The notes below the pieces were generated by a model. It saw nothing but the letters and a program-made list of their open reading frames with translations. It made no database searches and was not told where the DNA came from. Shown piece after piece: positions 1 through 64,000 of a DNA stretch of 64,000 bases. This DNA is from Takakia lepidozioides (lineage: Eukaryota; Plantae; Bryophyta): assembly GCA_030704615.1 (NCBI GenBank), contig CM060734.1:13888001-13952000 (forward strand). The letters run 5' to 3'. The translations under genes were made by a program, and so were the position numbers. Positions within the stretch are counted from its first letter, which is position 1. The number at the start of each line of letters is the position of its first letter.

Positions 1-3000
1 GGATTCCAGGATCCGGGTCGAAACATGTAGGGCCTACACTTCCTGCCAGGAAGAATGTCCCGTTCTTTGCGAGGGCCGACTTCATGACGAGCCCGGTGAA
101 GGACTACTCCCTTCCTAGTTATGCAGCTAAACTCGCAAATACAGCGATTAGACGATGTGAGAATCCCAGTAAAGTAGAGCAGATTTTGGAGAGGGCTAGG
201 GAGGACAGAAGGATAAGGAAAGAGTTGGCAGCTGAGACAGGTAGACGGGTGCGAAAGTTCATATGTGATTCAGCGGATGAGAGCGATGCAGACAGGGAGG
301 ACGACGAGCCAACGGAGGTGAGATGGTCGGTTCCACAAGGTGAAGATGGGATTTTTGAAAGCCTGGCCAATGAGCAGTCGCTGGAAGAGAAAGCAATGAC
401 GGGGTGAGGCGGAGCAGGACAGTCAAGGACAGGACGACGATAGTGATGATTTTCAAGATTATAGAATTTTAATGAACTCTCTGATTCCATAAAGGAAATT
501 CCCCGTCCTTTAATTTCAAGTATGGACATGGACAAGCATTAGCGACTGGACATGCTGGACAATTCAAGGTCCAATATGGAAATGCGGCGCCGCATTTCAA
601 ATTTGAAGTATGGTAATGCCATGTCAGGAAATGAAATGTTGTACAGCATTTCCGTTACGACGACAACGGAGGAAAGGGAGCTGCCAGAAATCGCTGCATG
701 GAGAAAATGAAATGCGGTGCCGAATTTCCGAGCTTCGGCGTGTACATGTTTCCTTTTACTCATAATGGATTTTCTTCACCTCAGGACTCTGATATCGCTG
801 ACTCCGGTATATTCATATGGACAGACACATTGTAGAAATGAGACCTCAAATTGTAACAGTGGGCCAATTACGGCAGTTCTTGAACACGATGAAACACAAG
901 CACACAGAAGTGAGGTACGATGGGTTGTTTTATTGATCGAACACGGTGTCTCACATTTAGCAACTCCAGACAAATCTAAGCCCTTCCTCCTTCTACATGG
1001 GCGTCACCAAGTCGACGGAACTTCGATAGCCCTCAAAACAAGCTCATTACTGATGCGGCACCTCGAGGTAAACTGCAATGCGGTCGATCTGGTGCCCTTG
1101 GTGGAGCTGACGACAATGTCATGCCCATCAATCATACCACCATCATACATGACAAGGTCACTGTGGGGCCTGTGCCCGTGCGATTCGTCTTCGCAACTAG
1201 TGAACGATATAACCGTCCTCCCTGGTCCACTGGCAGCAGTTCCAGCGCCAAAGTGAGGCCGTGCGTGATCTGTCCGGCATCCCATTCCACCTTGGTATAT
1301 CGAGGTCAACAATTTTCAGGACCCACGGACCGCATTGACCCTCGCCCTCACCTCGCTCAAAGCGGTAATAGCCCTCCAGATACTCCATTGCGCGCAAAGA
1401 CTCCCGCTTGATTCCAGAAGCGTCTGTGAAAAATAGAGAGCCAGACAATGATGTCTCCTGATTCTGGTTTGAACATAGCATAATCGTGGCCATGATAAGG
1501 GCAGTCAGCAGGATTTCGGAGGCACGGCATCCTGAAAAAGAGTAGCGGAGTACGCTCAATGACAGCAGCTCCCGGATGGAGGAGGAGCAGCAGCGCGGTG
1601 GCTGGAAGAAATTCAAGCAAACGCTGCAATTCCTCACAAACACTCCAGGGCACATTTAAATTTCCCCCCGACAGGAACCTGCACGGATGAAGATTGGCTG
1701 CTCCATGAATGTAGCCGTTCAGTTTCCTCCCTGCCATGCAAAGTGGGGCATAAAGTGCAGGTGGGCCTATAGCCACTCGAGACGAACGAGAGTCCATTCC
1801 CCCCCTTCGATTGTTGTAAATGCGGGCCGAATTTCCATACGGGGGATGGAATTCGGTGGCAGATTCAAAACTATACCCCTGGATGAGAAAGAGGGTATCG
1901 GTTCATCCACCATTGGCGTGATAAACACGTTACACGATGATTGGTGGGTACGTGTGACCCAGATGCTTCCATCTATTGAGCCCGCACTGCTTCTCCGCTT
2001 CTCATCATTTCGAAAATCTAAGGGCTTGTTCTGTCTGCAAGGTAATGTCATCGGCCTCAAAGACCATCCTCAGGTCCTCCTTTGCAAGGATGCGTGCGAT
2101 TCCGGAACAGGGACGACTGCCCTTATGGAGGCTTCGATTATGCAATGTATTCGGCCCCACATCGGGAGGACATAGTTATATGGTACACAGATTACACAGA
2201 AGATACTGGTTCGAATGTGGAAACATTGTCCGCTTGAGTATATCCCAGGCCATACGCCTTCGAGCGGGGTGATGGGGGGGGGGGGGGTGAGATCTTGTCT
2301 GAGGACGGTCCCGTGGCTCCTGAGATCCTTGATTCCGATTTTCCCAGCTACAACGGGCACCCATGCAGAAGAATGCGAACTGCTATGTGTTGCGGTTGGA
2401 ACTGCGCCAGTGGACGTGGTGGACTCCATCGAGAGACTTTACTCCTGAAGGAGTGCCGCTCCTCTTCTCCTTGTATGGGGGACATTCGCATTGGTGGGAC
2501 GACGAAAACGTGAAGAGTTCCATATTCGATGTGGTGGTATGATTGAAGGGCACGACATTGTGGTGAACATCAACAGGGGGCGGTACAACGGCTGCAATCC
2601 AGTTTACCTGAGGAGCCGATGACCTCATGAGCTAGTTCTCAGAGCAGTCGAAGCCATTGACAACGTGACTTGTATTCAGAAGGCACAGGGCTAAAGATTG
2701 TTTGCACAATCGGCAAGTAGAGTGCTTCAAATGCAATCATGTGGATCAATAAAAAACCCCATTGTGCCCTCTTTTTTTTTTGTTCGATTCTGTATCCATC
2801 GTTCCAGAATGCATCATTCCTCATTTGCGTTTGGGATGGGGATTGTGGGTGGATTTTGCAAGTGGCTGGTGGCTGAAATGGGCCCCCATTGTACAAGATA
2901 GAAGTACCACCCTACCATTCGCAAAACATTGCATTCAATATGTAATTCTAAAAAACATTGCCGAACCTCCTTCATCGGGAGGTCCGTCTCCCCCTATGAC

Positions 3001-3117
3001 CGTGACCCCTAAACCCTATTCCTGCGGAACACTCATTCTCGGAAAATAGCAGGCTCATGTTTTTTCGACACTACGACTCTGCTCATGGCTCATGGCTCAT
3101 GATGAAATAGCACACCC

Positions 3118-5044
3118 CCCGGGATGGATTGCATTGCATTTCTGTGTATCTTGGACAGCAGAAGGCCAGGTTGGAAACCTACAACAGGGATGACTGTTAG
3201 ACCGAGTGTCTGGGGACCTGAGGCCAGCAATGAGCAATGGTGGTGACAAAAGTATACATGAGGATTCAGCTGGTTTGGACTATCTCTGCATGGAGACACG
3301 ACAGCCACTGTGACTGAAAAGGAGAGGGATCGGATCCTACAACGAGCCAAAGAGGTTCAAGTGGGATGGGACACACCTGCTACGGAGTGTGGGAGGTATG
3401 CGAGTGAGGATTGTGCCTCACCCAACACAGCGGCAACGGTTAGTGCGCATGCCCATGAGGAGAGTGGGGCATTTTGGGGTGCGACGCATCATAGTCTACT
3501 GCAGGGGCAATATTGGTGGCGTGGTGGTATGCACATAGAGGTGCAACAATTTGTGGATGGTGCATGGGTGTGTGACAGTGGTGTGTGCTTCATTCCAACG
3601 CACCTACACCACAATTGCACCCTACTTCCGATATGGGATTGGGCCACAGGTGGAGTCTAGACTTGCAGGGCATTTGCCACTGACCATGCGCCACAACAAG
3701 TACGTGTGGTGATGGTGGAGCACTTCTCCAAGTGGATCGAATTGGTTCCATTGCATGATAAGGCTAGTGAGGGGGGCTGGCGTATGCATTCTTGGATTGT
3801 GTACTTAGACAATTCGGTGCTCTAGCTGAGGTAGCGTATCACGGATCAGAGGAGAGAGTTCTTGGGGGAGTTTCAGGCGTTGTGTGACAAGGCCTTGATA
3901 GACCACCGCCACCACTTCTCGGATCATCCTGAGGCCGATGCTTGGCGGAGAGGGTTGTGCAAATGGTTAAGAGGGGTTGTTTGCGCAAGGATGGATTGCA
4001 AAGGGACATCTTGAGATTGTGACCTTCAGCTACCCTGGTTAGCATGGGCTACAGGTTCAGCAAGTAAGCATCACTTGACTCGTTGCTCACTTATTTCCTT
4101 CTCTTTGGTGAGGCTAGATTTGCCTGCATCTATTCGCAGGGAGTTGCAATAGTCCTCAATTTGACGATCCGGACATGTGGGGCACGTGCATGAGTGGTCA
4201 GTGCGCGGAGTTGTTCAAGAAAGTCATGCCCATGCTTTCGAGAACCTTGCCCTTTGCACAACATCGTGATACGTTGAGGTATGAACCATACGTGGTGGGG
4301 CTATCATCCAGGGGTTCGGAGATTTCACCCTGGTGAACTATGTTTATCTGCCAGCAAGGACTGCTCCAACAACCCTGGATGTGACGGCAGGATGTGTTAT
4401 TCTGAGGGTTCGAGAGGTATTGCCCTTAGGCGTCCTGATCTTGGAGGGTCGGGATGGCATGACGTGGAAAGACCATGTGTGTAATTGCGCGCCATGTCAC
4501 CTTCCAAATGTCGATGGCGAATTGACCAAAACCTGGCAGTGGTTACCTGCAAGTTTGAGGTGCATGTGTGTGGGTTGCTAGAGGGGCAGCCACCATGCTG
4601 GTGTGTGATCGATGCTCTAGAGGTTGGCATAGGGATGCTTGACTCCACCTCTTGAGATGGTTCCTGTGGGGTGGTTATGTCGCATTGCATTGGATAGTGG
4701 GAGTGGATACAAACCATGGAAGGCTAAAGAAATGCAAGGTCAAGCTACTAGGAGACCAACACATGAGATCCTGGCTCAAGTTCACAGATTGCAAGACGGC
4801 GACTAACGATGGGGCTACTCTTGTACCCGGCCTCTTGGTCTATAGAGTTTGAGTATAATAGGGACAGTGATAGAGGACTTAGTACGGCTGGGTTGTGGCT
4901 ATTACATCTTGTAGCTATCTGGATTAGAGGGACCTAACCACCAACTAAGGGGCGGCGATGTGGCAGACTACTTTCTTGTGCATATATGTGGTGGTGTGGT
5001 TTGGACAGCGATGTAGTTGTGTAGCGATACGTATGCGCACGACA
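3118..5044 (+). mobile_element. Degenerate 3' relic (integrase, PHD, 3' terminus) of the MTase/PHD gypsy family
   Basis: Colinear with 13417-15960 (-), with many substitutions and frameshifts. Fragments include YVYL..TAPTTLDVTAG.VILRVREVLP.GVLILEGRDGMTWKDHV.NCAPCHLPNVDG. It ends in the family terminus ...GTATGCGCACGACA at 5044. Confidence 0.92.
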
Positions 5045-5049
5045 TACAT

Positions 5050-8000
5050 AATGAATTACACGTCTTACTCCATGATTATATCACTCATCAATCTTGCATC
5101 CAAATTGCGCCAGAGATCAGAAGATTAATATAAATCCCAAGGGAATAATAAGAATGAAATGGGAACACTCACCTGGGACAATGGCAGCCAACATGAAATG
5201 GTCTTTTTTATTGAAAAGATACGGAGGATGTTGTAGTTCACCATGGTCACCGGCCAAGTGGACTGACTAATGACTGGAAAAGTAGGGGGTTCACCCCATC
5301 CGAGGAGAAGCCGAGGTGGACATGTCGGGGGTCCTCTAAGAGAAAAAGGCCACATCTCTTCAGTATGCCTCCATGCTTGTGAATCTTGTGGCCCGCACAC
5401 CTTTCCCGGGGGGCTCCGATGCGAGGCGTGCCATCTCATCAGAACAGCCAATGCGGGGGTTCGGTACTATGCCTTCAATCGCGGGATGATCGGAAAGTAA
5501 TGCATTTTCTAGGATGAAATACCCCACGTCCCCACATGTATGTAATCATCCCATTAGCACACATAATACAACACCCTTATGTCTTTCCCTTTATGCACCA
5601 TCTCCCTCATTAGGAAAATAATGATAAAACTGAACGTCACTAATATTATTCACTCCTTCCAAAGCCACAATCAGATCTTGCATGAGTACTACTCTCTAAA
5701 CCCTAAACTTTGTGGAATACACTTTATATGCATTGAGAAGATTAAAGAAAATAATTTCCATGTGAGGGGGAATGGCGTTCGTTTATATCTGCGTGGTACT
5801 TTTTCCCTTGGACATCATCCCGATATCGGTCTTTCTTGCACTTTGGACACTTGGTCCAAACGCGAATCATCTCCGTAGTATAGGGTTTTTATCACATGGA
5901 CATGCATGATGAAAATCTTATAGGCCATCCCCACACAGTCCAAGACTTCGCGCGCCTCTTTCCGCGACCATGGAATCTTGGGTTTCAAGTGTGGAGCAAG
6001 GATATAGTGCACAATAGTTCGCATTATGGCAGTCATCCCAACATTAGTTATGCCAAATCAAATTTGAAGATTGAGCAAAAGTAAGATTGTGTTGAAAGTC
6101 CACTCACTTTCGCCCTTCGTACAAGGGAGTTCTCGCCTCCCTCTCCATGTCATTTGAGGGGGCCATATCCGGATCATCGATTGGCCGAGTTTCCTCTCCA
6201 TCAGATGCATCAGCGCCCACATGATGCATTAAGAGATCCTCCATGGCTTGCACATCCTCCTGGTTAATTCCATCCTCATTGTTGTTTCACTGTCACTGTC
6301 ACTATATCGTCATTCATCGTCAGTACGTGGGTGGTGGGGTGGTAACGTCTCGCCCACCTGATGTACTTGGGTTGTTTTCGGATGGGGTGCCAAGAGAAAG
6401 GACCTGGAAGGGAGGGACAAAGTCCTGATATGAACAAATGAACATACGGGCATATATTATAATGTGTCCTTGCAACCATACAACTTATTATAAGCGAAAT
6501 GCAAACAACAACCTTCAATGTGTGCATGCATCAAATATGTCATTCAGTAATTACATGTATGTGCGCAACGTCATGCATGCAAAGTTTCAAACCTTAAAAA
6601 AATCATTTGCCCCCCCAAGGACGCGTTCACCTTATCAACCAATTTTGTTTATTAATGTGAAAGAAAATCCTCTCATGCCATTGCACCCATCAAACGGATG
6701 TGGCTCAAGCTTCACTTTTTCCCACATGTGCTTAAAATATGTGTGCAGAGAGATGACTCCGGCTTGCAACCGGCGTAACTAAGAGCCACTTCACCTTGCG
6801 GCTACTGCCCCCTTTCGGGGGTGGGCCCTATAAAGCTAGGGGGGTGCCGGAGGCACCCGGGGGGACCTAGGGTAGGTGGTTTGGGGAGGGTACCCCAGGG
6901 GGCATATGTGTGCAACACCTGTGCAAAGATTCAATAGAAAAAAAAAAAAACATTTGCCTCCCCAACGACGCACTCACCCTTGAACCAATTTTGAATTAAA
7001 TCGAATTTAAAATAAATATTTGCATTTAGAAAATATAGGATTGCGGTTTTGAGGGGCGTAATGATTTTATTTTTTGCTCTATTTTGTTCTGTGACCTCGG
7101 GGTTTGCACCACTACATCCATGCAAAACATTGGACCCAAAAATTAAGAAAATAATAAATAAATAAAAATAAAAATAAAAATCTAGGGTCACTTTTGCAAA
7201 ACTCTATATGAATAGTGCATGAAGTTGAAGATAACTCAACTTTGGAGTTTAGTTACGCCGGCTTCGGCCGGAGTCTTCTCTCTGGACCATAGTAGGGAAA
7301 CAAGTCCACCATGCTGTTGCTCCCACGAGAAACCATAATATCATTGACCGTGAATAAACCCCAAACCATAGCAAGATCAGTAGCGGCTCTCACAACATAC
7401 CGTCTACCCCAATACTCAAACTCCACATTCTCTCGGATGGGGGTAGGAGGGTCGAGATGATTCCCCCAACAAAGGGCCGCAACACTTTGTGCAGAACCCC
7501 ACCAAGATCACTCCGGAATGGATTGATGAGCTGCAGGCCTTATATGTCCCGACCCCCTGCCCTCAAGGCAAAGGGCCGCGACAGCTGTTGTCTCTTCCTC
7601 GTCTATTTCCACTAGTGACTCTGGTACTGAGGTACAAAGAGAGTTGCTAACCGAGGACATAGCATGCACTAACTGTAATGGAATGAGAGGAAGGAAACTT
7701 GTGGGAATTTCCTGTGCAAAGTAAAATGACGGCGGTCGTTCTGGATCCGCAATGACGCCTTTGGGAGCCGCTAAAGGACGTCCTTCAATCCAAGTGATGT
7801 CGTGTATGGTGGGCGCCACGTCCAACTGCCCGTTGGTGATCAATTCGGTGATTAGTGTTGCCTCACTCTCACTGCGACTGCTGTAAAATCTAGGTGGACA
7901 AATGTAGGTGATAGTAGTGTTCGAGTGAGGTAGGCGTTCCTCTACCTCCAGATAATCTTCTAAACCACACCCAAACAGCCAACACATCCAGTCAAATGGA

Positions 8001-9740
8001 AGATCAATAAAACTCTTTTTGCTCAAATAGGAGGTGGCCTCCCCAGACTTTCGAATAGTGGGAAGAGGACGATGGAAATCGATGCCTTCGTCCGCGATGG
8101 TGCGACACAAAGGGCAGCACCCGAAATATGCCACTTGCCAGGCGAGATGTGCCTCTAGCGAGGATTGCACATTGAGATTCCCTAAGAAGGGAGGTTGGCA
8201 GCACCCGGGCCAACGTGTATTAAACCCTGAAAAAGGAAGAGATGGGGGCAGTGAGAGCCTTGTCCCCCAATGGCCCTACTTTGGCCGAAATCCAGTACCC
8301 TCGATACTCTTCGGCGATGTCCAATATGCGGCCCCGCATCAACCTGCAAACTACAATTGCATCTTCGGTTCGCACTTCGCCGGATCAGGTGCCGGAAATA
8401 ACACGGTAAAGACCCACCACGCGTGCCTCAAATGACAAGTAAAAATGATGGGCTTCCATATGATCGGTGGCCATGATGCAGCTTCATGATTGCCATGGCG
8501 TTAGTAATTTCAATGAACACTGATCCAAACATCCTCATGCAAGAGCTTCTAATCTTCATGCGCATGGGGTTTCTCAATCTCCACCTGATGGAGTAAGATC
8601 ATGAATAAACAATAAAGTATTGCATAGAAACAAATCAGGACGAGAACACATTTGTTAGTCCGTCCATAACAATTTGGAGAAGTCTTGACTATTCACTTAC
8701 CCCCCGGTAGACGCACCATTTATATGACGAGCCCTGAGCGCGCGTGTTCAGGGTGACGACATATTAGTCTAGGGGGGTCGTGGTAAGTTGCGGTGTAGGT
8801 TGGGCTCACTGAACCGCCTACCCGACTGCGGTTAGTGCAGGGGGTCCATGGTCGTACATGGTGGCTATGATCACTATCTAAGTCCTACCAGCAAAGAGAA
8901 ATCATGTACTCCTCTTCACAGGGCAAGTTTGCGTTTCTAAGTCCTACGGTATCCTACAATCTACTCAGTAACTGCCTTCCAAGTCTTTGTGTTTTATTGT
9001 CTAATTCCTATTGCCTAGGCCCCCGAGCCGCCTGTAGCCGAGACATGTTTTAATCCCTTCACAAGGCACCTGCTGAGCCTAGGAAGAAGAGGGAAAATCT
9101 TCCTCTCCCAATGCCCCTCCTTTACCGAGTGCTTAAGTTCAAGTCATCTGATGGGAAGGGCAACGCTTCCTACCCCAGTGCCTAAAATACTTGTCTTAAA
9201 ATGAGTGGCCAAAATACCTATCATAATCCAATAGGTTCACCAAGTTCAATAAGGTAGTTCTAAGCCCCTCAAACTAATAAGTTCAATCAGTTTAACAACG
9301 CCTTCAGGCTATAACGTGCACCACGTACATCTATCCTATTTAAGTAATTCGCAAATCAGAAGAGCGAATGGAAAATAAAAGAAATTCAGAAATCAGGAAA
9401 AATACCTCCCCTATGGGAAATCATGTGGGGAATCCAAAGATATCTTTGGTGCCTAAAAATGCCATTGGGAACCATGTGGGAACCCAATGAGAACCGAAGA
9501 ACACCCGGGAACCATTCCCTGCCGCGGGGAACTGTTGCGGCCCTATCGGATGAATGAATCTCGTTGAGAGCTCATCCATGCCACTACATTCGTTAGTCCA
9601 GAACATGCATGCGTAAATAATAAAATAAACCACTGGTGGGTCCAAGCCAGATTTCACCCCTTTACATTATTTAAGGTGCTGGTGTGCGCTTTCCCTCCGT
9701 GGAAAAAGTCATCCTCTACCTTGGGCTCTGATACAAAGAT
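5050..9740 (-). mobile_element. Highly degraded LTR (gypsy-like) retrotransposon internal region of a different family
   Basis: Minus strand reads ...GTGCA-TC-TTTGTATCAGAGCC at about 9744-9724, resembling an LTR end plus a tRNAiMet PBS (TGGTATCAGAGC). A protease-like relic lies near 7300-7360 (FTVNDIMVSRGSNSMVDL) and an RT-like relic near 5130-5260 (LPLSQVSVPISFLLFPWDLY, cf. IPL..ED..KTAF.TPWGLY). Boundaries are approximate. Confidence 0.45.
6746..7284. mobile_element. MITE / non-autonomous TIR element (~540 bp)
   Basis: About 40-bp imperfect terminal inverted repeats: CAGAGAGATGACTCCGGC..CCGGCGTAACTAA versus TTAGTTACGCCGG..GCCGGAGTCTTCTCTCTG. The interior is noncoding and partly AT-rich. 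No clear TSD. Confidence 0.7.
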
Positions 9741-12700
9741 GCACTATAGCCGAGTTTTTAGGACAAAGTACTTTCTCTCCTCCTTTGTCTCTCAAGGTCT
9801 CCGCCTCTAGCTCACTGCTCACAGGCCTGCTTGGCTCTCTCTTGGAGTCATAAGAATGCTCCCCTCCAAGGCTACGTCCTCCCAAAATCCTAGATTTTAT
9901 CTACCATTGGCGCAGTAGATAATGGCTCCTAACCCTTAGAGGGGTATAAATTGAATCTACTAGCTAAAGGTAAGAATACCCCCCTTTAAGGGAATTTGCA
10001 GACGCATTGCCTGCTGGGTAAAACGCCCCGCCACGTGGCGGGGCGCAGCTCCGCGCATAGCAGTCCAAGTCGTGGACCGCTGCGGTTAACGTCGGCGTCC
10101 GCGGTCCCGCCTCAGCTTTTGGTTATCCATGCGGGTAAAGACCCGCCTCTGCTCGCACGCTTCAGGGCCCTCACGCCTGAGCCACGCGGCTGATGTACTT
10201 GATCTTAGTACGACTTAAGGTCAGCGTTGGGGCCCCGCTCCCCATACGTCGTGGCTGGGCCACGGCTGCCTCCACGCTTTTAGTAATCGAGTGCCTACTC
10301 TCTAGGCGCAACACCCGGGCTGCTCGCGACCTTGGGGCAGCTGCTGTCAAGGGAAATGAGCTCGCCCAAACCCCTAGACAAAAAAATTACAACCCACCCT
10401 CCCCTAGGCCTCCATGGCTTGCTAGTGGGGGGGGGGGGTTAACACATAGTGGCCTTATAGTGGCCTTATATCATAGATCCAGCCTACTGGCCTACCTTTG
10501 CCAAAGTTGGCTATATTTCAAATTAGTAATCAAACACAAAGATTCTTTCTTCAAACAATTCAAATACAAGCCTCTATTGGTACCTTTTCCAATAGGCTAT
10601 GGGGTTCTTCTCCTTGTCAATTCTAGACATGAAATAGTGGGATTCCACAATGCACTCTCCTCTTTTGAAGAGCCTAAATCAGATTTTCAACTTCAAGCTT
10701 TGCTTGGAAAATAAATGAATCACATACATAAATGGTGAAATGGTAAGATGGGATCAACCTTTCTATGCGAGCGAGAGTGCTGGGATGCTCTATCAACTCA
10801 AGTAATGGTACTCTATGCGGCCTCCACTTGGGCTCTCGTCCATAAGTCCACACCAGCCCCTCCTACTCGTCCTCAAGTCACTTTCATCTACATAAAATTT
10901 CCCTCTTCCTTCACAAATGAAATGGCTCAAAGGCCCACAAGCTAGGCCACTTGCCTTAGCACACAAGAATTCTACCTAACTAGGGAGCTTCAAGCTCCAC
11001 TCCCTAGGATCTAGCCTCCTCAAGCCTCAAACTAACAACACTACAACAACAAGAGGAAACTAAGCAAGAGAAAGAACTAGATGAAGAACAAGGGAAGCCT
11101 TGCCCTTCTTTTATATTGTTTTGAGCCTAATAAAACTAATGGAAAATATTCATTAAACTATTGTTTCCTTGGAGGATCTATAATTAATATTCAACATGGA
11201 TGAAAAGACTTAGAGGCAAATGAAAGTTGGCTTTTCATCCATCCAATTGGATGACCAGTTGGCGCGAGTTGTTATTTCATCCATCCAGCTCCTCAAGGCG
11301 AAATCCAGGATTTTTCATCCATCCAAGAAGTAGAAATGCAAATAATAGGCCCCGTGAGTGCCGTCGACTCAATAATTTGGCCCTGCTGCTAATCAGCTCC
11401 ATAAATTACTAAACTTGGTGACAAACTACAATTATATACCCCGTATCAGCCTGTAAATTCTCAGCCCCATCGGTGGTAAAAAGTTGCACTTCTCGCCATT
11501 CGTCGTATTTTCACTACACACAGTTTGTGGTATTTTTGGAAATCAAATCCCTGGTGATGGCTCTTGGGTCTTTGACCCTGCCACTGAGTCATAGGTTGTC
11601 CGGAGTCCCCTCCAGTTTTCCCGCACGGCTAAAAAGTCCACGCTTCGCCGTTTGAAGTCGTTTTGACCTGCTGTCATTCCGATGCGGCCAATTGCTTTGT
11701 TGCGATATTTCATCGCTGTACATGTCGCTTCCACCAATTGCCAAGCTCTCCTCACTGTGTGTTCCTACTAGACTTGAGAGAGAGAGGGGAGAAGAGAGAG
11801 ATCGCAATCTGGGACTGGAATAGTCGTCCTGTATTGTTTGAACAGGATTAACTTGTCGTTTCTGGTACCGAATTGACAGCCTAATCTGCTGCCGATGCAG
11901 CTTCCTACGGTCATCTTGACGCCAGAGTTCCACTCCATGGTCGTCGCAGACACTGTCTAATTTCCTACGTGCTTTACCAACGATTTCTAGACAACTAACA
12001 GACTAACCTGTTTTGGCAGTACAATGCCGAAACCGCTTGTCTTATGATCAAAAACGATCTGAAAAGAAAAGTGTACCAATATATGCATCTACACACACCC
12101 CCACGCTAGACCGTACATCTCCTAAAACCATCAAATCCAGCATGGTCACCATAACATCACAAAATGACGGATACTCTTCATCCATCCCACCCAAAACCAT
12201 GGGCACATCCATTCCCATACCTAGGCAACCCCTCCAAGTACCAGGGGCAACCTCACCCCACTCATGGTACACCAATAGAACTACCCGAATCCCTCAACCT
12301 CGTTACACCCCCCCCCCTATACATACATCAGTCACCAGGCCCACCACCTTAGTGATCGATCATCACCCCCTCCACCATTTAATTTTGCCACAGCCTACCT
12401 ACTCGCAAAACCTTGAAACACTTCACCACATCTCCCTCCAAACTGAGTACATCGACCCAGACTAGTATAGGCGTTATTTTTTCCCCGGTAAATCCAAACG
12501 CTATTATCATCACCCTCCCACACCGGATAATCTCTATATAAATGCCTGCCTAGACTTAATATTATTAACGATGCGGCGATATTCATCCTAATCCAAGGCC
12601 CCCCACTATAAATACAATTATTAGCCAACCCCCCACAGATGCACAAGAAAGATATACCCAATACTTCCAACAAAACACCATCTCACTCATACACAGTTAC

Positions 12701-13034
12701 CGCCATGTATAGCTAACCATTTCGCTCCATTCTTTTCTGACTGCCAACGCTCTGACCACATAACCACGAGTCCCATCACAACGTTGCAAAGGTTACCCCC
12801 ACTCCCGCATAACTATTTGCCCCCCCCACACTATTTATCCGAAATCCACAACTCTCTCACCTCTTAAATTCCAACACAGGTGTGGTTCATAAGATTCTCG
12901 GAGACCATCTAACCACATCACCCCCATCTGATCAAGCCCATCACCTAATCACCAAAAAATTCCCTTCCTATCCCAAGATATCCTCTCCGCCACACTTCGA
13001 GCCGCCACCCCAATACCCGGATACGACCCTCCCT

Positions 13035-13416
13035 CAACAACACCGACTCCCCCCGAAATACCCCCCTCTACCCTGGGGATGAAATTTGGGTGCCACCTGG
13101 CACACTCTCTCCCCCCGAGACGACTTCATCCAAATGCCCCAAATCGGAAATTCGGCACCGCATTTCCATCCCGGGGATGAAAGTTGGACCTCTTTGGGGA
13201 TGAAAAAGACGGCCAGAGGGATATAAAAGGATGTGAAAGGACGAAAACTGATAAAAAAGTCCGGAAATGGAAAAAAAAAACGGATGAAAATGGTCCAGGA
13301 CGGTTCCATCTGACTTCGCTGGATGGAAATTCGGCGCCGAATATCCATCCAGGTGGATGAAATTGGGATTTCAACCCCCCTGGATGGAAATTTCGGCGCC
13401 GCATTTCCATCCAGGT
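13035..13416. repeat. Palindromic repeat array, left part (GGATGGAAATTCGGCGCCGCATTTCCATCC core)
   Basis: Several copies of the ~30-bp dyad. The array resumes at 24945 after the retroelement. Confidence 0.85.
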
Positions 13417-13606
13417 TGTCGTGCGCATACATATCGCTACACAACTACATCGCTGTCCAAAACCACACAACACATGTGCACACCACACACTAGTATACCA
13501 CTAGTCTACCACTAGTCCAGCCACTAGTCCAACCACTAGGCTACAACTAGTCAGTCACTAGGCTGCCACTACGCTGCCCACTATGGCAGTCACTAGTCCA
13601 CACAAT
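13417..13606 (-). repeat. Split direct repeat Y, terminal copy (190 bp, ACTAG-rich)
   Basis: Appears identical by eye to 13935-14124. It forms the element's 3' end (...GCGCACGACA in element sense). Confidence 0.95.
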
Positions 13607-13932
13607 GATAAAGAAGAAGAATACAAGCACAAGCTCATGCGAGCTCACAAAGCTGAAGCATAAACTCATGCATATATAACCTCATCACTCAAATACAAGT
13701 CAAGCCAAGTGCACCCCACGCCATGGGGAATCCACACTACGGCGCCATAGCTAGGCGCGGTGAGGCTCAACTCGAGAAAGATGAGCCTCCCGCGCTTGCC
13801 GTGAAGATAACCACTCCAGGGCCTAAATCTGCCTTGACCCCTGGATTGACACTTGGGCCAATCCCAAATGTCAATATGTAAAAGCTAGCTATTTCCTAGC
13901 TAGTTTCACACTAGTGGTAAAATAACTTGACA
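13607..13932 (-). repeat. Split direct repeat X, internal copy (326 bp)
   Basis: Matches 24619-24944 with about 3 mismatches seen, and also matches 52929-53246. Confidence 0.95.
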
Positions 13933-13934
13933 GC

Positions 13935-14124
13935 TGTCGTGCGCATACATATCGCTACACAACTACATCGCTGTCCAAAACCACACAACACATGTGCACA
14001 CCACACACTAGTATACCACTAGTCTACCACTAGTCCAGCCACTAGTCCAACCACTAGGCTACAACTAGTCAGTCACTAGGCTGCCACTACGCTGCCCACT
14101 ATGGCAGTCACTAGTCCACACAAT
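13935..14124 (-). repeat. Split direct repeat Y, internal copy
   Basis: Duplicate of 13417-13606, separated from X by the dinucleotide GC (13933-13934). Confidence 0.95.
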
Positions 14125-14134
14125 CGCCCCCCTA
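14125..14134 (-). promoter_or_regulatory. Candidate polypurine tract (TAGGGGGGCG) directly upstream of internal Y
   Basis: A G-run abuts the first Y in element sense. A similar TAAGGGGCGGCG is retained in the relic at about 4946-4957. Confidence 0.5.
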
Positions 14135-14382
14135 GCTGGTGCTTAGGTCCCTCTAAGTCCAGGTAGCCACAAGATGTGATAGTGACCATAGCCTCACTAA
14201 GTCCTCCACCACTATCCCTACTACACTCAAACTCGATAGATCAAGAGGCCGGGTGCAAGAGTTGCCCCATCGTTAGTCGCCGTCTTGCAACCTGTGAACT
14301 TGAGCTTGGGATCTCATGTATTGACTCCTATGAGCTTGGCCTCCCATGTCTTGTTAGCTGCCTCCAGTCATGTCCACTGCCA

Positions 14383-17300
14383 CTATCCCAAGCAGTGTGG
14401 ACACAACCAATCTCCGTCAGGAACCTTCTCAAGAGGTGGTGTCAAGCATCCCATATGCCAACCCCTTGAGCACCGATCACACACCAGCATGGTGGCTGCC
14501 CCTTTGGCAGACCCACAGAGCATGCACCTCAAACCTGCAGGTACCACTGCCAAGTTTGGGTCAACTCTGCCATCGACATTGGGAAGGTGACATGGCGCAC
14601 AATTACGCACATGGTCTTTCCAAGTCATGCCATCCCGACCCTCTAAGATCAGGACCCCTGAGGGCAACACCTCTCGAACCCTCAGAATAACACGCCCTGC
14701 AGTAACATCCAGAGTCGTAGGAGCAGTCTGCTGCAAATAAACATAGTCACCAGGGCTAAACCTCCGAACCCCAGGACGATATCCTCCACCACGTATAGTG
14801 GCATACCTCAACGTATCACGGTGCTGTGCAATGGCAAGGTTCTCAAAAGCCATGGGCATGACTTTCTTGAACAACTCTGCACGCTGATCACATGCACGTA
14901 CCCACACGTCCGGATCGTCAAGGTTAAGGACTTGAGCAGTGTCCCTACGAATGGCTGCAGGCAAATCCGGCTCTCGGCCAAAGAGAAGGAAATATGGTGA
15001 GAAGGAGGCAAGTGATGCTTGTTTGCTGAACCTGTAGCCCATGGCTAACCAAGGAACCTGAAGATCCCAATCTCCTAGGTGTCCCTTCTGCAAGCCATAC
15101 TTGCGCAAACCCCTCTTCACCGTCTGAACAACTCTCTCTGCTAAGCCATCGGCCTCAGGATGATCCCGAGAAGTGGTGCGGTGGTCTATCAAGGCTTTAT
15201 CACACAAAGCCTGAAACTCCCCCAAGAACTCTCTCCCTTGGTCCGTGAGTACCTCAGCTGGAGCACCAAATCGGCTAAGCACACGATCCAAGAATGCATA
15301 CGCAGCCCCCTCACTAGCCTTGTCAGGCAATGGAACCAACTCAATCCACTTGGAGAAGTGCTCCACCATCACCAACACATATCTGTGGTGGCGCATAGTC
15401 AGTGGCAACGGTCCTGCGAAGTCAAGACTCCACCTGTAGCCCAATCCCATGATAGGTAAAGGATGCAACTGTGGTGTAGGGGCGTTGAATGAAGCACGCA
15501 CCCTGTCACACACCATGCACCTAGCCACAAACTGTTGCACCTCTGTATGCATACCACGCCACCAATACTGCCCCTGCAGTAAACTGTGAGTGCGTCGCAC
15601 TCCAAAATGCCCCAACTCCTCATGGGCATGCCGCACTAACCGTGCACGCTGTGTGGGGTGAGGCACAATCCTCACCCGACCATCCTCCCACACTCGAAGT
15701 AGGTGTATCCCCTCCCACTTGAACCTCTTGGCTCGTTGCAGGATCCGATCCCTCTCCCTGGCAGTCACAATGGCTGCCGTGTCTCCCGTGCGGAGGTAGT
15801 CCAACACAGCCGAATCCTCATGTATATCTCTGGCACCACCTAGCTCATCACTAGCCTCAGGGTCCTCAGACACTCCGTCTACAGTCATCCCTGTTGTAGG
15901 TCCAATCTGACCTCCCGATGCCAAGATACACAAAAATGCAGATGCGTGCCATCCCGGCACCATCTCCTCGTCCGTCTCACCATGCCACCGAGCTCCAGTG
16001 TCATCCTGCTGGCTCATGCATGGATTGCGACTCAATCCATCCGCATCCCGATTGACCAAACCCGGTCGATGCACAACCTGAAAGTCATACTCCTGGAGTA
16101 TAAGTGCCCACCGTGCAAGCTTCCCTGTAAGCTTGTCTGACTCCATCAACCACTTGAGTGGCTGGTGATCCGTGACAAGGGTGAAAAGATTGCCGTATAG
16201 ATAGCACCTGAAGTGTGCCACGGCCCACACTGCAGCTAAGCACTCTCCCTCATATGAGCTGTACTTAGCCTCTGCAGCGTTGTTCGAGCGGCTAGCGTAA
16301 GCCACTACGAACTCTCTTCCCTCATCATCCACCTGTGTGAGCACCGCTCCAAGCCCCAGCATGCTCCAATCCGTATGCAGCTGAAAGGGACGCCCCCTGA
16401 TAGGTCGTCTCAAGATAGGCGCCGAGGTCAACCTCGCCTTGAGCTCTTGAAAAGCTCGTTCCTGCTCATCTTCCCACTGCCACTCCTGGTCCACCTTGGT
16501 CAGCTTGGTTAGAGCCTTTGCAATGGTACTAAATCCCTTGACAAACCGTCTATAATAGTTTGCCAACCCCATGAAAGCTCGAACTCGGCTCACATCCGTG
16601 GGGCGTGGAATTTGTGCAATGGCCTCTACCTTAGTCTGCTGTACCCCCAATCCTCCAGGATATATCATGTGACCCAGATACTCAATCTGGTTGTGGAAAA
16701 ACTTGCACTTCCCCGGATGCAACTTCAATCCGTGCGCTCTCAAGCGCTCCAATACCACCTGAAGGTGTCTCTCATGCTCCTCCATCGTAACACTAAAGAT
16801 GATGATGTCATCTATGTAGCACCGAGCAAAGTCCACCCCTGCTAGAATCCTATCCATGACTCTCTGAAACTCTGCAGGAGCATTCTTAAGCCCAAATGGT
16901 AAGAACCGCCACTGATATAGGCAATCCTTGCCGTGCTCATTGATCCCCCAGAATGCCGTCTTCTGCTTGTCCGCCTCCTTGATTGGCAACTGGTGATATC
17001 CGGATCGTAAATCCAAAGTGCTAAAGGCCTTAGCATGCCCGATGGCATCAAAGATCTCCTCTGGTGTTGGCATGGCATACTTATCGGACTTGGTCTGACG
17101 ATTTACAGGCCGGTAATCACCGCACATACGTCTCTCCGTCCAATTGCCATAGACATCCTTCTTGGCTGGCATCACTGTGGCTGAAGCATACTCTCCACCA
17201 GAGAGCTCCACCAAACCTGCCTCCCAGAGATCTTGAGTCCTCATCTGAATCAAAGACCTCTCCATGTCACTGTATCTATAGGGTCTCCGAAAGATTGGCG

Positions 17301-17517
17301 TGTCAGTGGCCAACTCAATACGGATCTCTTGACCCTTCAGTGCTCCCAAGTCCTTCAAACTGAAGGCAAAGCAATTCCTGTAAGCCCTCAGGAACCGCCG
17401 TATACGTCGTCTCTCTCCTCCGGTGACAATGGGTCCAATGTCAGGCTCCCAATTGTCCTCCGTAACTACAACCTTAAGTCCAGTGGGCTTAGAGGTAGAG
17501 GACGCGTCCCGTGGTTG
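14383..17517 (-). CDS. Pol: reverse transcriptase - RNase H - DDE integrase - C-terminal PHD finger (probably made by readthrough of the ORF1 stop)
   Basis: RT: CGDYRPVN, LDLRSGYHQ, PFGLKNAP, YIDD. RNase H: TDWS, YEGECLA, TDHQPL, DADGLSR. Integrase: HEELGH..CMVC, LDFAG, TDQG, GLAER. PHD: CMLC..CDRC..WHMGC..WLCPHC. The listed ORF start at 17358 is TTG, and the frame is open up to the ORF1 stop. Confidence 0.95.
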   Translation of the reverse strand, partial: QPRDASSTSKPTGLKVVVTEDNWEPDIGPIVTGGERRRIRRFLRAYRNCFAFSLKDLGALKGQEIRIELATDTPIFRRPYRYSDMERSLIQMRTQDLWEAGLVELSGGEYASATVMPAKKDVYGNWTERRMCGDYRPVNRQTKSDKYAMPTPEEIFDAIGHAKAFSTLDLRSGYHQLPIKEADKQKTAFWGINEHGKDCLYQWRFLPFGLKNAPAEFQRVMDRILAGVDFARCYIDDIIIFSVTMEEHERHLQVVLERLRAHGLKLHPGKCKFFHNQIEYLGHMIYPGGLGVQQTKVEAIAQIPRPTDVSRVRAFMGLANYYRRFVKGFSTIAKALTKLTKVDQEWQWEDEQERAFQELKARLTSAPILRRPIRGRPFQLHTDWSMLGLGAVLTQVDDEGREFVVAYASRSNNAAEAKYSSYEGECLAAVWAVAHFRCYLYGNLFTLVTDHQPLKWLMESDKLTGKLARWALILQEYDFQVVHRPGLVNRDADGLSRNPCMSQQDDTGARWHGETDEEMVPGWHASAFLCILASGGQIGPTTGMTVDGVSEDPEASDELGGARDIHEDSAVLDYLRTGDTAAIVTARERDRILQRAKRFKWEGIHLLRVWEDGRVRIVPHPTQRARLVRHAHEELGHFGVRRTHSLLQGQYWWRGMHTEVQQFVARCMVCDRVRASFNAPTPQLHPLPIMGLGYRWSLDFAGPLPLTMRHHRYVLVMVEHFSKWIELVPLPDKASEGAAYAFLDRVLSRFGAPAEVLTDQGREFLGEFQALCDKALIDHRTTSRDHPEADGLAERVVQTVKRGLRKYGLQKGHLGDWDLQVPWLAMGYRFSKQASLASFSPYFLLFGREPDLPAAIRRDTAQVLNLDDPDVWVRACDQRAELFKKVMPMAFENLAIAQHRDTLRYATIRGGGYRPGVRRFSPGDYVYLQQTAPTTLDVTAGRVILRVREVLPSGVLILEGRDGMTWKDHVRNCAPCHLPNVDGRVDPNLAVVPAGLRCMLCGSAKGAATMLVCDRCSRGWHMGCLTPPLEKVPDGDWLCPHCLG

Positions 17518-20500
17518 CTATGCTGCAACCTCTTGAGCAGTACTCCCTACCTGCTCAGTCAATGACAAGGCATCATCCTGCCCCATCATCTCATCCTTGA
17601 GGACCTCCTCAACTCGAGAAGAATCCCCAACCTCATCCATCACAGCCGCCTTGGCTGCCAACTCCCTCTGAACCTCGAGCACCTCCCACGTGTGCCATGG
17701 ATGCATGCACCCCGTGGTCCTCACATGCTCGCCCCCACTCACTGCCTGTACCGTCTCGGTAGGCAGAGAGACCATTGAGGGAAGTGTATTCCGCACTCTG
17801 CGTTGCTCAGCTAGAGCCAAGCTGATAATCCAGGTCAAGCAATTGAGATCCATTGCTTGCCCCAACACTTGACGACGTGATGCCTCAGAAAGAGACGACA
17901 CCGCCGTGGTACCAGTGGTAAAACCCATTGCCCGCTCACGCTCGTCAGCATTAGGCTCCACTAACTGCTGCAACTGAGCATCCCACAGGAGGCCAGGTCC
18001 ACTATCCCGGAAAGCATGCGATCCTGGGAAGCTGAGCAGTGTAGGTAATGCTGCTCGTGGTTGACCCACCTTGTTGACCACTGCCAAAGGCGAACGGTCA
18101 TCGTGTCTCACACGTTGAGACTGCCTCCCTGTGTCCAGAATGTTATCCACTGTGAGATGTGCTGGCCGCTGCACCCCATCAAATGCACGCTTGAGCAGTG
18201 CGGGTGGCATCATGTTAGTCCACCATAGCCGTGGACGATGAGCCCGTGACCCCACTGTAGCTGCATCTAGCAACACTGCTGACCCAAGCCACGACCGGAC
18301 TTGATGCACACTGGCCATCACCCTGGCCCGAGAATCGCCCATCAGTGGCACATTCTCCAAGATGTATGCTGGAGATACAGCTTGATGAAGCTGCAAGTGG
18401 CGCAAAACCCGCACCATCTCCCAAAACAGACCCGACCTCGAGTCTCGCAATCCATTGCCATGCCCGGCTGATGAATGCCCTTGGCAGGGCCAACCTGCCA
18501 CTACCAGATCAATGGAGCCAACCCGCTCCAAATCCTGCGCCCCCAGCAACGAAATGTCTGCTGGCAAGGCCTGCTGATATCCACGAATTGCAGACACCGA
18601 CAACAACTCAGGGTACCGCTGCACCAACTGAGCAACATGGCGAAGTGAAACGCGTCGTGCAGTCTCATCCCTCTCCACATACAGGTAACGCCGAACTCGT
18701 ACACCTGCCTGTAACACAGCAGCCAATCCGGTGCTGATCCCGCCAAACAAGTCCAGAAGACAAATGCCTTCATCCGGAGACTGCCACACAATAGGTGTGG
18801 TGTCCAATGGAGACAATTGAGGTGGTCCTGGTGCAATCCCCACACTCTCCTCCTCTCCTGACGGTACAAAAGCCTCCACCCAGGCTTGTTGCACCCGTCG
18901 ATCAGCATCCCGCTGCAAATCCTTGCTCGTGCCCCACAATGGAGTCTGAGCAACCATGGTAGGCAACTCCGCCATACCATACATGTCATCCTGCTCTCCC
19001 GGAGGTGGTACATCCTCTGAATGAGCATTGCCCTCAAGCAACTCTCTAGGCCAACTCACTGCCGCTGTGAATGCTGCTAGTGTCGGCATCTTGCCTCGCT
19101 GGGCAACCGCAACTCCTCCTATGAACGTCACAGGGAGCTGCACACGCCGGCCCTCCCCTGACTGCCATGCAGGCCTATAGGAAGCTGACTCCTCCCAAAA
19201 ATCCAGGGTGAAGCCCATGGGGTACAACACTGCCCCACCAACCAGGACATCGTATGAGACTGCGTCTGTCACAATGGCCTTGGCTCGCATCACTGAGCCA
19301 TCTGTAGGGTGATCCGGCCGTAGTCTGATAGCCAACTCATGCCGTGTCATGCCCCGAGCCTGCTCCGATCCTCCCAGAGACGTCTGTATCTGGAAAGGAC
19401 AAGGCTCCATATCCGCCTCCGTGAGGCCCAAGCCTGCAATAGCAGCTCTGCCCAGCATCAGTGGCTGAGCTCCCGAGTCCAACAAGACTCGCAGTGGCCG
19501 GTACCTCTTGCCTGCCGGTCCACTCAAACAGAAAATGCCATCCTGGTTGTCTAACATGACAACTCCAGGTGTCACCATGGCGCGCTCAATGGCTGGCCTA
19601 GCTGGCAGCTCCATCAACCTGGCAGCTGCAGCTTGCCATGGCGCCGCCGTGGCAGTCTTGACCCTCAAATCCGAGGATCCCTCCGGCACTACACCTCCCA
19701 CTATCTCCGCAGAAGATGAAGTAACCTCCCCACTCTCACAGAGTGTAGCTGCCAGCCTGAACACCTCAGCTGGTCTTACCCCCGGCGTCGCAATCATGGT
19801 AGCCGAGAACAATGGAGCCTGGCACACAGATGTGGCCGCTCCTAGCAGCACACTAGCTGCCGTAGCCTTGGCAACACTAGGTAGTGGTGCTACCCGTGTA
19901 GCTCTCCCCAATGGCATAGTAACCTCCGCCTCGGTAACAGTCGGGCGAGAACTAGGTGCCATGGATGGCGTCGACACTGTCTCCGCCAATGTGAATGACT
20001 GAGGAAGCCTAGCCTGACGGCTTGCCTCCCCACGCTGTGGATCCAACTCCACCTCTGCACCTCGTGGCTCAGGAACTCGTGCTGCTCCTCGAGTCACGGC
20101 TGCAGCAGACTCCACCTGCACTAGTGGTAGTGCTGCTCCACACATGAATCCCATGCCTCCCATATCTCCTCCCTCAGGAGCAGGAGGTGGACCATCCGGC
20201 CTTAGAGCCGGTACCACCTGAGCTGTAGCCATGGCAGCGAGCCTCTGCTCTAGCTGCTGAAGCCGGTTGGCCATGCCTTGGTCAACACCCTGACCTCCGC
20301 GTCCTTGGCCACGTTGAGCTTGCCCTTGGCCTGCACCTCGTGGCTGGCCACCTCGTCCTCTCTGGGCTGCTCCACCTCGCCCCCGGCCACCATTGTTCCC
20401 TTGGAACTGGCCTGGGCGCAACTCAGGATGCAAACCATAACACTGGGCCTCTCCATGCCCGTGCTTGCCACAATGCCCACACTGCAACTGTGCAGGCTGT

Positions 20501-21483
20501 GCATGTGCCGACCCTTTGCCTCCCTCTGGGCAATCCTTCTTGACATGGGGTCCTCCACATGTCCAGCACACCACATCCGCCCGTTGTTGGCCAGCAAATG
20601 AAGGGAGAGACCCCTGCATCTGAGGTCCTCTCTGCCCTTCCCTGAGCTTCACCTGAGCCCCCTTGTTGCCTTGAGCACGTTGAGGTAGTGGTTGGCTAGG
20701 AGCACCACTACCCCGTGGTGTCTCCTTAGCAAATCCCACCATGACCACTCGTTCCTCCACCATGTTGAGCTCTATCCGCTCTGCCAGCAAAAACACATTT
20801 GCTAAGGTGGGTTGGGCCGCTTGTAGGAGAGTTGCATCCCGCACCCTTCTCCTCAGCTCCTTGTCCAATATCCCATACCAGAATTGGACTGCCTGAGCTT
20901 CCGTAACCCCTTGGGTTACATTTATCAAGCGCCTCATGCGAGTGAAAGCCTCCCTCAAGCTCTCGGTCGGCTTCCGTTGGAACTCTTGCAAGCTCCGCAA
21001 CTTCTCTGTCCTCACCCCTTGGTAGTTCCCTCTCAACTCTTCGAAGAACTCCACAACAGGGTTGAAGGCAGGCACGGGTGCTAGTGCTGGTGCGGTAGTG
21101 GCTTGGGTGGATGTCGTAGCTACTGTACCACCAGTCCCACTGCTACTTGCTGAAGCTGCCGGTGCAGCGGCAGGTGTAGCCACTGCCCTCGTGGCTCTAG
21201 TGCCCCTAGTGATGGAGACATAGTCGGGTGACCAGTACATCCTCCACTCCTCGATCTCAACCTCATGCCCCCGCCTGAACTCATGGTAATCATCCATAGG
21301 CGGCCCCTCAAGGTGCTGAAACAGCCCTTTCCATGCCATGAACGGCGTAAATAGTTGTGGATTGCGCATTTGCTGCAAATCACACCAACTATCAAACTCT
21401 TGGATAAAATCATCCAACTCAATGGTGCCCACCGCCCCAGAGTACCTTCGTGGCCCCTTGGTAGCTCCATACATCTCCTCCAT
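17518..21483 (-). CDS. Gag - two zinc knuckles - aspartic protease - C5 cytosine DNA methyltransferase polyprotein
   Basis: Gag capsid-like region (LDDFIQEFDSWC...LQEFQRKPTESLREAFTRMRRL), knuckles CWTCGGPHVKKDC and CGHCGKHGHGEAQC, protease VLLDSGA...DVLVG, and MTase motifs I-X. The first in-frame ATG is at 21483; the frame is open from 21723 (GTG). Confidence 0.93.
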   Translation of the reverse strand: MEEMYGATKGPRRYSGAVGTIELDDFIQEFDSWCDLQQMRNPQLFTPFMAWKGLFQHLEGPPMDDYHEFRRGHEVEIEEWRMYWSPDYVSITRGTRATRAVATPAAAPAASASSSGTGGTVATTSTQATTAPALAPVPAFNPVVEFFEELRGNYQGVRTEKLRSLQEFQRKPTESLREAFTRMRRLINVTQGVTEAQAVQFWYGILDKELRRRVRDATLLQAAQPTLANVFLLAERIELNMVEERVVMVGFAKETPRGSGAPSQPLPQRAQGNKGAQVKLREGQRGPQMQGSLPSFAGQQRADVVCWTCGGPHVKKDCPEGGKGSAHAQPAQLQCGHCGKHGHGEAQCYGLHPELRPGQFQGNNGGRGRGGAAQRGRGGQPRGAGQGQAQRGQGRGGQGVDQGMANRLQQLEQRLAAMATAQVVPALRPDGPPPAPEGGDMGGMGFMCGAALPLVQVESAAAVTRGAARVPEPRGAEVELDPQRGEASRQARLPQSFTLAETVSTPSMAPSSRPTVTEAEVTMPLGRATRVAPLPSVAKATAASVLLGAATSVCQAPLFSATMIATPGVRPAEVFRLAATLCESGEVTSSSAEIVGGVVPEGSSDLRVKTATAAPWQAAAARLMELPARPAIERAMVTPGVVMLDNQDGIFCLSGPAGKRYRPLRVLLDSGAQPLMLGRAAIAGLGLTEADMEPCPFQIQTSLGGSEQARGMTRHELAIRLRPDHPTDGSVMRAKAIVTDAVSYDVLVGGAVLYPMGFTLDFWEESASYRPAWQSGEGRRVQLPVTFIGGVAVAQRGKMPTLAAFTAAVSWPRELLEGNAHSEDVPPPGEQDDMYGMAELPTMVAQTPLWGTSKDLQRDADRRVQQAWVEAFVPSGEEESVGIAPGPPQLSPLDTTPIVWQSPDEGICLLDLFGGISTGLAAVLQAGVRVRRYLYVERDETARRVSLRHVAQLVQRYPELLSVSAIRGYQQALPADISLLGAQDLERVGSIDLVVAGWPCQGHSSAGHGNGLRDSRSGLFWEMVRVLRHLQLHQAVSPAYILENVPLMGDSRARVMASVHQVRSWLGSAVLLDAATVGSRAHRPRLWWTNMMPPALLKRAFDGVQRPAHLTVDNILDTGRQSQRVRHDDRSPLAVVNKVGQPRAALPTLLSFPGSHAFRDSGPGLLWDAQLQQLVEPNADERERAMGFTTGTTAVSSLSEASRRQVLGQAMDLNCLTWIISLALAEQRRVRNTLPSMVSLPTETVQAVSGGEHVRTTGCMHPWHTWEVLEVQRELAAKAAVMDEVGDSSRVEEVLKDEMMGQDDALSLTEQVGSTAQEVAA
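17840..18770 (-). other. C5 cytosine methyltransferase domain (DNMT3-like, non-permuted) within ORF1
   Basis: Motif I LDLFGGI, II YVERD, III ADI, IV AGWPCQGHS (catalytic Cys), VI LENV, VIII AHRPRLWWTN, IX ERERAMGF, X RRQVLGQAM. Confidence 0.93.
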
Positions 21484-21974
21484 TGTGTCCCACAACAATG
21501 GCAAAGAAACAACTTGCACCGCCGGTATGAGCCCTCCTGATTCACAATCCGAATCAGAACCTTCCGTGGAAGACACAGGAGGTGAAGGTGGCCTAAACCG
21601 CACACCTCGTCTCGTGTACCCACTAGTATCGCTAGTGCTCGAACCGGCACTGTCCCCAGCAACTAGTGGCACCTCCGTGTTGACACTCAACCGGTCATGA
21701 ACATGCCCTAACCCCCTCTCCACAAGGTAACCGGGTAGAGAACCTGTTGCGGCTTATGGTTTGGAATACTAAGTTCCTAACATAGCCTACACCTGAACTT
21801 GCATGACCATGGGAATATCATGAAGATACTCCTCAAACCGCCCTCCACGAGCTTCAAAATTCGGCCTTCCAGACCACATGCCAGTCTTTAGTCCACCAGT
21901 GCCTCCACGAGTCAGCACAGGCCATCCACAGGTCAACACGGGCCACCACATACCAGCACAGGCCCACACAGCTC

Positions 21975-23430
21975 ACTGGTCACAGCCATCACAGTCCCAC
22001 AGGCCACTGGGCACAGCCTGTCACAGCCCCTCACAGCTCGTCACAGCCTCAAAGGCCTCAGGCACGGCCTGTCACAGCCCCTCACAGCCCGTCACAGCCT
22101 CAAAGGCCTCAGGCACGGCCTGTCACAGCCCCTCACAGCCCGTCACAGCCTCAAAGGCCTCAAGCACGGCCTGTCACAGCCCCTCACAGCCCATCACAGC
22201 CCCAAAGGCCTCAGGCACGGCCTGTCACAGCCCCTCACAGCCCGTCACAGCCTCAAAGGCCTCAGGCACGGCCTATCACAGCCCCTCACAGCCCGTCACA
22301 GCCCCAAAGGCCTCAGGCACGGCCTGTCACAGCCCCTCACAGCCCATCACAGCCCCAAAGGCCATGGGCACAGCCTGTCACAGCCCCGCACAGCCCGTCA
22401 CAGCCCCAAAGGCCACTGGCACAGCCTGTCACAGCCTGACACAGCCCGTCACAGCCCCACAGGGCACAGGGCACAGCCTGTCACAGCCCATCACAGCCCA
22501 TCACAGCCTCAAAGGCCTCAGGCACGGCCTGTCACAGCCCCTCACAGCCCATCACAGCCCCAAAGGCCATGGGCACAGCCTGTCACAGCCCGTCACAGCC
22601 CCACAGGCCTCAGGCACGGCCTGTCACAGCCCCTCACAGCCCGTCACAGCCCCAAAGGCCATGGGCACGGCCTGTCACAGCCCCTCACAGCCCCTCACAG
22701 CCTCAAAGGCCTCAGGCACGGCCTGTCACAGCCCCTCTCAGCCCGTCACAGCCCCAAAGGCCATGGGCACGGCCTGTCACAGCCCCTCACAGCCCGTCAC
22801 AGCCCCAAAGGCCACTGGGCACAGCCTGTCACAGCCTGACACAGCCCGTCACAGCCCCACAGGGCACAGGGCACAGCCTGTCACAGCCCCACAGGGCACA
22901 GGGCACAGCCTGTCACAGCCCATCACAGCCCATCACAGCCTCAAAGGCCTCAGGCACGGCCTGTCACAGCCCCTCACAGCCCGTCACAGCCTCAACCCAT
23001 CACAGCCCCAAAGGCCTCAGGCACGGCCTGTCACAGCCCCTCACAGCCCGTCACAGCCCCAAAGGCCTCAGGCACGGCCTGTCACAGCCCCTCACAGCCC
23101 GTCACAGCCCAAAGGCCCCTCACAGCCCGTCACAGCCTCAAAGGCCTCAGGCACGGCCTGTCACAGCCCCTCTCAGCCCGTCACAGCCCCAAAGGCCATG
23201 GGCACGGCCTGTCACAGCCCCTCACAGCCCCAAAGGCCACTGGGCACAGCCTGTCACAGCCTGACACAGCCCGTCACAGCCCCACAGGGCACAAGGCACA
23301 GCCTGTCACAGCCCATCACAGCCCATCACAGCCTCAAAGGCCTCAGGCACGGCCCGTCACAGCTCGCCACAGCCTGACACAGCCCGTCACAGCCCGTCAC
23401 AGCTTGCCACAGCCTGTCACAGCCCCACAC
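21975..23430. repeat. Tandem array of (T)CACAGCC units (~51-bp higher-order repeat) in the retroelement 5' leader
   Basis: AAAGGCCTCAGGCACGGCCTGTCACAGCCCCTCACAGCCCGTCACAGCCTC and variants are repeated over ~1.45 kb. A shorter version is at 50935-51390. Confidence 0.95.
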
Positions 23431-24618
23431 ATGGCCGCTCTGGCAGTTTAGCCATTTCTCCAAGGGGTTTAGCCACGCCAAGCTAGGGTTTGTGTCTCTT
23501 GGACTCTAGGCTTCTTTCCACCGAGCTATGGTGGCTGTGAGGAAATCAGCAAGGTATCCTTGCTCTTTCGGCTCCCACACACCACCATAGTAGCCCTAAG
23601 CCATGAGGTGGTTGCCACAAACCAAGCCTTCTTTCTCACTTAGCCTCCCCAAACACGCCACTAAACTCAATGGCAAACAACCAAGCCCTGCTGGTTCCCA
23701 GCCCTTGTGAGCACTCATTCAAGCACTCCCCTCATTGGCCATAGCATCTGTCTTAGAGCCTATTCCAGCCCTCTACACCTGTTGCTTCAAGAGTTGCGCT
23801 CCCTTCAAGCTTGAAGTTGAAACCCCAACTCACATAGGCCCTACAAGTGCTGTTCTTTCACTCCAAGTAGAAACCAGCCCTAGACCTTCCGTTCTAGCTC
23901 TCTAAGGCTTGAAAACAAGAGCCTCAATGGGCTGAAGGCATGCTCCACACATGCCCCACTCTCACCATAAGAGAATCAGCTCCTTTGCTTCATTTCTTGC
24001 ACCCACAAACCTGATAATACAAGCTTCAGCAGGCTGAAAGCATGCTCTACATGCCCTACAGGGAAACCAGCCCCTTCCTTCCTTTCTTGCACTCCCACAC
24101 CTAAAAGTGCAAGCCTTCACCAGGCTGATAGCATGCTCCACACATACATTGCCCTCACATAAGGGAAGTCAGCCCTTCCCTCTTCCTTGCTTGCCCTCCA
24201 AGCTTGAAGATGGAAGCTTCAATGAGCTGAATACATGCTCCACACATGCAACCTCTTCACACAAGAGATATCAGCCCCCTATCTTGGCTCCTTGGCTCCT
24301 TGATGCTCTCTATGACAAGACTAAGCACTCCATAGCCTTTGCCAAGCTCCTGAAACCCTAAGGCTTACATTTCCAGCCACAAGACACTTCTCTTGTGGTG
24401 CAAGAACTCTTCTTCCAAGCTCTGAAACCCTAGGTGCACATTCCATGGCCTTGCCGCACCTCTTAGCTCCTGTTCCAGCCCTGCTCTTGCCATGACAAGA
24501 GCCCTCTCAATGCTGAAGCTCGAGATTGAAACCCAATCTCACCATACTCCACAAAGTGCACTGATTTGCCCCAAGCAAAATCAGCCCTTTCGCTTGGTCT
24601 TGCAATCCTTCACACAAT

Positions 24619-24944
24619 GAAAAAGAAGAAGAATACAAGCACGAGCTCATGCGAGCTCACAAAGCTGAAGCATAAACTCATGCATATATAACCTCATCAC
24701 TCAAATACAAGTCAAGCCAAGTGCACCCCACGCCATGGGGAATCCACACTACGGCGCCATAGCTAGGCGCGGTGAGGCTCAACTCGAGAAAGATGAGCCT
24801 CCCGCGCTTGCCGTGAAGATAACCACTCCAGGGCCTAAATCTGCCTTGACCCCTGGATTGACACTTGGGCCAATCCCAAATGTCAATATGTAAAAGATAG
24901 CTATTTCCTAGCTAGTTTCACACTAGTGGTAAAATAACTTGACA
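24619..24944 (-). repeat. Split direct repeat X, 5'-terminal copy; candidate promoter
   Basis: Begins TGTCAAGTTATTTT in element sense. A TATA-like TTATATAT lies at 24691-24684, about 65 bp before the end of X. It is not followed by Y. Confidence 0.9.
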
Positions 24945-26125
24945 AGGTGGATGAAATTGGGATTTCAACCCCCCTGGATGGAAATTTCGGCGCCGCATTT
25001 CCATCCGGAGGGAGGAAATGTTCTGCCAAGTAGGCCTCTCGCCCCCCGAAATAATTTTCATCCAACTCCTCCCGGACGGAAATTCGGCGCCGCATTTCCA
25101 TCCGGGAGGATGAAGTTGGGTGCCGAGGCTGCCCTTGTGGTGGGGGCAGTGGCAGCGAATAGGAAAGGGGGCTGAAGCACCCTTGAGTGCCGAAGGCACT
25201 CAAGGAGGCAGAGGCGCTCACTAGGTGGAGCCCCGTAAACCGGGTTGCGGTGGTGGGGGCTCCACGAGGGGTGGTGGTAGCGTAGGGAGTCGTAGTGGGG
25301 GTGGCATAGGACTCACCATGAGGCTGAGGCCTTGTGGTGGGGTGTCTTGGGACTCACCGCGGTCCATTGGGGCCGTGGTGGGTGGGCCAAAGACTCACCG
25401 CGATTCACCCCGGAAAGTTGAGGGTCTAGGAGGTGGTGCATCAGATTTGGACTGGGCTACTTGTGGAACCCCCGCAGAGTGGCCCTCTCTTCCCCCGAGA
25501 TCATTTTATCCGACCCCTCTGGATGGAAATTCGGCGCCGCATTTCCATTCGGGAGGATGAAGCTGGGTGCCAGGTGTTCTCTTCCCCCGAGACCATTTCA
25601 TCAGACCCCCCCTTGATGGAGATTCCGTGCCGAATTTCCATCCGGGGGGATGAACTTGGGTGCCAGGTGACCCTCTCTTCCGACGAGATCATTTCATCCG
25701 ACCCCGCCTGGATGGAAATTCGGCGCCGCATTTCCATCCGGGGGGATGAACTTGGATGCCACCTGGCCGGCTCTCCTCCCTAAACGACTTCATCCAGCTC
25801 CCCCCGGATGGAAATTTGGCACCGCATTTCCATCCGGGGGGATGAAATGTTCTGCCAAGTGGGCCTCTCGCCTCCCAAACGATTTCATCCAACTTCCCTT
25901 GGGTGGAAATGCGGTGCCGAATTTCCATCCTGGGGGATGAACTTCGGTGCCAGGTGGCCCTCTCTTCCCCCGAGACCATTTCATCCAACCCCCCCTGGAT
26001 GGAAATTCGGCGCCGCAATTCCATCCGAAGGCCTCAAGTTGGGTGCCAGCTATGCTTCTCTCCCCCCGAGAAGATTTCATCCAACTCCCACCGGATGGAA
26101 ATTCAGCGCTGCATTTCCATCCAGA
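24945..26125. repeat. Palindromic ~90-bp tandem repeat array, right part
   Basis: About 9 copies of GGATGGAAAT-TCGGCGCCGC-ATTTCCATCC with spacers such as GGGGGATGAACTTGGGTGCCAGG..CTCTCTTCCCCCGAGACCATTTCATCC. Confidence 0.9.
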
Positions 26126-26331
26126 GGGCTTGTTTGGCGATCTCTTGCGATATGCTATCATCCTAGAATTTCATTGGCTGGGGGAGATGCGCCGTTCAGG
26201 CTATTGGAGTGTGGCTCAAACTTGATGTAGCGGTCAATTACCCGTACATGCGGCTTGTGACCCCACTGGGTATAGATACTCGGGTTTTTGTAGGTTATGA
26301 GAACCATACCATTGTGTTTTGTCTTCTCGGT

Positions 26332-28055
26332 TCAAGCGACTCTGTTGAAATGAAGTTGTAGGATGTTGTCTTTGCCGAAAAGAGAGTGTAACGCTGCTTT
26401 TATGTCGGCTTGAGAGTGCAGTTGGTTCAGGCCCTTCACGATCAGTGTGAGGGCATCACGTTCAGCAACCGCTTCCTGGGGTGTTGCAAAGATACCCGTC
26501 ATGCTAGTCTTGCGATTTCTGAATTGAGGTTTGATTAATGTGCGTTCAACACGTACACCTTGGACTAGCATCCTCTGCTTGGTGTCATCCGCTGCCAGAC
26601 AGATGAAATAGTACTTTGATTCTAGGCTAGCCTTGTGAACGTAGATAATTTCAAATTTGTCCCCATGTGTGTAAGTTTTCATAATAATGTGCATGGTGAG
26701 CTTGCTGCCAATCGTGCTCGCAAGGGCTTTGCTTGTCATGTACAATGACATGTAATCCGATGAGGCGAGGAGGTCGTACGCCTTCTCAACTTTCCCTTGG
26801 ACGAATACTCGAGATGTCATCTGCATTACAAAGGGGCGGTCTCCCTTCAGTAAGGTGAGACCATCCGTAGAGGGGTGTAGTAGCTCAACTTTGAGGAGGC
26901 CTGACTACAATTGGCTAGCGTGTTTAGAGTATGCCATAATGGGAGAATACATTCTGGTCCCGATAGGGATGTTCATTTCCTCAAAGCGTTTCTTGGCCCG
27001 ATAGAGGGCTTGCTCCTTGGGCATCTCCGTGTCTCGATCAAATCGTATCGTGATATGATACGGCTCTGTGGGGAGGCCCAATTCAGGGTCAATTTTGGTG
27101 CCTTTGGGGAGCTGGGTTAGTGGGTAGAATTGCCCGTCCTTCCCGTCGGGTCGTACCGCTGGAAAGAAAAGTTGGGCTTGAAACACCCACCAATCTTCAA
27201 GTTCATATGGTCCAATAATCAACCATAAAAAATAAACAAGCGCCAATTGCACGTGAAAACTATGTTTCAACGCGTAGCATAATTTTTTGATCGGGAACAG
27301 ATCGACGCCACGGGCTGAAACTCCTTCCACATCATCTTGTCTCCCTTTTAACCACATTATAAAAATCCCTCCACAAGCAGCGCTCGATTCCGGCTTCGTC
27401 CTGTTCACTGAAGGTACTTAACACAGCAAAATCCCAGTCGGCCGCTACCACTAGATAAAACCTCTTTAGGATTTTTTATAGGAGACCAAGACTCCTTGGA
27501 AGCTCCTGGAATTGCTTTGAGACAATGGCGTAACTCGTGGATTTTGGATGCATGTATGTCCATGTGTTGGAGTTCAAATCCTGATCTTGACTCTGTAGCA
27601 AATGGCAGTCCCGTATCGATTGCATGTTGTTCCAATATTGGGCCATAGCCCAGCCATAGCTGCGGCGTGTCGGGGTAGCTAGCAATTTCCATTTGTCGTG
27701 GTGTGAATTGAGCATCTCGGCCCCGTGACTTCTTGGAGTCAGAATGAGAGCTCCCTGTATCACTGTTGAAAGTGCTGGATGTACATTTGGTGTGCAAATT
27801 AACTGCAAGAGGGCCTGCCGGTGGAGCGAGAATCACTGGTCGTGGGATTTGTTGAAGGTCAAGCTGCTTTGACATGGGTGGTGGTGTTTGTGCAGGGATG
27901 CCTGGCGTTGGACCTTGAGGGGCGACTGGCGAGATAAGGGTGAAGCGCATTTCGTATTCCCGTGCAGCTGCAAAGAACTGCTCGTCCGACAGGTGCATGT
28001 CACTGGCTTCCGTCTTGCCGTCCATATGGTGCTCCATGTCTGCCTCGCTCGCCAT
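26332..28055 (-). pseudogene. Disrupted ~500-aa ORF, possibly LINE ORF1-like (RRM-like C-terminus)
   Basis: Three listed ORFs join in one frame after removing 27219-27454 (giving PKEVLFIGPYELED) and reading through one TAG at 26905-26907. TLIVKGL...DIKAALHSLFG resembles an RRM. The family assignment is tentative. Confidence 0.45.
27219..27454 (+). mobile_element. 236-bp insertion with TC...CTAG ends (possible non-autonomous Helitron)
   Basis: Its removal restores the host reading frame without a TSD. The 5' end is TC and the 3' end is CTAG, but the 3' flank is A rather than T and the hairpin is weak. Confidence 0.35.
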
Positions 28056-30379
28056 GTGATGCTTATTGTTTGATCTGGTTCTGCGAACTACAATAGGGGG
28101 AACAAGCGATTTCGAACTACTAGAGGCCTTGCTTTTTTATCGAGTTTGTTTTGTATGCTACCAGCTCCTTTTTGGATGCCTCCTATCCTAGAACTAGACA
28201 TGCGTGGTGGTGCGTGGGGTGGGGAGGGTGAGGGAACGAGGAGGGCGATATGAGGAGCAGCTCTAATGGACGGGGGGAGGAGACTATAGATCTCAGGTGT
28301 GCGAGTGAGATTGGAGTGATGACCAGTACAAGGCCATGGCGAAGGAGCGGGAGTGTATGATGTGGGGGGTGGTCTCTGTGCGCTGCCAATAGGATTTGTG
28401 GGGGGTTAGCAGCTGGAGAATTGGTTGCGGACTGCTATTATGGTGACCGTTGTTCGATTAAGTGAGGGCGGCGGTTGCATGGCGGCTAGGTGTAGAGAGT
28501 TATGGTGTGGTTTAATCCAGATGCTGGGCAGGGGTGGTGCGCCGGCAGAGGTGAGCGTATCTTGAAACGACAATTGCATGAAAGTGGGGGGCATGGCAGT
28601 GCCAGGGTGGGGTAGTAAAGTTGGCCAGGCAGAGTCTAGATTTCGGAGGCGGTTATTAAACCAGCGTGGAATGATGTTTGGGATTGACTTAATGGGGGGG
28701 GGGGCAAGAGCTATACCCAACCCACGCTGGGGCCATCCATCTCTTGTCAATACAGAACCCATCACCTATCCTCAACCCAAGCTTAGTTGATTATTCCATT
28801 ACCCCAACACACCACAGTAATATGCATACACACCTCTAGGTATTTAATTGGTCACCACATAAGCAAAGTCATCCTCACGGTAACAAGGCACCCCCGCGGT
28901 CCCTGTATCGATGCTATCCGTCTGCTGCCCACCTAGGAAGCTTATATGCATTCCAAGTCACTAGATTCATGCCACAACCTAGGCCTGCCACATTCAGCCA
29001 TGATCGGTAGCAGTAATGTGAGTTTGTTTTCTTTAGATACCGCTCATGGCCCAATGATTTCTATAGGGGGTATGTCATGGACGGAGGGAGATTCGTGGGT
29101 GGTAGGTAGTACGTAGCAAGATTGTTGCGATATTTTCGGTAGTCGTGACTTTGCATAGGGACACAATGTACAAAAATTTGGGGTGAGAACCGTTCGCAAG
29201 AATATATGTTTGGCACAGGTATCCAGAGATTCCAAGTATCAATTGGGAGAGTTTTCATACATATCAAGTGGTCTCTATAGGAAATATAACATGAGGGGGA
29301 ACGAGGATTAGTACAGAGGGCTACGTATGGGGGGCAGAGTCTAATGGATGAGTAATGATATGTATAGTTGGTGTAGCTGGGGGGGGGATATTGGCACGTG
29401 TCGTAAAGGGTGCGTAGCAGTAAACATATGGTCTAGACAAAAGCTAGAGGGTATTGCAATCTTGAATATTTAGGCATCAGAGATTCCGTTCCGTGGGGAG
29501 AGAACCGTTCGTAGAGATATAGGATTGGCATGCGGGGCCATGGAGTCTAGGCCTCAATTAGGAGAGCAGTAATACATGGCGAAAGGTGTCTCTGGGGGAT
29601 TGGAGTGAGATGTAGTGGCTGCCAATCCACCATGAGAAGGCACCGCATAATGGTGTTCGAGGTGTGATCAAGACTCCTCCTTAGTAGGTCAGCACCTTCT
29701 TGGGTCATAACACGATAGACGGCAAACAGCCTTGGGTAACCAGATCGGGTAGGGGTTCGGGTGAGAGACTGCAAAGAACACGTCTTGGCGCAAGGTGTGT
29801 GCAAGCCCCGGCTTGGGCCTGTCAGGAATGACAGCAAAGTGCCATAGCGCCGCTTAAGGGGGAGTAACGAGATAAAATGGTTGTAAAAGAACTGAGTGAT
29901 CCGCTTGAAGTAGCTAAGGTAAGGTGTTGCAATGTCGAGCCTTAGACTTTTGGTGGGAAGAACACCATGTGGTGGAAGAAGGACATACCAGGTGATGCAT
30001 AGGTCGCCGTGTACGTCTCGCTAGTTGCTTCACCATAAAAATTAGACCTCTGGCAGAGAGCCGGTGAGTGTTGGGTTCTCTGGGAGTGGCGCCTTGGAGT
30101 TCCGTGCAGGCGGAGGTTGGAGGTTTAGTATTTCATGAGCGAGAAACCATGAGCCATGAGCCATGAGCCGCATGGGGTCTGTATTTTCCATGAGCGATGA
30201 GCAGACGAGCCATGAGCAGAGTTTTCGAACCTACCCCGAAGCAAACCCGAAGCCAGATTCCAGGTTCGGGATAGGCTCGAGATACGAGCAAAGCTGAAGG
30301 ACCAAAGTTATATCTCTAAAGATGACTAAATGTACGGTATTAGAAGGTGTACCACCACCTATACCCGTGCGGGCAAAAC

Positions 30380-31015
30380 GGAAAATGGACTGTCGAAAAT
30401 CCCGACTTCTAAAAAAATAAAAATGGAAAATGGACAGCCGGAAGTCTGTGCCGACCTCTCAAAAACAAAAAATAAATAAAAGTAAAAATTCGAAAATGTC
30501 CAGACGGAAGTCTGTGTCGACTTCTCAAAAAAAAAAAAAAAAAAACGGAAAATGGACAGCTAGAAGTCGGTGCCGACTTCTCAAAAAATAAAATAAAACC
30601 GGGAAATGAACAGCCGGAAGTCTGTGCCAACTTCTCCAGAAAAAAAAAAAAAAAAAAAACCTGAAAAGGGCACTCGGAAATCTGTGCCAACTTCTCAAAT
30701 AAAAACAAAAGAATAGAAAATGGGATTAAAAAACGGAAAAGGGATTAATAAAACGAAAAATGAGCAAAAAGAACGGAAAATGGGCAGCCGGAAGTCTGTG
30801 CCGACTTCTCAAAAAAAAAAAAAAAAAAACTGAAAATGGATACCCGGAAGTATGTGCCGACTTCCCAAAAGAAAATTTAAAAAACAAAATCTGAAAATGG
30901 GCACACGGAAGTCTGTGCTGACTTCTCAAAAAAATAAAAAAACAAAAAACAAACACCCGGAAGTCTGTGCCGACTTCTCAAAAAAACAAAACAAAAAATA
31001 AAAATAAAAATAAAA
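30380..31015. repeat. Tandem ~60-bp repeats with poly(A) spacers
   Basis: About 8-9 copies of GAAAATGGACAGCCGGAAGTCTGTGCCGACTTCTC-A(n), flanked by clusters of CATGAGC motifs (30130-30220, 31290-31540) suggestive of DNA transposon subtermini. Confidence 0.8.
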
Positions 31016-32188
31016 AACCCGCGGTCTTCACATGGCCAGGTTGGACCGCGGTTATAGAAGAAACACCTATTCCCGGGGTCGCCCCAACTCGTTTCCAAGA
31101 GCAAAAATGTTTTGTAAGTGGGCACCGACGCCCAAAATATGGGAAAATCCCGAACCTAGCTTTGCATCCGATTGATTGTTCTATGATGAGGGGAAATCGT
31201 GCACTTGTAACACTGAAAAACAGGTTCGGATGGTCGGAAATCTAGGAATATTCGCTTAAATATGCATTTTTTTTTTGGGGGGGGTTCTGCTCATGCTTTT
31301 TTGTGCTCACTGCTCATAGAAAAACAACCCCCGCTGCATGAGCCGCATGAGCCGTGAGCCGAAGTCTAAGACATGCCGTTTTCATGAGCGGACTTCTCCA
31401 AATTTGGAAATGCGGCAGATTAAAAAAGTATTAAAATAATAGTTTTTTTAATTTGTCATTGACTATTTTGGAATTTCCAGATCCTGTAATGCGGCGAAGA
31501 TATGTCGTGAGTCGCTCATGGTTTCGTAAATCTGCTCATGGAAAAAACCCACCGTGCAACGGAGGTTCATTAGGAAAATCCAGTATTCCACAGCAAAAGG
31601 ACGCCGTATACTGGCGTGTATAGAATATTCCGCGGTTTTATATGCCCTAATGAAGCTAACCCTTTTCTCGCGATTGTATGATCCCCATACAACAACACAG
31701 TCTGCAGTGCTTGAAAAATCTTGCTTCTTCCTGCATTCTGTGGGAAAGGTTTTGCCACTCCACTGTGAAATACGATGCCGAATTTCGATTCGTATGTGCG
31801 AGATTTATGAGGAGTTCACTGTTGTGGGCAGTTGGCGCCCAAAAGACTCGGTGCGACTATCTTACTATGACCAAAGTAGGTGCTGGTAGTTGCGGCCACA
31901 GTACTTCGAAATGCGGCGCCGCATTTCCTTGCTGGGGGTCGAATGAGGTATGCAAAGTTTGGGGTCAGGAGAAAAGTAACAATCCCCAAAAAAAATTCCA
32001 TGCACGTGGAAATAGAAGGCAATGACATATTAGTATACTAGTATGACCAAAATAGGTACTGGTAGGAGAGAGACACAACTCGAACAATTCTCTTGCCAGT
32101 CAGAGGTACTTACAGCAGTAAAGTTCAACTATAACTGAAACTTTGGAAAGGATGGGCGTAATATTGTCTTGTGCCCCGAAAACCAAGC

Positions 32189-32575
32189 TCACTGGTCCCC
32201 TGGATCCATATTCAGAAGAGTGAACACCTCGGCGGGGCTCAACGATGGTGCATGTATGTAGTAATGAGTGGTGGAATTACACCCGAGTCTTTTTAGGTAC
32301 ACGTAGTACAGATGTTTGGCAGGGCAATACGATGCCCCCTTCTTCGCCATGATCTGGAAGTCGGTGCAATTGCAGGTGGGTAATTTTGAAATGGTGATGG
32401 TGTACACCTCGTTGCGGACAACCGAGCCTGCCGTGACCATCTAATAAACATGCCCAAAGCCTGGTGGGGGCACTCTTTTGAGCTCTGGCTTGTACAGTTC
32501 ATCCCAAGTGCATTCCCCATCCTTGTCTCGTTCACTTTTGAGGGAGGTCGCCGTCTCCTCACTTTCCCCCAACGG
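32189..32575 (-). pseudogene. SWIM zinc-finger C-terminal part of a MULE-like transposase
   Basis: YTITISKLPTCNCTDF...CPAKHLYYV is SWIM-like (CxC...CxH with a one-residue offset). It continues the ORF that is cut at 50670 (see the inversion finding). Confidence 0.7.
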
Positions 32576-33512
32576 CACTACAGGAAAAGGGGGGGTTTTC
32601 GACGCCGCGGCGTCGTAAAACAGACCTTTTCGGGCGGGAAAAAAAAACCAAATTTGCGACGTTCGGGCGTCGCAAGCCCATCGCCAAAAAAACGTCGCAA
32701 ATTTACGACCAATGGGGGTCGCAAATATGCGAAACCGCGATTTGCGACGCCCGGGCGTCGGACAAAAAAATAAAAATAAAAATAAAACCTATTATGCAAT
32801 GCAGAATTAGCACCGTCCGGGGGTCGCAATGTGCGACGCCCCAACGTCACAATTTAAGGGGGTACATTTGAATTTAGGCAGGAAAATTTGAATTTGAAAT
32901 TTGAATTTCAAAAACTTGTTGACCATTGAATCCGGTTCTGTCTAATGGCGATATGTTCATTGTTCTACATATATCATGCAATGCATACTTGAATCTAAGA
33001 CCTCCACATTATAACATTTCTAAGACACTACAAACTAACCAACACACCTACGCTACATCTATGTATCACAAAAGCAATCTAAATATATATATATATATAC
33101 ATATAAAGAGTTCCTTCAAATTCCTTCAAGTTTCTTCTAAGGGGGTCTCTCTTGTGACGCTGGGGAGTTGCAACGTCCACATCCTTAGTGCCCAGCCCCA
33201 GCTCCAGCATCGTCGCCGTTGTTGTACCCCGCCACCGCCAGGCGCCCCAAGGGACGTCCTTGTGTGGACCTAAGCTGACCACAACACCATTGCGACCCCC
33301 TGTGGTGACGCCGTTGCGACCCCCTGACGTCGTAACGTTGGGCGGCCCCAGCGACGCTTTTGTGAAGTTGAGGGCTGCAAAGCCAAAAAAAAAAAAAAAA
33401 AAAAACTCCCACTGTGGTGATGCTGTTGCGACACCCTGGCGTCGCAGAGGCGCCCTTTGTGACGCTTTTGCGACGTCGAGGCGTCGCAACGTTTAAAAAA
33501 TATTTATTTATT
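32576..33512 (+). mobile_element. Non-autonomous CACTA element, left part
   Basis: Starts CACTACAGGAAAAGGGGGGGTTTTCGACGCC and has many GCGACG/CGTCGC subterminal repeats. The flank is CGG. Confidence 0.85.
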
Positions 33513-36500
33513 TCGTGGAGGCACTGGTGGACTGCCTAAGGACTGGCATGTGGTCTTGAAGGCCGAATTTTGAAGCTCGTGGAGGGCGGTTTGAGGAGTA
33601 TCTTCATGATATTCCCATGGTCATGCAAGTGAGGGAAGAGAGGAGAGGAAGAGTGTTGGGATGAGGGCATGCTGGGGTTAGGCATTGCTTTAGCTTCTCT
33701 TCCTCGTAGTTTCCACCCTCTCATTAGGCCAAGACCTTTCCGTAGGTGGAGGCAAGAGTCAGTCCGGGTTTGGGCTGGGGTGTCCTTGTAGGAGCAACAC
33801 CGGGGAGTTGTTTTTGGTGTGGGGGAGTTGTCGTTCTGATTTTGTGTGTTTGGATCCCCTCCATACCTGCATGCTTGACTGTGCACCATGCTAGTTTTGT
33901 GTGGGCGCTTGTTTTTATAGGTGATTGGTCCGGATTTGATCACTGGCCAGTCCTAGAGCATGCTGTCGATGGTGAGGCTGGGGTGATGACCAGCCAGACC
34001 ATCATTGTTTCTCCTGTGGTGAGGTTGGAGGTGATGACCAGCCAACCATAGGAGTGCTTGCGGTGGATGCAGGTACAGGTGTAGGCTATGTTAGGAACTT
34101 AGTATTCCAAACCATAAGCCGCAACAGGTTCTCTACCCGGTTACCTTGTGGAGAGGGGGTTAGGGACATGTTCATGACCGGTTGAGTGTCAACACGGAGG
34201 TGCCACTAGTTGCTGGGGACAGTGCCGGTTCGAGCACTAGCGATACTAGTGGGTACACGAGACGAGGTGTGCGGTTTAGGCCACCTTCACCTCCTGTGTC
34301 TTCTACGGAAGGTTCTGATTCGGATTGTGAATCAGGAGGACTCATACCGGCGGTGCAAGTTGTTTCTTTGCCATTGTTGTGGGACACAATGGAGGAGATG
34401 TATGGAGCTACCAAGGGGCCACGAAGGTACTCTGGGGCGGTGGGCACCATCGAGTTGGATGATTTTATCCAAGAGTTTGATAGTTGGTGTGATTTGCAGC
34501 AAATGCGCAATCCACAACTATTTACGCCTTTCATGGCATGGAAGGGGCTGTTTCAGCACCTAGAGGGGCCGCCTATGGATGATTACCATGAGTTCAGGCG
34601 GGGGCATGAGGTTGAGATCGAGGAGTGGAGGATGTACTGGTCACCCGACTATGTCTCCATCACTAGGGGCACTAGAGCCACGATGGCAGTGGCTACACCT
34701 GCCGCTGCACCGGCAGCTTCAGCAAGTAGCAGTGGGACTGGTGGTACAGTAGCTACGACGTCCACCCAAGCCACTACCGCACCAGCACTAGCATTCGTGC
34801 CTGCCTTCAACCCTGTTGTGGAGTTCTTCAAAGAGTTGAGAGGGAACTACCAAGGGGTGAGGACAGAGAAGTTGCGGAGCTTGCAAGAGTTCCAACGGAA
34901 GCCGACCGAGAGCTTGAGGGAGGCTTTCACTCGCATGAGGCGCTTGATAAATGTAACCCAAGGGGTTACGGAAGCTCAGGCAGTCCAATTCTGGTATGGG
35001 ATATTGGACAAGGAGCTGAGGAGAAGGGTGCAGGATGCAACTCTCCTACAAGCGGCCCAACCCACCTTAGCAAATGTGTTTTTGCTGGCAGAGCGGATAG
35101 AGCTCAACATGGTGGAGGAACGAGTGGTCACGTGGGATTTGCTAAGGAGACACCACGGGGTAGTGGTGCTCCTAGCCAACCACTACCTCAACGTGCTCAA
35201 GGCAACAAGGGGGCTCAGGTGAAGCTCAGGGAAGGGCAGAGAGGACCTCAGATGCAGGGGTCTCTCCCTTCATTTGCTGGCCAACAACGGGCGGATGTGG
35301 TGTGCTGGACATGTGGAGGACCCCATGTCAAGAAGGATTGCCCAGAGGGAGGCAAAGGGCCGGCACATGCACAGCCTGCACAATTGCAGTGTGGGCATTG
35401 TGGCAAGCACGGGCATGGAGAGGCCCAGTGTTATGGTTTGCATCCTGAGTTGCGCCCAGGCCAATTCCAAGGGAACAATGGTGGCCGGGGGCGAGGTGGA
35501 GCAGCCCAGAGAGGACGAGGTGGCCAGCCACGAGGTGCAGGCCAAGGGCAAGTTCAACATGGCCAAGGACGCGGAGGTCAAGGTGTTGACCAAGGCATGG
35601 CCAACCAGCTTCAGCAGCTAGAGCAGAGGCTCGCTGGGCTATAGCTCAGGTGGTACCGGCTCTAAGGCCGGATGGTCCACCTCCTGCTCCTGAGGGAGGA
35701 GATATGGGAGGCATGGGATTCATGTGTGGAGCAGCACTACCACTAGTGCAGGTGGAGTCTGCTGCAGCCGTGACTCGAGGAGCAGCACGAGTTCCTGAGC
35801 CACGAGGTGCAGAGGTGGAGTTGGATCCACGGCGTGGGGAGGCAAGCCGTCAGGCTAGGCTTCCTCAGTCATTCACATTGGCGGAGACAGTGTCGACGCC
35901 ATCCATGGCACCTAGTTCTCGCCCGACTGTTATCGAGGCGGAGGTTACTATGCCATTGGGGAGAGCTACACGGGTAGCACCACTACCTAGTGTCGTCAAG
36001 GCTACGGCAGCTAGTGTGCTGCTAGGAGCGGCCACATCTGTGTGCCAGGCTCCATTGTTCTCGGCTACCATGATTGCGACGCCGGGGGTAAGACTAGCTG
36101 AGGTGTTCAGGCTGGCAGCTACACTCTGTGAGAGTGGGGAGGTTACTTCATCTTCTGCGGAGATACTGGGAGGTGTAGTGCCGGAGGGATCCTTGGATTT
36201 GAGGGTCAAGACTGCCACGACGGCGCCATGGCAAGCTGCAGTTGTCAGGTTGATGCAGCTGCCAGCTAGGCCAGCCATTGAGCGCGCCATGGTGACACCT
36301 GGAGTTGTCATGTTAGACAACCAGGATGGCATTTTCTGTTTGAGTGGACCAGCAGGCAAGAGGTACCGGCCACTGCGGGTCTTGTTGGACTCGAGAGCTC
36401 AGCCATTGATGCTGGGCAGAGCTACTATTACAGGCTTGGGCCTCACGGAGGCGGATATGGAGCCTTGTCCTTTCCAGATACAGACGTCTCTGGGAGGATC

Positions 36501-39500
36501 GGAGCAGGCTCGGGGCATGACACGGCGTGAGTTAGCTATCAGACTATGGCCGGATCACCCTACAGATAGCTCAGTGATGCGAGCCAAGGCCATTGTGACA
36601 GACGCGGTCTCATACGATGTCTTGGTTGGTGGGGCAGTGTTGTACCCCATGGGCTTCACCCTGGATTTTGGGAAGGAATCAGCTTCCTATAGGCCTGCAT
36701 GGTAGTCAGGGGATGGCCGGCGTGTGCAGCTCCCTGTGACGTTCATAGGAGGAGTTGCGGTTGCCCAGCGAGGCAAGATGCCGACACTAGCAGCATTCAC
36801 AGCGGCAGTGAGTTGGCCTAGAGAGTTGCTTGAGGGCAACGCTCATTCAGAGGATGTGCTACCTCCGGGAGAGCAGGATGACATGTATGGTATGGCGGAG
36901 TTGCCTACCATGGTTGATCAGACTCCATTGTGGGGCACGAGCAAGGATTTGCAGCGGGATGCTGATCGACGGGTGCAACAAGCCTGGGTGAAGGCTTTTG
37001 TACCGTCAGGAGAGGAGGAGAGTGCGGGGATTGCACCAGGACCACCTCGGTTGTCTCCATTGGACACCACACCTATTGTGTGGCAGTATCCGGATGAAGG
37101 CATTTGTCTTCTAGACTTATTTGGCGGGATCAGCACCGGATTGGCTGCGGTGTTACAGGCAGGTGTACGAGTTCGGCGTTACCTGTATGTGGAGAGGGAT
37201 GAGACTGCACGATGCATTTCACTTCGCCATGTTGCTCAGTTGGTGCAGCGGTACCCTGAGTTGTTGTCGGTGTCTGCAATTCTTGGATATCAGCAGGCCT
37301 TGCCAGCAGACATTTCGTTGCTGGGGGCGCAGGATTTGGAGCGGGTTGGCTCCATTGATCTAGTAGTGGCAGGTTGGCCCTGCCAAGGGCATTCATCAGC
37401 CGGGCATGGCAATGGATTGCGAGACTCGAGGTCGGGTCTGTTTTGGGAGATGGTGCGGGTTTTGCGCCACTTGCAGCTTCATCAAGCTATATCTCCAGCA
37501 CTGGAGAATGTGCCACTGATGGGCGATTCTCGGGCCAGGGTGATGGCCAGTGTGCATCAAGTCCGGTCATGGCTTGGGTCAGCAGTGTTGCTAGATGCAG
37601 CTACAGTGGGGTCACGGGCTTATAGTCCACGGCTATGGTGGACTAACTTGATGCCACCCGCACTGCTCAAGCGTGCATTTGATGGGGTGCAGCGGCCAGC
37701 ACATCTCACAGTGGATAGCATTCTGGACACAGGGAGGCAGTCTCAGCGTGTGAGACACAATGACCGTTCGCCTTTGGCAGTGGTCAACAAGGTGGGTCAA
37801 CCACGAGCAGCATTACCTACACTGTTCAGCTTCCCAGGATCGCATGCTTTCCGGGATAGTGGACCTAGCCTCCTGTGGGATGCTCAGTTGCAGCAGTTAG
37901 TGGAGCCTAATGCTGACGAGCGTGAGCGGGCAATGGGTTTTACCACTGGTACCACGGCGGTGTTGTCTCTTTCTGAGGCATCACGTCATCAAGTGTTGGG
38001 GCAAGCAATGGATCTCAATTGCTTGACCTGGATTATCAGCTTGGCTTTGGCTGAGCAACGCAGAGTGCGGAGTACACTTCCCTCGATGGTCTCTCTGCCT
38101 ACCGAGATGGTACAGACAGTGAGTGGGGGTGAGCATGTGAGGACCACGGGGTGCATGCATCCATGGCACACGTGGGAGGTGCTCGAGGTTCAGAGGGAGT
38201 TGGCAGCCAAGGCGGCTGTGATGGATAAGGTTGGGGATTCTTCCCGGGTTGAGGAGGTCCTCAAGGATGAGATGATGGGGCAGGATGAGGCCTTGTCATT
38301 GACTGAGCAGGCAAGGAGTACTGCTCAAGAGGTTGCAACATAGCAACCAATGGACGCGTCCTCTACCTCTAAGCCCACTGGACTTAAGGTTGCAATTACG
38401 GAGGACAATTGAGAGCCTGACATTGGACCCATTGTCACCGGAGGAGAGAGACGACGTATACGGCGGTTCCTGAGGGCTTACAGGAATTGCTTTGCCTTCA
38501 GTTTGAAGGACTTGGGAGCACTGAAGGGTCAAGAGATCCGTATTGAGTTGGCCACTGACACGCCAATCTTTCGGAGACCCTATAGATACAGTGACATGGA
38601 GAGGTCTTTGATTCAGATGAGGACTCAAGATCTCTGGGAGGCAGGTTTGGTGGAGCTCTCTGGTGGAGAGTATGCTTCAGCCACAGCGATGCCAGCCAAG
38701 AAGGATGTCTATGGTAATTGGACGGAGAGACGTATGTGCGGTGATTACCGGCCTGTAAATTGTCAGACCAAGTCCGATAAGTATGCCATGCCAACACCAG
38801 AGGAGATCTTTGATGCCATCGGGCATGCTAAGGCCTTTAGCACTTTGGATTTATGATCCGGATATCACCAGTTGCCAATCAAAGAGGCGGACAAGCAGAA
38901 GACGGCATTCTGGGGGATCAATGAGCACGGCAAGGATTGCCTATATCAGTGGCGGTTCTTACCATTTGGGCTTAAGAATGCTCCTGCAGAGTTTCAGAGA
39001 GTCATGGATAGGATTCTGGCAGGGGTGGACTTTGCTCGGTGCTACATAGATGACATCATCATCTTTAGTGTTACGATGGAGGAGCATGAGAGACACCTTC
39101 AGGTGGTATTGGAGCGCTTGAGAGCGCACGGATTGAAGTTGCATCCGGGGAAATGCAAGTTTTTCCACAACCAGATTGAGTATCTAGGTCACATGATATA
39201 TCCTAGAGGATTGGGGGTACAGCAGACTAAGGTAGAGGCCATTGCACAAATTCCACGCCCCACGGATGTGAGCCGAGTTCGAGCTTTCATGGGGTTGGCA
39301 AACTATTATAGACGGTTTGTCAAGGGATTTAGTACCATTGCAAAGGCTCTAACCAAGCTGACCAAGGTGGACCAGGAGTGGTAGTGGGAAGATGAGTAGG
39401 AACGAGCTTTTCAAGAGCACAAGGTAAGGTTGACCTCGGCACCTATCCTGAGACGACCTATCAGGGGGCGTCCCTTTCAGCTGCATACGGATTGGAGCAT

Positions 39501-41975
39501 GCTGGGGCTTGGAGCGGTGCTCACACAGGTGGATGATGAGGGAAGAGAGTTCATAGTGGCTTATGCTAGCCGCCCGAACAACGCTGCAGAGGCTAAGTAC
39601 AGCTCATATGAGGGAGAGTGCTTAGCTGCAGTGTGGGCCGTGGCACACTTCAGGTGCTATCTATACGGCAATCTTTTCACCCTTGTCACGGATCACCAAC
39701 CACTCAAGTGGTTGATGGAGTCAGACAAGCTTACGGGGAAGCTTGCACGGTGGGCACTCATACTCCAGGAGTATGACTTTCAGGTTGTGCATCGACCGGG
39801 TTTGGTCAATCGGGATGCGGATGGATTGAGTCGCAATCCATGCACAAGCCAACAAGATGACACTGGAGCTCGGTGGCATGGTGAGACGGACGAGGAGATG
39901 GTGCCGGGATGGCACGCATCTGCATTTTTGTGTATCTTGGCATCGGGAGGTTAGGTTGGACCTACTACAGGGATGACTGTAGACGGAGTGTCTGAGGACC
40001 CTGAGGCTAGTGATGAGCTAGGTGGTGCCAGAGATATACATGAGGATTCGGTTGTGTTGGACTACCTCCGCACGGGAGACACGACAGCCACTGTGACTGC
40101 CAGGGAGAGGGATCGGATCCTGCAACGAGCCAAGAGGTTCAAGTGGGAGGGGATACACCTACTTCGAGTGTGGGAGGATGGTCGGGTGAGGATTGTGCCT
40201 CACCCCATACAGCGTGCACGGTTAGTGCGGCATGCCCATGAGGAGTTGGGGCATTTTAGAGTGCGACACACTCACAGTTTACTGCAGGGGCAGTATTGGT
40301 GGCGTGGTATGCATACAGAGGTACAATAGTTCATGGCTAGGTGTATGGTGTGTGACAGGGTGCGTGCTTCATTCAACGCCCCTACACCACAGTTGCATCC
40401 TTTATCAATCATGGGATTGGGCTACAGGTGGAGTCTTGACTTCGCAGGATCGTTGCCACTGACTATGCGCCACCACATATATGTGTTGGTGATGGTGGAG
40501 CACTTCTCCAAGTGGATTGAGTTGGTTCCATTGCCTGACAAGGCTAGTGAGGGGGCTGCGTATGCATTCTTGGATCGTATGCTTAGCCGATTTGGTACTC
40601 CAGCTGAGGTACTCACGGACCAAGGGAGAGAGTTCTTGGGGGAGTTTCAGGCTTTGTGTGATAAAGCCTTGATAGACCACCGCACCACTTCTCAGGATCA
40701 TCCTGAGGCCGATGGCTTGGCAGAGAGAGTTGTTCAGACGGTGAAGAGGGGTTTGCGCAAGTATGGCTTAAGGGACACCTAGGAGATTGGGATCTTCAGG
40801 TTCCTTGGTTAGCCATGGGCTACAGGTTCAGCAAACAAGCATCACTTGCCTCCTTCTCACCATATTTCCTTCTCTTTGGCCGAGAGCTGGATTTGCCTGC
40901 AACCATTCGTAGGGACACTGCTCAAGTCCTTAACCTTGACGATCCGGACGTGTGGGTACGTGCATGTGATCAGCGTGCAGAATTGTTCAAGAAAGTCATG
41001 CCCATGGCTTTTGAGAACCTTGCCATTGCACAACACCGTGATACATTGAGGTATGCCACCATACGTGGTGGAGGATATCGTCCTGGGGTTCGGAGGTTTA
41101 GCCCTGGTGACTATGTTTATTTGCAGCAGACTGCTCCTACGACTCTGGATGTTACTGCAGGGCGTGTTATTCTGAGGGTTCGAGAGGTGTTGCCCTCATG
41201 GGTCCTGATCTTGGAGGGTCGGGATGGCATGACTTGGAAGGACCATGTGCGTAATTGTGCGCCATGTCACCTTCCCAAGGCAGAGTTGACCCAAACTTGG
41301 CAGTGGTACCTGCAGGTTTGAGGTGTATGCTCTGTGGGTCTGCCAAAGGGGCAGCCACCATGCTGGTGTGTGATCGATGCTCAAGGGGTTGGCATATGGG
41401 ATGTTTGACACCACCTCTTGAGAAGGTTCCTGACGGAGATTGGTTGTGTCCACACTGCTTGGGATAGTGGCAGTGGACATGACTGGAGGCAGCTAACAAG
41501 ACATGGGAGGCCAAGCTCATAGGAGTCAATACATGAGATCCCAAGCTCAAGTTCACAGGTTGCAGAGATGGTGACTAACGATGGGGCAACTCTTGCACCC
41601 GGCCTCTTGATCTATCGAGTTTGAGTGTACTAGGGATAGTGGTGGAAGACTTAGACTGCCATAGTGGGCAGCATAGTGGCAGCCTAGTGACTGACTAGTT
41701 GTAGCCTAGTGGTTGGACTAGTGGCTGGACTAGTGGTGGACTAGTGGTATACTAGTGTGTGGTGTGAGTATTCTTCTTCTTTATCATTGTGTGGACTAGT
41801 GACTGCCATAGTGGGCAGCATAGTGGCAGCCTAGTGACTGACTAGTTGTAGCCTAGTGGTTGGACTAGTGGCTGGACTAGTGGTGGACTAGTGGTATACT
41901 AGTGTGTGGTGTGCACATGTGTTGTGTGGTTTTGGACAGCGATGTAGTTGTGTAGCGATATGTATGCGCACGACA
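33513..41975 (+). mobile_element. Second copy of the MTase/PHD gypsy element: body and 3' end, inactivated
   Basis: Highly similar to 13417-21910 (-), with frameshifts and at least 7 premature stops. The 3' end is Y(partial)-X(tail)-Y ending GCGCACGACA at 41975, followed by AGAC. MTase relic at about 37100-38030; TAG CAA CCA at 38341-38349. Confidence 0.95.
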
Positions 41976-44900
41976 AGACCTATGAGCAAATGATGAGGGA
42001 AGAGGTGAAGCCCGACCAGATCACCCCAGGTTCGGTTTGCAAGGTGTGTGCGAGCCTGGCATCGCTGGATAAGGGCAAGGAAGTCCATGGGGACATTGTA
42101 TTTTACCAGATGTCATTTCTGAATAGTACCCTGGTGGACATGTATGCTAAATGTGGGTGCATTGAGGATGCAAAGGGAGTGTTCGACCTAATGGCTGAAC
42201 GAAATGTGGTGTCTTGGAGTGCAATGATTGCAGGATATGCACAGCATGGGTACGAGATGGAGGCTTTGGAGACCTATGAGAAAATGGTGGGAAGGGGTGA
42301 AGCCCAATCACATGACCTTTATTTGTGTCTGCAATGCGTGTGCAAGCCTAGCAGTGCAAGCCTAGCAGCCCTGGAAAAGTGCAGAGAGGTCCATGGTGAC
42401 ATCATCAAAGCGGGAATTGAACCAGATATTGTTCTGAACAATACCCTCGTGGACATGTATGCCAATTGTGGGTGCATCGAGGATGCAAAGGGAGTGTTCG
42501 ACAATATGACTGAAGGAGATGTGGTGTCTTGTAACGCCATGATCGCAGGATATGCACAGCTTGGGCGCGGGATGGAGGCTCGGCCCTGAGATGCATATTG
42601 AATTCTGTAAGTTAGCTCGTTGGCTTCTGAAAGAGAATAAAGAGAGGGAGTCCATAATGCCTCTTCTGGCTCTTCTGGGCATGTGAAGATGCTTTGTGAG
42701 GTAGGCAGACTGAAAGGGGCTCTACAAAATTTAAACCAAGGAGCATCTCAGCAGATTCAGATATGTATGTGGTACGATGCTTTGAATGAGCAAATGATGC
42801 ACGAAGGGGTGAAGCCAAACCACATCACGATTGTTTGTGCTTGCAATGTGTGTGCAAGCCTGGGAGCCCTGGAAAAGGGGAAAAAGAGGTCCATGGTGAC
42901 ATCTTCAAAGCTGTACCAGATGTCCATGGCGACATCGTCAGAGCTGGAATTGTACCAAATGCCATCTAAACACTGCCCTAGTGGACATGTATGCAAAATG
43001 TAGGTGCATCGAGGATGCAAGGGGAGTGTTCGACACTATGGCCGAACGAGATGTGGTGTCGTGGAGTGCGATGCTTGTAGGGTATGCACAGCAAGGACGT
43101 GGGAAGGAGGCTTTGGAGACCTACGAGATGTGGTGTCGTGGATGCGATGCTTGCAAGGTATGCACAACAAGGACGTGGGATGGAGGCTTTGGAGACCTAT
43201 AAGCAAATGATGGGGGAAGCACATCATGTTTGTGTGCATTCGCAATGTTTGTGCAAGCCTGACAGCCCCGGAGAAGGGCAAAGAGGTGCATGGGGATATC
43301 ATCAAAGCTGGAATGGTACCAAATGTCATTCTGAACACTGCCCTGGCAGCTCTGGAAAAGGGGAAAGAGGTCCATGGCAACATCTCAGAGCTGGAATTGT
43401 ACCAGATTTCATTCTGAACAATACCCTAGTAGACATGTTTGCAAAATATGGGTGCATCTAGGATGCAAAGGGAGTGTTCAACAATATGGCTGAACAAGAT
43501 GTGGCGTCGGGCAAGCCTAGCAGCCCTAGAGAAGGGCAAAGAGGTGCATGGGGATATCGTCAAAGCTGGAATTGTACCAAATGTCATTCTAAACACTGCC
43601 CTGGCAGCTGTGGAAAAGAGAAAAGAGGTCCATGGCGACATCTTCAGAGCTGGAATTGTACCAGCTATCATTCTGAACAATACCGTGGTGGACATGTTTG
43701 CAAAATGTGGGTGCATCTAGGATGCAAAGGGAGTGTTCAACACTATGGCTGAACGAGATGTGGTGTCGTGGAGTGCGATGCTTGCAGGGTATGCACAGCA
43801 GGGACGTGGGATGGAGGCTTTGGAGACCTATGAGCAAATGATGGGGGAAGCACATCATGTTTGTGTGCATTTGTAATGCTTGTGCAAGCCTGACAGCCCT
43901 GGAGAAGGGCAAAGAGGTGCATGGGGATATCATCAAAGCTGGAATGGTACGAAATGTCATTCTAAACACTGCCCTGGCAGCTCTGGAAAAGGGGAAAGAG
44001 GTGCATGGCAACATCTTTAGAGCTGGAATTGTACCAGATGTCATTCGGAACAATACCCTAGTGGACATGTTTGCAAAATGTGGGTGCATCTAGGATGCAA
44101 AGGGAGTGTTCAACACTATGGCTGAATAGGATGTGGCGTCGTGCAAGCCTGGCAGCCCTAGAGAAGGGCAAAGAGGTGCATGGGGATATCGTCAAAGCTG
44201 GAATTGTACCGAATGTCATTCTAAACACTACCCTGGCAGCTCTGGAAAAGGGGGAAAGAGGTCCATGGCGACATCTTCAGAGCTGGAATTGTACCAGATG
44301 TCATTCTGAACAATACCCTGGTGGACATGTTTGCAAAATGTGGGTGCATCTAGGATGCAAAGGGTGTTGTTCGACCACTACGGCTGAACGAGATGTGGTG
44401 TCGTGAGTGTGATGCTTGCAGGGTATGCACAGCAAGGACGTGGGATGGAGGCTTTGGAGACCTAATGAGCGAATGATGGGGGAAGCACATCATGGTTGTG
44501 TGCATTTGCAATGCTTGTGCAAGCCTGGCAGCCCTGGAGAAGGGCAAAGCGGTGCATGGGATATCATCAAAGCTGGAATTGTACCAAATGTCATTCTGAA
44601 CACTCCCCTGGCAGCTCTGGAAAAGGGGAAAGAGGTCCATGGCAACATCTCAGAGCTGGAATTGTACCAGATTTCATTCTGAACAATACCCTAGTGGACA
44701 TGTTTGCAAAATATGGGTGCATCTAGGATGCAAAGGGAGTGTTCAACAATATGGCTGAACAGGATGTGGCGTCATGCATGCCTGGCAGCCCTAGAGACGG
44801 GCAAAGAGGTGCATGGGGATATCGTCAAAGCTGGAATTGTACCAAATGTCATTCTAAACACTGCCCTGGAAGTTGTGGAAAAGGGGAAAGAGGTCCGTGG

Positions 44901-46445
44901 CGACATCTTCAGAGCTGGAATTGTACCAGATGTCATTCTGAACATACCCTGGTGGACATGTTTGCAAAATGTGGGTGCATCTAGGATGCAAAGGGAGTGT
45001 TCGACACTACGGCTGAACGAGATGTGGTGTCGTGGAGTGCGATGCTTGCAGGGTATGCACAGCAGGGACGTGGGATGGAGGCTTTGGAGACCTATGAGCG
45101 AATGATGGGGGAAGCACATCATGTTTGTGTGCATTTGTAATGCTTGTGCAAGCCTGGCAGCCCTGGAGAAGGGCAAAGCGGTGCATGGGGATATCATCAA
45201 AGCTGGAATTGTACCAAATGTCAATCTAAACACTGCCTTGGCAGCTCTGGAAAAGGGGAAAGAGGTGCATGGCGACATCTTCAGAGCTGGAATTGTACCA
45301 GATGTCATTCTGAACAAGACCCTGGTGGACATGTTTGCAAAATGTGGGTGCATCGAGGATGCAAAGGGAGTGTTCAACACTATGGCTGAACGAGATGTGG
45401 TGGCGTGGAGTGCGATGCTTGCAGGGTATGCACAGCAGGGACATGGGATGGAGGTTTTGGAGACGTATGAGCAAATGATGTGCGACGGGGTGAAGCCCGA
45501 CCACATCATGTTTGTGTGCGTTTGCAGTGTGTGTGCAAGCCTGGCAGCCCTGGAAAAGGGCGAAGAGGTGCATGGCGACATCGTCAGAGCTACAATTGTA
45601 CCAGATGTGACCTGAACACTGCCCTGGTGGACATTTATGCCAAATGTGGGTGCATGGAGGATGCAAAGGGAGTGTTCGACAATATGGCTGAACGAGATGT
45701 GGTGTCGTGGAGTGCGATGATCGCAGGATATGCACAGCATGGTTGTCATAGGGAGGTTGTGCAACTATTTGAAGGAATGCAAAAGAATGGCTTGAAGCCG
45801 AGCAATATCGCCTTTATATGTGTTCTCTCTGCATACAGCCACGCTGGCCTACTGAATGAAGGAAGACGCTACTTTGATTCCCTGAGTCAAGATCATGGTA
45901 TCACTCCGACAGTAAAGCACTTTGGCTGCATGGTGGACCTTCTTGGACGTGAGGGACAACTGGATGAGGCAGTGGACATAATTAATAAAATGCCCATAAA
46001 TCCAGGTGTTGTGGTGTGGAAGGCCTGCTTGGTGCCTGCAGAATCCATGGCAATGTGGTGATGGTTGAACGTGCAACAACATCTATCCTCACGTGGGCTG
46101 AACAAGATGTCGCGACTTATGTGTTGCTCTCAAACATCTATGCTGCAGCTGGCAGGTGGGATGATACTACAAAGGTGAGAAGAATGATGAAGGTCAAAGG
46201 GGTTAGAAACAAGCCAGGTCGCTGCTGCATTGAGGTTGGCAACAGGGTGCACAACTTTGTTATAGATGACAAGTTGCATCCCAGAATTAAGGAAATCCAT
46301 GCTGAGTTGAGAAGATTGGCTGGGAAGAGAAGGAGGCGGGGTATGTGCCTAACAGGCGCTTTGTATTGCATGATGTGGGGGAGGAGGAAAAGGAATTTTC
46401 TCTTTGCCACCACAGTGAGAAGCTGGCCATTGGTTTTGGCATATC
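41976..46445 (+). pseudogene. PLS-class PPR gene with E/E+ and truncated DYW domain, 3' part
   Basis: Repeats LVDMYAKCGCIEDAKGVFD.MAERDVVSWSAMIAGYAQHG, then E domain (YVLLSNIYAAAGRWD..KPGRCCIEV) and [10 protein letters not shown] at about 46408-46440. Many stops and frameshifts. Confidence 0.92.
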
Positions 46446-47559
46446 CACGGGAAATAATAGTGGGGTCTACCCAGCATAGGTGGGAAGTCAGCCCATAATG
46501 GCACTTGACTGAAGGAGTGATATTGGACTGACTTTGGTGACAGTGGATGGAATCAGAGTGTTGTCCTAATTCTGGGTTTGGGTGGTATGACTGAACGAGA
46601 TGTGGTGTCGTGTTTGCTGCATGAATTCTAGGCTGTCATTGTCAGTTGCTAGCAACAAGGTAAGGATGTATGCATGATTTGTGCAGAGGCATGGATAGCT
46701 AAAGGAGCAGGGATGGAGTGTGAGTTTTATTTGATTCATCCAAGAGGGCCGGATGTCAAGCTTCAGATCACCTACAACTCCCTATGGAAGGATAGCTACA
46801 AGAAACCTGCATGGGTAGATGGTCAACTGGAAGCTGCAGCAGCATCGGCACGATTGATAAAATCAGGCACTGCTCATGAAGGCACCTTCTTCAACACGTT
46901 TCACCCTGTTTTTCCCTCTAATCAGAATCAGTCCTAAATGCTGAATTCTGCAAATTAGCTTGTTGAGTGAAACTTAAATAGTTTGGAGTGACTTTGACAT
47001 GATACTGCCAATGTAACAACAGGATTAGTATTCCAGAAATAGGTAACAGAGACGAGGAGAAGCTGTGGAATGAATACTTTTCTGACCCAGTCAATAGTGG
47101 GACAATCGAGCAAAAAGGTGAATGCCTGTTGGATTACAAAGAGTAGCAGATGCAATTGAGCATAGGAACTAGAGTGATAAGTTGAGTTGGGTGTAACCTA
47201 GAACAGATGTAGGCTGTCATTGTCAGATTCTAGTAGGAAGACATGATACTGCCAAAGTGACAACACAGAAATATCCAGAAATAGGTTCCAATCTTGGTCG
47301 TAAGGACTCATGGATTTGTGCACTGTATGGGGCAGGTTTGAGGTGTTATCTTAATACATTGTCACGTGCTCTTCTTCATGCAGTTCATTTGATTTCGTGC
47401 ATTGATGGCATGGTCTGTATGTTCTGAAGTCTGAATCACATAGGCAATGAAATAATCATCCCCAGTGTGCAGGGATTGTGTTGGTTGCAATGCCGTAGTA
47501 GATCAATCGTAGCATCCGTGCTGCTATTCAGACACTGTAGAAATAATATTGCACATGTA

Positions 47560-48333
47560 TGAACTACAAGTCGCAGCCCCCAAGTCAGTGCAACCAGCAG
47601 GAGTGTCTGGTTCCCAACCCACAGTCGATGTAGTCACTAGTGAGATAGTGCTTCAAACCTCCAGTTGCATCTGTCACTTCAACACTCCAGTTGTCGACTT
47701 CACTTGCAAGTGGTGAAGGCAACCAGCATACAACTCACTGCGCCATGTGCTGTGACCTCAGACCTGCACGTGGCGAGACCCGGGAAGCCACGCGTGTCCT
47801 TGAAGGTAACCGCTACATACGATCGCTACTACGAGTCCAGCACTCCGAGACGTAGTTCACAACTGCAGTCTGACCATGCAGTCGTTGAAACGACTTGCTA
47901 GTTATTTTTGAACTAGTGGTTAGTGCTCGTGTAGTACGAGATCGTAACTATTCAGCAGCGTGAAGCAACGTGGCCACGGCGCGTGTCCTGCCTCCAAGAG
48001 AACACGTGGAGTTTTCACACTGACCCACGCGGTTGTATTCCCGGCGTGCACACGGTGGGGAAGTGGGAACCCCGGTCAAAATCCCACTGAGGTCAAGGTC
48101 CAAGATTCAGTCAACGCCGTGCGTGGCGACGCCACGTGGCCACACCTTAAAAATTACCCTGCAGTCGGCGTCACGACTGATTGGAACGACTCCGACCACG
48201 TAATGACTGGAACGACTGGGTTGTCCGATAGGTCTTGTCCTTTCGGACTCGTAGTCGCCCAATCATTTTTTGACTGAAACAACTGGGTTTCCAGTCGTTT
48301 TTTGAGTCGTTATTTCAGCAATTCCTTGTAGTG
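47560..48333. mobile_element. Possible CACTA-derived fragment
   Basis: Ends ...TTCCTTGTAGTG (reverse complement CACTACAAGGAA) at 48333 and contains many CAGTCG/CGACTG repeats. The left end and TSD are not established. Confidence 0.45.
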
Positions 48334-49639
48334 GAGCAATGGAGCAGAATTCCGAGAGGCTTCACAATCAAGCAAAAGGGTAAAGTGGAGCGCGTGCACC
48401 TAGAAACGTTGTAGTATATCCAATGGGGGTGTAATAATAGGACAGGTTGTGGGCGTGGCTCATCCTCGTCTGAGCACAGGTCCCGTGGAAACCTGACACT
48501 TGAATTGGTTGCGGCTGCAGTTCTTCGACACCAGTTAGCAGCATCGGTGACAGCCAAGTGCTTACCCGTCGATCGGCAGTAATTCGAAATCCAGCTGCAT
48601 GTGTTGTGCCACCAAACATTGCGTGGCATGGCAAGGAAGCAGAGATTGGGATGCCTCTTAGATTCTGATCCATCGTGACCATCAACAGAGCACCAAAGTA
48701 AGGGGTCGCACTTACTCTCAAGATGAGGGAAGTGGGCCTGTACATATCCACATGAGTTCCTCTTATGGAATATAAGGTATGCATGAGTCCTATCAGGGCA
48801 GATAGCTAAGATAACGCCATTGTAGAGAGTTGACTTCCTCAAGGCAGGAATGCATGTCGCGTGGGGGTCAGACCTCTGCTTAAGGCTAATGCTTGGGTTA
48901 TGCTGAAGCATCATCATTGGGTAAGGCCGGTTGGGAGGTTGAGTCATGTTGCAGGTAGTCGTGCTATCTTTCTCCACGTTCCAACTATGTCTTGGTGTAG
49001 ATTGAGTTGAAGTGGGCAGTGACTTTGCCATTTGCATGTTGGCCTGACTGTCATGACAAACAAGGAGCCAAAGCATGATGGTGATGAGCAGGCGCATCCA
49101 GCATAAAACGTACCTGGGTGTGTAGTGAGGAGCCTTAATCCATTCCCTAAATGCTTTTGGATAAGAGAGAACTCGTTGATAGATAGCTTTCCTCACAATG
49201 TCAAGCTGCGGGTTCATGGGAGCGGGTGCTTCGATGCTGTTGGAGGGCCGGGGAGGTCCCATCCTGGCGTTGGTAGAGGGAACAATAGTCATCATGAGCG
49301 AACACGGGCAGGAGCAGCTGGTACTTAAGAGGTCCAAAAGGGGCAGCCATAAGGTTATCGTGCTAAGGGGTGAGAGGCAAACCAACATAGAGGCCCGTCG
49401 AACGATACTTAGCACCATAGTGAGAGGCACGTGAGCATAGAAGGGTCCTGGAATAGCTCAAACTGAGCACCGGCTCAAAGAACGTGCGCCGAATCGGGGT
49501 GAGAAATCTCCAAAATCAGCGGTTGGGCTTCTGAGGAGAGCCTCGCCTGTCTAGTGATGCGGGAGGTATGATGTCAGACTTTTACTGCAGTTCTCATACT
49601 ATTACACACATTTCCATTTTCCCTCACTATTGTTTTTGT

Positions 49640-50670
49640 CCTTGTAGGACATGTGCCTAGATTCGGACACAGACATGCCGACCACAAATATGGCTGAATC
49701 AGTCCACTCTTCTTGGCGAGCGTCTTCTACCGCACATCTGGTCAACCTCCTGATGGCCACAACGGAGGACATCGACAGATCAATCATCTAGCAAGCAAGG
49801 TAATACAAATTCCTGAGCGGGAAACAATGGGGCTTTGGGCCGGATAGGCAGGAAATGTTGGTACAAACAGCTTCGAGGTCCAAGAATCCAGTGAAATGGG
49901 CGACGACATTGCAAGGGAATATCAAAGGGACGCCTCTATACCCTAGAGGTGAACACCTAGACGGCGATGTCCATACTCGCCCTGTGAGGCGGAGAATTGA
50001 AGAGGAACCTGGCCGCGAAGAGGATTCCTAGCGATCCGACATGAACATTCGGACTGCACCTCGAGGTCCAGTCATGTTGCCGCACAATGTCTTTTCCAGT
50101 AATGGAAGCCCAAGAGTTTCAAGATCGCCATCGCCTTCAAGCGGGGATTCCATGCATGAAATTCCATCGGCACGCCTGCCCCAGATTCCGCCCGCTGTTA
50201 TGCAATATGGGCAACCCATTATGGAGACGACTGCATCTGCGTCACAGTGAAGAATTGCTCACACACTGCCTCGGTTTCGAGGCAGGTGAACCGCAATTCG
50301 AGTGGATACACGGCAACATTGTGGAGAGATGATAAGGAGGAACCCAGTTGGGGCTGTCCCTGCTCCTACTTTCACGAGAAGATTTCTATGTGTCAAGTTT
50401 GTGGAGGCGCCCACGACCCAGTTCTGGTTCTCCAAGCATGACATTATGAGTTGTGTCTATGGAAAGCCCAAGCCCGGCATACAATCAATGCCAGAGGCTC
50501 CCCCGGTGTGGCCGGTGGAACCGGCAAGTTGAGGCCGACGCCCTTACTGCAGCAGGATTTCGGATAGTGCAGCGAACTGACGTCCCCAGACAACCATTTC
50601 CGGTTTCACAGCGTCGACCACCGACCCCTATGAGAGCAAGAGCAGACAACTCTAGGCATCCTATACACCG
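49640..50670 (+). pseudogene. MULE-like transposase relic (part upstream of SWIM)
   Basis: MPTTNMAESVHSSW at about 49675-49716 matches the MULE T.N.AES.(N/H) catalytic-Glu motif. The frame ...SRHPIHR joins WGKVRRRRPPSKVNE at 32572 (-) once the CACTA element is removed. Confidence 0.6.
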
Positions 50671-50871
50671 CATTACAGCAAATGGGGGGGGGTTTGCGAC
50701 GCCAGCGCGCCCCCACGCCCCGCACGGCGCTGAGCCCGCAACATTTTTTTGCAACGTCCCGGCGTCGCAATCCCTAGCTGCGACATCATTACGATGCCCA
50801 GCCGTCGTAAGGTGGCATGAAGGGGGAAAGAGGGCCCTCGCTGCGACGGATTTTTTTTCTTGCAACACCCC
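50671..50871 (-). mobile_element. Non-autonomous CACTA element, right part (inverted)
   Basis: CATTACAGCAAATGGGGGGGGGTTTGCGACGCC matches the TIR at 32576. The flank CCG (50668-50670) is the reverse complement of the TSD CGG. Confidence 0.8.
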
Positions 50872-53246
50872 GCACAGGCCGTCCACATGTCAACACGGGC
50901 CACCACAGACCAGCACAGGCCCACACAGCTCACTGGTCACAGCCGTCACAGTCCCACAGGCCACTGGGCACAACCTGTCACAGCCCCTCATAGCCCGTCA
51001 CAGCTCGCCACAGCCTGTCACAGCCTGTCACAGCCCATCACAGCCCCACAGGCCACAGGGCACAGCCCGCCACAGCCCCGCACAGCCCGTCACAGCCCCA
51101 CAGGCCACTGGGCACAGCCTATCACAGCCCCGCACAGCCCGTCACAGCTCGCCACAGCCCCTCACAACCCCAAAGGCCTCAGGCACGGCTTGTCACAACC
51201 CCTCACAGCCCAAAGGCCACGGGCACAGCCTGACACAGCCCCTCACAGCCCGTCACAGCCCCAAGGCCTCAGGCACGGCCTGACACAGCCCCTCACAGCC
51301 CCTACAGCCCCAAAGGCCTCAGGCATGGCTTGTCACAGCCCCTCACAGCCCCAAAGGCCACGGGCACAGCCCGTCACAGCCCGTCACAGCCCCATCCATG
51401 GCCGCTCTGGCAGTTTAGCCATTTCTCCAAGGGGTTTATCCACGCCGGGTCTAGGGTTTGTGTCTCTTGGACTCTAGTCTTCTTTCCACCGAGCTATGGC
51501 GGCTGTGAGGAAATCAGCAAGGTATTCTTGCTCTTTCGGCTCCCACACACCACCATAGTAGCCCTAAGCCATGAGGTGGTTGCCACAAACCAAGCCTTCT
51601 TTCTCACTTAGCCTCCCCAAACACGCCACTAAACAATGGCAAACAACCAAGCCCTGCTGGTTCCCAGCCCTGTGAGCACTCATTCAAGCACTCTCCTTGG
51701 CCATAGCATCTATCTTAGAGCCTATTCCAGCCCCCTACACCTGCTGCTTCAAGAGTTGCGCTCCCTTCAAGCTTGAAGTTGAAACCCCAACTCACATAGG
51801 CCCTACAAGTGCTTTTCTTTCACTCCAAGTGGAAACCAGCCCTAGACCTTCCGTTCTAGCTCTCTAAAGCTTGAAAACAAGAGCCTCAATGGGCTGAAGG
51901 CATGCTCCACACATGCCCCACTCTCACCATAAGAGAATCAGCTCCTTTGCTTCATTTCTTGCACCCACAAACCTGAAAATACAAGCTTCAGCAGGCTGAA
52001 AGCATGCTCCACATGCCCTACAGGGAAACCAGCCCCTTCCTTCATTTCTTGCACTCCCACACCTGAAAGTGCAAGCCTTCACCAGGCTGATAGCATGCTC
52101 CACACACATGCATTGCCCTCACATAAGGGAAGTCAGCCCTTCCCTCTTCCTTGCTTGCCCTCCAAGCTTGAAGATGGAAGCGTCAATGAGCTGAATACAT
52201 GCTCCACACATGCAACCTCTTCACATAAGAGATATCAGCCCCCTATCTTGGCTCTTTGGCTCCTTGATGCTCTCTAAGACAAGACTAAGCACTCCAACAA
52301 CCTTTGCCAAGCTCCTGAAAACCCTAAGGCTTACATTTCCAGCCACAAGACACTTCTCTTGTGGGTGCAAGAGCTCTTCTTCCAAGCTCTGAAACCCTAG
52401 GTGCACATTCCATGGCCTTGCCGCACCTCTTAGCTCCTGTTCCAGCCCTGCTCTTGCCATGACAAGAGCCCTCTCAATGCTGAAGCTCGAGATTGAAACC
52501 CAATCTCACCATACTCCACAAAGTGCACTGATTTGCCCCAAGCCAAATCAGCCCTTTCGCTTGGTCTTGCAATCCTTCACACAATGAAAGCTCGCATTCC
52601 CAAGTCCAGTTCTTAGCTTTGCCACCAAAGCCACTATAACCTGCTCTTGACTGGTCCTCTTCCCAATCGTGCTTGCTCATGCATGTACACAATCTGAAAC
52701 CATCAAGGTGCTCTGGAATTACCTGCAGCATGGTGCTTCATCTCTGAAGCTGAAGATCGAATGCCAAGGTCTACCACCGTAACCCACATCGCCTCCGCTT
52801 CTAACAACCAAGAGCTCCACGGTGCTCCTTGCATAACAACTTGGTTTCTCTCATTCTCAAGCAAAAACCACAAGTGCTACAACTAACTCGTATCTGGCAC
52901 TCACAGATACGAGCTCATCTCTCTCGAGTGATAAAGAAGAAGAAGACAAGCACGAGCTCACAAATCTGAAGCATAAACTCATGCATATAAAACCTCATCA
53001 CTCAAATACAAGTCAAGCCAAGTGCACCCCACGCCATGGGGAATCCACACTACGGCGCCATAGCTAGGCGCGGTGAGGCTCAACTCGAGAAAGATGAGCC
53101 TCCCGCGCTTGCCGTGAAGATAACCACTCCAGGGCCTAAATCTGCCTTGACCCCTGGATTGACACTTGGGCCAATCCCAAATGTCAATATGTAAAAGCTA
53201 GCTATTTCCTAGCTAGTTTCACACTAGTGGTAAAATAACTCTGACA
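50872..53246 (-). mobile_element. 5' part of the second MTase/PHD gypsy copy (X repeat, leader, CACAGCC array)
   Basis: Colinear with 21915-24944. X is at 52929-53246, and the flank reads ...GCTTTGG-AGAC|TGTCA on the minus strand. Confidence 0.95.
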
Positions 53247-53465
53247 GTCTCCAAAGCCTCCATCCCGCGTCCTTGCTGTGCATAAGCTGTGATCATCGCA
53301 GTCCAAGACACCACATCTCGGTCGGCCATATTTTCCAACACTCCTACATCATCAGAACAATGTCCAGAACAACATATGGTACGATTCCAACTTCGATAAT
53401 GTCAGCATGGACCTCTTTGCCCTTTTGCAGGGCTGCCATAATCACACACGCATTGCAAACACAGT
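53247..53465 (-). pseudogene. 5' fragment of the same PPR gene
   Basis: Minus strand reads ..CNACVIMAALQKGKEVHADIIEVGIV..MADRDVVSWTAMITAYAQQGRGMEALET. It joins (T)YEQMMREEVKPD at 41976 through the TSD AGAC. Confidence 0.88.
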
Positions 53466-56027
53466 ACATGAAGGAAGGGAAGAAGAAGGAGATGGAGGTC
53501 GCGTTCGCCGAGCAGGAGTGACTTGAAAATCTCGCTTAGGTCCTCGGCCCCCTCACTGCGACTTACGGAGCTCACAACCTGAGCTCCATATCAATTGTCC
53601 CGCTCGCAATTCGACGCGTGTCATTGTAATTTCAAAATAGTGCCATATGGGTTACAATTGAAAAAAATGTCCCGGGGGGGTCCAACCCGCAGTCGTCAAC
53701 ACGACTGCAAATTTCATTAATATAAAAAATATGTTTTTCCGATTTTTTGGAAATCAGCCTATAAATTGGCGTGAAACCTGGAGTTCACTTTTGCGACTTG
53801 TATACTCCATCCTTTATGCCAGCGTGGCATAAAAACGACTGCAACGACTGCAACGATTGGCGAGTTGTCATTCACAACCTGGAGTCCCACGCGCAGTCGT
53901 TTCGGACAGAATCGCAACCGTGAGTCGGGTACGAAAAGCACCTATTCCTTGTAGTGCTCTCACGCTCTCTATCAGCCTCACACCCTTGCTTCAGTCCAAG
54001 TATGACAACATCAGGGAGGCAGACGCAATTATCAACAAAGGTACTATCGCATGCAGTCTCAACCTCAAGGCCTGCAGCAACCCTGATGCTCGGGAGGAGA
54101 GCAAGCGACTTCCTATGAGCTGTGTCAAGCTGTATCCGGACCTCCTTGGCATCCACTCATCACCACAAATTATGGCAATCAGGGTTTGCACCAGCTCGCC
54201 AGTCTGCACAATTGCAGTGTCCATAAACAGATTCATGGTACTACAACGTCATCAGGGAGGCTGGTGCGGTGATGGAATGGTATAAACTTGCTCATGTCTT
54301 TTGCTTCATACCTGCTCAACGGCTCACCAACATCTTCAAAAGTGACCTGGTCATCTCAACATTTTTAGACCTGCATCTGGCACCGGCTAGTATGCTCAAG
54401 GAGCTGGCACCCTACTTCCACCGAATCTCGCAACAGATGCGGTTTCTTGGGCTGCCGTTGCCACACGATATCAGCATGAAAGAAGCTTTGGAGTACCAGC
54501 GTATCTTATTCTGAATCCGTCTAGGAGGCCACGCTTCATTAGTTGCCGCACAATGATGCTTTTATGCAAGGCAAGCCGCAATGCTGCGAACACCAGTCGA
54601 CATGCTCGAATATTGATCACGCCCAATCTAGAGACTCATTGTTCATGGCGGGCCGAACATTGCAGACCAGATAAGCAACAGACCACTATCCTCCTTTTTG
54701 CTTACCTATGTTGTGCTCAATGTGCCCCCCATGTAATCTCTGGAAATTATACACTACCATTTCACCTATATGTGTCTTGGAAATGCACCGAAACATTGAC
54801 CTCCAACATGTCATCTACAGGGGCGTCTCAAAAAGTTCTAAACTTACCAAGGCCATGACCTCTTTTCTATCAGCTGCATTGCCGACAATAACTACCCACA
54901 CCACTATAAACACGTCTCTCATCTTGTTATGTTTGGCGGACTCATCACAGTAACCTCTCCAGCAAGATCTCATCAGTTCGATTTACTTCATCCTGCATCA
55001 ACTGAAGAAGACAACCAACTAAGGGAAGTAGCTCCACCTGCTGTATATGCTGTCTACCGTGCTTTCTATTTAAATTTTCAGCTGCCGTTGTATGCACCTG
55101 CTCTTGGCTATCTCCCCCCTTCCCCCATCCATGCCTCACTTCCTCCCTATGAACTGAATTCTGATGCCCCTGCCCCTCCCTCCCCTTCTCTATTACCCAC
55201 GCTGAACAATCAAATGTACAAAATGCTTGTCAAATCTCAGGACAGCCTCGCCACTGGCCAACTCCCCCACTCCACTTGTTCTCTTTCCTCAAGCATACTG
55301 GCTATTTTTCTTGTGTTCTTCTGCCCACCACTATGTTCTCTACTCCCATCCTTGCTGAAATATGGTGTTGTCTCTTACAAGGTTATCACCAACGTCCACG
55401 TGCCTGCCACATCAACGCCTATAATGTAATCAACCTAACCATTTATATTCAATGTCATGGGCCATTACTGCAGCCCCTTCCCCAGGTATGGATTCTTCAT
55501 ATCAGAGTGTCCAGCCACACATGATTACGAGTACCACCCAACATGAAAATAACATCTTCAGGTCTGCTCGCTCTCCTCAGATCCCATCCATCACCAGTGC
55601 CTTAATTGTTCTAACACCTGTGCATTATCTCTTTGTGTCTCCATGTATCTCTCTACTATTCAGTTAGGCTGTGGCACTCCACAAAAATCCAGGTCAGGTC
55701 ACTTCCTTGTGCTTTATTCCCGTGCCATAAGTCGTATACTGTACTCTCTACCGTTGTACACCACCTTGAACTTTATGCAGTCACGAATAGGTCTAAAAGC
55801 CCCATCTAAACATCAACGACGCTACCGCATGAGCCTGGCGCGTGAGCGTGACGTGGCGTGAGCCTACGCTCACATCGCTGACATGGCACTGATGCTGATG
55901 TGGCATGAGCCTAGCCCAGGTCGTGCCACGTCACCACAAAGAAGGTGGGCCTATAACCGTGGAGCCTACAACTGGGGATTTTACCACATGAAGGTGAGAC
56001 GGGTTAAGGGTTTCGGGCGTCCGTAGA

Positions 56028-56143
56028 GTTCAACCTTGTGTTAACATGAGGTTGATATCATAGAACTCAAATCAACCTTGTGTTAACACGAGGTTATTTT
56101 CCTAGAACTCAAATCAACCTTGTGTTAACGCGAGGTTGATTTC
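56028..56143. repeat. Three palindromic TCAACCTTGTGTTAACACGAGGTTGA motifs
   Basis: Tandem ~26-32-bp dyads; the same family recurs at 58840-59270. Confidence 0.8.
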
Positions 56144-56399
56144 CGACAATGTCCATTTGAAGGAAGCTTGTTGTGTTCGCAAATGAACAGAGGAGGACGA
56201 ACAAATGCGACAAATTTGTAGACCCACGCATTGGGAAGATGTTAGAGGACATACACTGAGAGACACTGGACTTCAACACTCATTCCATTACAAGTAGTAG
56301 TCAAGGAAAATTCAGATTTCTTCATGGCAAGTGCATGTTGTTTATATGCTTGTATCCCACTGTAGAAGTGTGCTGACTTCGTTGAAACTCATAGTGACT

Positions 56400-57480
56400 T
56401 GGTTAATGAAGAAGTCGCGCTTTGGATCACAAACCATCTTTCTCAAGAAGACGAAATAAAGATGTTTGCATGGTATGAATTTCCCTCTCTTTCCCAAACT
56501 ATTTGAAAGCATACCAACAAAATCAGGACAGGTGCAATTTGGAAAATTGGAAACAGTGATGTCGTACGTCCTGTCATGCTATTCCTGTCTTGGAATAACA
56601 TGGCTTTACTTCAGAGTCATCACATCCTAGCACAAGTACACATCGAATCACTCTGACTCCACTGGATACATACTGATCCCTTCTAAGTTGCATCCAACTT
56701 TTTTATACTATGCTCAAAAGAGCCGTTACAGCCTGCGGTCGTTAATGACCGCTGCCTAACTGCCTACGTAGCCTAAAAGGTTTGCCGAAAAAGTGGCCCG
56801 TGGTCGTGGTCGTGACTCGTGGTCGTGTGCCTTAGTGGTATACGGTCCCTCACTACTCCTTCAACTAGTAAAGCCTATGCTACCATGGCCATGTGATATC
56901 GTGGTTCACGGCCCACGGCTGCTACATTATCCACTATTGCTCCTCGTGGTAATGTGTCCCGTGCTCCGCTGCTGTTAAGTGCCGAACACTTAGCCTTTTC
57001 TGCCTCGTGGCCGGGTAGTGTGAAGTAAATCACTACATGCTATGTACCCTCGTGGCTTCAGTTGTCCTGCCCTCGTGGCACTAACACTTAGCCGTTATCA
57101 ATGCCTCCCACTCGTCCCAGAGGGGGCAGCTCGAAAACAATATTACCATCAAATGATTCTGGAAGGAACTTCACACGCTCAACACTGAAAGTGCTCCAGT
57201 CAATCCCTCTCAACTCACTCTTGAATCCTGCCATTCCACCCATGGCTTTCAGTTTGGGAATGACACTAGTGATCTCCTCTACATCTGCTTCCATAATTGG
57301 AGATGGCTGATCCACAAGTGGTATTTCATATGCGTCCTCGAAGGAGGAGTTGGAAAGCTCCACGACTGTGTTAACGCTAGTTGACTCCTTAACAACCACG
57401 GGTGTTTTTTCCTGGGCCACTGAAGTGGCCGTTCCAAGAGTAAGAAACGATCCTGCAGACTGTCGACGAGGAGCACTCAA
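56400..57480 (-). pseudogene. Relic of a SWIM-containing (MULE-like) gene
   Basis: YDITVSNFPNCTCPDF...IPCKHLYFV at about 56570-56450, with a frameshift. The upstream ORF 57088-57483 (IDWSTFSVERVKFLPESFDGNIVFELPP) is on the same strand and may belong to it. Confidence 0.55.
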
Positions 57481-58839
57481 CACCCTGTATCAGCCTAGAG
57501 GCACTCTCCATTGTGTGGTGTATGCAATCTCCGAGGGTTTTTGGAACGCGTACTTGAGCAAATTTCCGTTGGCATCGTACACTTCCCTCTCGAGGAAAAG
57601 AGTGCCATTCTCCAACCGAAACTGCGTTGCGAGCACGCGTTCTGATCATCATCCACTTCGTACGAAAATGACACTTGATGATCCTCGCTGAAGAACTCTG
57701 CGTCCAGGGAGCCCATGGCCTGGGAGGTCATTTGTCAATGTTGCTTCAAAGTGCACAGTCCAGAGTCCAATGTTGCTTCTGAGTGCAGAGTGTACTGGGG
57801 TGGTGCTTCTGGGATGGATGTAAGAAGTCTTTGCACACAATTGTAGCAGTTGTTTTTGAAGGATTGTTCTTTAAATGCGAAATTAAACGTTACACAGGTG
57901 GATCAATGTATGGTCAGTGAGCGCCCAAATGCGGAGTGGTGACTGACAGCCTAAATGTCATGTCGAACTCACATGCCTCTCGAATTTCCGCATTTGCCCC
58001 CACGATGACGACTCCCAAAGCCTCAACTAAAAAGTTCAATCATATCGCCGCCACATGACTGTTGTGTCAGACTGGGCAACTCAAGTCCTCAGTCTCATTC
58101 AATGTTTAACGGCTTCATTAAAAGACCAACTGTACAGCCCTTTGGCACATCCAAAAATTGGATTCCCCTGAAGAAAACTTTAGATGAGAAGTGAACTTGG
58201 ATGAATTCCGGAGGTTGAAACGTAAATGTTTTCCGGCGCTATTCTTAACCGTAGAGTGTGACATGTTGTTCATGCAGGTGGACCACCCAGGTAGCGGTGT
58301 GGACCTATGCAGCAACCATCTTGGTGGGGATGGGCTGGAGGTGAACCTCACGCAGTGTCACATTTTTCCTCCTTTTTCTGCTCACTGCAACCCTGGATCC
58401 TGCCGTGATGGTCACGCCATCTCGTGGGAGAAGAAGGCGCCGTCGAACGCTGTACTTCACATCTACCAAGCAGAGGGCATGCGCCAAGGAGAGGATGAAG
58501 AAGGCTAGATGGGGAACTGCGGATGGGCGAGGAAACAAACGATGGAGACGAAGAGGAGGGGCTGCAACCAAATCTACTACGACAGTTTCGGCAGGAAGGC
58601 CTTGAAGCGGTGCCGGAGGCGACGGAAGAACAACCAGCCATAGAGGGAGGGGATGACGACGAAGACAGCTGGGCTCGAGTTGAAGTTCAGAGAGAGGAAA
58701 ACACAGGCATGGAAGACCAGGGAGGGGAGGAGGGTGCAGACACGCTTGGATTTGCTGTTGTTTCCCACCAGAAGCATCACTGTCACTGCTCATAAGCCTT
58801 TTGCTTTTCCAGTGAGTTCAATGTGAAAGTGAGAGCTCG

Positions 58840-59270
58840 AAATCAACCTTGCGTCAACGCGAGGTTGATTTCGACTTGATTGGAATGCACATAAGAGATC
58901 ACATAGGTATCGATTAGGTAGAGATTTGCAGCAGAGCATGAACAGTGCAGAACCCAAAACAAGGTTGCGTCAACACGAGCTACATATGGGCCTGCAAGGT
59001 ATCTATTTTGCACATGAAACCTTGCTTCGCCAGCCCTCAAATCAACCTTGCGCAACGCGAGGTTGATTTGGGAACCTGTCATGTGCATGCGTTGCATTGG
59101 AAACCCTGCTTCGTGAAATGCAAGGTATGGGAAGAAGAGTGCATGCAGGCCCCCAAATGAACCTTGCGTCAACGCAAGGTTGATTTGGGGTTCGCTGGAG
59201 TGTTTCTTGATGCATTTTGCTATCCTGCAGCCCCATAAATCAACCTTGCGTCAATGCAAGGTTGATTTGT
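58840..59270. repeat. Four dispersed palindromes AAATCAACCTTGCGTCAACGCGAGGTTGATTT
   Basis: Copies at about 58840, 59038, 59158 and 59237. Confidence 0.8.
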
Positions 59271-59429
59271 GGAAGCATGAACTGTCTGTTTGGGCAGGGG
59301 TTCACTCACGCGGATCGCGTTTTGATGCAGAGAAAAAAAAAAAGAAAACCTGTGGCCGGAGATGGAGCTGTGGCAGAAGGTGAAGCTGAGGAAGAAGCAT
59401 TTGATGAGCACTATGAAGACAAGGCCGAG

Positions 59430-59850
59430 GCAGTAATGGGGGGCCAGAAAGTAAACTCTTCGAAGGTAATTTTGTCAATGGAGGTTCCTGGAGGAAACCT
59501 CCATATCCCACTCTGCAGAATGATTTCTATGCCCGCTGTCCGACCCGCACTGAGAAACGACATCACAAAATTGAAGAACGGTTTTGTTCACGGGTATGTG
59601 AAGGGATCTGCGGTGTTCTATGTATCCACAACCAACACGAAAGGAGAGGAGTGCCTTGTAACAGAGGACATTGAGCAAAGCTGGGATGCATGCTGGCGGG
59701 AAGTTAACAGGAGTTTGAGGCCAAGCTGTCAAAAAAGGCTTCAACAAAAGCGTTTATGGGAAAGATGTTTTTTGTTTGGGACGGGAACCATCGATTGCTT
59801 GCCTGGATGGAGTATATTTCTAGCTTGCACTCAGACGAGATGGATTGGCA
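59430..59850 (+). pseudogene. Frameshifted ORF with a ParB/sulfiredoxin-like DGNHR motif
   Basis: LHIPLCRMISMPAVRPALRNDITKLKNGFVHGY...FYVST is followed, after a frameshift, by KMFFVWDGNHRLLAWMEYI (DGNHR at 59780-59794). Confidence 0.55.
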
Positions 59851-60554
59851 CTGGGGAGCATAGTTTCCATGGTGCCATATCCACAATTGCTAATGAAAAT
59901 GAATTAGAGGCAGAGAGAGATGCACTCAATAGCAATGTTGGTTGAGGGCATAGTCCCGCAGATATAGTAGCCAGCTGTGGGGATTTCTACCCACCAGATA
60001 GATATTCACCCTAAAGCCATAGCGCCTGCATGCAGCCAGAGGACAATCTAGCTACAGGGAGATGAGGTGTGGCGGGATGGCTGGTATAGACCTCATGCTA
60101 CAAACCTCAATGTCAACTTCTACAATGCTGCTCTAGCTCCCAATCCGACAATGTGACACATGCGGCTTTGAGTGCACAGTCTGTCACATTGCTTGAGAAA
60201 GAGGAGAGGAGAGGCTGTGATGAGGTTGTGCTTTTTGAGATTTATGCTGGTGTGCCTGCCCCTTTGAAAAAGAGGTGAAAAAGAGGGAAGAAAAAGGAGC
60301 TTCCATGGAAAACATTCACTAGCATTCCTGAATTACAATTGGGCTGTTAGGGTTGCTGAAAAGCTTGTTTTGACTGTTTGGATACAGGCCAACCATTAAG
60401 CATAGAACGGCTTTGGCAGGAGTTCGAATCAAATCCTTCGCGGTGGTGGGACAACAGGTCTGGTAAGGTGACAGTCTCTACAATTTCCAATCATTCTTTT
60501 GTTTCTGTGGTAAAAAGGATGTTGATCCTTGTCTGAGTTGTAGACTGGAAGTGT

Positions 60555-61115
60555 TCGAAACGTAGCAGAACGCGTGGCAAAATGGGTTCTCAAGTTGGAC
60601 CCACAAGACCCTGCAGCTTATGTGCTGCTATCAAATATGCACGCCGCTGCTGGCAGGTGGGACGATAAAGCAAAGATCAGAAAAAAGATGGACGACAGAG
60701 GCGTCAGAAAGGAACCAGGGTGGAGCTGTGTTGAGTTCTACAACCAGGTGTATACATTTGTCTAGAAGACAATTCGCACTCAAAAACTGAGGGAATCCAT
60801 GCTGAGCTAAAGAGATTTTCTTTGCTGATGAAGGAGACTGGATAGGTGCCTGACACACGCACTGAAGGCATCATTGGGAGGAGCATAAGGAGCTCTCTCT
60901 TTGCTACCACAGTGAGAAGCTGGCCATTGCTTTTGGGCTCATCAGCACACCCCCTGGTATGCCTGTCCGCATTATCAAAAACCTGCGGGTGTGTGGTGAC
61001 TGCCACACAGCCACCAAGTTCATCTCGAAGATTGTCAAGCGGCCAATTGTGGTACGGGATGCTGTCCGATTCCACCACTTCCAAGATGGGGTCTGTTCCT
61101 GTGGTGAAAGATGCG
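60555..61115 (+). pseudogene. PPR E/E+/DYW deaminase-domain fragment
   Basis: YVLLSNMHAAAGRWD, PG box [29 protein letters not shown] and [13 protein letters not shown] are present. There are stops and frameshifts, no terminal DYW tripeptide and no upstream PPR array. Confidence 0.9.
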
Positions 61116-62953
61116 GTGCCTCAAAGATGAGGACACAGAACAAATTGGTAGCATAGTAGGAAATGGAAAGAAAACAATGTGTACCACTGAATGCAGCAGT
61201 AGTCAGTACCGCGCTTCCTACAAGCTGCTGCCGATGGTCACAATGACAATTCCAGCATCATTACCAATTATCAGTGAAGTCACAGATATTGTAGCAGAGC
61301 TTTCAACAGGAAAGAGAAGGCACATGGAAAACCTCCCAAGTTAGGGAGAGTTTGGTACCAAAAAGGTTGAACACAGAACCAGGAGACACTGAGAGGATTA
61401 TCTTATGTGGTGGCTTGGGAGCATCAATGCATTCGAGTGTTTTGAACATGAGCTCACAATTGGGAATAATCACTCCAAACAATGACTTTCGTTGTGGGGA
61501 AGAGGCCACTTATATACTATTGCACACTCTGACATCACCAGTATTGGGGTTGTTGTCATCCCATCCCACCATGCCTACATTGTTGCTGATTGCATGCAAG
61601 AATCTACGACTGTCTTAAAACCTCACAATATTTGTAAGGGAGGCCTGGATTGCCATGGCATAGACAGCAGGTACCAATGAAGAAAGTTTGGCTCAAAACA
61701 CTGATAACAGCGCCTCACAGACAATACTAATGTTGTGCAAATGAACATCTGTGGTGACGATGTCCAACTAGAAATAAAAGGCTTGCTGCAATTGAATGCA
61801 GAAAGTCCTCAGTAGTCTAATGGGATAATGCTGTGGGGCTGTGCAACAGAAAGTTGAACTAAAGGCAGTAGAAGAGTATCATGAATGTGATTCAGTACCA
61901 TTTTCCAGCTTTTCAGGTTTCTCCAACCAAGGATGAAACAGGCCAGACAGGTCGAGCTGCAAAGCAAAGATCAAAGGACCCGAGTCATTCTATGTCATGT
62001 GATCTTCTGGTGATCCACCCTGCACAGTTCTTCCATAACACTTGAACAATGAATATAGTTGAGTAGGTATATTGCAAAGTCATCCTTCCCAGGACAAAAC
62101 CTGACATTGGTGTCCATCGCTAAGACTTGTGTCCCAACAGCCACTTTGAAGTATAAAGATGACTGCATATTCAGGACTCAACATCAAGCATCTAGCAACA
62201 CATCCAAGGCTACACAATACATTTCTGTTTGTCTGTTTAGCACATCCTGCACATTTCACAAAAAGTCTGTCAGCTAATGTCTCTACGGCCCAAGATGTGT
62301 GCCCTTCGGAGCGAGGGGCGGGATATCACCGTACAGACAGATGTCCATCCTCTTTTCAGGACAGTACCTCGAAAGTTGTCAAGCTTCCGAGTCGCATGAG
62401 TATACGTTTGTGGCACTCAGAAATTACTTTGACAAACGTATAAATATCGTATTGTAAACAGACATTTCAGAAAGTACTATCCCCAGCACGAGATCCTTCA
62501 CACCCAGCTATAAAATTCTCAACCCCAGAAAACACTCATGTAGACCTCAAAAACGTAGCATGAAGTGAGCCGTGGAAATTCGGAAATCTAGAAGGCCACT
62601 GGGCACCAGAGAAGTGAAACCGCTCGTGGAGAGAAAGTCGAACACCCAAATAAGAAGATGAACAAGAGCAGGAAGAAGAATTACACAAAAGATCATGGAC
62701 AGCCTTTGCAATGAAGAACAACCCACAGTCACATAATCTTCCATATATGAATCACTTGATACATAAGCTCCACAGTTTGAACCGCCACAGAAAATCAAAA
62801 CCTATATCGTCTTCCCACGAATAGGCTTTGCGCCCCTTTCCACACGAAGCGAAGCCTCTCTTCCAAAACAGCCTTTGGAAAAATACCAAAAATCTATCAA
62901 GGGCCACCAGGCTCCGGGCCCCTAGTGTCTTGCAATTTCACACGCTAAATACC

Positions 62954-63163
62954 TCACAGGTCGTGGACAGTGAGACCAGGCGGCAGCGACTGCTTTAGCT
63001 TGTCGGCCTTATCGGTGTCGAATACACACAGCGTGTAGAGGTACTTCTTGCACCGCACTGTGAACTTGACCACATCCTTGCTCCTCTTGATCTTCACCGA
63101 CCGCGCATCCTTACGGCGGGCCGTGAGGAGAAAGTCCTTGATCTCACTGATCTGCTTCGGCAT
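62954..63163 (-). CDS. RPL38: 60S ribosomal protein L38 (eL38), 69 aa, intronless CDS
   Basis: [69 protein letters not shown]; ATG at 63163. Confidence 0.95.
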
Positions 63164-63288
63164 GGTGCTTGCCCTCTGCTCTAATCTGCGCACGCTCCAG
63201 CTACAGCGGCCCAGTGCCCACCAGCAGAGAAAAGAGAACCCGCACCTTCGCTCTCGTAAAAGACGTCTTCCCTTGCCGCTGCCTTGTT

Positions 63289-63296
63289 TAGGGTTT
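63289..63296 (-). promoter_or_regulatory. Telo-box AAACCCTA upstream of RPL38
   Basis: Exact motif about 125 bp upstream of the ATG, typical of plant ribosomal protein genes. Confidence 0.55.
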
Positions 63297-64000
63297 TCAC
63301 CAGGTCGCAATGGGAACCGGTTCTCTGACTCCCTCGATGGAATCCAGTATTTCTAATTATGGATTAATTACTGATTAGTTGATTATGGAGAAGACTTAAT
63401 AAACTTAATAAATACCCAGGGCTACTACATCTTCTTTTTTTTTTAAAGAAAAAAAAAAAGAAGACTACCGTTTCCCACCTGTGTGCCTAATGGCTTATCT
63501 GAAAGGGGGATTTTTTCCCCTCCTCAAGGGCCTGAATTGTGAGCAGTCGCTCCCAGGTTTCCTTTATAAAAAAAACAAAAAGAAAAAAGACTAAGCTTAA
63601 CCAACGAGTTGAATGGAATGCATACGGTCGCCGGGGAATGGCCGTACCGGCGAGGTTCCGGCGGGGCGCGCTCTCAAATCCCCACCCCCCCCCCTTGCTC
63701 TCCTCTCACCTGCGAGCCTGTATTTTAGGATAAATTATTAAAAATTCAAAGCTTTAGAATGAAGTGGTTGGTAATTTGGTGGCTAGGTGATAGGTACTAT
63801 AGTGGTGAGGTATGAGGTTAAAATTGTTGCAGTCCAAGCGTTGGTTGCAGATGAGATTAATTATTGTATTTTTTCATATTCAAAATAATTCTAAGTCCCT
63901 TCCAAGAGGAGCTCCAAGTGTCCACTCCTTTGTCCCCTCCTTGTTCCCAAGCCCGCTCCCCCATCCCTGTCCCTTGTCCTCGCTCCCCTGTCCCCGGTTC

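Follow-up and report, generated by a model that had tools for sequence, protein, structure and literature searches.

The window analysed here, a stretch of 64,000 nt from Takakia lepidozioides, contains a retroelement that combines a gypsy-type DDE integrase with split direct repeats in place of two long terminal repeats (LTRs). The locus raises the question of how the ends of such an element are made and integrated when its 5' end carries only one part of the repeat.

Repeat layout of the copies in the window

The element designated as copy 1 is 11,528 bp long (13417–24944, minus strand). Read from 24944 to 13417, its layout is X – body – G-run – Y – GC – X – Y, and all of the repeats in the original prediction were confirmed. 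The 5' repeat (X1, 24619–24944) begins with TGTCAAG, and its final few nucleotides are leader sequence joined to it by a deletion of ~330 nt. X1 and the internal X (X2, 13607–13932) are identical at 317 of 319 positions across the undeleted part. The internal copy of the 3' repeat (Y1, 13935–14124, with a start uncertain by 1 nt) terminates in GCGCACGACA and is identical (188/188) to the terminal copy adjoining X2 (Y2, 13417–13606). With the spacer GC at 13934–13933, the Y1/X2 joint reads GACA-GC-TGTC, a perfect 10-bp palindrome (13929–13938) in which the 3' end and the 5' start of the element stand back-to-back, 2 bp apart. The termini are TGTC…GACA and are bounded by a 4-bp target site duplication (TSD), ACCT (24948–24945 and 13416–13413), as had been claimed. 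A perfect 62-nt repeat in the flanks (13351–13412 and 24945–25006) was rejected as a long TSD; it consists of two tandem units of a host satellite.

A run of six G (14132–14127) lies directly 5' of Y1, and the polypurine tract (PPT) AGGGGGGCGA (14124–14133) adjoins Y1 without a gap. Just 5' of the PPT is a conserved hairpin (14142–14157) whose stem shows covariation in Calypogeia and Marchantia; the Riccia stem matches that of Calypogeia. The untranslated leader contains a tandem array of ~30 units of 51 nt (21900–23400). Copy 1 has no primer binding site (PBS), as the deletion of ~330 nt directly after X1 took the site. The 8-nt sequence ATTGTGTG, which occurs both at the X1 end and at the Y start, was rejected as a homology for template switching. 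Conservation is lacking, with 1 nt shared in Calypogeia, and at the X1 end of copy 1 it is leader sequence placed beside X by the deletion. Scans with Rfam and for tRNAs over the element and the whole window gave nothing useful.

A second insertion in the window (copy 2) had been described as having the same plan. The insertion is real, with the TSD AGAC matching on both sides (53250–53247 and 41976–41979), but its inversion and 3' deletions had been missed. The 5' part (50872–53246, inner bound approximate, minus strand) comprises X (53246–52929), a predicted PBS (52928–52913), the leader, and the tandem array, while the body and 3' end (33513–41975, start approximate) lie on the plus strand, inverted relative to their own 5' part. 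The 3' end (41654–41975) consists of a partial Y1, about 20 nt of X tail, and Y2. It is a deleted derivative of Y-GC-X-Y from which the G-run, part of Y1, and most of X2 are gone. Copy 2 keeps the candidate PBS but lacks the PPT and has broken open reading frames; both copies are therefore damaged and neither is fully intact. Copy 3 (3119–5044, plus strand) is an older fragment with 85% identity that covers the integrase-PHD region, the 3' untranslated region, a degenerate PPT, and Y. It ends with a Y of ~82 nt directly against the flank, without GC-X-Y. A PLS/DYW-type PPR gene is also present in the window.

Conservation of the layout and coding capacity

The Y-GC-X arrangement was found after pol in 12 independent loci from liverworts, Klebsormidium, Closterium, Haematococcus, and metagenomes, and the palindrome NNCA-GC-TGNN is present at the Y/X joint in all 12. 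The nearest relatives of the Takakia element are liverwort sequences (72–79% identity). When metagenomes were scanned for the liverwort-type junction, seven matches were obtained, of which two (L010 and L013), both short, were relevant. A K. nitens locus (L004) has the same plan with the TSD TCTT, the palindrome GGCA-GC-TGCC, and a predicted self-priming PBS, while a second locus of this species (L002) ends after pol and is uninformative on the layout. Y2 was looked for at locus L009 and not found. The 3' end is Y-GC-X in 12 of 14 loci, and the 5' end is X alone in all six that are known. The other two loci, including copy 3, terminate as PPT-Y|flank, which may result from recombination between Y1 and Y2 or represent an alternative product. 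In those other loci that allowed the Y1 start to be located, a G-run adjoins it. Y (39–190 bp) is always shorter than X (285–850 bp). X1/X2 and Y1/Y2 are 97–100% identical inside a copy while X and Y diverge greatly between species, indicating that the repeats are remade at each transposition. The split-repeat gypsy layout is conserved from green algae to liverworts, and the original view of it as a family trait was borne out.

This distribution bears on the possibility that the layout is a one-off rearrangement or artefact, such as a tandem LTR formed by unequal recombination, a nested solo LTR, or a misassembly, which was then spread by segmental duplication. Copies 1 and 2 are 98–99% alike and both carry deletions, as such an origin would allow, but their flanks and TSDs differ. 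The same plan and palindrome recur in at least nine taxa that were assembled independently and have unrelated X and Y sequences, which refutes this explanation, and the layout was independently reported for K. nitens (de Mendoza et al., 2018; PMC5890265). We regard it as very improbable.

The coding region of copy 1 is arranged in one frame with a single UAG between ORF1 and ORF2. ORF1 (17518–21723, minus strand; 1401 aa) has weak matches to gag (aa 225–280) and aspartic protease (aa 742–791), and ends with UAG (17520–17518) in the context UAG-CAA-CCA. It also encodes a Dnmt3-like cytosine-5 DNA methyltransferase domain (17794–18771; Pfam DNA_methylase, 1.8e-12) with PCQ and ENV motifs, which the original account of the domains had overlooked. 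This domain is located inside the polyprotein, upstream of the reverse transcriptase (RT), and was present in 8 of 9 related loci (tblastn). It is 45% identical to K. nitens KFL_009030040 and 68% identical to Marchantia Mp_2g26090. ORF2 (14383–17358, minus strand) encodes RT (16663–17133), RNase H (16087–16476), an integrase with HHCC and DDE parts (15157–15657), and a C-terminal PHD finger (14392–14526), with no chromodomain there. The Pfam order in pol (RVT_1, RT_RNaseH, Integrase_H2C2, rve) is that of Ty3/gypsy. The D,D,E triad is intact and aligns to D128/D185/E221 of prototype foamy virus (PFV) integrase and to Ty3 integrase, in agreement with the predicted gypsy-type DDE integrase. The predicted coding plan is thus gag-protease-DNA methyltransferase, UAG, RT-RNase H-DDE integrase-PHD, which is Ty3/gypsy-type and of the KnitGypsy-Dnmt3 kind.

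Only the repeat layout would suggest a tyrosine recombinase, either supplied in trans or concealed within the element, like that of true DIRS and Ngaro elements. No Phage_integrase match was obtained for ORF1 at E ≤ 5 or for ORF2 at E ≤ 0.01, and no further minus-strand ORF of at least 100 aa was found inside the element. Moreover, TG…CA ends and matching 4-bp TSDs in four independent insertions (ACCT, AGAC, GTCA, and TCTT) are the signature of a DDE enzyme, while DIRS elements have no TSDs (PMC8969392). The chance that such a recombinase is involved is negligible.

Predicted priming sites and proposed route of integration

The original prediction stated that no tRNA-type PBS follows X. This is correct, but the implied absence of any PBS is not, since copy 2 keeps a candidate self-priming site. 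In five taxa, the 11–16 nt directly after X1 are complementary to a segment within X, and the candidate PBS sequences are wholly different among these taxa with the complementarity maintained (covariation). In X1 of copy 1, the predicted self-primer and transcript start is a 16-nt segment (24783–24798, minus strand; X2 counterpart, 13771–13786) complementary to the copy 2 PBS, and a TATA-like motif is located ~30 nt upstream. For the three taxa with exact runs of 11–15 nt, the run was equalled in 0–1 of 2000 shuffled controls; the exact run of copy 2 is only 8 nt and was reached by 66 of 2000, and its 16-nt pairing includes one G·U. Minimum free energy folds place the predicted RNA 5' end in a duplex with the candidate PBS and show a second stem beside it. 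Complementarity and covariation point to a family PBS of the Tf1-like self-priming type adjoining X, with a transcript start predicted about 147 nt into X. A TATATATG box near the end of X was rejected as the promoter; the self-primer segment and the TATA-like motif put the start ~110 nt earlier. A search of the Y end and the X start for a second self-primer or PPT that would make TGTC…GACA the RT-made ends found neither.

The first 11–16 nt of the transcript would pair with the PBS directly after X1 and prime the minus strand, as in Tf1. Because the PBS adjoins X and the PPT adjoins Y1, two-jump reverse transcription would produce a linear cDNA that begins and ends with Y-GC-X. The step itself is predicted to be ordinary, contrary to the non-canonical reverse transcription that had been proposed, and its register would be shifted relative to that of integration. 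The LTR/PBS/PPT arrangement of Ty3/gypsy is found only in this shifted register, Y-GC-X, and not in the integrated form. Several RT-only schemes for making X…Y-GC-X-Y directly were worked out on paper, and none fits the position of the PBS.

Within the Y-GC-X repeat, the ends used by the integrase, …GACA and TGTC…, lie back-to-back with GC between them. Each integrated copy starts and stops precisely at these ends and is bounded by a 4-bp TSD. The X2|Y2 joint consists of the last base before the PBS and the first base after the PPT, and is precise to within 1 nt, species by species. This X-end|Y-start joint, present in integrated copies, is what results when the two ends of the cDNA meet head to tail. 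These ends would therefore have to be joined, presumably through a circle with two repeats or through end-joining where the element inserts. The DDE integrase would open the palindrome of the 5' repeat by a 2-nt staggered cut, leaving CA-3'OH ends and 5'-GC overhangs that would be fit for strand transfer. Retroviral integrases have been reported to cut the palindromic LTR-LTR junction of 2-LTR circles (PMC1905944, PMC1180852, PMC4372172). The internal Y-GC-X joint would stay uncut and be transcribed, so that the termini would pass to the next generation. The anatomy of the element makes joining of the cDNA and opening of the palindrome a likely route of integration, and from the original proposal, the junction as template of the termini and a joined form opened at the GC spacer both fit this anatomy. 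Overall, we give a probability of about 0.6 to the reading that this is a gypsy element of the KnitGypsy-Dnmt3 kind whose reverse-transcription and integration registers are mutually shifted, with a joined cDNA opened at the palindrome. The bolder proposal, that an ancient green-plant and algal DDE lineage never integrates from its cDNA ends, the built-in palindrome being its sole integrase site and joining of the cDNA obligatory, is tentative and stands at slightly less than even odds. Palindrome cleavage, a side reaction in retroviruses, would then be the main pathway.

A passive two-repeat circle offers two palindromes that are equivalent; if the alternative one were opened, the product would be X-Y-GC-X…Y, and a simple one-repeat circle would yield X…Y. 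A bias in opening must therefore exist, given the 3' ends with Y-GC-X (12/14) and the 5' ends with X only (6/6). As to its source, we can only guess that the 5' repeat becomes double-stranded earlier, or that the 5' palindrome is close to a DNA end, Y being shorter than X.

A linear route without a circle would have transcription run through X2 into Y2 and the minus strand begin at the RNA 3' end. The cDNA would then be Y-GC-X-body-Y-GC-X-Y, of which the integrase would use the right terminal GACA and cut the left internal palindrome. The X2|Y2 joint would thereby be copied from RNA, not created, and Y-GC-X-Y would be explained as the only common form. Under this route, however, the conserved and covarying PBS that follows X1 would have no function; the Y end has no conserved primer site or 3' hairpin, and an integrase cut about 40–190 nt from an end would still be required. 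We consider it unlikely. We also doubt a DIRS-like route, in which an incomplete transcript would give a single-stranded cDNA, the Y-GC-X junction would serve as a bridging template that restores and joins both termini (modelled on the role proposed for the ICR of DIRS-1), and the integrase would act on the resulting circle. The layout is identical to the A1…B1-A2-B2 order of PAT, Ngaro, and TOC1 (PMC8969392, PMC7192593), and both termini are contained in the internal junction. Against this, the repeats are direct, so that a single strand could not self-anneal to the junction as in DIRS-1, and bridging is unneeded as the PBS at X and the PPT at Y already specify a double-stranded cDNA.

If the route with shifted registers and a joined cDNA is true, the element would offer a natural example of a retroviral-type integrase acting on a palindromic junction, and it would bear on the long debate about 2-LTR circles as integration substrates. 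The ends made by RT and those used by the integrase would be separate here, whereas they coincide in textbook LTR elements. It would also explain why the same split-repeat architecture occurs in unrelated retroelements. On the bolder proposal, split direct repeats would be the signature of integration from a joined intermediate, whether the cut is made by a DDE integrase, as here, or by a tyrosine recombinase, as in DIRS and Ngaro. For annotation, programs that look for LTR pairs will mis-call such elements and may, for instance, treat X…X as the LTRs. Such mis-calls may explain why a lineage found from chlorophytes to liverworts is missing from plant LTR classifications such as REXdb.

Comparison with known elements

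The combination of DIRS-like repeats and gypsy domains, which the original prediction took to be undescribed, was known from a single mention for a related algal element. The homologue KnitGypsy-Dnmt3 of K. nitens was described as having "repeats like DIRS, domains like Gypsy" (de Mendoza et al., 2018; PMC5890265, Fig. 4c legend). It likewise has a gypsy polyprotein, a Dnmt3-like methyltransferase upstream of RT, and repeats in the order A-coding-B-A-B, and is 49% identical to the Takakia element in pol and 45% in the protease-methyltransferase region. The hosts differ (an alga and a land plant), and the X and Y sequences are unrelated. The description of KnitGypsy-Dnmt3 in that paper includes neither a PBS or PPT nor a palindrome, TSD, or mechanism. 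Gypsy-7a_cRei of Chlamydomonas has ordinary long LTRs according to its legend. The known range of Dnmt3-carrying gypsy elements is widened from Klebsormidium to liverworts and Closterium.

PAT-like, Ngaro, and TOC1 elements share with the Takakia element the order A1…B1-A2-B2, an internal junction with both termini, and an implied circular or joined intermediate. Within the DIRS order (DIRS1, PAT-like, Ngaro, VIPER), the repeats are either split and direct in this way or consist of ITRs plus an ICR. They use a tyrosine recombinase and have neither TSDs nor TG…CA ends, in contrast to the DDE integrase, 4-bp TSDs, and gypsy domain order found here. Compared with Ty3/gypsy elements (Metaviridae), the TG…CA termini, the 4-bp TSD (4–6 bp in this class), and the pol order are similar, but two complete LTRs are lacking: the 5' end is X only, and the PPT precedes Y1 and not the terminal X-Y. 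In the Tf1/sushi type and the plant Tcn1 and TAR lineages (PMC6317226), a PBS directly after U5 is complementary to the start of the transcript itself and a second stem stands beside the primer duplex, as is predicted for the Takakia family. In Tf1-type elements the integrase acts at the ends of two full LTRs, and a chromodomain is present, while the Takakia element has a PHD finger. Finally, the 2-LTR circles of retroviruses (PFV, PMC1180852; HIV-1, PMC1905944 and PMC4372172) resemble the proposed intermediate in their CA…TG att palindrome and in the symmetric DDE cut that gives processed ends. In retroviruses, cutting of the palindrome serves as a side or salvage reaction, and CA and TG are 4 bp apart. 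The spacer of the Takakia palindrome is 2 bp; this palindrome is permanently built into the element and would serve as its main or only integration substrate.

Repeat layout and the three copies in the window

Copy 1, the whole element on the minus strand (24944–13417), contains two repeat blocks designated as X and Y. Self-comparison of the region 12500–26000 detected the X pair at 24611–24910 and 13599–13898 (99% identical) and the Y pair at 13935–14124 and 13417–13606 (100% identical). In element sense, the order on the minus strand is X1 (24944–24619), a body of ~10.5 kb, a run of six G (14132–14127), Y1 (14124–13935), a GC spacer (13934–13933), X2 (13932–13607), and Y2 (13606–13417). The element starts with TGTC and ends with GACA, ACCT flanks it on either side, and the inner joint, GACA-GC-TGTC, is a perfect 10-bp palindrome. 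The two flanks also have a 62-nt perfect repeat in common in the self-comparison. Reading of the sequence showed that this repeat represents two tandem units of a palindrome-containing host satellite, the first of which ends where the element inserted; the target site duplication (TSD) is thus 4 bp long. The X…Y-GC-X-Y plan, the TGTC…GACA ends, and the 4-bp TSD of the original prediction were thus confirmed, and the split-repeat feature is real and far above chance. X1 and X2 show 2 mismatches over 319 positions and Y1 and Y2 are identical; the insertion is young. The satellite hosting copy 1 (13100–13416 and 24945–26130) has a period of ~96 bp, locally 62 bp, and every unit holds a 34-nt near-perfect palindrome (GGATGGAAAT…ATTTCCATCC).

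Whole-window comparison revealed that copy 2 lies in two pieces of opposite orientations: X, the leader, and a tandem array from 53246 to ~50872 (minus), and the body with the 3′ end from ~33513 to 41975 (plus). The split may be explained either by a single 17.4-kb inversion or by misassembly. The apparently inverted segment (33513–50871, 17.4 kb) comprises the copy 2 body and ~8.9 kb of host DNA, and one break is located at the end of the tandem array of the element. Since an AGAC duplication is kept at both ends and the flanks join into one PPR-protein gene, copy 2 is one independent insertion that was rearranged afterwards. The second insertion proposed earlier accordingly stands as an independent event with its own TSD, but it is not in one piece, and its 3′ end is a deletion derivative of Y-GC-X-Y that lacks the G run, both ends of Y1, the GC spacer, and X2 except for ~20 nt. 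The same comparison detected copy 3, an older fragment with 85% identity (3119–5044, plus), which ends with a degenerate G run and a short Y directly against the flank.

The window holds a PPR gene of the PLS/DYW type. The gene hit by copy 2 (41948–46498, plus; 53247–53330, minus) is a long PPR gene of the PLS class whose C-terminus is E/DYW-like; it contains highly similar internal repeats (~630-nt periods) and many frame breaks, and therefore resembles a pseudogene or insufficiently polished sequence.

Coding content and relatives in other hosts

The second reading frame of copy 1 (ORF2, 991 aa) encodes reverse transcriptase, RNase H, an HHCC zinc domain, an rve integrase core, and a C-terminal PHD finger. 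Its integrase aligns with those of Ty3 and PFV with the three catalytic acidic residues in place, in agreement with the gypsy-type DDE integrase originally assigned. No tyrosine recombinase is present in ORF1 or ORF2, and the element strand has no other ORF of at least 100 aa. ORF1 (1401 aa) gave weak matches to gag and aspartic protease and a clear match to a cytosine-5 DNA methyltransferase domain. This Dnmt3-like domain (17794–18771, minus), which lies inside the polyprotein and had gone unnoticed in the original prediction, carries the PCQ and ENV motifs, and its region is 45% identical to KFL_009030040 of K. nitens and 68% identical to Mp_2g26090 of Marchantia. ORF1 and ORF2 share one frame and are separated by a single UAG (17518–17520, minus) in the context UAG-CAA-CCA; the stop and its context are identical in the Calypogeia relative (locus L001, 9857–9859). 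The retention of a UAG-CAR-YYA-type context suggests programmed stop-codon readthrough.

For pol, the best matches come from the liverworts Calypogeia, Riccia, and Marchantia (72–79% identity). To read the ends of relatives, DNA around ORF2 homologues was retrieved from other assemblies. The order X…G-run-Y-GC-X-Y was found in Calypogeia fissa (L001; TSD GTCA), Klebsormidium nitens (L004; ends TGCC…GGCA, TSD TCTT), and Closterium (L005; 3′ part duplicated, end flanks not matching). G-run-Y-GC-X-Y was found in Marchantia polymorpha (L003) and Haematococcus lacustris (L006; Y only 39 nt), Y-GC-X-Y with a G run 5′ of Y1 in Riccia sorocarpa (L007), and Y-GC-X after pol at L008, L009, L010/L013, and L018. 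The termini TG(T/C)C…G(A/G)CA and the palindrome NNCA-GC-TGNN recur across the loci, and the spacer is always GC. The G run adjoins Y1 at every locus with a definable Y1 start, and all four insertions with both flanks comparable have 4-bp duplications. Y (39–190 bp) is shorter than X (285–850 bp) in every taxon. Inside each copy, X1 and X2 are almost the same in sequence, as are Y1 and Y2, and neither block can be aligned between distant hosts, indicating that the repeats are remade at each transposition. The split-repeat plan is thus a family trait, as originally proposed, and it is old. The methyltransferase is present in the related loci of liverworts, Klebsormidium, Closterium, and metagenomes, and is absent only in Haematococcus; since the latter retains the repeat plan, the plan is older than, or independent of, the methyltransferase.

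Among the readable 3′ ends, 12 loci have Y-GC-X after pol and two have G-run-Y against the flank, and X stands alone at six of the six known 5′ ends. The two loci in which the polypurine tract (PPT) and Y directly meet the flank without GC-X-Y (copy 3 in the window, 3119–5044, plus; L019, 2900–3013) may equally be Y1/Y2 recombinants or alternative integration products of an X…Y form.

Putative primer binding site and leader

The original prediction stated that no tRNA-type primer binding site (PBS) follows X. None is present there, but the missing PBS of copy 1 reflects a deletion in a family that is predicted to prime itself: relative to copy 2, ~330 nt of leader with the putative self-priming PBS are gone directly after X1 (24619–24626 versus 52590–52928). 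The 8 bases that the end of X and the start of Y apparently have in common belong to the leader and came to this place through the deletion. Copy 1 has intact ORFs and copy 2 has kept the PBS with broken ORFs and no PPT; by sequence, neither looks autonomous by itself.

In intact leaders, the sequence that immediately follows X can pair with a segment within X, over 16 nt with one G·U in copy 2 (longest exact run 8 nt), 11 nt in Calypogeia, 15 nt in K. nitens, 12 nt in Closterium, and 12 nt in a second Marchantia element. The PBS sequences are wholly different among the taxa and the pairing is preserved. For the three taxa with exact runs of 11–15 nt, the observed run was reached by 0–1 of 2000 shuffles, and the exact run of copy 2 was matched by 66 of 2000. 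The complementary segment is closely followed by a conserved TTGAGCC motif, and a TATA-like motif lies ~30 nt upstream of the segment. When the predicted 5′ RNA was folded, its first bases paired with the site after X and an adjacent second stem formed. This complementarity is the signature of a putative Tf1-type self-priming, with a transcript start predicted at the complementary segment (24798 in X1). Self-priming of this type has also been predicted in some plant lineages (PMC6317226).

Long leader arrays of short tandem repeats are located between the PBS and gag, with 51-nt units in the window (21900–23400, also 50900–51400) and 18-nt units in Haematococcus (L006, 3200–9500). Just 5′ of the PPT is a hairpin with a 5-bp stem and a 6-nt loop followed by C(A/G)CCAG (window 14142–14157, minus; L001 ~13142–13157; L003 ~15164–15179). 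Pairing in the stem is kept by covariation, with CTTAG/CTAAG in the window, GTTAG/CTAAC in Calypogeia and Riccia, and GTCAG/CTGAC in Marchantia. Another conserved block, also non-coding, is located ~100 nt upstream.

Replication model and comparison with known elements

The minus-strand primer site sets the right end of a retroelement cDNA and the PPT sets the left end. Here, the PBS adjoins the end of X and the PPT adjoins the beginning of Y. If the transcript runs from within X1 to within X2, as assumed, its ordinary reverse transcription must therefore yield (Y-GC-X)-body-(Y-GC-X). The predicted cDNA ends have no conserved TG…CA, and the conserved integrase ends sit back-to-back within the Y-GC-X repeat. 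The X2|Y2 joint of integrated copies equals the end-to-end joint of the predicted cDNA to within one base, and the integrated form is therefore a circular permutation of the cDNA.

We infer all steps after reverse transcription as follows. The cDNA ends would be joined and the molecule opened at the palindrome adjacent to the primer-site side. Cuts after each CA of GACA-GC-TGTC would have a 2-base stagger and leave a recessed CA-3′OH with 5′ GC overhangs; such a staggered-cut requirement would explain the constant 2-bp spacer. Strand transfer normally uses such a recessed CA-3′OH with a 5′ overhang as its processed substrate. Retroviral integrases cut the junction of 2-LTR circles in this way (PMC1905944, PMC1180852, PMC4372172). 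The inner Y1-GC-X2 joint would lie in the transcribed U3-like part and be copied into both cDNA repeats, which would make it the template through which the termini are inherited; in this sense, the anatomy supports the original proposal that the internal junction templates both ends.

A two-repeat circle contains two identical palindromes, and in retroviruses the by-product formed more often is the one-repeat circle. If use were random, X-Y-GC-X…Y and X…Y insertions would be numerous, and both would be inactive from the start. The 12 Y-GC-X loci, the two G-run-Y loci, and the six 5′ ends with X alone thus mean that a directing step is missing from the model. The integrase might bind the first palindrome made double-stranded, in the 5′ repeat, or might prefer the palindrome nearer the DNA end, as Y is shorter than X in every taxon; alternatively, cut and insertion might take place on linear cDNA, with host end-joining then sealing the end of X to the start of Y at the site. 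A less favoured route, with a transcript extending into Y2 and priming at its 3′ end, would give the observed form directly, but the conserved primer site would then have no function, and no conserved element supporting this route was found.

The original prediction knew of no description of the combination of split repeats and a DDE integrase. This combination had already been stated for KnitGypsy-Dnmt3 of Klebsormidium nitens (de Mendoza et al., 2018), for which the Fig. 4c legend describes repeats structured as in a DIRS retrotransposon with domains typical of Gypsy (PMC5890265). That paper gives no primer site, junction sequence, or mechanism for KnitGypsy-Dnmt3, and the literature searched contained no other mention of this element or of DIRS-type repeats combined with Gypsy domains. 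New findings, all of them computational, are the conservation across lineages, the invariant palindrome, the putative self-priming site, and the reading of replication in two registers. The element in the window is a new land-plant member of the barely characterized KnitGypsy-Dnmt3 kind.

Follow-up and report, generated by a model that had tools for sequence, protein, structure and literature searches.

Why would a retrotransposon in a land plant carry a cytosine DNA methyltransferase (DNMT) of its own, and what might the enzyme do? The question is raised by a 64,000-nt stretch of the Takakia lepidozioides genome (GCA_030704615.1 CM060734.1:13888001-13952000), here called the window, from whose start all coordinates are counted (Table 1). 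Within the window lies an intact retrotransposon of the Ty3/Gypsy type, and its Gag-protease frame terminates in a complete, conserved DNMT3-like domain. A preliminary description had reported six C5-methyltransferase motifs in linear order in this frame, a DNMT3 affinity and an order unlike that of plant DRM.

Table 1 Features of the element and of related sequences in the window
Feature	Position	Strand	Remark
Older 3' family fragment: integrase-PHD-PPT-B	3119..5044	+	~84% identical
4-bp target-site duplication, 3' side	13413..13416	.	
Repeat B2, element 3' end, terminal CA	13417..13604	-	identical to B1
Repeat X2	13606..13932	-	
2-nt spacer in B1/X2 junction CA-GC-TG, predicted integrase attachment site	13933..13934	-	
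Repeat B1 (TG...CA)	13935..14122	-	
Polypurine-tract-like run ahead of B1	14125..14133	-	same run in L009, L020, L028
ORF2: RT - RNase H - DDE integrase - PHD finger	14383..17517	-	ORF1 frame; 1044 aa, stop-free; first Met residue 85
C-terminal PHD finger	14392..14526	-	PF00628 E=1.8e-10
In-frame stop UAG-CAA-CCA (UAG-CARYYA), ORF1/ORF2 boundary	17512..17520	-	readthrough-type context
ORF1: Gag - two CCHC-type knuckles - aspartic protease - DNMT	17518..21753	-	1411 codons between stops, 1321 from first ATG at 21483
DNMT3-like C5 cytosine methyltransferase domain	17794..18768	-	motifs I-X linear; catalytic PC, ENV, RxR intact
Protease active-site motif LLDSGA	19468..19485	-	sequence; relatives have PF13650/PF13975
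Two zinc-knuckle-like motifs (nucleocapsid)	20440..20568	-	sequence
51-bp tandem array, ~28 copies, in 5' leader	21980..23385	.	its ORFs without Pfam match
Repeat X1, element 5' end, TG...CA	24618..24944	-	differs from X2 at 3 of 334 sites
4-bp target-site duplication, 5' side, ACCT in element sense	24945..24948	.	same 4-mer at 13413-13416
Copy 2: 3' part of second, broken insertion	33513..41975	+	97.5% identical; X2 largely deleted, DNMT motifs changed, frameshifts and stops present
Copy 3: 5' part of same second insertion	50872..53247	-	has 4-bp duplication AGAC in common with copy 2

All six motifs lie on the minus strand in the order described (LDLFGGISTG 18756-18727, GWPCQ 18495-18481, ENV 18357-18349, AHRPRLWW 18243-18220, ERERAMGF 17943-17920, RRQVLGQAMD 17877-17848). 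The PF00145 profile, proposed earlier as a check, matches the domain at 47.8 bits (cut-off 22, E=1.8e-12), and the catalytic PC, ENV, RxR and motif I of this class are all present. A protein atlas look-up returned PF00145 again and nothing more. DNMT3A is the top PDB sequence match (1.4e-11), and a profile built from 29 family members ranks DNMT3A (5e-24) ahead of DRM (1e-12) and HhaI (6e-8). In the alignment of these members the Glu and Asn of ENV are invariant and PC is nearly so. An AlphaFold model of the domain (pLDDT 92.1, pTM 0.92) retrieved DNMT3A/B/C in all Foldseek rows shown, with DNMT3A at the top (E 1.9e-20, TM 0.72/0.83). Membership in plant DRM was rejected: the circular permutation (VI-X before I-V) is absent, and DRM aligns to the motif I-V part only. 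Based on the PF00145 match and the first place of DNMT3A by PDB sequence, profile and Foldseek, we conclude that a genuine and complete methyltransferase domain is present and that it resembles DNMT3 rather than DRM, which bears out the preliminary description. Cellular DNMT3 proteins (human DNMT3A/B; moss PpDNMT3b, as given in the accessible text of PMC6453930) are the closest in fold and sequence and share the linear motifs. Unlike them, the window domain has no PWWP/ADD, is encoded by a single exon within a polyprotein and reaches only ~22% identity in structural alignment.

The frame carrying the domain is uninterrupted, as had been claimed, but its length was given as 1401 codons, which is the count from a GTG; it measures 1411 codons from stop to stop and 1321 from the first ATG (21483). 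The Gag-like region of ORF1 matches Retrotrans_gag weakly, under the cut-off (E=0.0012). The top PDB match of ORF2 is Ty3 Gag-Pol (E=6.5e-96). The PR-RT-RH-IN order, the Ty3-like RT and the DDE (rve) integrase place the element in Ty3/Gypsy. Neither ORF1 nor ORF2 nor any of nine further ORFs of the element matches a tyrosine recombinase, and with an rve integrase instead, a DIRS/PAT/Ngaro identity was rejected. No tRNA genes were found in the window.

The insertion is young, since X1 and X2 differ at 3/334 sites, in agreement with the roughly three differences noticed earlier, and B1 and B2 at 0/190. Copy 2 is 97.5% identical to the intact element over 7610 nt (163 substitutions, 7 indels). 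The preliminary description had seen the motifs in this copy too. Four of the six are indeed exact, but two are altered, an in-frame 6-nt deletion removes two residues beside ENV, and frameshifts lie upstream; copy 2 is therefore dead. Copy 3 is the 5' portion missing from copy 2, and both adjoin the same PPR gene. Most simply, the two are one insertion divided by a ~17 kb inversion. Counted from the intact copy to copy 2, C-to-T changes affect 4.8% of cytosines in CG, 4.0% in CHG and 1.4% in CHH context. This CG and CHG enrichment fits ordinary host silencing, with no sign of the element's own enzyme or of a benefit from self-methylation.

The family is very abundant in public sequencing runs, although the contig and read figures are not copy numbers and were not used to rank domains. 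In sequencing run X1, which possibly comes from the source of the window, 111,995 of 2,790,647 contigs fall on 13200-25200. The interval 17300-19000 drew 18,458 contigs in that run and 23,278 in run X2 of the same sample, and all of its 30 bins were covered in 4/4 runs (3 samples). From this coverage it follows that many variant family copies carry the DNMT.

Relatives occur well beyond Takakia. The bryophyte homologues among them and the PPR gene in the window accord with a land-plant host. Those of Marchantia polymorpha are 62-77% identical over the DNMT domain, one cluster having 18 members, and further named relatives come from Sphagnum fallax, Closterium, Calypogeia, Riccia, M. paleacea, two more Sphagnum species and Scenedesmus sp. 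Marchantia and Sphagnum contain many unannotated relatives, so that the land-plant occurrence does not stand alone. A family profile search yielded 554 clusters (50% identity) at E<=1e-30. Absence of the domain from most members had been named as a possible objection; wide retention was found. Among the best 150 representatives, the DNMT lies after RNase H or before integrase in 97 (the RH-DNMT-IN type) and after protease or before RT in 8, while 45 show no other domain. The catalytic Cys motif G[WFS][PE]C occurs in 132 of these 150 and EN[VTSIA] in 143. Many have EC instead of PC, and GWECQ replaces GWPCQ in 65.

Trees for co-descent were built from 54 elements with both domains, namely all 9 of the first (DNMT-before-RT) type and 45 of the 105 of the RH-DNMT-IN type. 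The RT-RH and DNMT trees divide the two types alike, with support of 100 and 92. They are congruent (Mantel r 0.73, p 0.001) and have 22 of 51 splits in common. This pattern fits a single ancient capture of the DNMT, which would later have moved within the polyprotein; alternatively, there may have been two separate captures. In an 81-row quick tree the element DNMTs form one group beside two animal DNMT3 with an SH-aLRT of 91-92, below the 95 mark, and the RH-DNMT-IN type is nested within it (89). Element and animal DNMT3 sequences share one branch against three prokaryote-type rows with an SH-aLRT of 97, in a thinly sampled tree with a non-monophyletic outgroup, no bootstrap and no plant cellular DNMT3.

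The domain is under purifying selection between lineages, similar to the RT (dN/dS 0.06-0.19). Neutral evolution, against which a dN/dS check had been proposed, is not what the Nei-Gojobori counts from 21 chosen pairs indicate. DNMT values are 0.065 for window-L002 (RT 0.063), 0.064 for window-L001, 0.137 for L020-L021 (RT 0.168), 0.107 for L020-L050, 0.185 for L002-L003 and 0.18-0.19 in RH-DNMT-IN elements (L049-L053, L049-L055); dS is near saturation in deep pairs and undefined for window-L003 and L047-L048, and two pairs are near-identical. Pairs of decayed copies give 0.35-0.69, and the window element and copy 2 give 0.51, as post-insertion decay would. Furthermore, 15 of the 24 DNMT-region variants among 40 listed of 215, a selected list, are synonymous, against ~26% synonymous sites.

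The repeat layout is X-coding-B-X-B and DIRS-like, with outer ends TG...CA. A 4-bp target duplication was found in 6/6 elements with both ends located (ACCT in the window element, AGAC in copies 2 and 3, AAGG in L028, TACA in L017, ATTA in L044 and CACA in L022); L013, with its B end present and X start absent, was excluded from the count. TG...CA ends and a 4-6 bp target duplication characterize Ty3/Gypsy elements according to the accessible text of PMC12440569, and the window family has both. The window element does not have the ordinary two-LTR arrangement, as it opens with a single X on the 5' side and closes with B-X-B. In a self-comparison of 26 loci, where many contigs are too short, the full layout appears in L028 alone and partially in L009 and L022, while L017 and L044 are X-coding-B. 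The B1/X2 junction reads CA-GC-TG in the window, L028 and L009 and CA-GT-TG in L020. The X2/B2 junction varies among the window, L028 and L022. In RH-DNMT-IN loci the CA-NN-TG pattern occurs in 3/9, near chance. An apparent 62-bp target duplication (13351-13412 = 24945-25006) was rejected, since these 62 bp are one unit of the tandem repeat in the flank; the 4 bp adjoin both ends. Troyka was likewise set aside, as it has CG...CG ends and a 3-bp duplication and is confined to animals, and the window element differs in ends, duplication length and range.

How could such ends arise? The tRNA primer site of LTR elements begins with TGG, and no TGG-type site was found after X1. Self-priming was considered as well, but the sequence following X1 has no stretch of >=8 nt that is complementary to X or B. 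In the ordinary LTR mechanism, plus-strand priming at the purine run sets the left end. With the run lying before B1, this would put B, not X, at the left. The observed forms are instead those that result from opening a two- or one-repeat circle (repeat = B-GC-X) at CA-GC-TG, and we infer from this match that the DDE integrase uses the junction. Together, the TG...CA ends, the 4-bp duplications and the fixed internal CA-GC-TG point to a DDE integrase acting on split repeats, possibly via a circle. The X-coding-B form can also stem from B1-B2 recombination, and a linear integration route with unusual priming may apply.

The concept of a DNMT-bearing Gypsy element is already known. The preliminary description had cited Dnmt-bearing retrotransposons from de Mendoza et al. 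2018, and the accessible text of that paper (PMC5890265) indeed describes KnitGypsy-Dnmt3 and SymbioDIRS-Dnmt3. KnitGypsy-Dnmt3 from Klebsormidium nitens has Gypsy domains, an intronless, unpermuted Dnmt3-like domain in its Pol ORF, A-coding-B-A-B repeats and Ka/Ks<0.2; its domain did not methylate in yeast, which the authors call inconclusive. The window element resembles it in its Gypsy domain set, its intronless unpermuted Dnmt3 domain, the repeats (complete here and in L028) and the purifying selection on the DNMT. In contrast to the reported position inside the Pol ORF, the window DNMT closes the Gag-protease ORF before a conserved stop. DNMT and RT are joined in the window only upon readthrough, and are fused in protein P0035 and in L058/L059. 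Moreover, the same text attributes KnitGypsy-Dnmt3 to a gain within the K. nitens lineage; relatives of the window element, by contrast, occur in liverworts, mosses, Closterium and Scenedesmus. That text gives no target duplication, junction or readthrough for KnitGypsy-Dnmt3. No named Klebsormidium protein was among the relatives found by sequence search, and a keyword search of the PMC5890265 supplements gave none. Likened by description, the two elements probably belong to the same lineage.

Other systems share fewer features. SymbioDIRS-Dnmt3 from Symbiodinium is likewise a retroelement that has A-coding-B-A-B repeats and a Dnmt3-type domain, for which de novo CG methylation has been shown in yeast (PMC5890265, accessible text). 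It has a tyrosine recombinase, in contrast to the DDE (rve) integrase, TG...CA ends and 4-bp duplications of the window element. Gypsy-7a_cRei of Chlamydomonas reinhardtii (bioRxiv 10.1101/2022.06.16.496473) is also a green-lineage Gypsy with a PHD finger in Gag-Pol. Compared by description, it differs in that it is said to have left and right LTRs, and its figure legend names no DNMT among the domains.

The DNMT and the RT are separated by an in-frame stop codon that is probably leaky. The accessible text of PMC5382211 gives UAG-CARYYA as the type I (tobamovirus-type) readthrough consensus. The window junction fits it exactly, with the difference that it divides Gag-PR-DNMT from RT in a retrotransposon and is known here from sequence. 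We surveyed 32 metagenome loci with the DNMT upstream of the RT. An RT-frame stop lies <=30 codons from the RT in 30 of them, and the remaining two (L058/L059) are one element with DNMT fused to RT, as is P0035, which has no stop between them. CAR-YY-N directly follows the stop in 27/30 loci, against an in-frame background of 1.1%, and exact CARYYA in 6/30, against 0.4%; the three loci without CAR-YY-N are decayed copies. Most of the 27 are near-copies in one Sphagnum-like clade (CAA-CCC, then ATG). Nonetheless, the CAR-YY signal is kept by four or more separate lineages, whose DNMT identity goes down to 52% and which spell it with different codons (CAA-CCA, CAA-CTA, CAG-TTA, CAA-TCA). Marchantia ORF1 proteins end at roughly the same distance past the DNMT as ORF1 of the window. 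Readthrough of the stop is likely, and the DNMT would then join Gag and protease in the abundant product. Should Pol be made by splicing or re-initiation, the stop would be a true terminator with an incidental context. The ATG two codons past the stop in the Sphagnum-like clade would permit re-initiation, but we consider this account very unlikely given the recurrence of the signal with different codons, the common phase of ORF1 and ORF2 in the window and in relatives free of frameshifts, and the first ORF2 Met of the window at residue 85, within the RT-like region. Gag-level dosage is not needed across the whole family, as the fused L058/L059 and P0035 and the 97/150 representatives with the DNMT after RNase H or before integrase demonstrate.

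What would an element gain from a methyltransferase at this position? We consider it probable that the DNMT methylates the element's own cDNA prior to integration. Ribosomes would mostly halt after the DNMT, and a minority would pass UAG-CARYYA into RT-RH-IN-PHD, so that the enzyme is made at Gag rather than Pol levels. Production at that level suggests that the DNMT would be packaged in the particle, where the element protease would probably release it. It could then act on new double-stranded cDNA, probably at CG, and the new copy would arrive pre-methylated and look less like naked foreign DNA. The DDE integrase, possibly guided by the PHD finger, would insert the cDNA with the internal CA-GC-TG as attachment site, and the integration substrate would probably be circular or end-joined cDNA.

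Alternatively, the enzyme could come into play during integration or later, with the target site or the freshly inserted copy as its substrate, and thereby set a chromatin state or limit spread. The DNMT lies between RNase H and integrase-PHD in 97 of the 150 best representatives and could ride with the integration complex, the integrase bears a PHD finger, and the accessible text of PMC5890265 raises self-limitation as a possibility. We nevertheless regard this as unlikely: in the window lineage the stop leaves the DNMT with Gag and apart from the integrase, and the high abundance in host sequencing runs does not suggest strong self-restraint. Catalysis might even be dispensable, with the domain retained for DNA or RNA binding or for particle structure. 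The inactivity of the Klebsormidium domain in yeast (inconclusive to its authors, in the accessible text of PMC5890265) and the replacement of GWPCQ by GWECQ in 65/150 best representatives would agree with this. Conservation of the catalytic Cys, the ENV Glu, the motif-VIII Arg and the SAM-binding motif I from bryophytes to chlorophytes makes such a role quite unlikely. That the domain is a recently captured host DNMT3 fragment carried as a neutral passenger is hardly credible: the dN/dS of 0.51 between both window copies would agree with such a passenger, but selection between lineages is purifying, the DNMT tree is congruent with that of the RT, 554 clusters match at E<=1e-30, and relatives range from liverworts to Scenedesmus.

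Taken further, pre-methylation of the cDNA would be one part of a broader scheme that we put forward tentatively, as possible rather than probable. The family would be a green-plant-old Gypsy-type lineage, concealed among the hypothetical proteins of Marchantia and Sphagnum. Readthrough would let it package a DNMT3 at capsid stoichiometry; its cDNA, methylated in advance, would be circular and would be integrated when a retroviral-type DDE integrase cuts the internal CA-NN-TG junction. Its replication would amount to an LTR/DIRS hybrid, and its methyltransferase and split repeats were perhaps exchanged with DIRS-like elements.

A literature search, with most subscription papers and Repbase outside its scope, found no land-plant or chlorophyte report of such elements; within the same scope, no report of split repeats in Gypsy elements, of the duplication and junction pattern or of CARYYA in retrotransposons was found. 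The accessible text of PMC12344493, with the 2018 paper as its source, refers to DNMT3-containing retrotransposons of 'streptophytes and dinoflagellates' and leaves land plants unnamed. New here relative to 2018 are the land-plant and chlorophyte range, the readthrough-type stop signal and the duplication and junction pattern on split repeats. The preliminary description had noted neither the conserved stop that separates DNMT from RT nor the implications of combining split repeats with 4-bp duplications.

Methyltransferase-bearing retrotransposons are hereby extended from one alga to land plants, including the model Marchantia. In Marchantia, numerous ORF1 copies that look intact carry the label of hypothetical protein, and counts of host DNMTs may wrongly include them. 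The 2018 question of what use a transposon has for its own DNMT can now be addressed in a genetic model whose methylomes are published, and the conserved stop yields a sharp prediction on enzyme dose and location. If the circle model holds, a retroviral-type integrase would use a circle junction, and standard LTR finders would miss such elements.

Copies 2 and 3 of the retrotransposon are most simply explained as the halves of a single insertion into a PLS-type pentatricopeptide repeat (PPR) gene. They were apparently parted by an inversion of ~17 kb, with one break within the 5' leader of the element. The interrupted PPR gene carries several internal tandem duplications with periods of 84, 260 and 372 bp and its reading frames are broken, which gives it the look of a pseudogene. 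Exactly where X1 ends, copy 3 carries ~340 bp of additional sequence that is absent from the intact copy, and contigs with a different sequence at this position are also present in the read data.

Features in the window (positions are window coordinates)
Feature	Position	Strand
Region with copies 2 and 3 and the PPR repeats beside them	33513-53463	
PPR repeats beside copy 2	41976-about 46500	+
PPR repeats beside copy 3	53248-53463	-
Interrupted PPR gene	41948-46500	
Extra sequence at the X1 end, copy 3	52589-52929	
51-bp leader array, intact element	21980-23385	
51-bp leader array, copy 3	50937-51392	
Open frame 5' of the first ATG of ORF1	21483-21753	
A-rich tandem array, 56-bp unit, about 10 copies	30405-31018	
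Flanking repeats, intact element	13075-13414, 24945-26130	

The intact element lies within a satellite-like repeat of 96 bp whose core is palindromic, and a 62-bp unit is exactly duplicated on both sides of its insertion site. Its 5' leader contains a 51-bp tandem array that varies in length by copy, with about 28 units in the intact element versus about 8 in copy 3. The ORF1 frame stays open for 90 codons 5' of the first ATG, and this stretch is similar to the N-terminal ends of more remote family members, among them the database protein P0016. A 1-nt insertion at window position 21705 is common in other copies.

Repeats also occur in two metagenome loci carrying relatives of the element. L058 (1-12073) has a 133-bp terminal repeat and was assembled as a circle, and L043 (1-10072) includes a near-exact repeat of 3.5 kb. 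These are either assembly artefacts or tandem/circular elements. Two protein members of the family, P0068 and P0173, are listed under the names of bacterial MAGs (Minisyncoccia and Obscuribacterales) and probably derive from eukaryotic contigs that were binned as bacteria.

The protein P0291 (1417 aa) combines a weakly matching reverse transcriptase with two methyltransferases, a related one of the C5 type and a Dam adenine methyltransferase, an architecture that is DIRS-like. Its branch adjoins the Gypsy DNMT clade in the tree, and the protein is a lead for DNMT exchange between DIRS-like and Gypsy elements.
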